DNA from: Chlorokybus atmophyticus
Lineage: Eukaryota; Plantae; Mesostigma and Chlorokybus algae
Reading direction: 5' to 3'
Assembly: GCA_009103225.1 (NCBI GenBank)
Contig: RHPI01003491.1
Location: 403,292 to 467,291 of the forward strand
Length of the DNA stretch: 64,000 nt
Positions 1 to 64,000 of this stretch are shown here, piece after piece (position 1 is the stretch's first letter; each line of letters begins with the position of its first letter). Made by a program: the position numbers and the translations under genes. A model generated the notes under the pieces. That model was not told the origin of the DNA. It ran no database searches and worked only from the letters and a program-made list of their open reading frames with translations.

Positions 1-258
1 CCGCCTAGGCTGTGGCACGTCCAGCCTGACGGTGCAGCAGATGTGCATGCGGAGGCGGACGGCGCCGGCAGGCGGGACGGCGGGGAGCAGCGCCACACAG
101 ACCAGGCTGGACCGCACCAGGTGAAGGCATCCTCAAGCTGCTGCTGCGGGTTGCCATCATCGCCGCCGTCGGCCATAGCCTGCCTCGCCGCCGGCCCGGT
201 GCTTCCCGCCACGAAGAGGAGCGATGCCACGTCGGGTATAACCATAAGAGAGTTGTAG
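1..258 (+). CDS. Possible GC-rich terminal exon of a gene lying mostly left of the window; product unknown
   Basis: Very GC-rich 1-260; + frame open from base 1 to TAG at 256-258; TGTAA near 443. No recognisable motif, and the strand is not certain. Confidence 0.2.
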   Translation, partial: PPRLWHVQPDGAADVHAEADGAGRRDGGEQRHTDQAGPHQVKASSSCCCGLPSSPPSAIACLAAGPVLPATKRSDATSGITIREL

Positions 259-1436
259 CCCGATGGGTAGGGGTTACATGAAGTACTCCTGGCCCCCTAT
301 CCTTTCTTGTCATGGGGCTTGCTTGTGTGTGCTACAATTCAGGGGGCTGTAGCGCACCCGCAGTATGCCTCGTGATTTATATGATGCACAGGTGTTACAT
401 GATGTACATATGTCCAATGTGAGAGGCGTGTGCGTACGGTGCATGTAAAATGTGTGCGAAGTATGGCGTAATTACAGATGCAGTGAACGCATCGTGATAT
501 ACACGTTGTGGTTGCGTTCCAGAGCGTGTGTGAGGAATGCGTTTCTGCAGCATCGCACACATGTCTGCTGCATTCTACAGGTTGCGATTACTCCCTTCTT
601 GCTCCCCACCCGCTTGCCGCTGCCCTGCGTGCTGCCTGAGGGCTTTAGGGCTTTGTCGTGGAGTCGGTCTAGGGTTTGTAAGACTCTTAAGTTGAAAGCT
701 GTATTTGAGCCTCTCGTTTGATTGATTGCTTGCCTTCGAGAGGCTATGCTTGAGCCTGCTGCTTGTGTTGCATACGAGTACAAATCTCCCATTACGTGTG
801 CCTCGCGCAACTCTTATGTTATGTAACAGCGCGCCTTGCTGCATCCAGCCACACTCTGTGGCTCGATGCACGTCTTGTTCAGGCATACAAACCTGAGAAA
901 AAAGCAAAAGGCACTTCCTCGGCCGATCAATGATGCTTGCTGCAACACTTGCTCATGACTTCGGTTCATGGCCTTAGTACACGTGCTCTAAACCACTCAA
1001 TCATGTACACCACTACATGGTTCGTGATCACAACAGTGCCAATCTACAAATACAATTGCGACAACCTCGTACTGAACAATTAACATACAATACATCGGCA
1101 GCATGCCGCAGCATGCGCATGCACACGTCAACTTGGCATCACACAACCATAACGTACACGCGTACATAGGGATGTGCGGGTCCCCAACGTCACATGACAC
1201 AACGAGTACCCATAACGACTCACACCGATGTAACACACGACCACACCGCCGCACCCACACCGCTCTATATATACGTATATACAGTCCCACACTCCCATAT
1301 CTACACGCTCGCACACACCGACACTAAAATATTTACACTCACACCGCCACGTCCGGCTGCCACACTCCAACAAAATCGCCTGCGCGCGCCCCTGCTGCAG
1401 CACGCAGCACCAAACGCTGCTGGCAACCCCACATCA

Positions 1437-2483
1437 TTACGTGTGTGGTGCTGTTCCGAGACGCTCAAAGATGATGCCGTCCACATGCAACCCACATATC
1501 CACCATCCACCTTGATCGTTGTGCTTCCGGAATTTGTAATGCGCGACAGCGCTCAGCTGATGCACAACGAGCGTACCCACCAAGAAGTCAAAGTACCCGT
1601 GTCCATGATCATGCAAGCGTCAGGCTCGATCTGCAGCGTCAAGCCACCATCTTCCACCACATCGCCATGCTGGTTGTGCACTTGAACCGTCATGTGCTGC
1701 GCGTGTACACACAAAAACACGCAGCCATCATGGTTGTTCGTGAACGATGACAACGAGCAGACCACGCGCTGAGCAAGTTCTTGCAAGAGACACAACCCGT
1801 CGCGAGATGCTGCTGCGTGGTATACAAGTGTCGCGCACGCATACACATACCCACGCATGCAGGCATGCATGCCTCGCATACAGACAGAACGGCAGGCAAG
1901 GCAGCTAGCAGCTAGCAGCATGTCCCTTACCATGGGTCCGTCTTGGAGGAAGTCGTTGTCGATGGCGAGTCTCCAGCACACCCTGTACCTTCCTCCGTGC
2001 TCAAACCAGCACACGCCGGGGCGGCGAGCGAGGTGGACTCTCCCCTGGGCGTCCGGGCGGCCGTCGTGGGAGTAGTAGGGTGCGGCGTTGTGGAAGTACA
2101 TGTCGCTCCCTCCTGCGGGAACACGCCGCGTGTGCCCCTCCGCTCGCTCCTCCTCCTGCGCATGCCACAGCTCGTCCTGGGCACGAGCGACGGCCGAGGC
2201 GGCAGAACGGCACGTGCAGGCCAGGGACGCCACGTCACGCAGGTTGTCCAACAAGAGGATGTCACGTCATGCACAGAGCAGCTCGGGAGGCGCCACCTCT
2301 GTCAGCATGGAGCCGCCCTCGCCCTCTTCCTCCTCCTGCACCGTGGTCATGGCCGTCGCTGCAGGGATGTGGAAGTCACCGGCACCGGCACCGGCGGCGG
2401 CGGGCTCAAGCAGCGCACCTTTCCGCTCCTCCCCCTGGTTGTCCAAGCAGCCGACGACGCACAGCCGCCAGCAGCCAGATGAC
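1437..2483 (-). pseudogene. F-box / phloem-protein-2 (PP2)-like gene with two in-frame TGA codons
   Basis: Minus-strand exons read LTEVAPPELLCA*RDILLLDNLRDVASLACTCR (F-box-like), VCWFEHGGRYRVCWRL, and DRA*RLHDHGHGYFDFLVGTLVV...GGWWICGLHVDGIIFERL (PP2 C-terminal motifs). Donor ATG|gtaagg at 1931/1930; TAA at 1437-1439. Middle exon structure unresolved. Confidence 0.55.
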
Positions 2484-3229
2484 TAGCGTAGCGGGCGCAT
2501 GCACATGGCTGTGTGGACAGTGGCACTGTGATGATCCATGGGTGGGCTTGTAATCCCCTGGAGACTGAGGAGGTGCCATGCATGCCTCAGTCATTGCAAG
2601 ATGGCAATCGCCCGTGCTGCTGTGCAGACACAAGACAGCTAGACGAATGTATCACATGGGATCACAACGATACAAGGGTCCATACAGCACTGCACTGCAC
2701 CACAACTAGGGCTTGCGTAGCAGTCGAGCTGCGCAACGCCGCTGACTACGCTGCAACAAGCGCTGCATGCATAGCCAGTGATACAAATCAGCGTCACGTG
2801 CCGACATGCCACGTGATGACAGCAGCGCCAAGGCGAAGCATGCCGCGGCAACAACACCGCCGCCCAGCTTAGGCAAGGGGGCAATTGACGCTCACGGACT
2901 ACACTCGGATACCCTTGCAAATGGTTCTGGTACGATTGCTTGCTTTGTAACGCCAAAAAATACCATCGTTTGATGCATAAGAGGCTTAAAGGAACGGGGC
3001 AAGTATACATAAAACCTGGCTCATCTATGTACTCAGCAGAGATAAAGTCGTAAGTTGTAGTGCATAATGTGCCTACGTTCTGCAGAGATACCATTTATCA
3101 AGTAGACGATGGTGCATGTCATGTACACCATAGCACACATGTACACTTCGTGCATACTACTGTGATAATTTGTCTTTACATTAATGCTAGGTGACTTCAC
3201 CATACTTGTGTTGCAGTTGTGGCACGATG

Positions 3230-6051
3230 TCAAGCTCGCCCACACTTCTTATCCAAAATCTTCGGCCCATGTTCTTCCCACTCTTGTCTGCTTACCCAAA
3301 ACTCGGGATTGTCCTGCAAGAGAACACATCTGAAACAACCATTGTTGCTAGACATGTGGAAAATTCCTTGCCAATGCATTCATTGTATTCACTTTGCATA
3401 ATTGCATATGTAGCGTTGATAGCTCTGCTCACCTTCATTAAGTCTGCCAACACGGACGCGCCCAAAAACACAAAGTGTTTTCGCCTCGGCGGGTCCTCAA
3501 TGCCCAGTTTCAGTTTCTGCACACACGAACAACATCCCCAGTGACACGGTTCAGATGAGATCAACAGCACGTCCGCATGGTGCAACAAACAATCCCACCT
3601 TGAGTCCCTCTTTGTTGCCTTTGAGGACGTGCTGCAGATACAGAGCCTTGAGCTCCTTCTCCAGCCTGGCACACATGACACACATGGAACACACTGAGTG
3701 CATCACAGGGCAGCGTGACGTGGCAAGCACACGCCAGTATCAAGTCAGTGGCACGAAGTGCGTACTCACCTGGTAGGGAGTCCTGGGTACATGCTGGACC
3801 CGCCGCTGAGAATGATGTGTTGGAACATCTGCACACATACTGACTGAGACGCTGTAAACGTGCCATACGTTGTGCTTCGAAGTAAGGGTACGCAGTGGAC
3901 GCGCAGGTCCAGCTGCGAGAGCGAGCGTACGGGCATGCGGTTGTCGAGGTCCATCTCCTGTATGCACTTAAACACCAGCTCAGCCAGACCGGGACCCTCC
4001 ACGCCAATCAGCTCCTGCAGGCACACAGAACAACAGACTTCTTCGCAGAGGGGCAGCATGGGGTGTGGTGTGCACTCCCGTGTGTACATCGAGTACAGCT
4101 CACCGGTCTGAAGAGTGCCTCTGGCGCCATGAAGCGCTCCGGACCCACCTGGATCACACGACCGTCCGGAAGCTGCAGGTGGAGAGATATCGAGTCAGAT
4201 GCCATGCAACACAATCGCTACTACAATTGCCACTCACCGTGTAGGACTTGAGCACGACGGTTGTGTCGCGCGCCAGCTGCAGCTCCCGCTCATAGTCAGC
4301 CCTGATCGCAAGACAGCAAGCGCGTGTTGGAGGCGTGTGACAATGCGCGCAACACCGCTCACTCTCTCCGCACTCACGCGACATAGCAGAGCTCCTCCTT
4401 GATCTGGCGCACCGTTTCAAAGTCCGCGCTACGGTTGAACGCGTACCTACACATGTGTGTGCATGTTGGTGGGCGTAGTATGTTGAAAACGACACGCACT
4501 GCGTACCCTCTCCGAAGCAGCAGGTCGATCAGGTGCGTGGTGGTGTGGCGGCCGGCGATGTTCAACCGCTTCGTGACGTGCGGGAACGCCAGGCCGTCCA
4601 CCACAGGCACCTGCGCTCAGTGCAAACACGTCTTAGACCAATCAACACATCCGTGTCCACGTCCACGGTATGTATCGCTACCATGTGCGTGACACCGTCG
4701 CCCGAGTCCACCACTAGACCAGTCAGGAGGCCTGTACTTGCGCGCGCAAGCGCTTGTGTGAGCATTGCGTTGCGTGTTGTGATACGCAAACACGCGTGCA
4801 CCTTGTGCGTATAGCGTGAGGACTGCCTGGATCTGCACTTGGGCGGCCTCAAACCTGTAAGTCTCAAGCATGGTCTCCACCTGGACACATCCATGCACGT
4901 GTGCGTATGACTTCTGTGTGGGCAGTTGCTCTCTGCCACAGCGCCTGACAACAGCAGCCTGCTGGAAAGCACGTGCAACCATCCCGCTCCATTGCTTACC
5001 ATGCGTTCTCGGTTTTTGGCGGGGTTGAGGGGTGGGTCCGTGAGCATGATCTTGCACTCGGCCGTGTCTATCCTCAGCCTCTCCTGCAAACCGCAACCCA
5101 CCGTCACACAAGCACACGCACATGAATTCCCACGCATTAGACTGTGTGTCACTCACGTGGAACGTGTGGTCCCATACGTGGCCCATATCTTCCCAGTTGT
5201 GTACGATGCCGTTGCTGACGGGGTAGCGCACCTCCAGCTGGTGACGGTTCGCCAAACACTCCTTGCCCACTTGCACATCCTGCTCACGTACATGCGCGCA
5301 TGACAACACATCGCTGCCAATGTCATGTAATCGTTCGCTCGCTCGCTCTACCGTACCTTTGTTGCGGAGGCCTGCGTTGTGATCTCTCCGTGTCGCAGCA
5401 TGGGCCGGCCCACAATGCACGGGAACACCGCGCGAGGGAAGTTGTCACCAGCAAAACCGCACTTCACAAACTGCACCAGCCAACACGTATGCGCGCACAT
5501 GTGTACGTTCAGATCTGGTGAGACAGCCACTGTGACGCTGGCAATGTCCCTTGCGCTAACTGACTAGAGTGTCACAGCGAACATTGATCTCAACTGCACG
5601 ACTGCATGAAGGCTGGTTGAGAAGGGCAAACACGTCGCTACCATGTAAGGCGATTATCATCATCGTGTACTGTTTTCGACCCAGCAAACTGTGTTCACAA
5701 ACGATTCGCGTGCAGCTGTTCCACTGTTGCGCCTGCTGATGGTAACCCACGACGTGCGTGCGTCAGTTGTTCGCGCAAGCCCATATGTTCCAACACGACA
5801 GCAGTGCACGTGTTGACCCCGGGAGTACATATCACAACCACCGTCAAGTAGCAGTAAGTTGCTGGCACAGCTATGCGGAGACCAAAGGTGTTGTTCAGCA
5901 GCAGCAGCATGGACCACAATCTGGACTCAAGTCCGCCACACAGGCAGGCATCCTGGCCTCTGCAATGCAACACCCACACCACACTCCTCACCCCTGTTCC
6001 ATTGTCGCATACGACTACCTTTCCTCCCCCTCTCCCCTCCCCCGCCGCCAT
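3230..6051 (-). CDS. ARP2: Actin-related protein 2, 15 exons
   Basis: Exons join to VVCDNGTG|[23 protein letters not shown]..., [100 protein letters not shown]. Exon 1 is 6051-5992, exon 2 is 5470-5357, all GT-AG introns; TGA at 3230-3232; TGTAA about 50 nt downstream. Confidence 0.95.
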
Positions 6052-6401
6052 GGCCGCCCACCGCCCGGGAGTGCAGCAGCGCCAGCGCCAGCAGCAGCAG
6101 CTCTGAGCAGCTCTGAGCAGGCGCAGCACAACAAACAACTTCCGGAGCCAGCTTCCGACACACTTCCGCTAGCCACGGCCGTACGAGACGGATTGAGTGA
6201 GAGTCGTACGCCGAGTTACGCTCGGCGCAGAATAATAGTAATACGCTGCGTCTGCTGCTGCTGCGGTCGGTGTGGGCCACGAAAGAGTCACCCGACAACG
6301 TCGACGCGTACCCCCCCCCCCGCATGAGAAAAGCACTCCGAAACGCGGTTCTCTAGGCAGCAGCAGCAGCAGCGGCAAGGCGTAGGGTGTGAGGGTGCAA
6401 C
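6052..6401. promoter_or_regulatory. Putative bidirectional promoter and 5' UTRs shared by ARP2 and SHMT
   Basis: The two ATGs (6051 minus, 6402 plus) diverge with only 350 bp between them; CpG-rich, with (GCA)n runs near each start. Confidence 0.6.
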
Positions 6402-9400
6402 ATGGCGATCAGGGCGGCGGCGAACTCCACATCCCGGCTACTGCTGGGGGCCGCTAGCAGCAGCGTCGTCAACGCCAATGCTTTGCCGATCAGCGCAGCT
6501 CCAGCACGCTTGGCTGCGGCCGCAGCAGGCGTCAGACGCTACGGCGCAGAGGTGGGTGGGGGTCACTACGGCTGCTCATTACCACTCGTTTTTGTGCGAG
6601 TGACCAGTTGTGCTGCACATGAAAAGCAGGGAAAACGGTTTGTGTTGGCTTGCTGCTGCAACAACAACAACCCCCAGTCAGTGTGCTGTGCGGTTGCAAA
6701 TAGTTCAGCTGTCGAGTAGCCTACTGATCTGTGATTGATGTTAGGAGGCTGCTTGAGTGCTGACTGGGAAGAACCTAGCTATGAAAATCTCAACCAATTA
6801 TCTGGTGCTGGTGGCTTTGTACGTAGTTAGTGTTCTTTGGTCTGTTGAGGTTGACTACAGCTGGTTGAGTGGTGATCAGGCCCTTGAGACCAACGAGGAG
6901 GCGTACAGCACTTTCAAGGAGAACAAGGAGAAGGCAGCCGTCACAGTGAGTGTCAACTTCAGGCTCAGTTGACTGATTTGTGTTTAGTTTTAATGATTGA
7001 CATTTGCTGATTATCTGCTGCGCACGTATATTGGTGTGCACAGTGGCCGCGCATGCTGAACCAGCCGCTGGCCGAGGTGGATCCCGAGCTCGAGGACATC
7101 ATTGAGCTGGAGAAGAACCGCCAATGGAAGGTAAAGTCCTTCTAGAATTCAGTTGTGATGTAACCGTTTCACAACAATAGAGGTTGATAGTAAGCTCGTA
7201 GATTCACAATCGCAACCACAGGTGTTGTACTAGCATGAGTCTGGCTTCATTTTAATATGTATGTCTATTCAGCTTTTTTATCATGGTGTACATATTGTAG
7301 TACAACAAATGTACTATACCACATACATACTGTATCTCGTACAGACATTGTTTACCAATGTCTGTACGAGATGTATTGTTTTTGTTTGTTGACCCAGACT
7401 GTTCAGCACAGCAGGGGTAGTGCTAAGGACGTACTTTGCCCACCATGTGCGTAGTACTGGCGTCTTATCTGCTCTGTTTATTGTCCTGCATGCTTGGCAG
7501 CAGCAACTGTTGTACAGATACACCTGTGCCGCATGGTGTAAGCGCGCTTTATGTAGATGTTTGACTGCTCATGCGCAGGGGCTGGAGATGATTCCGTCAG
7601 AGAATTTCACGTCGTTGAGTGTGATGGAGGCCGTGGGGTCCGTCATGACCAACAAGTACTCTGAGGGCTACCCGGGCCAGCGTTACTACGGAGGAAATGA
7701 GTAAGCGACACACGCGCATTTTACAATGACAACATGGGTGGTCGCTGTTTGTTGCAGCTCATTGGGGCTGCAATGTGGCAGGTTCATTGACATGGCAGAG
7801 ACTCTCTGCCAAGACAGAGCACTTGCAGCTTTCCGCCTCGACCCTGCTAAGTGGGGAGGTACAACTGTTTGTCTCAAGTTAATCTTCCTTACGTAGACTC
7901 CCAGCAACGTATCTCCTGAAGTCGTTTGCACAGTCAACGCACGACCACCAATGCTGCATGTTTTGGTGGATGCTTGCAGTGAACGTGCAGCCGCTGTCGG
8001 GCTCTCCTGCCAATTTCCATGTGTACACGGCGCTGCTGAAGCCACACGATCGGATGATGTCTCTGGACCTGCCGCATGGCGGGCACCTCTCCCACGGCTT
8101 CCAGACCGACACCAAGAAGATCAGTGCTGTCTCTATCTACTTTGAGAGCATGCCATACCGACTCAACGAGGAGACGGGCATCATCGACTATGATGCGGTG
8201 CGCCGGCGCTGCTCGGAATACTGCCATTTCAGATGGTGGCTGCTCGTGCATAGTGAGTATGTTGACTTGTGGGTTGTTGGCATGTGCAGCTTGAGAAGTC
8301 GGCGGCGCTGTTCCGGCCAAAGCTCATTGTGGCGGGCACAAGCGCGTACTCGAGGCTCATTGACTATCCTCGCATGCGCAAGGTGTGCACTTATTTGCCA
8401 AGTTTCAATTTAACCACACACTGCAGAACTGCAATGCGCGGGTGTAACGTGTTGTGGCATGGGATGCAGATCTGCGACAAGCAGAACGCTGTTCTTTTGG
8501 CGGACATGGCCCACATCTCCGGGCTCGTCGCTGCAGGTGTGGTCCCGTCGCCATTTGACTATGCGGACGTTGTGACCACGACCACGCACAAGTCTCTGCG
8601 GGGGCCGCGCGGAGCCATGATCTTCTACAGGAAGGGGCCCAAAGGCACAGACAAGAAGGGCAACACGGTAAGACAACAACACTCTGGCCATGTGTACCGT
8701 TGCTTGTGCGAAGATCGCTAAATCAATGCGCAGTGACCAGTGTATTGCTCTTGCTTCGCTGGGCAGATCATGTACGATTACGAGGACAAGATCAACTTTG
8801 CAGTGTTTCCGGGCCATCAGGGCGGTCCCCACAACCACACAATTGCCGGGTTGGCTGTGGCGCTCAAGCAAGCGGCGACGCCGGAGTTCAAGGGGTATCA
8901 AGAGCAGGTTTGTGCATGATAATGTTCTCTCTGTACCTTGCATGCTGCTTGTTAACGCATGATTGGTAATTAATGACACTGGTCATGTAAGCTTGCTACT
9001 ACCGTGCTCATATTCAACCTAAGCACATCCTTGGCGTGAAGGCAACAGACTCTGCGTACACTTGATCATATTACGAGCAATGGTATTGCGTGCAGGTGCT
9101 GAAGAACAGTTTCAAGTTTGCTGATGAGCTAAATTCGCGAGGGTACAAGTTGGTTTCTGGCGGCACCGATAACCACCTTGTGCTTGTGGACTTGAGGTAT
9201 GCCTTCAAGGAAGGCAGTCTTGTGGAGGCGCGGGGGTGTTGTAAATTGAACACAACTGTTGTGCAGGCCCAATGGTGTGGACGGCTCGCGCGTGGAGCGT
9301 GTGTTGGAGTTGGCTCACATAGCTGCCAACAAGAACACAGTTCCCGGAGATAAGAGTGCGCTGGTTCCTGGCGGCATCCGTATGGGTACAGGCCGCTCTG

Positions 9401-9920
9401 CATGCTCTACTTGCTTCATGCGCCCTTGAGCAATGCACATTATGTGTCACCAGTGTGTTTCATGACTCGCGGTTGATATTCTGGCAGGCACGCCGGCCTT
9501 GACGACAAAGGGTTTGACAGAGAGCGACATGGAGGTTGTTGCTAACTTTTTCGACCAAGCTGTCAAGATCGCGCAAAAGATCTCCAAGGAGTCGGGTATG
9601 TGTATCTTGAAGTGGGCATTTCAATGTGGGCACAGAGAGGGCACATGCTGCATTATGATTGGTAACTACAGGAGCGCCATTTTGTGGCGGGTTCCTGTTT
9701 GCATGTTGCGTTGCTGGCAGAGCTATCTGTGCGTGTCGTGTGTGGGGTGTTTGCCAACATTAGCTATTGTTGGGCAGGCCCTAAGTTGAAGGACTTCAAG
9801 GCCACGCTGGACTCAAAGGATTGGCCTGAGATTGATGCTTTGCGGCATGAGGTGGAGGAGTTCAGCAAAAAATTCCCGACCATTGGTTTTGAGAAGTCGA
9901 CCATGAAGTACAAGGATTAG
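6402..9920 (+). CDS. SHMT: Serine hydroxymethyltransferase, mitochondrial/photorespiratory (SHM1-type), 13 exons
   Basis: Ala/Ser/Arg-rich transit-peptide-like N-terminus; [15 protein letters not shown]..., [53 protein letters not shown]-lysine motif [34 protein letters not shown]; ends [13 protein letters not shown]. Confidence 0.97.
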
Positions 9921-10559
9921 GCGGCCTTTCCCCCTGCTACAAGTGGGACTTCCGCACCCCAACCTGGATGTGCGAGGCATCGTTGTCTGCAATCAGCGCT
10001 TGTGTCTTCTACTGTGCCATATATATCCGAACCAATCTATATTGACTGGTTGAATATTGTTGTGCATAGGGTCAGAGTGACCCTGGCTCGCATATGCATG
10101 TTTGCATATGCAACTCTTGGACGATTGAGATCATTGTGCATTGGGACAGCTGGCGTCATATATAACATGACATATACAAGTGTGTGCAAGGTATGCAAGG
10201 TAGTATGTTACAATGTAGCCAATAAGCAAGCGTTGAGAATCCTAGCAAGTGCTGTTCTGCATGGTACATACTTGTAATGGTGTAGCTTTCACAAATTTAT
10301 GCGGCCCATTATGTATTGTGACTCCTGTATGTGTGCTCGTATATATACGCGGTAGTTTATTGATGATTGGGTTGTCGTGTCGTCCAAGGCAGGTTGAGGA
10401 TGACTGATCCGAGTAGCTATAGAAACGGACGTGTGTTGTGGACATGCTACTTGTAGCGCACGTTAGCATGTCAACAAAAGTAAAATATAATTCTACTTCG
10501 AGGATGCTGGTAATCTCTGACCAAGCCTACTCACAACTAAAGGCATACGCCGTACAGAG

Positions 10560-11740
10560 ATGCTCCCCGAATTAGTATACACGCTGTGCTGCAGGTAACA
10601 CATTCAACAAGCCAGGTGGCATGGGCTATAGGCCTCGTTGTTGTCACCGTCAACTTGTCGTCATCGCTGTGAAGGAGGTGGAGATACTCAATGACAAGGA
10701 GTAGAGTGGAAGGAGGTGAGACTGAAAACAGCGCGAGAGCTTCTGCTGCTATGGTAACTGCTTCCTTTACTGTCGTTCGCTTGTTGATAGGAGAAGTTAG
10801 AACTTAAGCTTCAGCTGCTGAGGTCACCCTCAGCTATTGACAGGAATGGGATGGGCCTGCTCATACCTGTGGTTTGAAAATGAAAGTGCATGCAGTGTAG
10901 AGTTCTTGTGCTCTACCTGCTATCTTAATGCTACTACCACCCAACACACTACTGCTTGTGCACTATATAATGACGGTGATAGCGAATGTGTAGAGATGCA
11001 CCTCAAATGCGGATTGCGTTTTATCGTGCAGTGAGCAACAACATTCACTTGAACAGAGGGTGATACTGTGAGTCAACAAGCCACTACTATATGTTGCACT
11101 GTTGACACAGTTCTGTACATGAGTGGAAGATATAATGGAAAAAAAGAAGTTATCATGTGAGGTGAATGAGCATACAACTTGCGGATGCTATGCTCTAATT
11201 GGTACAAGCAAACACTCCGCAGCTAAACAACTACCAAGCCCATAGCAATGACAAACACAGTGCACAATGGCATGCACAAATTTTCACATGGTAAGGGGTT
11301 CTTGGCAACCGAGGCGGCGCATTTGCAGTTCAAGTCTTGTCACAAGCTCTTAAATTTCAAGTCTTTGAGTTTTAGAGTTTCCCAGTCACAGTGCCACCAG
11401 CTGATCCGGTGAACACTACGACTACTTACATACAAGTCGAATCGTGGATGTGCGAAACATAAGCTACCGATCATAGCGAGGCTATTTTTAAAGAAACCCC
11501 GAACTCGATATAAAACCTTGCTGATAGCTAGACTGAACAGCTACGCGCGGTACCTATGTAGGTACAGCTACATACATACAGCTACGCGCTGTACACATGT
11601 AGCTTACGACCTAGTAGCAAATCATGCTACATATTAATCAGTCGCGCGCGCGGGGCGTATGCTCGTAGACCGGGCAGTGGTCGGGTTGCAAGCATACCGA
11701 GAAGAAATGGTGGTGGTGTTGTAAATGGCATGATAGGGAT
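10560..11740 (-). mobile_element. Degenerate relic of the 5' leader and gag start of the DNMT-gypsy family
   Basis: Colinear similarity by eye to 38,040-39,200 (e.g. ttcttggcaacc...cagttcaagtc, accacccaacacact, cagctacgcgcggt); no intact ORF. Confidence 0.75.
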
Positions 11741-12217
11741 AATGAAAGACAACCATTAGCTTGTTTAATATGTGTATATCAGGTGTGTAACATATGGTAT
11801 AAACTACACACAATTTACTAAAAAGTTTGTTTATTCTGCTGAGCACATTCAGGCTGTTACAGTTTCAGACTCCATGTACAAATGAATCACTTATCGTCTC
11901 CTTAACCCTAACCCTATTTAAAATGTCACAATTCGATAGATTAATGGTCATTGACTTTTGCATGTGTGAAGTATCAGTTCGTGACAAGTGATCATACGTA
12001 GCTTTGTTGGTACACATTCAGCTCATGAAAACTGATGTCACTATATATATGTTTTAGCCCACTGGAGCCCATTGTAGCCCACAATCACGCTCAACCATAT
12101 CACATCATATAAAACAATAAAACCCAAAGTTGCAATGTAAGGCCGACCACCTAAGGTCAAAGCTTTCTCAACAACTTAACCGACCAATATAACTGAGCAT
12201 CAGCCTACATGTGCATA

Positions 12218-12219
<2 letters not shown>

Positions 12220-12249
<30 letters not shown>

Positions 12250-12706
12250 NNNNNNNNNNNNNNNNNNNNNNNNNNNNNNNNNNNNNNNNNNNNNNNNNNN
12301 NNNNNNNNNNNNNNNNNNNNNNNNNNNNNNNNNNNNNNNNNNNNNNNNNNNNNNNNNNNNNNNNNNNNNNNNNNNNNNNNNNNNNNNNNNNNNNNNNNNN
12401 NNNNNNNNNNNNNNNNNNNNNNNNNNNNNNNNNNNNNNNNNNNNNNNNNNNNNNNNNNNNNNNNNNNNNNNNNNNNNNNNNNNNNNNNNNNNNNNNNNNN
12501 NNNNNNNNNNNNNNNNNNNNNNNNNNNNNNNNNNNNNNNNNNNNNNNNNNNNNNNNNNNNNNNNNNNNNNNNNNNNNNNNNNNNNNNNNNNNNNNNNNNN
12601 NNNNNNNNNNNNNNNNNNNNNNNNNNNNNNNNNNNNNNNNNNNNNNNNNNNNNNNNNNNNNNNNNNNNNNNNNNNNNNNNNNNNNNNNNNNNNNNNNNNN
12701 NNNNNN

Positions 12707-12742
<36 letters not shown>
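12220..12742. repeat. (AT)n microsatellite on both sides of an assembly gap
   Basis: TATATA tracts at 12220-12249 and 12707-12742. Confidence 0.95.
12250..12706. other. Assembly gap (N run)
   Basis: 457 N. Confidence 1.
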
Positions 12743-12745
<3 letters not shown>

Positions 12746-13929
12746 ATGCAACCATGTATGCAAGACAGCACTACTCAGTCTCTAGTACAATCGTCACAGC
12801 ATGGGATGTTTCAAGTCCTTCCCCTCAGAGCATGCCCCCAAAGACACCCGTGCAGAAGCTTGTGCCAGTGCATGCGTGTGTTGTGGCTTGCCAGTATATG
12901 TAATCACTGCTTGTCACACCGCACTGTCATTAGGTTGAGTTGCACTTCATTGCTTGCAGTAACTGCTACAAGCACAATAATTGCCTGTAGTGATTATTAC
13001 AAGCGCAGTGATTGCCTACTAGTGATTGCGACGAACTTGCTAATCACTGATTTCACTACCCGATACTGGCCATCCCTGCGACTCGCCCATGTATCATTAG
13101 CTATACGCCAAGTCCGTAAGTCCCAACTTCGGATGTAGCTAACCTCTCCCTCTGTCTCAGTGCTGGAGGTTGGGACTTGTTCAAGACAGTTTAGAGGTAA
13201 GATTATGACATACTGATCTCACACTTGGAAAGTCCCAACAACCCCCCCTTTGCCTCAGTGTTGAAGATTGGGACCGTGCCTGGGACAAGCTTGAGTCAGG
13301 ACATGTGGTGGGCCCACTCAGACTTGATTCAGCTTGGCAACACTCAAGATCCACTTTTTCCTGTTTTCGGACTGATTTGGATTCTGTTTTGAATTTTAGC
13401 CGACGTACAGTCATTGTGACCGTGTCGTTGAACCCGATCCTTTAATGATATTCTCACCATCCCATTTTGTCTGTTTTGCAGACAAATGGAGGAAAAGCTC
13501 AATGCTCACCTCAAAGGAGGAGGGCTCAAGAAAAGAGCCACTTCCTTGTGAGGATGAGTCTCAACCCATGGAGGATATACCAAATCCTGATGATGACACC
13601 TGATGCGTCTCAAGCTACCAAAGCTTTGAATGATTCGGTTGACCCAGCAGGCCATTGCCATCATTTTTTGAGGTTTTTATTCGTATGACAAAGCAGGAGT
13701 TAATGGACCACTTTCTTGGCACCTATAACATGGAACTTCCAGGTTGAACCTCGTGAGGCGACTCTCTGGTGAACTTCATCTTCCAGATTGCAGAAATGGT
13801 CTGCATCCTCACCATGCTTTAAGGGGCGAGATTAAGCGGCACAAATGAATGAAAACACCGTGTTGTGGACATAAATGAGCGCCTTCAACGTACTGACGGC
13901 GCACTACTTGTTTAGGCCCTCGTTCGTCC

Positions 13930-14250
13930 TTCCGAGTATGCTCACAAAACGCAATTGGCCATTTTTGATTGGCTCGTGAAGCTGAGACACTATGTCAACT
14001 CCCTTCGTAATTCTGAGGATGGGACGTTGCGTGTGGCTGAGTTGCGCATTCCAGATGATGCTCTCTCAGAGTGGCATTGCCGCAAACAATGCGACGCGAA
14101 CCTCGAGCGGGAAGTGAGCCACTTGTGCGCTTTTATGGAGCAGCGCTATGGTGGCACCAACCCGCTCAACAAGCTTGCAACAAACTTCACAATGTGCGAT
14201 AGAATGGCCATGCTGTTCAGTATCACATTTGAGACTTGCAATTCGGTATC
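13930..14250 (+). pseudogene. Gypsy gag relic (family also at 39.4-41.2 kb and 62.3-64 kb)
   Basis: AIFDWLVKLRHYVNSL...LRVAEL.IP.DAL.EW matches the translation at 62,290-62,440. Confidence 0.75.
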
Positions 14251-14587
14251 AGCAAACTCAATGTCGGCAAGTTGCCAATTAGTAAAGTTGAGTTCGACAT
14301 GTTGTCGTGCCTGCCATGGTCGAGGGCAACCTTGTCTCGGACAGGCTGCGGAGGAGTGCTAGTGCTGCACGCATGCTAGTGCCGTGCATTGCATTGGAGT
14401 CATGCAAGCAAAAGACAACCCCCCAATCGTGGGCATAGGCTTGAAGATGAGCCTACGCGGTGTTCAGTGCAGTGGACGAGCCGATGCCGCTTGCCACCTT
14501 TGTGTACGGACTGTGTCCTAGTGCACACAGTCAACAAGCCACCCCCCCTGAGATTCTGGGGTAGCCCTCTGCTCCAGAACTCAGTTC

Positions 14588-16189
14588 CTATCGACTGTGT
14601 GGGGGACCGTTGATGCGGCAGTCATCGCACCAGTACTCCCACAAGGGTACTGCGTCCAGTGGAGGGTCAAGGCAGTAGCAGTGCATGCCTTGATTACAGC
14701 CGTCGCATAACATCATCAATGGGTCGTCGTCGGCGCTGCCACACTTCTCGCATCGGGTGCTGCGCAGCGGACGCGGGTGCTGGATCTTGGTGAAGCCAGC
14801 AATGTAGGGGAGATGACAGGGCGCACAGTTGACCATGTTGTCCTTCATGCGCTCGCCTCGTTGTCCCAACAGGTCCAGTACCCCTGTGGGGTGCACCTTC
14901 AATACCTTGTAGACAGCACGCCCGACGGAGGTATCGAGGGTGTCGCGTGTAGACGCCATACGGTAGACGAAGTCTCCTGACTCGAAGCGGCGCTCCCGCT
15001 CCTTGTAGAAACCACTGCGCACACGCTCGTAACGCAGCGTGTCGCGGTGCTGCGCGATGCGCAGGTTGTTGAAGGCCATGGGGACTGTGTGTTCGAACAG
15101 CGCACTGCGCACTGTCAGATCATACAACATCTCGTCGGGGTTGTCGAGATTGTCCACCACTCTGTCGACCTCCTGCTGTGCGCGGAAAGGGAGCAATGGC
15201 TGCCTTCCGAACAGTAGATAGTATGGGCTGTACTCTCGCAGGGCTGCCTGCTTGGACAGCCGGTAGCCCATTGCTACCCATGGGAGGTGATCATCCCAGG
15301 TATTCTTCTTGTAGGCGAGGACGTACTTGCGCAGTGCCTTCTTGATGGTCTGCACGGTACGCTCGGCGAGGCCGTCGGCCTGCGGGTGGTTGCGTGAGTT
15401 GCGACGGTGGTCGATGAAGCATCTGTCGATAAGCTTGTCGAAGGCTCCTCTAAACTCCGTGCCCTGGTCGGTGATGACTTCAGCGCAGCTGCCGAAGCGT
15501 CCGAGTACATGGGAGAGGAAAGCCTGGGCTACTCCCTCACTGCTCTTGTCGGGCAGGGGCACCAGCCCACCCACTTGGAGAAGTGCTCGATCATGACGAG
15601 GATGTAGCGGTTGCCTCGCGCTGAGGGCGCTAGGTCTCCGAGGATGTCCAGTCCCCAGCGGTAGAACAACCCGAAAATGGGAAGGGGATGCAAGGTGGCG
15701 TTGCGCATGTTGAGGCTGGCGCGAACCATGTCACACTGCTGACAGTTGCTGACGAACTCCCGCACCTGTCTGTGCACCCTATACCACCAGTACTGGGTCC
15801 TGACCAGGCTTACCGTGCGCTTGACACCGAAGTGCCCGAGCTCGGTGTGAAGGGAGGAGATGATGCCTTCACGTGCAGCTGGTGTGGGGACCTCCTGATC
15901 TGCATCTTGCATTCGTTGATACAGCCTGTCGTTGGCCCAGCGGTAACGCTGAGTGCGTTGCCGGACGCGGTCCTTCTCGCGTGCGCTCATGCCTGCTGAT
16001 AGTTGTCTAGTCTGAAGCAGTGCGAGGGATGGCTCGTCCAGCCAGATGTCTTGTCGTGTGTCGGTGGGTGCCAGCTCTTCATCATCCACCTCAGGGTCGG
16101 CAGCGATCGCTTCTTCTGATAAAGGATCTGTGGTGGTGATGGCGGGCTCGAGAGCGGGCATGTCCCCGTCTGCTGCTGCCTCAGCGATC
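14588..16189 (-). pseudogene. Gypsy integrase plus C-terminal PHD finger (frameshift near 15570)
   Basis: HTELGHFG...CQQC zinc finger, WGLDILG, ITDQGTEF, DGLAERTVQ; PHD CEKC...LCDGCNQGMHCYCLDPPLDAVPLWEYWCDDC (C4HC3). A 1-nt deletion at KWV(E)LVPLP splits ORFs 15529-16269 and 14588-15574. Confidence 0.92.
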
Positions 16190-19100
16190 TGTTGAAGGAC
16201 TAGCATGCACATGTAGCTGAGGCAAGCATAGATGCACAGAGACAGAGCTACCGCCACCAGAGCATACACAAGTCACATCACATTCATCTATTACAAGTTG
16301 TCCGCTGGTTCTTATACCAGCCAGTTACACACACGTCTACGTTTGCAAGCACTGCGTAAGCTATACTCAGCCTTTTGACGCGCTCTAAGCTGTGTTGTCT
16401 TCCTTACAACCAGAGCTTTCCAACAAGCTCTTACACGCCTAATATGAGTAAGTATACGCGGAGATATGAAGCAGTTAGTAAGGCTCCAGTCTGGAGTCCG
16501 GAGTCTGGTCCGACGATGCCATCTTGCTAAGTCCGGACCTAGTGCTCGTCCTTACGACCTTCTACTCCTGTGTGGAGGGTCGATGCTGATCGTATGTAGG
16601 AATACTCTCAACACTCCCACGCGAGCAGCTTGACCTCCAACGCTTGCTCCTGTAGTCAAACACAGATGCCAAGTCCTGCACAACAAGTCTTGAACTTGAG
16701 TGGTGACAATGGCTTTGTCATGAAGTCCGCCAGCATGCCCTCGGTGTTGCAGTACTGGAACTCCACCTCCTTCCTTGTGACTCTGTCACGCACAAAGTGA
16801 TGCATGACATCAATGTGCTTCGTCCTTGCCGAGGCGATAGGGTGCTTCAACAACTTGATGGCTCCTTGGTTGTCACAGTTGATGACGATGCACGCCATGG
16901 GGTGCTCCAAGTCTGCCATGAGCTTGCGAAGCCAGAGTGCCTCCTTCACTGCTGCTGCCGCTGCCATGTACTCAGCCTCTGATGTAGATGCTGCTGTTGT
17001 TGGCTGCAGCCTGCTGTTCCAGCTCACCACGCCTCCGTTCAGCTTGAAGACGTAGCCTGTAGTGGACCTCCTGCTGTTGAGGTCACCAGCAAAGTCCGAG
17101 TCGCAGTAGCCCTCCAACTCAGTGCTCCCGCTCCCAAACTTGATGCCAACTGTTGCGCTCCCAGCAACATAGCGTAGTACTCCCTTTGCTGCTCTCCAGT
17201 GCTCCATGCTCGGTGCAGACATGTAGCGAGCAAGTACTCCCACAGCATGTGCAACATCGGGACGTGTGCACACTGCCAGATAGAGCATGCTGCCTACCAG
17301 CTCACCATATGGATACTGAGCCTTGTCGAGTACCTCCTCATCCTTTGCCTTGATGAGGGCAGTGCCAAGTGCCAACGGTGTGGTCTTGGTCTTCGCTTCA
17401 GTGAGCCCAAACTTGGTGACGAGTCTTCTCACCATCTGCTCCTGACTGATCTTGATTGTGCGAGCCGCCCTGTCGCGCTCAATCACCATGCCAAGGAACC
17501 ACTTGGCCTCTCCAAGATCACGAACTGAGAATGCTTGCTGTAGAGCAAGTTTCGTCTCCTGCAGGTGGTGCACCTGCCTGGCGGTGATGATGATATCATC
17601 AACATACACGAGCAGCCAGACCTTGTTGTCTGCATGGATGAAGAGCCCAGGGTCTGCAGAGGATGCGGTGAAGCCAAGTGCCTCCAGCTCCTTGGTGAGC
17701 TTGATGTGCCACATACGCGGTGCCTGTCGCAGCCCGTACAGTGCCTTGATCAGCTTGCACGCTGTGCCTCTCTCCCCTTCTTCATATCCAGGTGGTTGCT
17801 CGATGAAGATCTCCTCCTCCAGCTCTCCGTAGAGGAAGGCAGTCTTCACATCCAGGTGATGCAGCTCTAGGTCTTCAGCAGCAACCATAGCTAGCAGTGC
17901 ACGGAAGGTGGTATGCTTACTTGCAGGTGCAAACACTTCGTTGAAGTCCACACCTTCCTGCTGCAAGAAGCCCTTTGCCACCAGTCTTGCCTTGTAGCGC
18001 TCAATGTTGCCCTGACCATCACGCTTCACCTTGAAGACCCATTTCACTGGAATGGTCTTCACTCCTTGCGGTAACTGCTCCAGTGACCAAGTGTTGTTGG
18101 CATGGAGTGACGCAATCTCCTCGTCCATAGCACGCTGCCATTGCTCCGCATCTGGTGCTAACAATGCCTCCTCGTAGGTGCTTGGCTCCTCATTCTGCAC
18201 ACTGGCGACGTGTGCCTTGTGTAGGAAGTCAGGTGCCTTTCTCTCCCTCACTGGGTATCTCCGAGCTGCGTGCTCCTGCTGCAGGTGCGACTGCTTGTCT
18301 GCTACAGTGGAGTCCTGCTCACCCTTATCGTCGATGATGGCCTTGCCTGTAGCCTCCACTGTTTCAGGATGCTCCGGCTGTGCTTCATCTTCAGGAAAGA
18401 AGCCTGCTTCTGGTTGTGATAATCCCTCGTGGAAAACCACCTCTCTGCTCACGATGATCTTCTGAGTGTCCTCGAGCAAGATCCTGTAAGCCTTGGAACC
18501 CGGTTCATAGCCAACGAAGATGCCCTTCTTGCTGACCGGCTCCAGCTTGTGCCTGAGCTGTTTAGGCACTAGTGCATATGCCGTGCATCCAAACACACGC
18601 ATACCACTCACATCTGGTGTGGCTCCATAGAAGTGCTCCCACGGAGTCTTCTGCTCTGAGCTCACCGGAGACCTGTTGCGGATGTAGTTGGCAGTGAGTA
18701 CCGCCTCCTTCCACAAACTGTCTTCCATCTTTGTGTCGTTGAGCATAGCTCGAACACGCTCCAAGAGTGTCCTGTTGAGGCGTTCAGCTGCTCCATTCTG
18801 CTGCGGGGTGTAAGGTGCCGTTGTCTCGTGGCGTATGCCCTTGCTGGCGAAGAACTCCTTCAACTCCTTGTTGATGTACTCCCCTCCTCGATCACTCCTC
18901 ATTGCCTTCATCTTGTTGCCAGACTGGGTCTCCAACAAGGCCACGACTGTGCGCACAGCTCCAGCAACTTCTGACTTGAGCGTCAATGGAAAGATGATGG
19001 ACAGCTTGCTGTAGTCGTCGAGGAACGTAGCAAAGTACCTGGCCCCTCCCTTCGCCACAATGCGCATAGGGCCACAGACATCCATGTGCACAAGCTCGCA

Positions 19101-21094
19101 AGGATGCTGACTGCTAGAAGAGGATGATGGGAATGGCATAGCATGCTGCTTTGCAACCAGACATGGTTCACAAAGTGCACCTGATGCTGTCTTGAGTTCT
19201 TCTGTGCTGAGATGGATGCCCTTGACCATCTTCTCAGCGACAAGGCGAGTGAGGTTGACGTAGCTGAGATGCCCGAACCTTCGATGCCACAATGTTGGCG
19301 ACTCCTTGTCCTTCACCACCATGGCTTGAATGTCTCTGTCTTGAGGCTGCTCCACGTGGTAGAGCCCTCCCGGATCAGCGATTCCAACCATGTGCACGAC
19401 CCCATCAAGGATGACTGAGCAGCCACCCTTCCGAAATAGGATCTCCGCGCCTAAGCGCTCCGCAACCCTCACAGAGAATAGACTCGCAATAGCCTTAGGA
19501 ACATGCAGGACGTTGCGTAACAACACCTCGCGTAGTGTGTTACCAACCTTGCACTGGAGTCGTACGTCGCCAACTCCCTCAGCCACCAGTACTTCGCCAC
19601 CGAAGCCCGCCACCTTGATTGTGGACGTCAGCTTCCTGTAGCCCTCCATCACCTCCTTGTTTGGTGTGAGATGACGATCGCAGCCAGAGTCCACCACCCA
19701 GAAAGCTGTGCCCGCCCTCGAACTGGATGCAGTGAAGGCGACATGTTTCTCCTTGTGTTGGTGCTCGTTGCCGCTGTTGCTGGTGCTTGCTCTAGGTTGC
19801 CCCTGTTGTTTCTTCCTACAGTCCTTCACAATGTGCCCCTTCCAACCACACCAGTGGCATGTGAGGTCTTTGTGACGAGGATTGCCTGGCTTGTTGCCCT
19901 TGTACTTCTCTTCATGGTTGCTCTTCTTTGCGTGCTTGCCGGTGTAGAAGGCGACGGCATCCGCTTGCTCGTCCTTCTTCACAACCCTCTGCTCCACGGT
20001 GAGCAGCTTCGGTAGCACATCGTCCAACGTCAACTCCGATGATGACGTCTCCAGCAGGGTTGCGACGACCTCGTACTCTGCTGGTAGCCCTGCAACAATG
20101 GCCAGCACTACCTCCGTCTCCCCCATGTTGTGGCCGACGTTGATGAGGTCCGCCCACAGCTCTCTCGCGCGCGCAACATACTTTGTGATGGGTTCTGCTG
20201 CCTCCTTCCTGAGTGCGCTGAGCTGCTTGCGTAGATGCAACTTTCTGGCATTGTTCTTGGCTCTGAAAACGGCTGATAGCTTTTCCCAAGCTTGTCTACC
20301 ATCTTCACATGCAGTGAGCATGGGAAAGTGATGCGGTTTGCTGTTCAACACAAGCAAAGAGTGTGCTTCTGCTGAATGCTCTGACCACACAGTGTTCGCT
20401 CCTGGTGTTGGTGGTGGTGCCTTCGGATCAACGTACTTCCACACCTTCTTGTGGATGAGCAAGGCCTTCATCTCCACGCACCATGTGTTGTAGTTGTCGG
20501 TGTCCAGCTTTGCAATCTGCCCCTTGTCGTAGGTCGCCTCCATTTCTGTCGAGCCTGCCTTTCTTGCAGTTGACACCCAAGGCTCTGCTACCAACAAGCT
20601 ACCGTAGTGTAGAACTACTATGCACACAAGCTAGTCTCACACTCCTCAAGCGTAGTGTGGGCCCATAACCTGTTGAAGGACTAGCATGCACATGTAGTTG
20701 AGGCAAGCATAGACACACAGAGACAGAGCTACCGCCACCAGAGCATACACAAGTCACATCACATTCATCTATTACAAGTTGTCCGCTGGTTCTTATACCA
20801 GCCAGTTACACACACGTCTACGTTTGCAAGCACTGCGTAAGCTATACTCAGCCTTTTGACGCGCTCTAAGCTGTGTTGTCTTCCTTACAACCAGAGCTTT
20901 CCAACAAGCTCTTACACGCCTAATATGAGTAAGTATACGCGGAGATATGAAGCAGTTAGTAAGGCTCCAGTCTGGAGTCCGGAGTCTGGTCCGACGATGC
21001 CATCTTGCTAAGTCCGGACCTAGTGCTCGTCCTTACGACCTTCTACTCCTGTGTGGAGGGTCGATGCTGATCGTATGTAGGAATACTCTCAACA
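16190..21094 (-). mobile_element. Young full-length Ty1/copia element, copy 1
   Basis: 424-bp LTRs at 16190-16613 and 20671-21094 (TG...CA; about 3 differences seen), 5-bp TSD CGATC (16185-16189 and 21095-21099), PBS GGTTATGGGCCCA, PPT GTGGGAG. Confidence 0.98.
16656..20543 (-). CDS. Copia Gag-Pol polyprotein (uninterrupted)
   Basis: Likely start MEATYDK at 20543; CHWCGWKGHIVKDC knuckle, WVVDSGC protease, WHRRFGH/CEPC, HMDVCGP-RSDRGGEY-NGAAER integrase, YVDDII RT, YCDSDFAGD...CDNQGAI RNase H. Confidence 0.97.
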   Translation of the reverse strand: MEATYDKGQIAKLDTDNYNTWCVEMKALLIHKKVWKYVDPKAPPPTPGANTVWSEHSAEAHSLLVLNSKPHHFPMLTACEDGRQAWEKLSAVFRAKNNARKLHLRKQLSALRKEAAEPITKYVARARELWADLINVGHNMGETEVVLAIVAGLPAEYEVVATLLETSSSELTLDDVLPKLLTVEQRVVKKDEQADAVAFYTGKHAKKSNHEEKYKGNKPGNPRHKDLTCHWCGWKGHIVKDCRKKQQGQPRASTSNSGNEHQHKEKHVAFTASSSRAGTAFWVVDSGCDRHLTPNKEVMEGYRKLTSTIKVAGFGGEVLVAEGVGDVRLQCKVGNTLREVLLRNVLHVPKAIASLFSVRVAERLGAEILFRKGGCSVILDGVVHMVGIADPGGLYHVEQPQDRDIQAMVVKDKESPTLWHRRFGHLSYVNLTRLVAEKMVKGIHLSTEELKTASGALCEPCLVAKQHAMPFPSSSSSSQHPCELVHMDVCGPMRIVAKGGARYFATFLDDYSKLSIIFPLTLKSEVAGAVRTVVALLETQSGNKMKAMRSDRGGEYINKELKEFFASKGIRHETTAPYTPQQNGAAERLNRTLLERVRAMLNDTKMEDSLWKEAVLTANYIRNRSPVSSEQKTPWEHFYGATPDVSGMRVFGCTAYALVPKQLRHKLEPVSKKGIFVGYEPGSKAYRILLEDTQKIIVSREVVFHEGLSQPEAGFFPEDEAQPEHPETVEATGKAIIDDKGEQDSTVADKQSHLQQEHAARRYPVRERKAPDFLHKAHVASVQNEEPSTYEEALLAPDAEQWQRAMDEEIASLHANNTWSLEQLPQGVKTIPVKWVFKVKRDGQGNIERYKARLVAKGFLQQEGVDFNEVFAPASKHTTFRALLAMVAAEDLELHHLDVKTAFLYGELEEEIFIEQPPGYEEGERGTACKLIKALYGLRQAPRMWHIKLTKELEALGFTASSADPGLFIHADNKVWLLVYVDDIIITARQVHHLQETKLALQQAFSVRDLGEAKWFLGMVIERDRAARTIKISQEQMVRRLVTKFGLTEAKTKTTPLALGTALIKAKDEEVLDKAQYPYGELVGSMLYLAVCTRPDVAHAVGVLARYMSAPSMEHWRAAKGVLRYVAGSATVGIKFGSGSTELEGYCDSDFAGDLNSRRSTTGYVFKLNGGVVSWNSRLQPTTAASTSEAEYMAAAAAVKEALWLRKLMADLEHPMACIVINCDNQGAIKLLKHPIASARTKHIDVMHHFVRDRVTRKEVEFQYCNTEGMLADFMTKPLSPLKFKTCCAGLGICV

Positions 21095-22560
21095 CGATCT
21101 AAGTCCTGCGTCCTGAGCGTAGCGCAGCGACAGCCAACATGGTGGCCACACCTGAAGGTGCAGCTGTAGGACCCAACTCATGTCGGGCGCCTGTGGCGTC
21201 GTCGGTGCTGAGGTGGGGTTTACGGCTGAGGCCATCCGCATCCTGGTTGGCAAGGCCTGCGCGGTGTTCCACCTCGAAGTCGTACTCCTGGAGCAGCAGC
21301 GCCCATCGTGCTAACTTGCCTGTCAAGTGCTGGTTGTTCATTAGCCACTTGAGGGGTTGATGGTCAGTGACCAGTTGGAACTCCCGTCCAAACAGGAAGG
21401 GTCGGAAGAAGGAGATGGCCCACACTGCGGCGGGACACTCCCCTTCGTAGCTGCTGTAGTTGGCCTCAGCACTGTTGTTGCTGCGGCTGGCGTACGACAC
21501 TACGCGCTCCTTCTTGTTGTTGTCGTGCTGTACGAGCACGGCCCCCATGCCGAGCTTGCTCCAGTCTGTGTGCAGGATGAACGACCTGGTGTAGTCAGGG
21601 CGTTGCAGAATGGGAGCTGTGGTAAGGCGGACCTTCAGCTCCTGAAAGGCCTCCTGTTGTGCCTCCTTCCACAAGAACTCGGTGTCCTTCTTCAGTAGTT
21701 CGTTGAGAGGCCTTGCGATCTTGGCAAACTCCTTGACAAACCGGCGGTAATAGTTGGCAAGGCCAAGGAAGGCCCGCAGCCGAGTGAGGTCTGTGGGGGC
21801 AGGGATAGCCACCAGTGCCTCCACTTTGGCCTGCTGTACGTACACACCATGGGGCACAATCATGTGTCCTAGGTAGGGTACGTTGTGGGTGAAGAAGGTG
21901 CACTTGTCAGGGTGCACCGTCATCCCGACTTCCTTCAGCCTCTGTAGCACCTCTTCGAGGTGCTGGAGATGCTCCTCATTGCTGTGACTGAAGAGGAGGA
22001 TGTCGTCAATGTAGCAGCGTGCGAAGTCCAACCCCTTGAGGGCTTTGTCCATGACGCGCTGGAACTTGGCCGGAGCGTTCTTCAGTCCGAAGGGCATGAC
22101 CTTCCACTGGTACAGCTGCCGGTTTCCCCAGAAGAAAGTTTTGTGCTTGTCCTCCTCCTTGATGGCGATCTGGTTGTACCCTTGACGCATATCCAGGATA
22201 CTAAAGACCGTGCAGTCTCCTACATCGTCAAAGATGACTTCTGCGGTAGGCATTGGAGACCTGTCCTGCTTGGTCTTGTTGTTGAGGGGGCGATAGTTGC
22301 CAGACATGCGCCGGTCTGTCCAGTTGCCTGCTGAATCTTTCTTCAGGGGCATGACGGTCGCAGCCGCAAAGTCCGATGTGGACTCCTCGATCAGGCCTGC
22401 ATCTAGCAGCGCCTTGCACCTCTGTTCCACCAAATCTTCTTCTAGCTTGGAGAGGCGGTACTGTCTTCTGAATACCGGTTCGGTGTCCACTAGTTGAATG
22501 TCCATCTGGTATGCTGAGAGATGCCCAGCTCCTTCACACTGAAGCTGAATTGGCTCCTCC
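21095..22560 (-). pseudogene. Gypsy reverse transcriptase and RNase H of the DNMT element
   Basis: FRRQYRLS, LDMRQGYNQI, MPFGLKNAPAKFQR, CYIDDILLFS, FILHTDWS, YEGECPA, LVTDHQPLKWL, NQDADGLSR. Frameshift near 22510; TAG at 21099-21101 sits in frame with the downstream integrase linker. Confidence 0.93.
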
Positions 22561-22779
22561 ACTTGTTGAGGAGAGCCTCGAGTTGCTCTCGAGTCTGGCC
22601 TGTGGCCAGCGATCCAATGGCGTGGAACCACGAGGTAGCGTTGGCGACCACTGGAATGTCTTCCACAGTGACTGCTGCCTGCTCCTCCATGTGGGCGGTC
22701 TCGAGGGCGGTGTGTGCTGCTTTGGTCTCTGAAAAGCGAGCAATCCACCCCCCAGCCAGGTGTTCGAGCTCCTGGAAGG

Positions 22780-23630
22780 ACACATGGCGGTCCTGGAGAG
22801 CAAAGCACATTTCCAAGTACCACACCATGCTGTTCTGATCCATGGCGCGCCCTAACAACTGACACTGTTGACTGGTTGTTAGCGTGGAGCCTGTGATGCT
22901 GCCTGGAAAGAATCCCATAGCACGCTCGCGCTCACGAGCATTGGGTTCTTCCAGCTGTCCAGTGTTGGAGTCTAACACCATGCCGTCGCCTCCATTGCGG
23001 AATGCGTAGGAGCCCGGATAGGATACAAGTGTGGGTAGTGCGCGGCGCGGCTGAGTGGTGGTGGTCAAGGCGTGTGACCGGTTGCGCTGTGCGTCCAGGG
23101 TCCAGGATGTCATCGACGACGAGATTCCGTGGCCGATTGCTGTATTGGTACTCTGCCAGAAACAGGTCCTCCACAATGGCCAGGTTGGTCCACTTGGCGC
23201 GGACGCGGTGTGCGCGTGATCCATGACGCGCGGCGTTGATTTTGAGAGGATGCCCCAGCAAGGAGCATACTTGTCGATAGGCCTTGGCGACGTGATGCCG
23301 CTTGTCATCCTCAGAGTGCACATTCTCGACGACGTAGCCCAAGGGCCTAGCGACCTGACTGGTCTGCAAGAGTTTTATGACTCTCATCAGCTCCCAGAAC
23401 AGCTGTGAGCGAGGATCAGAGAGCCATTGGCCTCTGCCTGCCTTGGAGTGCCCTTGACACTCCCATCATGCTATCAGCAGGTCAATGTTGCCGACTGCCT
23501 GCAGGTGATCCTTGGTAATCCAGCGGATGTTCTGCGGCAGAGCCTTCTGGCTCCCTTGCAGTGCCGACAGCGGTAGCTGCTGCGGGTAGCGCTGGTGCAG
23601 CTGTCGTAAATGATGGCTCAGAGCCTCCTG
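22780..23630 (-). pseudogene. C5 cytosine DNA methyltransferase domain, motifs IV-X, inside gypsy pol
   Basis: IDLLIA*WECQGHSKAG (motif IV, catalytic Cys kept, preceding Gly codon mutated to TGA), DPRSQLFWEL, YVVENV (VI), SRAHRVRAKWTN (VIII), EPNARERERAMGF (IX), QLLGRAMD (X). One frameshift near 23040. Confidence 0.9.
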
Positions 23631-26600
23631 TGTTGAAGGACTAGCATGCACATGTAGTTGAGGCAAGCATAGATGCACAGAGACAGAGCTACCGCCACCA
23701 GAGCATACACAAGTCACATCACATTCATCTATTACAAGTTGTCCGCTGGTTCTTATACCAGCCAGTTACACACACGTCTACGTTTGCAAGCACTGCGTAA
23801 GCTATACTTAGCCTTTTGAAGCGCTCTAAGCTGCGTTGTCTTCCTTACAACCAGAGCTTTTCAACAAGCTCTCACACGCCTAATATGAGTAAGTATACGC
23901 GGAGATACGAAGCAGTTAGTAAGGCTCCAGTCTGGAGTCCGGAGTCTGGTCCGACGATGCCATCTTGCTAAGTCCGGACCTAGTGCTCGTCCTTACGACC
24001 TTCTACTCCTGTGTGGAGGGTCGATGCTGATCGTATGTAGGAATACTCTCAACACTCCCACGCGAGCAGCTTGACCTCCAACGCTTGCTCCTGTAGTCAA
24101 ACACAGATGCCAAGTCCTGCACAACAAGTCTTGAACTTGAGCGGTGACAATGGCTTTGTCATGAAGTCCGCCAGCATGCCCTCAGTGTTGCAGTACTGGA
24201 ACTCCACCTCCTTCCTTGTGACTCTGTCACGCACAAAGTGATGCATGACATCAATGTGCTTCGTCCTTGCCGAGGCGATAGGATGCTTCAACAACTTGAT
24301 GGCTCCTTGGTTGTCACAGTTGATGACGATGCACGCCATGGGGTGCTCCAAGTCTGCCATGAGCTTGCGAAGCCAGAGTGCCTCCTTCACTGCTGCTGCC
24401 GCTGCCATGTACTCAGCCTCTGATGTAGATGCTGCTGTTGTTGGCTGCAGCCTGCTGTTCCAGCTCACCACGCCTCCGTTCAGCTTGAAGACGTAGCCTG
24501 TAGTGGACCTCCTGCTGTTGAGGTCACCAGCAAAGTCCGAGTCGCAGTAGCCCTCCAACTCAGTGCTCCCGCTCCCAAACTTGATGCCAACTGTTGCGCT
24601 CCCAGCAACATAGCGTAGTACTCCCTTTGCTGCTCTCCAGTGCTCCATGCTCGGTGCAGACATGTAGCGAGCAAGTACTCCCACAGCATGTGCAACATCG
24701 GGACGTGTGCACACTGCCAGATAGAGCATGCTGCCTACCAGCTCACCATATGGATACTGAGCCTTGTCGAGTACCTCCTCATCCTTTGCCTTGATGAGGG
24801 CAGTGCCAAGTGCCAACGGTGTGGTCTTGGTCTTCGCTTCAGTGAGCCCAAACTTGGTGACGAGTCTTCTCACCATCTGCTCCTGACTGATCTTGATTGT
24901 GCGAGCCGCCCTGTCGCGCTCAATCACCATGCCAAGGAACCACTTGGCCTCTCCAAGATCACGAACTGAGAATGCTTGCTGCAAAGCAAGTTTCGTCTCC
25001 TGCAGGTGGTGCACCTGCCTGGCGGTGATGATGATATCATCAACATACACGAGCAGCCAGACCTTGTTGTCTGCATGGATGAAGAGCCCAGGGTCTGCAG
25101 AGGATGCGGTGAAGCCAAGTGCCTCCAGCTCCTTGGTGAGCTTGATGTGCCACATACGCGGTGCCTGTCGCAGCCCGTACAGTGCCTTGATCAGCTTGCA
25201 CGCTGTGCCTCTCTCCCCTTCTTCATATCCAGGTGGTTGCTCGATGAAGATCTCCTCCTCCAGCTCTCCGTAGAGGAAGGCAGTCTTCACATCCAGGTGA
25301 TGCAGCTCTAGGTCTTCAGCAGCAACCATAGCTAGCAGTGCACGGAAGGTGGTATGCTTACTTGCAGGTGCAAACACTTCGTTGAAGTCCACACCTTCCT
25401 GCTGCAAGAAGCCCTTTGCCACCAGTCTTGCCTTGTAGCGCTCAATGTTGCCCTGACCATCACGCTTCACCTTGAAGACCCATTTCACTGGAATGGTCTT
25501 CACTCCTTGCGGTAACTGCTCCAGTGACCAAGTGTTGTTGGCATGGAGTGACGCAATCTCCTCGTCCATAGCACGCTGCCATTGCTCCGCATCTGGTGCT
25601 AACAATGCCTCCTCGTAGGTGCTTGGCTCCTCATTCTGCACACTGGCGACGTGTGCCTTGTGTAGGAAGTCAGGTGCCTTTCTCTCCCTCACTGGGTATC
25701 TCCGAGCTGCGTGCTCCTGCTGCAGGTGCGACTGCTTGTCTGCTACAGTGGAGTCCTGCTCACCCTTATCGTCGATGATGGCCTTGCCTGTAGCCTCCAC
25801 TGTTTCAGGATGCTCCGGCTGTGCTTCATCTTCAGGAAAGAAGCCTGCTTCTGGTTGTGATAATCCCTCGTGGAAAACCACCTCTCTGCTCACGATGATC
25901 TTCTGAGTGTCCTCGAGCAAGATCCTGTAAGCCTTGGAACCCGGTTCATAGCCAACGAAGATGCCCTTCTTGCTGACCGGCTCCAGCTTGTGCCTGAGCT
26001 GTTTAGGCACTAGTGCATATGCCGTGCATCCAAACACACGCATACCACTCACATCTGGTGTGGCTCCATAGAAGTGCTCCCACGGAGTCTTCTGCTCTGA
26101 GCTCACCGGAGACCTGTTGCGGATGTAGTTGGCAGTGAGTACCGCCTCCTTCCACAAACTGTCTTCCATCTTTGTGTCGTTGAGCATGGCTCGAACACGC
26201 TCCAAGAGTGTCCTGTTGAGGCGTTCAGCTGCTCCATTCTGCTGCGGGGTGTAGGGTGCCGTTGTCTCGTGGCGTATGCCCTTGCTGGCGAAGAACTCCT
26301 TCAACTCCTTGTTGATGTACTCCCCTCCTCGATCACTCCTCATTGCCTTCATCTTGTTGCCAGACTGGGTCTCCAACAAGGCCACAACTGTGCGCACAGC
26401 TCCAGCAACTTCTGACTTCAGCGTCAATGGAAAGATGATGGACAGCTTGCTGTAGTCGTCGAGGAATGTAGCAAAGTACCTGGCCCCTCCCTTCGCCACA
26501 ATGCGCATAGGGCCACAGACATCCATGTGCACAAGCTCGCAAGGATGCTGACTGCTAGAAGAGGATGATGGGAATGGCATAGCATGCTGCTTTGCAACCA

Positions 26601-28246
26601 GGCATGGTTCACAAAGTGCACCTGATGCATTCTTGAGTTCTTCTGTGCTGAGATGGATGCCCTTGACCATCTTCTCAGCGACAAGGCGAGTGAGGTTGAC
26701 GTAGCTGAGATGCCCGAACCTTCGATGCCACAATGTTGGCGACTCCTTGTCCTTCACCACCATGGCTTGAATGTCTCTGTCTTGAGGCTGCTCCACGTGG
26801 TAGAGCCCTCCCGGATCAGCGATTCCAACCATGTGCACGACCCCGTCAAGGATGACTGAGCAGCCACCCTTCCGAAATAGGATCTCCGCGCCTAAGCGCT
26901 CCGCAACCCTCACAGAGAATAGACTCGCAATAGCCTTAGGAACATGCAGGACGTTGCGTAACAACACCTCGCGTAGTGTGTTACCAACCTTGCACTGGAG
27001 TCGCACGTTGCCAACTCCCTCAGCCACCAGTACTTCGCCACCGAAGCCCGCCACCTTGATTGTGGACGTCAGCTTCCTGTAGCCCTCCATCACCTCCTTG
27101 TTTGGTGTGAGATGACGATCGCAGCCAGAGTCCACCACCCAGAAAGCTGTGCCCGCCCTCGAACTGGATGCAGTGAAGGCGACATGTTTCTCCTTGTGTT
27201 GGTGCTCGTTGCCGCTGTTGCTGGTGCTTGCTCTAGGTTGCCCCTGTTGTTTCCTCCTACAGTCCTTCACAATGTGCCCCTTCCAACCACACCAGTGGCA
27301 TGTGAGGTCTTTGTGACGAGGATTGCCTGGCTTGTTGCCCTTGTACTTCTCTTCATGGTTGCTCTTCTTTGCGTGCTTGCCGGTGTAGAAGGCGACGGCA
27401 TCCGCTTGCTCGTCCTTCTTCACAACCCTCTGCTCCACGGTGAGCAGCTTCGGTAGCACATCGTCCAACGTCAACTCCGATGATGACGTCTCCAGCAGGG
27501 TTGCGACGACCTCGTACTCTGCTGGTAGCCCTGCAACAATGGCCAGCACTACCTCCGTCTCCCCCATGTTGTGGCCGACGTTGATGAGGTCCGCCCACAG
27601 CTCTCTCGCGCGCGCAACATACTTTGTGATGGGTTCTGCTGCCTCCTTCCTGAGTGCGCTGAGCTGCTTGCGTAGATGCAACTTTCTGGCATTGTTCTTG
27701 GCTCTGAAAACGGCTGATAGCTTTTCCCAAGCTTGTCTACCATCTTCACATGCAGTGAGCATGGGAAAGTGATGCGGTTTGCTGTTCAACACAAGCAAAG
27801 AGTGTGCTTCTGCTGAATGCTCTGACCACACAGTGTTCGCTCCTGGTGTTGGTGGTGGTGCCTTCGGATCAACGTACTTCCACACCTTCTTGTGGATGAG
27901 CAAGGCCTTCATCTCCACGCACCATGTGTTGTAGTTGTCGGTGTCCAGCTTTGCAATCTGCCCCTTGTCGTAGGTCGCCTCCATTTCTGTCGAGCCTGCC
28001 TTTCTTGCAGTTGACACCCAAGGCTCTGCTACCAACAAGCTACCGTAGTGTAGAACTATTATGCACTCAAGCTAGTCTCACACTCCTCCAGCGTAGTGTG
28101 GGCCCATAACCTGTTGAAGGACTAGCATGCACATGTAGTTGAGGCAAGCATAGATGCACAGAGACAGAGCTACCGCCACCAGAGCATACACAAGTCACAT
28201 CACATTCATCTATTACAAGTTGTCCGCTGGTTCTTATACCAGCCAG
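23631..28246 (-). mobile_element. Young Ty1/copia element, copy 2; 5' LTR runs into the gap
   Basis: 3' LTR 23631-24054; uninterrupted ORF 24097-27984; PBS; 5' LTR starts at 28112 and is cut by Ns at 28247. Inserted inside the DNMT domain. Confidence 0.96.
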
Positions 28247-28418
28247 NNNNNNNNNNNNNNNNNNNNNNNNNNNNNNNNNNNNNNNNNNNNNNNNNNNNNN
28301 NNNNNNNNNNNNNNNNNNNNNNNNNNNNNNNNNNNNNNNNNNNNNNNNNNNNNNNNNNNNNNNNNNNNNNNNNNNNNNNNNNNNNNNNNNNNNNNNNNNN
28401 NNNNNNNNNNNNNNNNNN
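28247..28418. other. Assembly gap (N run)
   Basis: 172 N. Confidence 1.
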
Positions 28419-29649
28419 AGCGGATGTCCTGCGGTAGAGCCTTCTGGCTCCCTTGCAGTGCCGACAGTGGTAGCTGCTGCGGGTAGCGCTGGTGCACCTG
28501 TCGTAAATGATGGCTCAGAGCCTCCAGTGCATGAGGGTTAGGGTCACAGTAGAGGTACTTGGTGACTGTTGTTCCTGTGTTGAGGACAGCCGCAAGCCCA
28601 CTGCCTATGCCTCCGAACAGCTCCAGCACGGTGATGCCTTGTTGTCGGCGGAACATGTGGAACTCCACAACTCCAGCAGCTATGTGGTACTGCTCCTGCA
28701 CGGTAGCCTGGTCTTTGTAGACAGGGAAGTGTGCAGTGAGCTGAGGCCTGGTCAGTAGCATGTGTGCTGCTACTTGTGCGCTCCAGCGACGCTCGGATGG
28801 CTCCTGAAAGGCCACTTCTTTGGTGACAGTCTCCTGAGACTCATCGTACGGTGTAGGAGAGTCTTCTTCAGAGTTTAGGCTCGGGCTCGAGCTCGTTGCA
28901 GTTGTCCTCGGCTGCGTTCGGGCACGAGGCACACGTGAGCTTTCTGTAGGACTGTAGGTGGCTGCTGCGGTCGACCTTCGTTGCGAGCGGGCCTTGGCCA
29001 CCAGCTCGAGAGGTAGGAATCCCTGCTCCTCTCCATCATCCTCATCCCAATGCGGTCGAAACCATGCCTGCTCAGTCCAGCAGTCCATCCGCATGCCGAC
29101 AGGGAAGTTGAAGTCCTGTCCCAGCAGTAGGTCAAATGACCCGGCATCGGTGACCACACACCTGTGTACAATCTCGGTGCTGTGGGAAGGGTTTAGTCCT
29201 GTGAGGCGGATGCTCACAGTCTGCTTGGTAAGGCCGAGCACCTTGTCGCGGTTGCCGTTTGCGGTGTTCAGCTGGTAGGGACAGGGAAGCAGCTCAGCGC
29301 TGGTGATGCCGAGATCTCGTGCGAGGTAGCGCCCAATGATGACAGGCTGTGCTCCAGTGTCCAGCATCACGCATTTGAGTGCCCGACCATTGACGGTCAC
29401 GTGCTTGCCTTGGTTGGCGATCATGGCTGCATTGGCGTTGATGCGCAGCCTCTTAAAACGACGGAACTTCTTGCGTGGAAAGGCTGTTGCTTCTCTCTCA
29501 TCTGCGGGGCCTGACCGTAGGGCAGCCAGGGCTCCTCTGCCTGATGGATCTTGTGGGCCTCCTTGTCCTCGGCTTTGTCCAAACCATCCTTGTCGCGGTT
29601 GCTGGTACATGCGTGGTGGCCTAGGCACTGGTGGTGCTGCTGCAACCTG
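28419..29649 (-). CDS. Gypsy pol N-terminus: aspartic protease, acidic/Ser-rich linker, DNMT motifs I-II
   Basis: VMLDTGAQPVIIG ... FDLLLGQDF; then ITVLELFGGIGSGLAAV (FxGxG SAM-binding motif I) and KYLYCDPN (motif II). Confidence 0.9.
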
Positions 29650-32600
29650 TCAAGTGGAGGTGCAGGAGGGTTGACCCTCTGTGCAGCTGTTGTCATGCCA
29701 GGAGGAGTGGCCAGTGGCGGTGGCGGGAACCCTGGAGGACCTGGTGTTTGCGGGACTGCCTCTCGTGTAGCCTGCTCCTCTGCATAGGTCCATCGCACAG
29801 CATGGGCCGCCTCTCTGACTAGTGTACCTTCCCATGTAGCCGTCGCATTGTTGTTCACGTCTATCCAGCGATGGTTCTGAGGCATGGGTTGCAGGTACAC
29901 TGCGCGTAGGAGCCGCGCTCTCATGTCGTGAGTGATGGTGGGCACCCTGAGGATCCCTGCCATGTAAGCATCCCATCTGCCGTTGACCACTCCCACTTCC
30001 AGCACTGTTATTGCTCGTGCGCGTACAGTGAGGCGGGTCTCTGGCTGGTGGACATGCTGCTCGTAAGCAGCGGCGATGCGCCTGCGCTGACGTCCTGCCT
30101 CCACTCTTGACAAACTCAGTATAGCCTCCAGAGCTCCCTCCAGAGTGTCAGTGGCGGCGGAAGCCACTTCATCATAGGCTTGCCGTATGGAGCGAAGGAA
30201 TGCGTCCACCCACGCTATTCTGGCGCCGAAAGCGAACAACGGGACTGCGGGTTGGTTGGTGACCAGCCACGTCACTAACCGTGCGCGTGCCGCGTTGCCA
30301 TTGTCTCGCATCCCAAGCATCTGCCGAAGTCCAATGCCTTCTTGTCGATGCAGCATGGTTGCTTGTCGTACCAGAGCAGTGCGTAGTTGTTGCTCTCCAA
30401 CCAGTCCTGCTCCATCTTTTTGTGTACACCCTTGTGGTGTACGGTAGCCCCTCCCTGGCTCCCTTTGCTCCTCAAGTAGATCCTCCACCAGCGCAGGCAG
30501 CAACGGGGCGATCACCCCCCTGGTTTGTTGAGCCAACGCCCTCGCTTGGTCAGAGTTGGTCTCGACGAAGAGCGGAGTAGTGCTGGAGGATGGACCAGCA
30601 GCTGGTGACTGAGGTACTGATGCACGCGTAGCTTCAAGAGCTTGTTCACGTGCAGCAATGGCGGCAGCTTGATCCTGTCGCCAATGATACGCTTGTTCCA
30701 GTGCGTGGTAGCGCTGATGAAGGCGAGCGGTTGTAGGAGGTCCGAGTGCTTCATCAGTGCCCAAAGACAGGTCGGCTGCGTCGGCGATGCGCTGCTGGAC
30801 GGTGTCTCGGCGGTCCCGATACGTGTCCAGCGGGCTGGGTTCAAAGGTGGTGGTTGGCATGCGTGCAGGCTGGCGCGGGGCGGTTTGCATGTTGTTGTGC
30901 AACACCCAGAACAGCTGCAGGGCCAACTCCAACACTATAGGTGGGCTGTAGCTGATCAAAAACACCCTGTCACGCATCGGAAGTGCGGTGCCAGCAAGGA
31001 TCTCATCTTCCAACTGGTGTTGAATGAGGGCTGGAAGGGTGTGAACCTCTGGTAGCGGGAAGACGCGATCATCGCGGGCGACACGCGTGGTGCGCTCCCC
31101 CCCCCCCCCGACCGAAGCGATGGTAGTGGGGTCTGCTCCGCGCAGGATGGTCTCCCATGCTCGCTCAGCTTGCTGACCAGTTGGGACAGCCTGAGTGACG
31201 TCGAGAGCGGGCAGAGTGGCTGCGCGCGTCGCTGCAGAGATAGCGGGCTCGACAATGGCAATTGTGGCAGTTGCGACGGTACCGGTCAGTGGTGCGAGTG
31301 TGGTCTCAATGCCTACGGACAGCGGCACTGCTGCAGTGGAAAGTGCACCGCCCACTGGTGCAGATTCGGTAGAGATGGCGGCTGTTGCCATTGTGCTCAC
31401 CAGTGTCGGCGTCACGGTGTTCATCGGTGTACTCGGTTGTGGTGCAACTGGAGTGGGTGCTGCTGACGTTGGTGGAGTCGACGTTGTAGCCGGTGTGGCT
31501 GCTGCTGCGGAGGCAGCACCACTGGTGGCTTCGGAGGAGGTGCCTGCTGATGTTGTTGCAGCTTCCCCTCGTACTCGTCGTGATGGTTGCACGCGGGACG
31601 GAGTGTTCCTGTCTCTCTCGCGTTTTGCAACCATCAGCGCCCATCGGGCAGCGTAGCAGGCGCGGTAGTCCTGCTCCTTGTCTTCCTCCAAGCGTGCCAT
31701 ATGCGCCATGAGGGCTGCCATATGGTCATCAGCTGGTGGGTTGGCTGAAGCCTTGGCGGCAACAGCAGCAGCGCGCGGACGTGTCTCTGGTCCCTTACGC
31801 TGAGGAGGTCTGTTCTTCCCCCTGTAGCATTGCTCTTCCTTGCGAACACTGGCATTGTCGTTGTTGTTACTGCCACCAGCGTTGTTGCTGTTGTGGGCTC
31901 CAGTGTTGTTGCTGTTGTAGCCACTGAAGTGGTTGCCAGTGTGGCCTCCAGTGTTGTTGCTGTTGTAGCCACCGGAGTAGTTGTGGTTGTAGATGTTGGC
32001 GGGCCTCAACTCTGGGAACTTGAGCCAGCAGACTGACTCCAAATGACCAGTCTTGTGACAGTGGTCGCAAAGCAAAGTTGAGTATTCTTCGGTGCACTCC
32101 TTTTGGTAGTGCCCATGCCGTCCACAGCGATGACACAGCACAGGGGCAGCAAGTGCAGCATGAGCTGACCGTTTCCCTTTGTCGCGTGCTGGTGGAGCGT
32201 CCCGGCCACGGTTGCGGCGAGGAGGCTCGGCTGTCGTGCTGACTACTGTTGAGAGTATTCCTACATACGATCAGCATCGACCCTCCACACAGGAGTAGAA
32301 GGTCGTAAGGACGAGCACTAGGTCCGGACTTAGCAAGATGGCATCGTCGGACCAGACTCCGGACTCCAGACTGGAGCCTTACTAACTGCTTCGTATCTCC
32401 GCGTATACCTACTCATATTAGGCGTGTAAGAGCTTGTTGGAAAGCTCTGGTTGTAAGAAAGACAACACAGCTTAGAGCGCGTTAAAAGGCTAAGTATAGC
32501 TTACGCAGTACTTGCAAACGTAGACGTGTGTCTAACTGGCTGGTATAAGAACCAGCGGACAACTTGTAATAGATGAATGTGATGTGACTTGTGTATGCTC

Positions 32601-35600
32601 TGGTGGCGGTAGCTCTGTCTCTGTGTGTCTATGCTTGCCTCAGCTACATGTGCATGCTAGTCCTTCAACAGGTTATGGGCCCACACTACGCTCGAGGAGT
32701 GTGAGACAAGCTTGTGTGCATAGTAGTTCTACACTACGGTAGCTTGTTGGTAGCAGAGCCTTGGGTGTCAACTGCAAGAAAGGCAGGCTCGACAGAAATG
32801 GAGGCGACCTACGACAAGGGGCAGATTGCAAAGCTGGACACCGACAACTACAACACATGGTGCGTGGAGATGAAGGCCTTGCTCATCCACAAGAAGGTGT
32901 GGAAGTACGTTGATCCGAAGGCACCACCACCAACACCAGGAGCGCTGTGTGGTCATAGCATTCAGCAGAAGCACACTCTTTGCTTGTGTTGAACAGCAAA
33001 CCGCATCACTTTCCCATGCTCACTGCATGTGAAGATGGTAGACAAGCTTGGGAAAAGCTATCAGCCGTTTTCAGAGCCAAGAACAATGCCAGAAAGTTGC
33101 ATCTACGCAAGCAGCTCAGCGCACTCAGGAAGGAGGCAGCAGAACCCATCACAAAGTATGTTGCGCGCGCGAGAGAGCTGTGGGCGGACCTCATCAACGT
33201 CGGCCACAACATGGGGGAGACGGAGGTAGTGCTGGCCATTGTTGCAGGGCTACCAGCAGAGTACGAGGTCGTCGCAACCCTGCTGGAGACGTCATCATCG
33301 GAGTTGACGTTGGACGATGTGCTACCGAAGCTGCTCACCGTGGAGCAGAGGGTTGTGAAGAAGGACGAGCAAGCGGATGCCGTCGCCTTCTACACCGGCA
33401 AGCACGCAAAGAAGAGCAACCATGAAGAGAAGTACAAGGGCAACAAGCCAGGCAATCCTCGTCACAAAGACCTCACATGCCACTGGTGTGGTTGGAAGGG
33501 GCACATTGTGAAGGACTGTAGGAAGAAACAACAGGGGCAACCTAGAGCAAGCACCAGCAACAGCGGCAACGAGCACCAACACAAGGAGAAACATGTCGCC
33601 TTCACTGCATCCAGTTCGAGGGCGGGCACAGCTTTCTGGGTGGTGGACTCTGGCTGCGATCGTCATCTCACACCAAACAAGGAGGTGATGGAGGGCTACA
33701 GGAAGCTGACGTCCACAATCAAGGTGGCGGGCTTCGGTGGCGAAGTACTGGTGGCTGAGGGAGTTGGCAACGTACGACTCCAGTGCAAGGTTGGTAACAC
33801 ACTACGCGAGGTGTTGTTACGCAACGTCCTGCATGTTCCTAAGGCTATTGCGAGTCTATTCTCTGTGAGGGTTGCGGAGCGCTTAGGCGCGGAGATCCTA
33901 TTTCGGAAGGGTGGCTGCTCAGTCATCCTTGATGGGGTCGTGCACATGGTTGGAATCGCTGATCCGGGAGGGCTCTACCACGTGGAGCAGCCTCAAGACA
34001 GAGACATTCAAGCCATGGTGGTGAAGGACAAGGAGTCGCCAACATTGTGGCATCGAAGGTTCGGGCATCTCAGCTACGTCAACCTCACTCGCCTTGTCGC
34101 TGAGAAGATGGTCAAGGGCATCCATCTCAGCACAGAAGAACTCAAGAATGCATCAGGTGCACTTTGTGAACCATGCCTGGTTGCAAAGCAGCATGCTATG
34201 CCATTCCCATCATCCTCTTCTAGCAGTCAGCATCCTTGCGAGCTTGTGCACATGGATGTCTGTGGCCCTATGCGCATTGTGGCGAAGGGAGGGGCCAGGT
34301 ACTTTGCTACATTCCTCGACGACTACAGCAAGCTGTCCATCATCTTTCCATTGACGCTCAAGTCAGAAGTTGCTGGAGCTGTGCGCACAGTTGTGGCCTT
34401 GTTGGAGACCCAGTCTGGCAACAAGATGAAGGCAATGAGGAGTGATCGAGGAGGGGAGTACATCAACAAGGAGTTGAAGGAGTTCTTCGCCAGCAAGGGC
34501 ATACGCCACGAGACAACGGCACCCTACACCCCGCAGCAGAATGGAGCAGCTGAACGCCTCAACAGGACACTCTTGGAGCGTGTTCGAGCCATGCTCAACG
34601 ACACAAAGATGGAAGACAGTTTGTGGAAGGAGGCGGTACTCACTGCCAACTACATCCGCAACAGGTCTCCGGTGAGCTCAGAGCAGAAGACTCCGTGGGA
34701 GCACTTCTATGGAGCCACACCAGATGTGAGTGGTATGCGTGTGTTTGGATGCACGGCATATGCACTAGTGCCTAAACAGCTCAGGCACAAGCTGGAGCCG
34801 GTCAGCAAGAAGGGCATCTTCGTTGGCTATGAACCGGGTTCCAAGGCTTACAGGATCTTGCTCGAGGACACTCAGAAGATCATCGTGAGCAGAGAGGTGG
34901 TTTTCCACGAGGGATTATCACAACCAGAAGCAGGCTTCTTTCCTGAAGATGAAGCACAGCCGGAGCATCCTGAAACAGTGGAGGCTACAGGCAAGGCCAT
35001 CATCGACGATAAGGGTGAGCAGGACTCCACTGTAGCAGACAAGCAGTCGCACCTGCAGCAGGAGCACGCAGCTCGGAGATACCCAGTGAGGGAGAGAAAG
35101 GCACCTGACTTCCTACACAAGGCACACGTCGCCAGTGTGCAGAATGAGGAGCCAAGCACCTACGAGGAGGCATTGTTAGCACCAGATGCGGAGCAATGGC
35201 AGCGTGCTATGGACGAGGAGATTGCGTCACTCCATGCCAACAACACTTGGTCACTGGAGCAGTTACCGCAAGGAGTGAAGACCATTCCAGTGAAATGGGT
35301 CTTCAAGGTGAAGCGTGATGGTCAGGGCAACATTGAGCGCTACAAGGCAAGACTGGTGGCAAAGGGCTTCTTGCAGCAGGAAGGTGTGGACTTCAACGAA
35401 GTGTTTGCACCTGCAAGTAAGCATACCACCTTCCGTGCACTGCTAGCTATGGTTGCTGCTGAAGACCTAGAGCTGCATCACCTGGATGTGAAGACTGCCT
35501 TCCTCTACGGAGAGCTGGAGGAGGAGATCTTCATCGAGCAACCACCTGGATATGAAGAAGGGGAGAGAGGCACAGCGTGCAAGCTGATCAAGGCACTGTA

Positions 35601-38335
35601 CGGGCTGCGACAGGCACCGCGTATGTGGCACATCAAGCTCACCAAGGAGCTGGAGGCACTTGGCTTCACCGCATCCTCTGCAGACCCTGGGCTCTTCATC
35701 CATGCAGACAACAAGGTCTGGCTGCTCGTGTATGTTGATGATATCATCATCACCGCCAGGCAGGTGCACCACCTGCAGGAGACGAAACTTGCTCTACAGC
35801 AAGCATTCTCAGTTCGTGATCTTGGAGAGGCCAAGTGGTTCCTTGGCATGGTGATTGAGCGCGACAGGGCGGCTCGCACAATCAAGATCAGTCAGGAGCA
35901 GATGGTGAGAAGACTCGTCACCAAGTTTGGGCTCACTGAAGCGAAGACCAAGACCACACCGTTGGCACTTGGCACTGCCCTCATCAAGGCAAAGGATGAG
36001 GAGGTACTCGACAAGGCTCAGTATCCATATGGTGAGCTGGTAGGCAGCATGCTCTATCTGGCAGTGTGCACACGTCCCGATGTTGCACATGCTGTGGGAG
36101 TACTTGCTCGCTACATGTCTGCACCGAGCATGGAGCACTGGAGAGCAGCAAAGGGAGTACTACGCTATGTTGCTGGGAGCGCAACAGTTGGCATCAAGTT
36201 TGGGAGCGGGAGCACTGAGTTGGAGGGCTACTGCGACTCGGACTTTGCTGGTGACCTCAACAGCAGGAGGTCCACTACAGGCTACGTCTTCAAGCTGAAC
36301 GGAGGCGTGGTGAGCTGGAACAGCAGGCTGCAGCCAACAACAGCAGCATCTACATCAGAGGCTGAGTACATGGCAGCGGCAGCAGCAGTGAAGGAGGCAC
36401 TCTGGCTTCGCAAGCTCATGGCAGACTTGGAGCACCCCATGGCGTGCATCGTCATCAACTGTGACAACCAAGGAGCCATCAAGTTGTTGAAGCACCCTAT
36501 CGCCTCGGCAAGGACGAAGCACATTGATGTCATGCATCACTTTGTGCGTGACAGAGTCACAAGAAAGGAGGTGGAGTTCCAGTACTGCAACACTGAGGGC
36601 ATGCTAGCGGACTTCATGACAAAGCCATTGTCACCACTCAAGTTCAAGACTTGTTGTGCAGGACTTGGCATCTGTGTTTGACTACAGGAGCAAGCGTTGG
36701 AGGTCAAGCTGCTCGCGTGGGAGTGTTGAGAGTATTCCTACATACGATCAGCATCGACCCTCCACACAGGAGTAGAAGGTCGTAAGGACGAGCACTAGGT
36801 CCGGACTTAGCAAGATGGCATCGTCGGACCAGACTCCGGACTCCAGACTGGAGCCTTACTAACTGCTTTGTATCTCCGCGTATACTTACTCATATTAGGC
36901 GTGTAAGAGCTTGTTGGAAAGCTCTGGTTGTAAGAAAGACAACACAGCTTAGAGCGCGTTAAAAGGCTGAGTATAGCTTACGCAGTGCTTGCAAACGTAG
37001 ACGTGTGTGTAACTGGCTGGTATAAGAACCAGCGGACAACTTGGAATAGATGAATGTGATGTGACTTGTGTATGCTCTGGTGGCGGTAGCTCTGTCTCTG
37101 TGTGTCTATGCTTGCCTCAGCTACATGTGCATGCTAGTCCTTCAACATCCTTCAACAACTACAGGCCGTGCGGCGCTGCGGTTGGTGTCCAGCACTGCCT
37201 TCTCATACACCAAGCGCTTGTGGATGGCTTGTGCCGTCTCGAAGGCTTCTTTGAGGGTGTAGCCAAGGGGCCTGCTGTAGTTCAGAGTCAGGCGTGTCGA
37301 CTCGCTCAAAGCAGCATCCAACTCATTGACGTATATCACTGCAGCAGCCTCCTCACTGACAATCTTGTAGTCAGTGTCCTTCAGCAGACCTTCCAGTCTG
37401 GAGTACAAGCGGAGGAGATCCTCATTGGGCTTGCGTTGGAAGCGTCTCAGCTCCTCAACCTTGCTGGTGGTCTGAGGAGGGAAGGTGCGGCGCAGGGCAG
37501 CGTACAGGTCCTTGAGTGGAGAATCAGAGATAGCAGCACCTACGATGATGGCTGGTGCGCGCAGTGCTACTGACCCGAGGGTGAAACCGCTGCCTCCTGC
37601 ACGAGAGCCAGGTGTTGCTAGAGTTAGAGGAGTACCCCACTCTGCGGCTGCCGCTTGCTGTGCAGCTCTTTGTTCCTCAATGATGATGGCAGAACGGTCA
37701 AGGATGCGGACTCGACGTGTGGCCTCCTTGGACTCAACTTCTGCAGGGGTCAAGTTGACAAGTACCAACTCTGGTTCCTCCTCCTCTGCCTGCTTGAGAG
37801 CTGCAGCTATGGACAAGCCTGTTACTGCAACTGAAGTGGCAGGTGGAATGACACCTGCTGGACGGTGCAGGGATGCAGATGCTATGGTGCTGGCAAGCTC
37901 GCCATAGCCGTCTACTCGATGCAGTTCAGCAACGGACTTCCAGACATCGTGTGCTTCATGATCAAGATACTGAGCAGCAATGTGGAAAGAGATCTCATCT
38001 GACCAGTCTTTGTTCTTCAGAGCTTGCTGCCGCATCTTGGAGTGGAACTTGATGATGAACTCATCCAGCAAGGTGGTGCCGGCACGTCCGGAGAAGCGCA
38101 GGGATGTGGTTGAGCTGGAAGACTCCATCTCATTGTCGTTGCTGTCCGATGATAGTGGAGAAGCTTGATGACGAGGAGTAGAGTGGAGCGGGGTGAAGCT
38201 GGAGATGGAGCGCGAGCCTCTGCTGCTGCGGTCGATGCTCCCGTCACTGGTCCGCTCGTAGGTGAGGTTGGTGGTTGGGCTCCAACTGCTAAGGTCACCC
38301 TCGTCTATTCGGGAGAACGGGGTGGGCCTGCTCAT
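29421..38335 (-). CDS. Giant Gag ORF of the DNMT gypsy, split by copia copy 3 (reconstructed ~1,332 aa)
   Basis: Removing 32247-37157 and one ACTAC TSD rejoins RPVV-STTAEPPRR in frame with ORF 29421-32141. Capsid-like region (FSGRAGTTLLDEFI...FQRKPNEDL) and two CCHC knuckles (CHRCGRHGHYQKEC, CDHCHKTGHLESVC). Confidence 0.85.
31860..31990 (-). repeat. Coding tandem repeat (GYNSNNTG-type units) in gag
   Basis: ccagtgttgttgctgttg repeated, with a third variant unit; translates GYNSNNTGGHTGNHFSGYNSNNTGAHNSNNAGG. Confidence 0.8.
32247..37157 (+). mobile_element. Young Ty1/copia element, copy 3; gag frameshifted
   Basis: LTRs 32247-32670 and 36724-37147 (about 6 differences seen), TSD ACTAC (32242-32246 and 37158-37162), extra TCCTTCAACA at 37148-37157. 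A 4-bp deletion near 32943 and a TAG break gag; the downstream frame is open to 36681. Confidence 0.97.
32671..32684 (+). promoter_or_regulatory. Half-molecule initiator-tRNA-Met primer binding site (same motif in copies 1 and 2)
   Basis: GGTTATGGGCCCAC directly after the LTR; complementary to the tRNA-iMet anticodon arm, as established for Drosophila copia and Ty5 (hemivirus type). Confidence 0.9.
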
Positions 38336-39439
38336 ACAGCTGGTCTAGAGGTGAAAGGGTAGAGTGCTTGTGCTCTACCGTCTATCCTGATGCTCTTACC
38401 ACCCAACACACTAGTGCTTGTGCGCACTATGTGACGACAATAATAACGAATGCCCAGCGATGTATCCCTGGGTGCAGACTGCACTATTTGATGCAGATTG
38501 CAACACACTCACTTGTGCATAGAGGGTGACATTGTAAGTCAATAAGCCACTACGATAGGTAGTGATGTGGATACAGTTCTTTGCATGAGTGGATAGAATG
38601 ATACACTGTTAAGTGAGGTGAATGAGTGTGCAACACGTGGATACAACACCCTGACTGATGAGACAACACACCACCGCTAAGCTCACAGCAATGACAGGCA
38701 CAGCGCACAAGAGCATGCACTGTGTCTCATGCAGTAAGGGAATTCTTGGCAACCGGGACAGCGTGCTTCCAGTTCAAGTCGCTTTACAAGCTCTTTTGAA
38801 ACATAGTCTTTACTTCTTAGTACTCCTAGTACTCACAGTACTCACTTACAGTGTCACCAGCCAGTCTGGTGACGTGACTTCCTACTTATACATGTCAAAC
38901 TATGACTGTGCAGTGCCACGCGGGCACTAGGCCAACGGTCACATCGAGGCCTTATGCTATTTCGGAAATCCCTTAAGACTCGATATAGCACATGTGTTAT
39001 TAACAAACTTACAACTGATCAGCTACGCGCGGTCCCTACAGACAGGTCTATAAAGTAGCCCTAGCTACATGCTACATGAGAGGTACAGTAGCTAGCAGTA
39101 GGCTGAGGCTCGCGCGGTCTTCATGCTGGTAGCCCGGGCGTGGGGCTGGGTGTAGGCATGCTCGAGAAGGACTGGCATGCGAGGGTAGATGGCATGACAA
39201 TGTTCATGCGTGGCCTCGATATGGATCTTCTGAAGTTGGTGGCCATCAATCAGTCAACACGGGCACAGATTGGACAGCGGATGAGCTTTTCCAATTGATG
39301 ATCGTGGTGACGGCTGTAGATAGCATATCGAGGGGTGCGCAAACCGCATACACCATAAAACGTCCCGCCACTGACCCTGCCAGGCCACACTCGGACTTTA
39401 AGATTCCCAAGCGTGTACACCCTCAGGCTACTCCTGCTG

Positions 39440-41200
39440 GTCTCTCCAATGCGGCTTAGCCCAAGCTTACTTGCAAGTACTGCAAGAAGATGGGCCACGT
39501 CGAGGCCAAGTGCTATTCGAAGGAGAACGCACAAAAGGCCAAGCAGCAAAAGAACAGGAAATAGGAATGGTCCATGGTTGGTAACATAATCGAGCAGAAC
39601 GATAAAAACTCTGTACCCTTTATATAAAGTCTCCTTGCTTTGTGACGTCACACATGAACTGGTATGAGCACACTACCACTGTTAGCTAACACAGATGTTT
39701 TGTTTTTTTTGCAACGTACCATTTTTTAAGCTGATAATTGCTATCAAGCAATTATACGAGTTGCAAATACAACACGCTATCGGTGCATGTGTGTATCCCT
39801 TGATACCATTGCACGTGGTCACGATTGTAAAAAGGGGTAGAAGCTGTCATGCAACTCGCACGCAAAGATACAAGAACTTCACCATAACAGGTGATCTTTG
39901 TCAAGCCTGCTACTAATTACGGCACTCCGACAATAGCTATAGGTAATGGTCATTTGGTACCGCTCACATTGAGATTTAAGAGTCCACTTATGGGCATACC
40001 ATGTACAGCATTCATTGATACTGGTGCGAACCATAACGTTATGTGACATGCTTGGGTGAAATGTTATAACATACCGGTTATATCAGTCACGGCATATGCA
40101 CATGCTGCTAGTTCCACTTGTAATGCAATAGAAGAGTTATATGAGTTCATGAAGCGCATGAAATGCGCGCCCGTGAACTCAAGAACTCGTTAATGAGTTA
40201 TCAGACTCTTGTGCCCCAAGTGCCTTAGGCACTTGGGGGCACAAGCACTCACCAGATGTGAGTTGTGAGTCACAAGCTCCTTATCTAGTCGCTTGAAACC
40301 CTAGCGCGGCGGCGCCATCCTTGGCGAGGGTGGAGAGTGTGGTATACTTTGCAGGTGTACATGCTTCTCAAGCTTCAACCTCGGCATCGGCAGCAGTGGC
40401 GCCATCAACGAGTCGAGGACCGAAGCGCGCGACATTCGCACCTGACGTGAAGGAGTAGTTTTCGTAGTTGTAGCCTAGCGCCCTAGTGCAGACTTGTGTA
40501 TAGCTCAGCCTACATCTGTACACTTGTACATTTGTATCGTAATGCACTTGGGTGCTGGGCATAGCCACCGTGCTATCGACCCATGGCGACCCCCCAGCAT
40601 AAGCTGTGTGTCGCATATAACTCGTGTGTGAGTTAAAAGGGCGTTTTGTTTATAACGGCCATAAAACCCGACCAACCTTCATGGTATTAAATAGTGGTAT
40701 TCGCGGGGTGGGTGTTGTTTACAAGAACAATGGCACACTTAAGCAGGTTTGCAATTGGACTCTCGTGCCAATACATGCACCTTTCGTAAGGGTAAATGGA
40801 AGATGACTTTGACTGACTTTTCAGTTGAACATGTTGTTCGCAATAATGTTTTTTCCGCTCCTCTTTGCTAGGCACCTAAAATGTTGCATGCGCAAACGTG
40901 AAGAGGTGTATTTATTGCACTTACGACAGGTGGAAACACCTGCTGAACACGTTGTGAATGACCTTATAGTGCAATCACTTACGGAACAATATGCGGATAT
41001 ATTTCAGAATGAACTCGGACTTGCTACCTAATAGAAACATACACTATACCATTTATGAGAGGAAGGGTCAAAGTCACCGGCCTATATAGAGGCTAAGTCC
41101 ATCTATTTGGACACGCGGAAATAGGAATACAGCTCAAAAGTTGTTGAGTAAAGGTCTAATAACAAAGAGCATATGTTAAAGGTACTTTGCTAGGCGCCTT
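39440..41200 (+). mobile_element. Degenerate gypsy relic (gag knuckle, protease, RT start), interrupted by a solo DIRS unit
   Basis: CKYCKKMGHVEAKC and IDTGANHN motifs; colinear with 62,900-64,000. Confidence 0.8.
40139..40634 (+). mobile_element. Solo A-U-B unit of the split-direct-repeat DIRS family
   Basis: Matches A (52874-53078), U (58068-58299) and B (58300-58361); no ORFs; no TSD. Confidence 0.9.
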
Positions 41201-42860
41201 AGCTAAACTTCTACAATCATCTTCGCCTTGACAGACTTATGATCGACTGTCTTTATGGCAGGTTCAGTCCACTATGATCAACATTGACTTTGATCTTTAA
41301 GTTTAACTAGTGTGGACTTTTACCAGGGTTGACTAGTGTTAATTAGCATTCACTGGTGTACTATATCAGACACTGTATGTTGTGCAACGCAATAAGATCC
41401 ACTCTGCTCTACTTGTCAATGGCACACTGGTGCGTGTGCATCGTTGCTACTGTGCAATCTCAACAGGTTATGGGTCACACTAGCGCCAGCATAGCACACA
41501 CGAATTTGTGTAGCTTTGGGAAGCGCCGTCTTCATTGCGGACTTGTAAGGGAAGCATGGCGACCAGCTATGACAAGGTCAACATGGAGCCACTGGACCTC
41601 GACAACCATGGGATATGAAGCATCCGGATGCAGATGCTAGTCATGCATCAAGACCTATAATCGGTGGTGGATCTCAAAGAGAGCGCTCCCGACATGGCGG
41701 ACGCAGACCTCAAGAAGAAATCAAACCAGGCACTTGCTTTGTTAGGATTGAATGTTGTACATCATCACTTCGCGCTTGTTGCACATTGCAAGACTGCTAG
41801 AGAGTTGTGGCAAGAGTTTGCAGATGTATAAGGCTTAGAACAATGTTAAGAAGTTGCACTTAAAGAAATAGTTGAATGCGTTAAGAAAGATGTTGCTGAG
41901 CCTGTCCACAAGTTCATCTCGCGAGCTATGCAGCTGTGGGCTGACCTCCTCGCCATTGGCCATAAAGTGAAGGAGGTGGAGGTTGTTTGCGCTATTCTCG
42001 CCGGCCTAGCCAAGAAGTTCGAGATAACTGTCACCATTATGGAGTCATCATGTGAGGAGCTCACCCTTGAAGCTGTTACCCAACGCCTATTGCAAGTCGA
42101 GCAACGGGCATTCACTTCACGCCATGCTGTAGCCGAAGCTATGGCATTCGTTACACACTCCAACCCACGAGGCAACTACAACAATGGTGGAGGAGCAGCA
42201 GACAGAAACGCGCACTTGCCACTAGTATAACACGAAAAGGCATCTAAAGATGGACTGCAAACAGTTGAAGCGCGATTAGCAACAATGATAAAGTTTTGAT
42301 AGGCAGGCTATAGCACTTGTTGCAAGCAGCACTGCCATCGAGAGCGCTTGGTTGTTCAATTCTGCGTGCACACAACATATGACCCCACACAGACATGAGT
42401 TCCGGAATTATCATGCTCCAAGCAATGCTGCTGGTGTGAATGTGAGCTTTGGCAACAAGCTACACTCGAGAGCTGTGGGAGTAGGCACCGTCATCCTACT
42501 CATTGTGGTGGCGGGTACTACACATGAATTGGCCCTGAAGGAGGTAATCCATGTGCCGGGAGTAGCCTCCATCCTGTTCTCTGTTTGAAGAGCTACAAGT
42601 GCAGGCGCCGAGGTTGACTTCACTGCCAAGGGGGGTCGAGTCATATGAGTTCATGAAGCGCATGAAATGCGCGCCCATGAACTCAAGAACTCATTAATGA
42701 GTTATGAGACTCTTGTGCCTCGGGCACTAGGGGGCACAAGCACTCACTAGGCGTGAGTGTGAGCCACAAGCTCCTTATCTAGTCGCTTGAAACCCTAGCA
42801 CGGCGGCGCCATCCTTGGCGAGGGTGGCGAGTGTGGTGAGGGGGAAGGGGGACCTTCACC

Positions 42861-44381
42861 ATGGACAAGAGGTTGACGCGGGCGCAAGCAAGCGCCCAAG
42901 GGCAAGGCGAGGACGTGGGCAAGCCTCGGCGGCGGCGGCTCTCATGGCCTCCAACCGCTTGGCAAAGGCGAGAAGTCCGCGTCGCCAGACCTTGAGTGAG
43001 GAGGAGGAGAGGCGAGCGGAGAGTGAGGAGAAAAGAAAGCACCCCCCCGTGGTGGATGGGAAGGAGGTGAACAAGGATGGTGATGGTGATGGTGATGGTG
43101 ATGGTCATGGCGATGGTGATGATGAGGATGATCATGACGACGACGACCCGCCCGCGGTCACTTACAAGCGTAGAAAGAGGGCGGCAAGCCCGGTTTCCAA
43201 TGCCTCTACCACACCCACGGAGGCCATGGCGAGGAGGTTGGAGGAGTTGGAAGCGGAAAACATCCGCCTCAAGCGTGGAAAAGCGCCCGCCATCCCTCTT
43301 GATGAGCCCATGGACGAGCCCAACCATCCACTACTTGTGAGCATCCTTCGCCGCGAGAGCGACTCCAACACTCCTAATGCTCGGGTGGCGGCGATGTGCA
43401 ACCGCTACACCGAGCCCGCGACCCCTTGGAAGGAGAACTTGAAGAAGCGGGCTCGGCAACATGTGGATGTGGCGGCTCACATCGGCGCGGCGGCGAGCTC
43501 CTTCGACCGTGTGCCCGCTCACTTTCTCAACAATCTTCACTTCGCTCATGGTCGCCGGGAGAACATGAAAGGTGGGCTCATTCTTTGCAGCGTCATGTGC
43601 ACGAGCGTCCATACAAACATCATCATGTGGGTGCGGACTTGGTCCAGGCCCACTTGCACATGCGTGCGCTATGGGCCTTAAAGGCGCTTCCCCTGGTCAA
43701 CATAGATGCACGAGATGCATTTGTTCCGCATTTCTTCTCCCCCCATGTCCGGCGGGGGGGGAGGGCCCGCACTTAACACCTTTGCATGCTCACCCCTGTA
43801 TTCACATTATGACTACCTCACAGCAAGGTAACAAGCACAACAGGGCACATCATATGCATCCGCATCCGCAGGGCATGTGGTAGGTACAGTTGAGGGTGGG
43901 ATGTGGGTGCGCTTGGCGCTGGACCTTATGGCTTTGAGCCAGTGTGCTGATGCAACTCGTGTTGCTTACATGTGCTTTGTGCGCAGCGTTTGAGGAGGTA
44001 TTCAAACAGTTTCACTACTTAGAAGTAGCCAACAAACACAACTGGAAAGTGGTGGAGGAGCTCGAGGGACATCCTCTGGCCGCGGATGACGCCGAGGCGA
44101 AGCGCCTTAAGAAGGCAATCAAGGAGGCGGCTGCGGCGCAGCCCAAGCCCAAGGCAAAGCCTGCCTACACTCCTAACAAGGGGCGGGGCCAGTACCCCCC
44201 TCGCTACTCTGGGTCCTACGCATCTGGTGCGGGGAACACCAGCTACAGGACCGCTCCCATGCAATCTCAGGCCGCTTCTACAGGGGGCCAGCGTGACACC
44301 CGCACCTGTTACAACTGTGGGGAGCCTGGGCACCTGCGTGCCTATTGCCGTAAGGCCTCCACTGACCGTGGGGGCCGGTAG
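42861..44381 (+). CDS. DIRS gag with a predicted spliceosomal intron (43572-43986)
   Basis: Probable ATG caccATGG at 42861, with a frameshift near 42920. Donor AAAG|gtgggc and acceptor gcgcag|CG join ENMK-AFEEVFKQFH in frame. Ends with CYNCGEPGHLRAYC and TAG. Confidence 0.8.
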
Positions 44382-44897
44382 AACAGCTTTGTAGCTGATG
44401 TGACAGCCCCGTAGCTGTACACTTGCACTCGTTGATGCTGTAGCCCGGTGGGGCATCTTTTTGTGTTCGCGATTGCTATATTAGTGAATGAAACTGCGAG
44501 CGTGGTGAATGAAAGTGGAAGTTTGGTGGTTTAAACTTGGCGAAATCACCATTTTGCTTGTAACTTTGTTTTGTGGTCTCAGAACACCCCTAACTGGGAG
44601 ACACTCTGGGATCATTACAATGAGGCGGAGAGGCTTAGATCAATCAAATCAGAATCGGTTTCTGACACTGTTTGCGCCTGTTATGGCTAATTGGTGATGC
44701 TAAGGGCTTTGGGCCCTTGAACGCCATTGAACATCAATGCTACTCGGTGGTTGCCTTTATGAGCACTAGAGCTTTGCAATGAGCCCGTCCTCATGGCATT
44801 TGGACAGTATATGCAATAGTTGTGGCGGTTTAGGTGTTGCAATGTGCACACGCAGGTATGCTAGGAGTGCATCCATAGTAACACCAGTTGTCTACAG

Positions 44898-46879
44898 GGG
44901 CGTACACTAGCACGGAAGCGGAACTTGTGCACGACTGGATGAAGCATCATGAGTTTGCGCGTGTGCCTGCAAACCTCACCGTTGAGGGACCTTACATGCG
45001 TCATCGATTGCGTAATGCTCTTCCTGCATGGCGCGCGTTCTGCGAGTCTACTATGGTCTTGTCTTGGGTGGAGTATGGCTACAAACTACCGTGGGCTCAA
45101 GACCCACCGCCAGAATGGGCGTTCACCAACCATAAGGGGGTACACGAGTTTGCGGACTTCACTGCAGCGGCCATTGCCAACTTGGTTCATAGTGGGGCTG
45201 CACAAGAGTGTGTCACGCCCCCCCTCGTGGTGAGCCCACTCAATGTGGTGGATGATGGGCGCAAGCTACGCCTCATTATGGACCTGCGCTATGTCAACTC
45301 CTACTTGGTGAACACGCCGTTCAAGTATGAAGATGTGCGCAGCATCCCAGACTTGCTGCAACCCGAGGACTGGTTGTTCTCCACGGACTTGAAGTCTGGA
45401 TACCACCATGTGGACATTCACCCCGCCTTTTGGGGCTATCTGGGGTTCTCATTTGCGGGCAAAGTGTACAACTTTTGCTCGCTGCCATTTAGGTTGAGCA
45501 CGGCGTGCTTTGTATTCACCAAAGTGATGAAGCAGTTGGTGAGGCGCTGGCGTGTGCAAGGCATCCGTGTATTGCCCTACATTGATGCCTTCCTCTTTGC
45601 TGCTCGTTCACGGGCAGCACATGCTTCCACCCTGGCTGTGGTGCAAGCAGACGCAGCGTGGTGCGGGTTAGTAATCAACACTAAGGCACAGACTGTGCTT
45701 AGCAGAGTCATCATCTTCCTCGGCTTTGTGTGGGATACACATGCTGGCACCATTTGTGTCCCTGGCAAGAAGCGGGATGGTTTGCTCAGAGACTTGCAGC
45801 GCGCCTTTCGAGATACGCGCCATGTGCCGGTGAAGTTGCTAGCCCGCATCTGTGGCAAGCTGCAATCCATGTTCCTAGTGTTGGGTCCTGCCGTCAAACT
45901 CATGACTTGGTATACACGCCGATTGATTGAGACCCGCCGCTCATGGAGCTCTCACTTGGTGCTTCGCCAATCAGAGATCAAGGGGTTGACGTGGCTGCGA
46001 GAACACTTTGAGGAGCTCAACACGGTACCCATTTGGCCTACAGTGCAGCCGGACATTGTGCAGTTTGTGGATGCTAGCGGCACCGGTTGGGGACTAGTGC
46101 GCCATGGCACAGCTACCCCGGTGGCGAGAGGCACATTCACACCCGACGAGTGCTTGACTTCATCGACATACCGCGAGCTGTTGGGACTCGAGCGTGCCCT
46201 GCTCACCGTGGAAGAGGAGCTACATGGACGCACAGTGCTATGCTATGGGGATGCCCGCAATGTGTATTACATTATGCGCAAAGGGGGCAGTGAGGCCGAG
46301 CACTTGCAGCAAGTGGCATGCCGTATCTTCTTGCATTGCCATCGGCATCGCATCCGCTTGCATGTTGAGTGGTTGCCACGTGAGTTGAATGAGGAGGCGG
46401 ATGCACTTTCCAAGGCACCAGACTCGAATGGTTGGACCCTGCAAACCCCATGGGTCCGCTTGCTTGCCTGCAAGTGGGGCCCATTTGATGTGGACCGCTT
46501 CGCCACGGATGCCAACACTCTGTGTCTGGCCTTCAACTCCGTGTTGCCTTGTCCGGGCTCATCCGGTAATGCTTTTCATTGCGATTGGAGTGGTTGCAAC
46601 AACTGGTGCCACCCCCCTCCGCACCGTGTTGGCATTGTCCTGCGTCATGCTCGCGAATGCAAGGCCCGCATGTGCCTCATTGTGCCCGAATGGACAACTC
46701 AGCCTTGGTGGCCCGTGCTTCGCCCGCGTGGCGTGTGGGCGCCTTTTGTCACAGACGTGGTGGCCTTACCCTATGGCCCGGCTTGCTTATGGCCAGGCCC
46801 ACAAGTCACTGAGCTGCAAGGGGGCCTTACCAACAGTCGCATGTGGGCTTTGCAAGTCGACTTTTGTCCTAGCCACTGA
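44898..46879 (+). CDS. DIRS RT - RNase H - adenine-methyltransferase-like (MT) ORF
   Basis: VVSPLNVV, DLRYVN, DLKSGYHH, LPF.LS.A, YIDA (YIDD mutated), FVDASGTGWG, RELLG, YGDARNV, NEEADALSK; MT region DVDRFATDAN...NAFHCDW...WCHPP...LIVPEWTTQPWW. Confidence 0.92.
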
Positions 46880-46895
46880 CATACAGTATGTGCAG

Positions 46896-47510
46896 CTGCT
46901 ATCGAGCGTAGCCTGCAGGCACTCATGCCCGACGTACCTGGGGACTTCAAGATTGCACGCTTGCGCAGCCTATATCCAACGGTGGCAGCAGCCTCTCGTG
47001 CGGATAGCACTCTGCGGGGCCACGAGCCCTACTGGTGTCACTTTGTCGAGTTCTGCACGCCTCGTGGTTGGACAACTCTCCCGGCAGACCCAGGCACGGT
47101 CGCCCTGTTCTTAACCAAGGTGTTGGTGGAGGCCACTACCCCGGCACCTGTGAGACATGCCTCAGCGGCAATACATGCCATGCATACCATGACGGGACAA
47201 ACCTCTCCCACTGCGCATGCACTTGTGGCAGTGGTGCGTGAGGCCGCAGCAAGGCTGCTCACCGCTGGCACTCGCAAAAAGGAACCCTTCACCCCGGCCC
47301 TGCTCGAGCGCATGATCTCGCACTTTGCCCGCAACGGGTGGGACTTGGTGGCGCGGCTGCAAACCGTGGCTGTGCTCTTGCTATATGCAGGGATGCTGCG
47401 GTACTCCGACCTTGCGGCTATCCTCTGGCAAAGCATTATCTTCCGTTCAGACCGCATGGACCTTGTGATCCCACGCAGCAAGACGGACCAGCATGGTGCG
47501 GGTGCAATCT
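46896..47510 (+). pseudogene. DIRS tyrosine recombinase, C-terminal half deleted
   Basis: YWCHFVEFC N-domain, GMLRYSDL (catalytic Arg), IPRSKTDQHG (Lys), then a direct jump to repeat B. The HxxR and Tyr motifs seen in copy 2 (~430 bp) are missing. Confidence 0.9.
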
Positions 47511-49214
47511 ATCGACCCTTGCGACCCCCCAGCATGAGCTGTGTGTGTCGCATATAACTCGTGTGTGAGTTAAGGTGAACAACATTGTTGTTGCAGAAGG
47601 CACATTGCGGGAGAGTATGCACTGCATCACAATGGAACTGCAGCATGCGTTGTCTGCGACAGTCACTGCATCGGCTATAGCTCATCTTTGGCATCGAAGA
47701 GTAGGACATCATGGGTGGGACAACCTGGCAAAACTAGTTGCTGAGGACATGGTGGGAGGGATTGACATTAAGGAGAAAGACATCAAGGCAGCAAAAGGTG
47801 ATCTGTGCGAGGTGTGAAGTTAGATGCCTAGGCAGCCTTTTCCTACTTATACCCGTATCACTTTAGCACCCTTGCAGCTTGTGCACATGGACATGTGCGG
47901 TCCCATGCCAGTCACATCTATTGCAGGAACTGGGTACATTGCCACTCATCTAGATGACTTCAACAAGTTGTCAGCAATTATTCCAGTTGCTGCCAAGTCG
48001 GATGTTGCTGCTGTTGCGAAGAAGACGCTCACCTTTTTTACAACACAATCAAAGACAAGGGGATTTGTGTTGAGGAGTGATAGGGGTTCCAAGTATCTTT
48101 ACAAAACCTTGGAGAGCTATTTGGAGGAGCACGGCATCAAGCATGAGACCACGGCACCTTACACACCTAAGCAAAATAGTATTGCCAAGCGCCTCAACAA
48201 CACACTTGTGGAGCGTGTGCGTGCCATGCTTACTCATGCAAAGCTTGAAAAAGCCTTATGGGCTGAGGCGTTTGAGACGACCAGTTACATTCGCAACAAG
48301 TCACCTACGAGCAACAAAGCTAAGACATCGTGGGAGTTGTTCTATGGGGAGAAGCCTAACATGACGCACATGCGTGTGTTTGGAGCCAAGGCGTATTCAC
48401 ACATCCCCAAGCACCTGAGGAGAAAGCTCGAGAACGTGAGGGCGACAGGTGTCTTCGTTGGGCACGAGCCCAACTATGAGGCATCTAGGATCTTGCTCGA
48501 GGGCGGCAAGATTGTGGTTGGAAGGGGTTATCTTCAACAAAAAGACAGTGACGATGTTAACAACATCTTCAACACCAATAGAGAATGACATCGCAGAACC
48601 TGAGGTTAGCATTGCATCTTTGAACATGGTTGTTCTCGAGGTGGTTATATATGAAGAGGTTTTCGGCATTGCACAACACCTTGAGGGGAAGAAAGCTACA
48701 CCTTCGGAACAGCCAAATAGGCGCTACCCTGTGAGACATAGGGTGCCACCACACTTCACGCAACGGTTTCTGTCTATGAGCGCTGCAAGTGAAGAGAAAG
48801 AGCCAAGCACCTACCATGAGGCGACTACAGCTCCTGACGCAGAGTTGTGGCGCAAGGCCATGGATGAAGAGATTGCTTCGCTACACGCCAACAAGACTTG
48901 GGTATTTGAGCAGATTCCACAAGGCGTCAAGCCTATACTTGTCAAGTGGGTGTACAAGACAAGTGTGATGGCAAGGGCATCATTGTGCGCTACAAGGCGC
49001 GACGAGCAAAAGGATTCCTTCAACATGAGGGTGTTAACTACAAGGAGGTATTCGCACTTGCTAGCAAGCACACAACCTTTGGGGCACTACTCGCCAAGGT
49101 TTCTGTGGAGGACTTGGAGCTGCACCACCTCAACGTGAAGACCGCCTTTGTCGGAGAGTTGGACGAGCAGATCTTCGTGCAGCAGCCTCGGGGGGTACGA
49201 GGAGGGAAATTGTA

Positions 49215-49658
49215 AATGAGTTTTATGCGTCATACAGCTTATGCTGTGGGTCGATAGCACGGTGGCTACGCCAGCATTCAAGTGCATTACATTACAAATG
49301 CAAGTTTATACATTTAGGCTGACCTATACACAACGTCTGCACTAGGGTGCAAGGCGACAACTACTGCTTCTTCACTCTAGGTGCGAAAGTCATGTGCTTC
49401 ATAGATCTTCGACTTGGCGATGGCGCTGTGGCTGCCGATGCATAGGGTGAAGCCTGAGAAGCCTATACACCTGCAAAGTAAACCACACTCGCCACCCACG
49501 CCAAGGGTGGCGCCGCCGTGCTAGAGTTTTACGCAACTAAATAAGGAGCTTTGACTTACAACTCACTCTATTGAATGCTTGTGCCCCCAAATGCCTAAGG
49601 CAATAGGGGCACAAGTGTCTCATAACTCATTAACGAGTTCTTGAGTTCATGGGCGCTT
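49215..49658 (-). mobile_element. Inverted, diverged solo A-U-B DIRS unit
   Basis: Reverse complement of 40139-40634 with both ends eroded. Confidence 0.85.
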
Positions 49659-49669
49659 GAACGGGGCGT

Positions 49670-50821
49670 GCCCAATAGTCGTATGTGGGCATTCCGGATT
49701 GATTTGCGTCACAGCCATTAAGTCATGCTGAGTGCAGCTGCTATTGACCGTAGCGTATGGTCCTTTATGCCCAACGTCCCCGGAGACCATAAGGTTGAGC
49801 ACCTGCGCACTTTATACCCGGCAGTGGCAGCGGCGTCACGTGCTATTAGCACCCTTTGGGGTCTTTGAGGGCTACCGTTGTAGCTTTATAGAGTTCTGCA
49901 TGCCTTGTGGTTTGGCTGCCTTGCCAGCAAACCCTGGCAAGTGGTCCTATTCCTGACTATTGTGTTGGAGGATTCCACCACCCCAGCACCCATGAAACAT
50001 GCCTCTTCGGTCACACATGTCGCGCGTACTGTGGCAGGCTAGGCCTCTCCCACTGCGCATGCACTCATTGGGGCGGTGCGTGAGGCCGCTGCCAGGTTGC
50101 TACCAATGAACACGCGATAGAAGGATGCCTACACGCCTGAGCTTTTGCAAGCCATGGTCTAGCAATTTACTCCCAATGAGTGGGACTTGGTGGCTAGACT
50201 GCAAGTGGTGGCTGTGCTGCTGCGGTTTGCAGGTATGATGCGATATTCCAACCTGACCAAAGTCAACGCACGGGACATTATCTTTTAACCAGAACGCATG
50301 GATCTCGTCATCCCGCGGAATAAAATCAATTAACATGGTGTGGGCGCGACAGTACACATAGCTGCTGCCGCGGGTAACTTGTGCCCTGTAATGCACACCG
50401 CAAAATTGTTGTGCAGTTTGGGCTGCAAGCAAGCAAAGCCCGGTAAGTTGCTGCGCTCCAGTAAGCGAGTAGGGGGAACGTGCATTATATGCGACACCGT
50501 TGTACCATTTCCCATTGAGAGAAGGCCGCCATCGAGGCGGCGGGGGAGGACCCTACACCTTTTTTGCACAATTCTGCCCATTTGGGCACTGCAACCCAGG
50601 CGGTGCAAGCTAGTGTACCCCAGCACGTGTGGCAAAAATTGCGCGTTGAAAGTTTTCCACTGCAGTTGAGGGCTATGTGCGTGCGGCGTTGCCTAAGTTG
50701 CACACACTTACATGAAGCCTCAGCTTAAGTGGTACGCGCGCATACTGCTTGTATACAGTCAATTGACCCATAGCGACCCCTCAATATGAGGTGTGTGTCG
50801 CATGTACCTCGTGTGTGAGTT
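49670..50821 (+). mobile_element. Third DIRS fragment: MT tail, degenerate YR and repeat B
   Basis: NSRMWAFRIDL, MPNVPGDHKVEHLRTLYP, GMMRYSNL, GEDPT; B-like end at 50760-50821 not followed by A. Confidence 0.85.
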
Positions 50822-51199
50822 GTCTCATCTTGTAGTGGTAGTTGCACACAACGTTGCCATAGTCTTCGGTGCCCTGCTTTGTACAATGCCACCACACCAA
50901 TGCCACAGCACTGGAGCATCAAGGGCAGCATAAGCTAAATATTTATTCTTGTCGCGTGCAACTAGCATCATATTTACGGTCTCGACGACGTGGCTTTACA
51001 CTTGCTTGCCATGCGCCTCGAGGCTCTTTAGTTGGTGTCCAACACTGCTCTTTATATAACGCGCTCTTGTGGATGGCTTGTCCAGTCTAAAAAGCTTCAT
51101 TGACGATACAGCATAGGGGCTGCTGAAGTTCAGCATTAAGCGTGTCAACTCCCCAAACGTGGAAGTTAAACTCGGCCATGGTGTGACGGTGCTTGTGCC

Positions 51200-52873
51200 A
51201 TGTTACATATGAGTTGGTCCAAGCAACAACCCTCTCACCAAAACACGGTACTCACACCGGAACCTTGCCCACTCTGCTAAGTACACTAGTGCACTCAGCC
51301 ACTCGCGTACGCACGCGTATGCGCTGAAGCTATACAGGGTCTTATGTAGTGCCTTGAATCGTCACACAAGCAAGCACACACCAGTGGACACACGCTAGCA
51401 ACTCCAGCTATCTACCACCAGGCTTGCGCACCAAAAACTAAAGAGCTAAAGGTTGTTTTGCACATTATGCTACCACCATGCTACCATGCTACCACCATGC
51501 TACACAAAAGCAGATGCTAAGGTGTTATGCAGAACCTTGTAGTATACTTGACCTTTTTTACGCACTAAAGAGCTCCTGATTAGAATCTATATGGTTAAGT
51601 TATACTACTTGGCGCCAGGCCCTTTCAAAAATCTGGTCGAGCCCTTCTCGATTGGCCCTCTCTTTTTTGGCACCTTCCTGAGGCCCCGGGTAATATCCGC
51701 GGCAAACTCATAACTCGCCAATATTCGCCACAAGTCATGAAAACGTGGTGCTCGACAAAAGGGCCCAAAAAGGTCCTGAAATCATGAAACTTAGCCTCGT
51801 CTGTTACACACCTCCCCCCCTTAAGTGAGCTTCGTCCTCGAAGCTCTCGAGGATTCTTCGATTGTCGTTGCAAATACTGTTGCATGATATGTTGCGCATC
51901 TGCCAAGTGCTCCTCCGGTTCCCAAGTGGCTTCATGCATTGGATAGCCTTTCCACTTCACCAAGTATTTGCGCACGTCGTGCGCCATCTTCTCACCCAAT
52001 ATGTCCTCCACTTTGTATTCCACATAACCTTCCGTAGCCAACTCAGGCCGACGCAATGGTGGGTCTCCTCAATATGCTTGCAGCCGGGATATGTGAAAGA
52101 CAGGGTGGATGTGCATAGAATCGGGCAGTTGCAACTTGTACGCCACGTCCGAAACCACTTTAATGACTTGAAATGGCCCAAGCCAGCGCTTAGTTAACTT
52201 ACTAACTCCAGCACGCATCTATAAATTCTTCGAAGGAAGCAACACCATGTCGCCTTCGCAGAGTGTGACATGTCGGCAATGCGCATTTGCATACTGTTTT
52301 TGCGTATTTTGTGCCTTGAATATTGCCTCTCTCGCTGCCTTGGTGATGTCCGCACACGTTGTAAAACATCGCTTACTGCTTTTACAGCAATGTCACTTCA
52401 TTGCGGGGTCCAATCCGTCAGCAGTGTCAGTGGGTGTTGGTTGTAGTGCATGAAAAAGGGGTGACACCCGTGCTTGCATTTGTGTGGTTGTTGATGGCAA
52501 ATTTCACCACTTCCAGCAACTTCACCCAGTTGTTCTACCGTGCATTCACGAAGCAGTGCAACATATATGCGATCACAAGGTTGGCTCGCTCCGTTTGGCC
52601 ATCAGTTTGCGAGTGGAAAGCCGTGCTAAACTTTGGTAGTACCCAATGCACCATGCAGCGCCTCCCAATATTTACTTGTGAAGCGAGAATCACAATTGCT
52701 CACAATGGTAGTGCGTGGGGACTAATGACATGCTTCATAAACAAGCTTGCTCCCTCCGATGCCGTGCAAGACTCACAATACGGTGCCAAATGTACCATTT
52801 TGCTGGTTTTATCTACGAATACGAGTATTCCGTTGTACGCTTCTGTTGTCTTCAGCGGCCTCCTAATTGAGTC
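51200..52873 (-). mobile_element. Chromodomain-bearing gypsy (chromovirus) relic: integrase, chromodomain, PPT and 3' LTR; its 5' part continues at 58427-59560
   Basis: ILVFVDKTSKMVHLAP; EYKVEDILGEK...KYLVKWKGYPMHEATWEPEEHL; GGGGGGGAGG PPT then TGTAACAG at ~51808. RT (GFHLIKIREQAEHKTAF) and gag knuckle relics at 58.4-59.6 kb. Left LTR boundary uncertain. Confidence 0.82.
51468..51502. repeat. Short tandem repeat (TGCTACCA[CCA])n inside the putative LTR
   Basis: tgctaccaccatgctaccatgctaccaccatgcta. Confidence 0.8.
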
Positions 52874-55800
52874 ATATGAGTTTATGAAGCGCATGAAATG
52901 CGCGCCCATGAACTCAAGAACTCGTTAATGAGTTATGAGACTCTTGTGCCCCTAGTGCCTTGAGCACTTGGGGGCACAAGCACTCACCAGATGTGAGTTG
53001 TGAGTCACAAGCTCCTTATCTAGTCGCTTGAAACCCTAGCGCGGCGGCGCCATCCTTGGCGAGGGTGGCGAGTGTGGTTTGGAGGAAGGATAGGCGGTCG
53101 ACCTTCATGACCACCACACGGTCAAAAAGTGCCCGTGGTGATGGAGAGGACGTGGAAGCCACGGCCAAGGCGGCTAAGCTTGCCGCCAATAGGTTGGCGC
53201 GGGCTACAAGTCCGCGTCGCCACACCTTAATTGAGGAGGAGGAGAGAAGAGCGGCGAGTGAGGAGAGAAGGGTGCGCCCCCCGGTGGAGGTGGGAGAAGA
53301 GGAGGTGAACAAGGAGGGTGATGGTGACAATGACAAGGACGAGGATGATGAGGACCCGCCCGTCGTCACTAACAAGCGTGAAGGGAGGCCAGCCCGCTCT
53401 CCGACGCTTCCACCCCGTCCATGACACCCACGGAGGCCATGGCGAGGAGTTGGAGGCGAAAAACATGCGCCTTAAGCGTGGGAAGGCGCCCGCCATCCCT
53501 CATGATGAGCCCGTTGACGAGCCCAACCACCCGCCACTCATGAGCATCTTTCGCCGCGACACAGGTGACTCCACTACACCCAATGCTCGTGCGGAGGCAT
53601 TGGCCATTCCCTTTAGCGATCCCGCGGTCCCTTGGAAGAAGAACATGATAAAGCGAGCTCGGCAACACATCGATGTGGCGGCTTACATTGCCTCGGCGGC
53701 GGCCTCCTTCGATCGGGTGCCCTCTCACCTCGCCGAGGATCCCCACTTCGGCAAAGGCCGCAAAGAAAACATGAAAGGTGGGCTCATTTTTGGTTGAGCA
53801 TGGCCATTTGCCTGAGCACACATGTAGGACGCGCATGAGGGTGCGGACTTTACTCAAGCAAACATGCACATGCGTGCATCATCGGCCTTATGAAGGTGCG
53901 GGCTTGTTATCTACGTAGAGGCATCTACATGAATACATTGTTCCGCATCCCTCCTCCCCCCATGTTCAGTAAGGGGGGGAGGGCCCGCACCTAACACCCT
54001 TGCATGTCCACCTCTGTATTCACATTATGACTATTCATAGCAAGGTAAAAGGCACAACAGGTTTGCAATTACACTTGCATGTGGGAGATGGTGATGTCAA
54101 TGCGGGTGCGCCTGGCGTTAAACCCAATGGCTCTAAGCCTATGCACGAATGCCCGCAACCAGTGTTGCTCACATGTGCTCTGTGCACCAGCATTGGACGA
54201 GGTGTGCACGCAGTTCCACCATATGGAAGTGGCCAACAAGCAGTAGTTGGAAAATGGTGGAGGAGCTTATGAGAGACCCTCTAGCTACGGACGATGCAGA
54301 GGCAAAGCGCCTTAAGAAGGCAATTAAGGAGGCGGCTGCGGCGCAGCCCAAGCCCAAGGCAAAGGCGGCCTACACTCCCAACAAGGGGCGGGGTCAGTAC
54401 CCCCCCACCCGCTACTCTAGATTTTATGCATCTGGCGCGGGGCATACTAGTTACAAGACCGCTCCTGTGCAGTCTTAGGCCGCATCTATGGGGGGCCAGC
54501 GTGATGCCCGCACCTGTGACAACTATGGGGAGACGGGGCACTTGCGTGCCTATTGCCATAAGCCCTCAGCAGGCCGTGGCGGCCACTAGTTTGGTAGCGC
54601 AGCTCTATAGCTGTTGTGACAGCATAATAGCTGTACACTTGCACTGTTGATGCTATAGCCCGGTGGGGCACTGTTTTGTGTTCGCAACCGCTGTTTTAGT
54701 AGATTGAATTGCGAGCTGAGTGAATGAAAGTGTCGGAATTGTGATCCACTACTGCAAAAATTGCTATCTTGCTTGTAACTTTTGCTGGGGGTCTCTGAAC
54801 ACCCCCGAATGGACCGACATGTTATGACTATTACAATGAGGCGGATAACGTTGTGCCGAGCAAAACAAGACCCAATGCGGACACTGTTTGCACAAATGGT
54901 GGCCATTTTACGCTTATCATGCCATTAAGGCTCTGGCTAAACTCCGTTGTTGAGATCACTTCGTAGTCGTGTGCAGTATTCTACACTAGCACAGAGGAGG
55001 ACCTTGTTCACGACTGGATCAAGCACCATGAGTTTGCTCGCGTCCCTGCCAACCGCACCGTTGAAGGGCCTTACATGCGTCATCGACTGCATGATGCCCT
55101 GCCAGCATGGCGTGAATTTTGTGAATCTACTATGGTGCTCTCATGGGTGGAGTACGGGTACAAGCTACCATGGGCGGCTGACCCACCCCCCGAATGGGCA
55201 TTCACTAAGCATAAGGGTGTGCATGAGTTTGCGGACTTCACTGTAGCTGCCATTGCCAACCTAGTGCATAGTGGGGCCGCACAAGAGTGTGTGACACCCC
55301 CCGGCGTGGTGAGCCCACTCAATGTGGTCGATGGTGGTCGCAAGTTGCGCCTCATCATGGACTTGCGCTATGTCAACTCCTATATGGTGAACACGCCGTT
55401 TAAGTATGAGGATGTACGCAGGATCCCGGACTTGCTGCAACCTGAGGACTGGTTGTTCTCTACGGACTTGAAGTCCGGCTATCATCATGTGGACATCCAC
55501 CCCGCCTTTTGGGGCTACTTGGGGTTCTCAATTGCGAGCAAAGTATTTAACTTTTGCTCATTGCCATTTGGGTTGGGCACGGCTTGCTTCGTGTTCACAA
55601 AGATTATGAAGCAATTGGTGCGCCGTTGGCGTGGTCAGGTCAACATACCGCATCATACCCGCAAGTCTCAGCAGCACCGTCACCGTTTGCAACCTGACCA
55701 CCAAGTCCCACCCGTCGCGAGCAAAGTGCGAGACCATGGCTCGCAAGAGCTCGGGTGTGTAGGCGCCCTTCTTCTGTGTGTTGCAAGGGCAGCAGCCAAG

Positions 55801-58361
55801 CAGCGGCCTCACGAACCACCGCAACGAGTGCATGCGCAGTGGGAGAGGTCTGGGCTGCATGGCATGCGCAGCATGTATGGCCAAAGAGGCATGTTTCACA
55901 GGTGCCGGGGTGGTTAAATCCACCATCATCTTGGTCAAGAACAGGGCCACTATGCCAGGGTCTGCTGCCAGGGCAGCCCAACCACGAGGCGTGCAGAACT
56001 CCACAAAGCGACGCCAGTAGCCCTCATGGCCCCGCAGGGTGCTAGTAGCACGTGACGCTGCTGCCACTTCTGGGTATAAGGTGTGCATGCGCTAAATCTC
56101 GTAGTCTCCGGGGACGTTGGGCATGAGCGACTGTAAGCTTCGCTTAATAGCAGCTGCACACATCACGTGTCAATGGCCAGGATGCAAGTCAACCCGCAAT
56201 GCCCACATATGACTGTTGGGCAAGCCCCCGTGAAGTTCTGTGACTTGCGGGCTAGGCGACAAGCAGGCTGGGCCTCCGGGCAGGCTCACAACGTCTGTGA
56301 CAAATGGTGCCCACACGCCACCCGGGCGGTGCATGGGCCTTTAAATTTGGGTTGTCCATTCAGGTACAATAAGGCACATGCGAGCCTTGCATTCGCGGGC
56401 ATGACGCAGAACAGTGCCAACCTGGTGTGAGGGATGGCACCAGTAGTTGCAACCACTCCAGTCACGGTGAAAGACATCGCCGGATGAGCCCGAACATGGC
56501 AACACCGAGTTGAAGGCCACACACACGGTATTGGCATCCGTGGCGAAGCGGTTTGCATCAAAGGGGCCTCACTTGCGAGCGAGCAAGCGAACCCATGGGG
56601 TTTGCAAGGTCCAAGCGTTCTAATTCGGTGCTTTTGGAGAGCGCGTCCGCCTCCTCATCGAGTTCACGTGGTAACCACTCCACATGCAAGCAGATGCAAT
56701 GCCGGTGGCAATGTAAGAAAATACGGCATGCCACTTGCTGCAAGTGTCCGGCCTCACTGCCCCCTTTGCGCATAGTGCAGTACACATTGCGGGCATCGCC
56801 ATAGCACAGCACCGTGCGTCCATGTAGCTCCTCCTCGTCAGTGAGCAGGGCACGCTCAAGTCCCGATAACTCGCGATGTGTTGATGAAGTCAAGCACTCA
56901 TCAGGTGCGAATGTGCCCTTCGCCACGGAGGTAGCTGTGCCATGGCGCACTAGTCCCCAACCAGTGCCGCTAGCATCCACAAATTGCACTATGTCCGGCT
57001 GCATGGTAGGCCAAATGGGTGCCATGTTAAGCTCCTCAAAGTGGTCTCTTAGCCACGATAACTCCGTGATCTCAGGTTGACGTAGCACCATGTGAGAGCT
57101 CCATGAGCGGCGGGTCTCAATTAAGCGGCGTGTATGCCAAGTCATGAGTTTGACGGCAGGGCTCTACACCATGAACATGGATTGCAATTTGCCACAGATG
57201 CGGGCCAGCAACTTCACTGGCACATGGCGCCTATCACCAAATGCACGTTGCAAGTCTCAAAGCAAACCATCGAGTTTCTCGACGGGGACACAAACAGTGC
57301 CAGCATGTGTATCCCACATAAAGCCGAGGAAGATGATGACTCTGCTCAGCACAATCACCGCGCAGGACGTTTTTCGCCCAGGCCGTATGGATCTCGTCAT
57401 CCCGCGCAGCAAAACCGGTCAACACGGTGTGGGCGCCACAGTGCACATAGCTGCTGTGGGCGGTGACTTATGCCCGGTAATGCACACCGAGAAATTGTTA
57501 TTTGCCTCGGGATATTGGCACTCGGCAAGTTGCTGCGCTCCATCATCCGAGCGGGGGGAACGTGCGTCATACGCAACACTGTGGTGCCATACGGCACTAT
57601 CCTTGGTTGGGAGAAGGTAGCCATTAAGGCGGCAGGGGAGGACCCCACGCGTTTTGGCACACACTCTGCTCGTTCAGGAGCTGCGACCCAAACCGTGAAG
57701 GCTAGTGTGCCCCAACACCTGTGGTAGCAGTTTGGGCATTGAAAGTCTGCCACTGCAGCTGAGGGCTATGTGCGCGCAGCGTTGCCTGAGTTGCACACAC
57801 TGACGAGGAGCCTCATCTTGGGTGGTACGTGCTCTCACTTTTTGTATCCATCTATCGACCCATAGCGACCCCCCAGCATGAGCTGTGTGTCGCATATAAC
57901 TCGTGTGTGAGTTATATGAGTTCATGACACTCTTGTGCCCCTAGTGCCTTGGGCACTTGGGGGCACAAGCACTCGCCAGATGTGAGTTGTGCGTCACAAG
58001 CTCCTGATCTAGTCGCTTAAGATACTAGCGCGGCGGCGCCATCCTTGGCAAGGGTGGCGAGTGTGGTATATTTTTCAGGTGTACAGGCTTCTCAAGCTTC
58101 AACCTCGGCGTCGGCAGCAGTGGCGCCATCAGCGAGTCGAAGACCGAAGAAGCGCGTGACTTTCGCACCTGGCGTGAAGAAGTAGTTCCCGTAGTTGTAG
58201 CCTAGCGCCCTAGTGCAGACTTGTGTATAGATCAGCCTATATCTGTACACTTGTACATTTGTATTGTAATGCACTTGGGTGCTGGGCATAGCCACCGTGC
58301 TATCGACCCATAGCGACCCCTCAGCATGAACTATGTGTCGCATATAACTCGTGTGTGAGTT
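52874..58361 (+). mobile_element. DIRS/PAT-like element copy 2 with complete split direct repeats and an internal inversion
   Basis: A1 52874-53078; B1 57852-57913 abutting A2 57914-58067 (~50-bp deletion); U 58068-58299; B2 58300-58361; extra partial B 58366-58426. Gag, RT and YR are decayed; ~55637-57352 is inverted; YR C-terminus reads THSARSG...GH...EGYV. Confidence 0.92.
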
Positions 58362-59803
58362 TGTAACCACCGTGCTATCAACCCATGGGCATGAGCTATG
58401 TGTCACATATAACTCGTGTGTGAGTTTGTTAAAAAGCTTCTGAAGCTAGCTATGTGGAGCAACTTGAAGCGCAAGTTATGGTTGCGTGTGCTAAATGTAG
58501 TAGCTTTTAGAGTAGAAGCATGTGTAGCTGGCGGGTGTAAAACCCGTGGACATGATGGCAATAGGTGGTCTTGTATGGTCTGCTGACGCTGGTGTTGTGG
58601 CGCGCACTTGTGCATGTGTATGCTTATCATTGTCCATCTCAACGCGCTTAACCCAAAAAGCAGTCTTGTGTTCGGCCTGCTCTCTTATTTTGATTAAATG
58701 GAAACCAGCGAGCAAATTGATGATGGTGAAGACTTTGGCGTCAGCGACGTTATAAACGTTATAAAGATGTCTTCCACAATAGGCACCGAGTACCTAATCA
58801 ATTGAGTGGCTGCATTATCGAGTCCAAAGTCCACACACATGCGCATCTGTGTCTAGTTGCCCTAAAAGTCCTTCTTTCGGGGCATGATTACAGCAAACTC
58901 TTCAATCAACTCAGCTTTCAACAGCTCATCACCCTTCTGCTTCATTGCGTCTTTCTCCACTTGATTGCATGGTATTGTCTTTTTAACATGGGTTCTTCCA
59001 TGTTGCAGCGGCCTAGCTCTTGCAAGTTGAAAGCGAAGGCTTTTCGGTGTCTTTTAAGTTATGCCAGCAGTGTTTCGTTTTCTTGTGCTATGACCTTGCT
59101 TTTGTAGTCCCATGTGTGTGTAGTTTCATCCACACTCTTCTGTGGCAGCCAACATATGTGGCTGGTCACATGAAGTTGACACCCCTTCAGCACCTTGACC
59201 GTGGTCTGGCCGTCTCCACCCCCTCAGCATGTGACTCAAGCTCCGACTGTCAGGTTGCTTGGCTGAGACTAGTGTGCGCGCTTCTTCTGCCACTTTTGGG
59301 GCAGCCGACGACACCGTTAGTAATCCATATCAAGCTACTACAAACTTGAGCGTGGCCGAGCAGCTTTTTTCGCTGCTGTTTTGTTACGCCAGAAGCCTTT
59401 GTAACATCTGGCAAAAAACCCATGACTTTCTCTCTCTCATCGGCAGTGGGTTCCTTCTCCTAACCCGTCTTGTTGTTGTAGATGCCAAGCCCATTGTTGA
59501 GAAGCATAACTGGCAGGGTAAGTAACTAAAATGGGCAATGTCCTCTATGGCTCTCCCACTCCCACACATTAGCAGGGTGTTGTGCTGGCCTATGCATTGT
59601 TAAAACCGGTTGTGGGTCTCGCCCCTCCTCCAGCATGTCACTAACCAATAGTTGACCTGCTCTTTCATATTCTTGCTATACTTGTTTGCGCAGCTCGGTA
59701 GGTGCCAAGTTGGTCAACAACATTCTCAACCGATGTGCGCGCGATTCGCATTGTGCTGCACCTAACTCAACTATACATCCCAACACCGACATCATAATCT
59801 GAT

Positions 59804-60556
59804 TGTCACGGTGGATATGATCACACAATCATATGTAGGTATGTTTTCACTTAATTAAGTAGCGGGGGTATTCTTTTGTGTTGCTCGCAACATCTGTAGT
59901 GTAACAGCTTGGACCTTTTTCCATAATTTACTAAATGTACAGTATGCATTTTGCCTTTTGTGTGGCTTTATCAAGGCTTTATGAAGGGCTTTTACAAGCC
60001 GTATGGGCGGTGCTCTGCTGCCGCACGTGACTTCGCCTGCGACCAGCCCGGCAGCTGCCTGCATACGACGTGACCTAGTAAGGCAGCGGTAACGCAGCTG
60101 ACCAGACTGCACGGTACCTGCCATGTGACGCGGACATAGTCAGTCTACCGCTGCGCAGTACCTTGTGACGCGGACTGCCTAGTCAGCTGCCGCGTGAAAT
60201 GTACTCCGGCGCGGGGTAGCAGTCTGCACTTATACAGGTCTTTTGGATTTGGTAAATCATCGACAAAAAGGCCTGATTCATAAGCTGCTTGGTTGTTGTG
60301 CTTGTATATATAGAAACTCTGTATACTACAACCAACTCTTGTTTTCTGCTCTTTGCTGTGAGTATGCTGGTGTATGCTTGAGAGAGGCGTGATCCAAGGC
60401 ACACTGCTTCGTTCTTGCATGGCGTGGGAAGTAGTAGTGTTTGCGTGCGTGTGCGTGCGCGGGAGAAGACAAGGTTCCGGTGTGAAGACTGTGCTCAGCT
60501 GCACACATGTGTTGTATGACTTGTGTGCTGTGTATGTGACCACGAGCATCGTTACA
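59804..60556 (+). repeat. Putative 5' LTR of a further gypsy element
   Basis: TGTCACG...GTTACA followed by PBS TGGTATCGGAGCC (60558-60570, tRNA-iMet 3'-end type). Start is inferred. Confidence 0.7.
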
Positions 60557-60653
60557 GTGGTATCGGAGCCCTTGGAAGGGTGGAGTTTCTTGCTTTATAA
60601 GGATATTAACTATATCTTTGGTGTGAGGTATACTTCTGTTTACGGACGCTACC

Positions 60654-62200
60654 ATGGATGATGTACATGTCGTGGAGCTTCAGCAAGTGCTGGTCGCTGC
60701 TTATAAAAAGCTGCAACGTGTTCAAGCATCTGCTCAAGCTCTATCGGCACAATTTCAAGAAGTCTTGGCGCAAGTGCGCGCGGCTACGCCTATTGCTGTA
60801 CCTGTGGCTCTTCCACCAGCCTCTCGTCACGTGAAAGTGCCAAAACCAAAGCCATTTAAGGGCCAGAGGGATGGTGACTGCGTCGAGGAGTGGGTGTTTG
60901 CTGTCTCTTCATGGTTGAAGCTCACCGAGGTACCCGTACATCTCCATGTCGATGTGGCTGCTACTTTTTTAAAGGGAGCTGCACTTGTGTGGTGGCGTTA
61001 TCGTTGTGCTCGTGTGGAAGCTGGTCTCGAGGTCCCCTTTATCACCGTGGCTAAGCTGGCCGTTGAAGGTGAAGAAACAGTTCGTATCGGTGCAAAGCAT
61101 GAAGACGGCACGCGATCAGCTCTGTACACTTGTGCAAACGTAATCCATGATGGCCTACACATCCGCGTTTCAGTGTCTTGTGCTCTCCATACCCAACATG
61201 ACTGAGGAGGAGCAGTTGGACCGCTATACGCGCGAGTTGAAGACTCTTTGTCGCAAGGAAGTTGAGCTTCGTGACGCCAAGTCTCTTGCGGAGGCCATTC
61301 GCGTCGCCGAGCGTACGCACGTGTTTTACTTCAAGGGTACTGCATAAGACACTGATCGTGGGCGTTTCTATAAATTCCAGGGAGGTTTATATCGCTCGTA
61401 CACATCTTTTGGAACTGGTTCGGCAGCTGCAACAGCTGCGGGGGGTGGCTCGGGACCTACACCAATGGAGTTGGGTGTTCTCCATGCTTCAAAGAGGGGT
61501 GTGAAGGGTCGGGAAGATGCCAAGGCAGTTCGGAAGTGTTGGGAGTGCTCTTCTACTAGAAATATGCGCTCCAACTGCCCCATCTTCAAGACAAAGTCGG
61601 CTGCACGTGCACGCAATGCGCGCGGCGGTGGACGTGTGAATACGGTGGAGGTGGAGATGTTACAGTCGGGAAACGGCTCACCTCAGTAGCTAAGGAGGCT
61701 GCTGCTGAGGTTGAGATGGAGCCTCTTTCTGATGTTGACAGTTCAAAGCCTTTCGTGGATACGTCGGTGACTGTTGGCGGCATGTATACGTGCGCAACGG
61801 CGACGCGAGACGGTGTGGTTCGTGTGCCCGATGAGGCGAGGCAGCTGCTGACCGTCACGGCCATGATTCGCGAGGGTGATGGGCCTTGGGTGGAGTGCAA
61901 AAGTGCTGGTGGATAGCGGCACGAACAGCAACTTCATGAATCGAGAGGTTGCGCGTCGACACAAGTGGCTTTCGCGGGCGAAGCTCCGTAACTCTCGCGG
62001 ACGGCCGTGCGCCAACCGGAGCTGCGAAGCTGAGCAAAGAGCTTGAAGTCCACGTGGGGATGATAAAAGGATAGCCTACGGTTTTGCTGCCTCAAGCCCG
62101 GCTACGGCTTTGATGGCATTTTGGGGTTACCTTGGCTTTGGACACATATCCCCGCCATTAATTGGAGGAAGTGCCTAATTGCTGCCCCGGAAGGTGGTGG
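60654..62200 (+). pseudogene. Gypsy gag and protease, frameshifted
   Basis: PKPKPFKGQRDGDCVEEW...FLKGAALVWW; degenerate knuckle CWECSSTRNMRSNC; VLVDSGTNSNF; DGILGLPWL. Confidence 0.85.
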
Positions 62201-62259
62201 TATGGCTATGACTTGCTTGGGTGCTTCTTCCCGTGGTGAGTGTTTAGTTCAAAAGCGTG

Positions 62260-64000
62260 TATGTCACAGCCCACTCGACCACAAAAGACTTGGTGCTTTT
62301 ATCCCAACAATCAAGCGGCCATCTTCGACTGGCTTGTGAAGTTGCGACACTATGTCAACTCCCTTCACATTTCTGAGGAGGGGAAATTGCGTGTAGCTGA
62401 GTTGCTGATCCCAAACGATGCTCTGGCAGAGTGGTACCGCCGTAAGCAACGGGATACAAACCTCGGGCGGGAAGTAAATCAGTTGTGCTTTTTCATGGAG
62501 CAGCACTATGGTGGTGCAGATCCTGCCCAGGTTGCTCGCAACTAGCTGCACAACCTGCGTCAGAACGGGCGTCCGGTTCAGCAGTATATCCAGGATTTTT
62601 AGTCGTTTATCAGCAAGATCAATGCTGGCAAACTACCTATCAGTGATGCTGATCAGCTGGATATGTTCAGGTGTGGCTTGGACACAGATCTCGTGCAGCA
62701 TGTGGCCGTCAACCTCGCGAGTTTGCAAGAGTGGGCCTCGACGGATTTACCAATGCTGATGCAGATGGTTGCTGCTGTGGACAGTGTAAAGCGCTCTCAC
62801 GCCAACATGCAAACCACGGCAAAAGAGGCAGCCCCGGTTTCAGCTGCAAAGCGCCCGGCCACTGACAACAAACCTTTTGTGAAAAAGGCGAAACCATCTC
62901 ATCCTGCTAGCCCCTACAACGCGGCCAAAGCCATCATCACTTGCAGTTTCTGCAAGAAGACAGGTCATGGGGAGGCTAAGTGCTATGCAAAACAGAATGC
63001 ACAGAAGGCCAAGCAGCAGAGAGACAAGAAATAGGAATTGTCCGTGGTTGGTAGCTTAGTCGAGCAACACGACTTTAAAAACTCTGTGCTTCTTGATAAA
63101 GTTTCCTCTCTTTGTGATGTATCAGATGTATGGACTGATATGAGCACACCACCTGTCTTGAGAAATGCAAACGGTTGTATTTTAATCAATGTTCCATTCT
63201 CTGAATTAGTAACCGCTGTTAAGCACTTACACGAGTTGCAATTACAACATGCTGTCACTGCATGTGTAGTTATCCCTCAATATCATGGCCCGTGGTCGCG
63301 ATTGTTGAAAGGGGAGAAGTAATTATGCAACTCTCACGCAAAGATACAGGAGCTTCACCATTGCAAGTGATCTTTATCAAGTCTGCTACCAATCACGGCA
63401 CTCCGACACTAGCTACATTTGATGGTCACTAAGTGCCACTCAAATGGAGATTTGAGAGTCAACTTATGGGTACACCATGTACAGCATTGATTGATACTGG
63501 TGCAAACCATAACTTTGTTGAACATGCTTAGGTGAAACGTAATAACATTCCTTTCACACCAATCACGTCATATGTACGTGCTGCTGGTTCCACTTTCAAT
63601 GCAATGGGAGAGGTAAGGGCGTTTTGTTATTAATGGCTATATATCCCGACCAGCCTTCATCGTGGTGGATATTGGTATCCCCGGGGTGGATGTTGTTTTA
63701 GGGGAACAATGGCACACTGAAGCAGGTTTACAATTAGACTCTCGAGCCAATACGTGCACCCTTCGTAAAGAGAAACGTAGGATGACTTTAACAGCATCTG
63801 TACTCGCACGTATACCACGCGATAATGTTCCGCTCCTCTCTGCTATGCAATTGAAACGTTGCATGCGTAAATGTGAGGAAGTATACTTACTGCACTTACG
63901 ACAGGTGGAAACATCTGCTGAACAGGCTATCAGTGACCCTGTGGTGCAGTCACTTACGGAACAATACGCAGATGTATTTCAGGATGAACTCCCAGAGTTG
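62260..64000 (+). mobile_element. Gypsy relic (gag, knuckle, protease), truncated by the window end
   Basis: DWLVKLRHYVNSL, CSFCKKTGHGEAKC, LIDTGANHNFV, YADVFQDELPE; same family as 13.9 kb and 39.4-41.2 kb. Confidence 0.85.

Follow-up and report, generated by a model that had tools for sequence, protein, structure and literature searches.

A proposed shared gag splice donor and candidate acceptors for the downstream frames of a PAT-like retrotransposon in Chlorokybus atmophyticus

Retrotransposons of the DIRS order carry reverse transcriptase (RT) and tyrosine recombinase (YR) frames downstream of gag, and in the family studied here neither frame begins at a conserved ATG. How, then, are these proteins made? 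The question is raised by a 64,000-nt stretch of Chlorokybus atmophyticus DNA (GCA_009103225.1, contig RHPI01003491.1, 403,292–467,291, forward strand), hereafter the window. A first-pass annotation of this DNA had proposed that one gag splice donor serves three in-frame acceptors, so that Gag, RT and YR would all be made by alternative splicing onto a common Gag N-terminus.

The retrotransposon family and its gag intron

On its sequence features, the family belongs to the PAT-like group of the DIRS order, with a probable tyrosine recombinase and with split direct repeats: the first ~155 nt of the element (52924–53078) are repeated just past its 3′ end (57911–58067) at 92% identity, and the 3′ terminal ~65 nt are common to all copies. 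The window holds three copies, delimited by blastn of the copies against the window together with reading of the sequence: copy 1 (42638–47572, plus strand), a degenerate copy 2 at ~84% identity to it (52869–58067, plus strand), and fragment 3 (49660–50821, plus strand), which comprises the RT end, the YR and the 3′ terminus and contains stops. Copy 2 includes an inverted segment (55646–57356) that bears its YR acceptor (56154–55). All three are defective, copy 1 by a frameshift near 42910 and an internal YR deletion at ~47500, and copy 2 by stops and the inversion. Because these copies are dead, any claim about splicing concerns the family rather than these loci.

Pfam identifies a zinc knuckle (zf-CCHC), a DIRS/PAT-type RT (RVT_1, 7e-12) and, weakly, an RNase H (RVT_3) in copy 1, and the best RT homologues are DIRS/PAT-type RTs, several of them with PF05869. 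A putative Dam-like methyltransferase (MT) follows the RNase H; its PF05869 score lies just below the cut-off (25.5 vs. 28.1 bits), and the region aligns along its length with relatives that score above that cut-off. The YR of copy 1 has lost its catalytic half and has no Pfam match. The N-terminal half that remains aligns by blastp with the YR part of P0067 (1.8e-10) and with P0100, and the homologous YR ORFs of relatives match PF00589 weakly.

Gag exon 1 (42861–43571, plus strand) shows a third-position substitution bias and ends in ATG AAA G, in phase 1. When compared with copy 2, the exon has a 2-nt indel near 42910 that throws its ATG at 42861 out of frame; the next in-frame ATG is at 42944. 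The donor, ATG AAA G|GTGGGC, closes the exon at 43571 in copy 1 and at 53777 in copy 2, in phase 1 of the gag frame in both, and the intron that follows (43572–43986, plus strand; GTGGGC...CTTAC...GCGCAG) runs to an acceptor AG at 43985–86 in copy 1 and 54189–90 in copy 2, giving lengths of 415 and 413 nt. Exon 2 (43987–44381, plus strand) has no ATG at its start, continues in frame from exon 1 to a CCHC knuckle at 44307–44348, and stops at TAG 44379–81. The sequence thus reads as the first-pass annotation had it, from the phase-1 donor in both copies to the two acceptors, the two intron lengths and the open frame into the knuckle.

Differences between copies 1 and 2, counted at first, second and third codon positions, amount to 37/35/63 in exon 1 and 18/10/40 in exon 2, and to a flat 38/32/41 in the intron, where the copies are 72% identical and indels do not come in multiples of three. 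Coding-type substitution ends at the donor and restarts at the acceptor, and on this evidence the gag intron is well supported. It has the ends and consensus of a host-type GT-AG intron, a length within the host range (60–521 nt) and non-coding evolution between coding flanks. In addition, exons 1 and 2 together align with the uninterrupted, single-ORF Gag of relatives of the Klebsormidium type.

Candidate acceptors ahead of the RT and recombinase frames

Between gag and RT lies a non-coding spacer (44382–44897, plus strand), with flat codon-position differences (30/25/26); a 137-nt indel distinguishes it from its counterpart in copy 2. It ends in a branch-like GTAAC and a CAG at 44895–97, the candidate RT acceptor, whose AG stands at 44896–97 in copy 1 and 54975–76 in copy 2. 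The RT-RNase H-MT frame (44898–46879, plus strand) opens at 44882, ends at TGA 46877–79, and differs between the copies mainly at third codon positions (17/8/69). As had been pointed out, the acceptor is in phase 1 of the RT frame in both copies, and the first RT ATG of copy 1 (44939, 12 codons in) is ATC in copy 2.

The candidate YR acceptor region (46874–46895, plus strand) consists of a branch-like CACTGAC, overlapping the RT stop, and then GTGCAG. Its AG is found at 46894–95 in copy 1, at 56154–55 on the minus strand in the inverted part of copy 2, and at 49736–37 in fragment 3; the earlier reading of all three holds, each being in phase 1 and inside a 13-nt block invariant among the copies. 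Conservation does not extend to the four codons that separate the stop from the AG. Behind it, the YR exon of copy 1 (46896–47500, plus strand) retains the N-terminal half only, ~390 nt including the catalytic half being deleted. YR and RT share a frame, with TGA 46877–79 as the sole separator, and in-frame ATGs between this TGA and the YR AG occur in copy 2 and fragment 3, at different places, and are absent from copy 1. At both RT and YR, protein-level conservation begins right behind the acceptor, and no ATG is conserved at either.

The annotation had also likened these sites to the introns of the host genes ARP2 and SHMT, and a splice matrix built from the 24 host introns of these two genes in the window (those of ARP2 defined by coordinates) bears this out. 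All 24 are GT-AG introns; their acceptors mostly have G at −4 and end in TGCAG, and GTG donors are frequent among them. The donor of the element (AAG|GTGGGC) ranks second of 276 GT sites, and the RT and YR acceptors fit the host pattern (...TGCAG). Against host acceptors scoring 0.5–14 bits when left out one at a time (median 7.2), the gag acceptor scores 5.6 bits (rank 13 of 265), the YR acceptors score 6.0 (copy 1), 10.4 (copy 2) and 8.8 bits (fragment 3), and the RT acceptor is mediocre in copy 1 (3.8 bits, rank 24 of 265) and the best of 159 AG sites in copy 2 (11.8 bits). Phase-1 GTs are common (15 of the 28 GTs in exon 1), so a match of frame with the gag donor by itself proves little. 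The proposed RT and YR introns, at 1326 and 3324 nt, are far longer than the host maximum of 521 nt among the 24 introns. The matrix is a simple one, and many AG sites inside copy 1 reach similar scores.

Relatives in Klebsormidium and a proposed route to the downstream proteins

Nearest to the family are PAT-like elements from Klebsormidium nitens (DF238374.1, DF237043.1, DF237562.1) and from similar contigs, at ~45% RT identity; a metagenome scan returned distant relatives only. One of these, L001, is a 2x long-read contig with indel errors, and its frames were corrected by the K. nitens record L066. At this distance, the three junctions fall at homologous positions and in the same phase. 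The first-pass annotation had asked whether the position and phase of the AGs persist among related algal elements, and they do: the last YAG before the conserved RT N-terminus is a phase-1 CAG in 8/8 readable elements, and the YR starts behind a phase-1 CAG in all five that can be read there, one of them from another clade. The RT CAG lies 11, 17 or 23 nt from the anchor residue, the 22 nt upstream are 64–82% pyrimidine, and many of the elements have their first in-frame RT ATG more than 50 codons further on or have none at all. The YR likewise lacks an ATG for ~113 codons in L001/L066 and L065, and L004 has none ahead of its frame break. In independent gene models of K. nitens, which are predictions, exons begin in phase 1 exactly where the RT and YR acceptors end.

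In these relatives gag is uninterrupted and has no intron. A codon alignment of seven of their gag ORFs (32–63% amino-acid identity; L001/L066 left out) contains only one GT common to all, GAA G|GT, in phase 1, and its codon is homologous to the junction codon of the window donor; L001/L066 has CAA G|GT at the same position. GGT makes up 0.37 of the Gly codons in these elements, and an invariant codon is kept at only 5 of 26 invariant residues, two of the five being the E and G of GAA G|GT. A gag G|GT conserved where there is no gag intron is consistent with a donor whose partners are the RT and YR acceptors.

We propose that the genomic RNA of the family stays unspliced and that its proteins would come from alternatively spliced mRNAs, in which a strong phase-1 5′ splice site within gag, after position 43571, is joined to one of three phase-1 acceptors. 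Joining 43571 to 43986|7 would give full Gag with its zinc knuckle, joining it to 44897|8 the N-terminal part of Gag fused to RT-RNase H-MT, and joining it to 46895|6 the same part fused to the tyrosine recombinase; in DF238374.1 the junctions equivalent to the latter two would be 926^2056 and 926^4663. A common Gag N-terminus would aid co-assembly. We regard this one-donor, three-acceptor scheme as plausible, with a probability of about 0.5, and we infer that the sites are used and that the RT and YR acceptors pair with the gag donor. That splicing of some form makes the downstream proteins of the family is probable, since the same sites recur in the same phase in distant Klebsormidium relatives. 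The original proposal is supported in part. The gag intron, the host-like acceptors and the conserved phase speak for splicing onto a shared N-terminus, but a self-contained N-terminal module is not backed, because in a structure model of the relatives' Gag the junction falls inside a long helix (residues 160–190, pLDDT mostly 85–95; mean of the whole model 68.8). A domain boundary at the Gag junction was rejected on the same grounds.

Searches for the predicted fusions found none. With the Gag N-terminus of the relatives as query, 1.8 billion cluster representatives gave 22 Gag-sized matches (90–430 aa) and no Gag fusion, and a search of the region limited to long proteins gave only the K. 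nitens gene model, with no fusion of the Gag N-terminus to RT or YR. Such collections consist mostly of ORFs called on genomic DNA, so the missing fusions lend the scheme no support but do not count as evidence against it either.

The RT and YR acceptors may instead be genuine and paired with other donors, so that splicing is sequential and does not fan out from one site. If the donor were at the 3′ end of gag, such as the C|GT at 44368 (54576 in copy 2) or the GTAAGG at 44350, the product would be a full Gag-Pol fusion; if it were near the RT end, RT would be joined to YR. Full Gag-Pol is the ancestral layout, given that in many relatives outside the clade a single ORF covers both the Gag knuckle and RT. 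The phase-1 C|GT, which both copies keep three codons ahead of the gag stop, is a weaker donor (4.3 bits). Yet GTAAGG at 44350 is CATAAG in copy 2, and a codon comparison finds no GT conserved at the gag 3′ end in Klebsormidium-type elements. K. nitens gene models do connect the RT acceptor with a donor late in gag, and the model of DF237043.1 joins RT to YR by a 111-nt phase-1 intron, but these are predictions and not transcripts. Four Klebsormidium-type elements have a GGTAAG-like motif at the RT stop, whereas the last 300 nt of the window's RT hold no usable phase-1 donor. In those relatives, the distance from GGTAAG to the acceptor is 33–55 nt, against at least 60 nt in the 24 host introns of the window (which are not Klebsormidium introns), and the short RT-YR introns would be out of frame in L066 and L065 and past the stop in L067. 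On balance, we consider pairing with other donors unlikely. The specific candidate of a short intron (30–55 nt) from the RT end to the YR acceptor was rejected, being below all window host introns in length, wrong in frame in L066 and L065 and post-stop in L067.

It is also possible, with low probability, that only the gag intron is real, RT being translated from an ATG of its own (of the 44939 type) on a subgenomic transcript or by internal initiation, and YR either by reading through the TGA or from an ATG that closely follows it, which would leave the AGs incidental. RT and YR do share a frame across one stop in the window, the TGA being followed by C in copies 1 and 2; copy 1 has its RT ATG 12 codons in, and copy 2 and fragment 3 have in-frame ATGs 4–5 codons before the conserved block. 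An AG is expected by chance within a 20–45-nt window, and the coding signal ahead of the ATG is weak in the window family (8 differences, 5 of them third-position, p ~0.09). However, the ATGs are conserved neither in position nor in presence, relatives are free of ATGs for 50 to more than 100 codons, and conservation starts right after a host-like CAG whose phase is 1 in all elements examined; in the window, the invariant GTGCAG of the three copies contrasts with the unconserved codons just ahead of it. In L066, L065 and L006 the frames of RT and YR differ, so readthrough or frameshifting is not the general route; TGA readthrough, rejected as a general mechanism on these differing frames, is possible in the window family. 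Far less probably, the downstream sites arose by chance in decayed copies and play no part in expression. All three copies are defective and similar matrix scores abound in copy 1, but position and phase recur in at least eight diverged elements from another algal class, and the donor codon of the relatives shows synonymous-site conservation.

The shared-donor scheme leads us to suggest, tentatively and at slightly less than even odds, an old, conserved programme in PAT-like retrotransposons of early-diverging streptophyte algae, here Chlorokybus and Klebsormidium, in which one gag 5′ splice site would give Pol and YR as fusions to the Gag N-terminus, with gag as a third splicing choice in the window family.

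Comparison with known systems

If true, the scheme would be a retrovirus-style splicing answer to how DIRS-order elements express their downstream frames, and it would account for frames without start codons. Gag:Pol:YR ratios could be set by the element without frameshifting, and, like retroviruses, the elements would need to keep the spliceosome away from their genomic RNA. Annotators should also be cautious, as such frames would be exons and not free-standing ORFs. In the literature that we searched (DIRS, PAT, Ngaro, kangaroo, Chlorokybus) we found neither splicing reported for DIRS or PAT elements nor an explanation of how translation of the RT and recombinase frames comes about in the DIRS order. 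The searchable overviews treat overlapping ORFs and are silent on introns and splicing; neither word occurs in PMC3266345.

The proposed likeness to retroviruses is that unspliced RNA serves as both genome and gag mRNA, and that a major 5′ site joins alternative 3′ sites for downstream genes. Avian retroviruses express env from an mRNA that joins it in frame to the opening codons of gag. Foamy viruses make their Pol protein from a spliced pol mRNA (PMC7828637). In contrast to retroviruses, the shared 5′ exon of the window family would hold ~210–240 gag codons, so that its products would be Gag-N fusions; moreover, Gag itself needs splicing, a tyrosine recombinase takes the place of an integrase, and there is no env.

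Ty1/Copia elements produce subgenomic gag RNA via alternative splicing, as in EVD of Arabidopsis (PMC5580714) and BARE of barley (PMC3735527). There too, host splicing sets the ratio of structural to catalytic protein while the genomic RNA is unspliced, but it removes pol to give a Gag-only mRNA, whereas here it would open access to pol and the recombinase. Penelope-like elements are a further case of genomic retroelement copies with spliceosomal introns, which they keep, and alternative isoforms have been seen by Iso-Seq in Chlamys-3_cRei (PMC8557442). They belong to another retroelement order, and their introns, found in the 5′ UTR or an N-terminal extension, do not serve to connect separate gag, pol and recombinase frames.

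Nearest of all are the PAT-like elements of K. nitens (DF238374.1/KFL_014250010; DF237043.1/KFL_000940010) and environmental contigs, which share the gene order (Gag-CCHC, spacer, RT-RH-MT, YR), the phase-1 CAG at the RT and YR starts and a G|GT, again in phase 1, in the gag codon that corresponds to the window's donor. Since gag in these elements is a single unbroken ORF, only RT and YR would make use of the donor; the window family differs from them by its extra 415-nt gag intron and the third acceptor that comes with it.

The retrotransposon family and its copies

In copy 1 (42.6–47.6 kb), a Gag bearing a CCHC knuckle is followed by a spacer of 516 nt, a frame for reverse transcriptase (RT), RNase H (RH) and a Dam-like methyltransferase (MT), and a tyrosine recombinase (YR) frame. 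Its terminal repeats are split direct repeats, which place the element among the PAT-like members of the DIRS order. Copy 2 (52.9–58.1 kb) is ~84% identical to copy 1 and has stops, frameshifts, and an internal inversion spanning 55646–57356, with breakpoints in RT (45691 in copy 1 terms) and in the recombinase (47403); ~135 nt of RT are absent at the left breakpoint. Fragment 3 (49.66–50.82 kb) retains only the RT end, YR, and the 3′ terminus. In copy 1, the remainder of exon 1 is not in frame with the first ATG (42861), and a deletion near 47500 has removed ~390 nt of YR and with them the catalytic half. Copy 1, like copy 2, is dead, and statements about expression therefore apply to the family and not to the loci in the window. 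Terminal-repeat fragments of the same family at 40134–40376, 40573–40636, and 58300–58426 (83–96% identity to copy 2 ends) suggest more broken or recombined copies close by. Directly 3′ of the copy 1 end, at 47575–49215, are Copia-type integrase-like ORFs, judged from translation alone, and the window also has an assembly gap (629 N, 12250–12878).

Candidate splice sites in the window

The first-pass annotation had proposed that one gag donor is spliced alternatively to three in-frame acceptors, giving Gag, RT, and YR a common Gag N-terminus. Its coordinates, phases, and intron lengths were all correct on re-reading of the sequence: the donor lies at 43571|43572 in copy 1 and the acceptors after 43986 (gag exon 2), 44897 (RT), and 46895 (YR), all in phase 1. 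Differences between copies 1 and 2 at first, second, and third codon positions number 37/35/63 in Gag exon 1, 18/10/40 in exon 2, and 17/8/69 in RT, and this third-position excess in coding segments indicates that the copies diverged largely under selection. The counts are 38/32/41 in the 415-nt gag intron and 30/25/26 in the Gag-RT spacer; with ~72% identity and indels that are not multiples of three, both behave as non-coding. Gag exon 2 has no ATG upstream of the knuckle.

As a host reference, we mapped 24 introns in the window's SHMT (+ strand, 7.1–9.8 kb) and ARP2 (− strand, 6.0–3.3 kb) and built position matrices from them. All 24 are GT-AG and 60–521 nt long; donors frequently begin GTG, and acceptors predominantly have G at −4 and a TGCAG ending, with weak pyrimidine tracts. 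The gag donor (AAG|GTGGGC) ranks 2nd among 276 GT sites in copy 1 and within the top 0.8% window-wide. Host sites have a leave-one-out median of 7.2 (range 0.5–14). Against this, the gag acceptor reaches 5.6 bits (rank 13/265); that of RT has 3.8 bits in copy 1 and, with 11.8 bits, tops the 159 AG sites of copy 2; and that of YR has 6.0, 10.4, and 8.8 bits across the three copies. These scores support the earlier claim that the sites resemble host introns in ARP2 and SHMT. Since phase-1 GTs are common (15/28 in gag exon 1, 7/15 in exon 2), being in frame with the donor is by itself weak evidence. The YR acceptor sits inside a 13-nt block identical in all three copies, and the four codons from the RT stop to its AG are unconserved. 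This invariant block also contains the palindrome GCAGCTGC (46892–46899), whose overlap with the splice site is probably a coincidence. Within the spacer of copy 1, at 44855–44856, an acceptor-like CGCAG is followed immediately by CAG|GTATGC, the element's best-scoring donor (9.1 bits), an AG|GT arrangement reminiscent of recursive splice sites; copy 2 lacks this segment.

Conservation in Klebsormidium relatives

No member of the window's own family occurs in the protein collections searched (best RT match, 45% identity). The nearest clade comprises PAT-like elements of Klebsormidium nitens (GCA_000708835.1), namely DF238374.1 (L066), DF237043.1 (L067), and DF237562.1 (L064), and closely similar contigs from ENA, JGI, and Logan (L001, L002, L004, L060–L065), of which L001 comes from long reads at 2x and has indel errors. 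They have the same layout as the window's element, but their gag is a single uninterrupted ORF, as confirmed on an accurate K. nitens record. When seven gag ORFs (32–63% amino-acid identity; L001/L066 left out) are aligned by codon, one GT is common to all, in GAA G|GT. This codon aligns with the window's junction codon, and on both sides it lies 11 residues before a conserved L-E-V/I-A motif; L001/L066 have CAA G|GT there. These elements use GGT for 0.37 of their Gly codons, and only 5 of 26 invariant gag residues keep an invariant codon, two of the five being the Glu and Gly of GAA G|GT. The simplest explanation for synonymous-site retention of a donor-like motif in an intronless gag is a 5′ splice site with another use, and the candidate partners observed for it are the RT and YR acceptors only.

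The conserved RT N-terminus of the relatives (an E-S-L-H...E-F-E-G-F type block) starts immediately 3′ of a CAG preceded by a 64–82% pyrimidine tract and a CTGAC-like branch motif. Taking the last YAG upstream of the block as the acceptor, and following AG position and phase through related algal elements as the first-pass annotation had suggested, we found phase 1 for RT in 8/8 relatives with a readable RT start, 11, 17, or 23 nt from the anchor residue. At the YR start, a phase-1 CAG lies upstream of the conserved N-terminus in L066, L004, L065, and L067, and also in the unrelated GC-rich element L006, making five elements. In-frame ATGs in the RT frames are missing or unconserved: three relatives reach their first only after 55, 65, or 282 codons, and one has none until the frame end. 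Among the elements checked, YR lacks an ATG for ~113 codons in L001/L066 and L065; in L004 there is none before the frame break. With conserved protein motifs as the yardstick, the RT and YR junctions of the window differ in position from the Klebsormidium ones by no more than about two residues. Acceptor position and phase are conserved across genera. The annotated K. nitens "genes" KFL_014250010 and KFL_000940010 and "reverse transcriptase" proteins are models laid over these retrotransposons (L066, L067, L064), connecting Gag, RT, and YR by predicted introns. As independent predictions, their exons start exactly at the RT and YR acceptors, in phase 1, and pair them with donors other than mid-gag.

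Proposed expression and its alternatives

Alternative joining of the mid-gag donor to three acceptors is the most likely mechanism, at a probability of about 0.5. Unspliced RNA would serve as the genome, splicing to the gag exon 2 acceptor would yield Gag, and splicing to the RT or YR acceptor would fuse the Gag N-terminus to RT-RH-MT or to YR. Klebsormidium-type elements would translate Gag from unspliced RNA, leaving two downstream choices (RT, YR). The anatomy of the earlier three-acceptor scheme, its host likeness, and its conserved position and phase stood; that the sites are used, and with this donor, we infer. Structure does not back its common N-terminal module: AlphaFold predicts an all-helical Gag for the relatives, with the junction falling within helix 160–190, so the common exon is not obviously an independent domain, and any role for it would be conjectural. 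Protein-database searches returned no Gag-N/RT or Gag-N/YR fusions.

It is rather unlikely that the RT and YR acceptors are real and served by other donors, giving full Gag-Pol from a gag 3′ donor or RT-to-YR splicing from an RT-end donor. Many relatives outside the Klebsormidium-type clade have a single-ORF Gag-RT, and a weaker phase-1 GT three codons upstream of the gag stop (44368 and 54576; 4.3 bits), kept in both copies, would give a full Gag-Pol fusion if paired with the RT acceptor, but the gag 3′ end has no conserved GT in relatives. Likewise, the L067 gene model has a 111-nt RT-YR intron and a GGTAAG-like motif occurs at the relatives' RT stop, yet the window's RT end has no usable donor and the relatives' motif-to-acceptor spacings leave too little length for an intron or break the frame. 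A similarly doubtful account keeps only the gag intron, with RT initiating at an ATG of its own and YR arising through readthrough or from an ATG close by. In the window, RT and YR share a frame, separated solely by a TGA (46877–79), and in-frame ATGs between the RT stop and the YR AG occur at differing positions in copy 2 and fragment 3, with none in copy 1. The RT and YR frames differ in L066, L065, and L006, which rules out TGA readthrough as a general mechanism. That all these are chance features of decayed copies is very improbable.

Established cases of expression through splicing are the Pol of foamy virus (PMC7828637), the gag RNAs of plant Ty1/Copia and BARE elements (PMC5580714, PMC3735527), and intron-bearing Penelope-like elements (PMC8557442); in the literature searched, we found nothing comparable described for DIRS or PAT elements.

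In four Klebsormidium-type elements, a 5′ splice-site-like motif (GGTAAG or AAGGTCAGT) lies across or next to the RT stop, 33–55 nt upstream of the YR acceptor (L066, 4618–4625; L004, ~10087–10094; L065, ~10232–10240; L067, ~2995–3005). As an intron donor it was rejected, being too near the acceptor and mostly out of frame; by analogy with EVD, it might bind U1 snRNP (PMC5580714).
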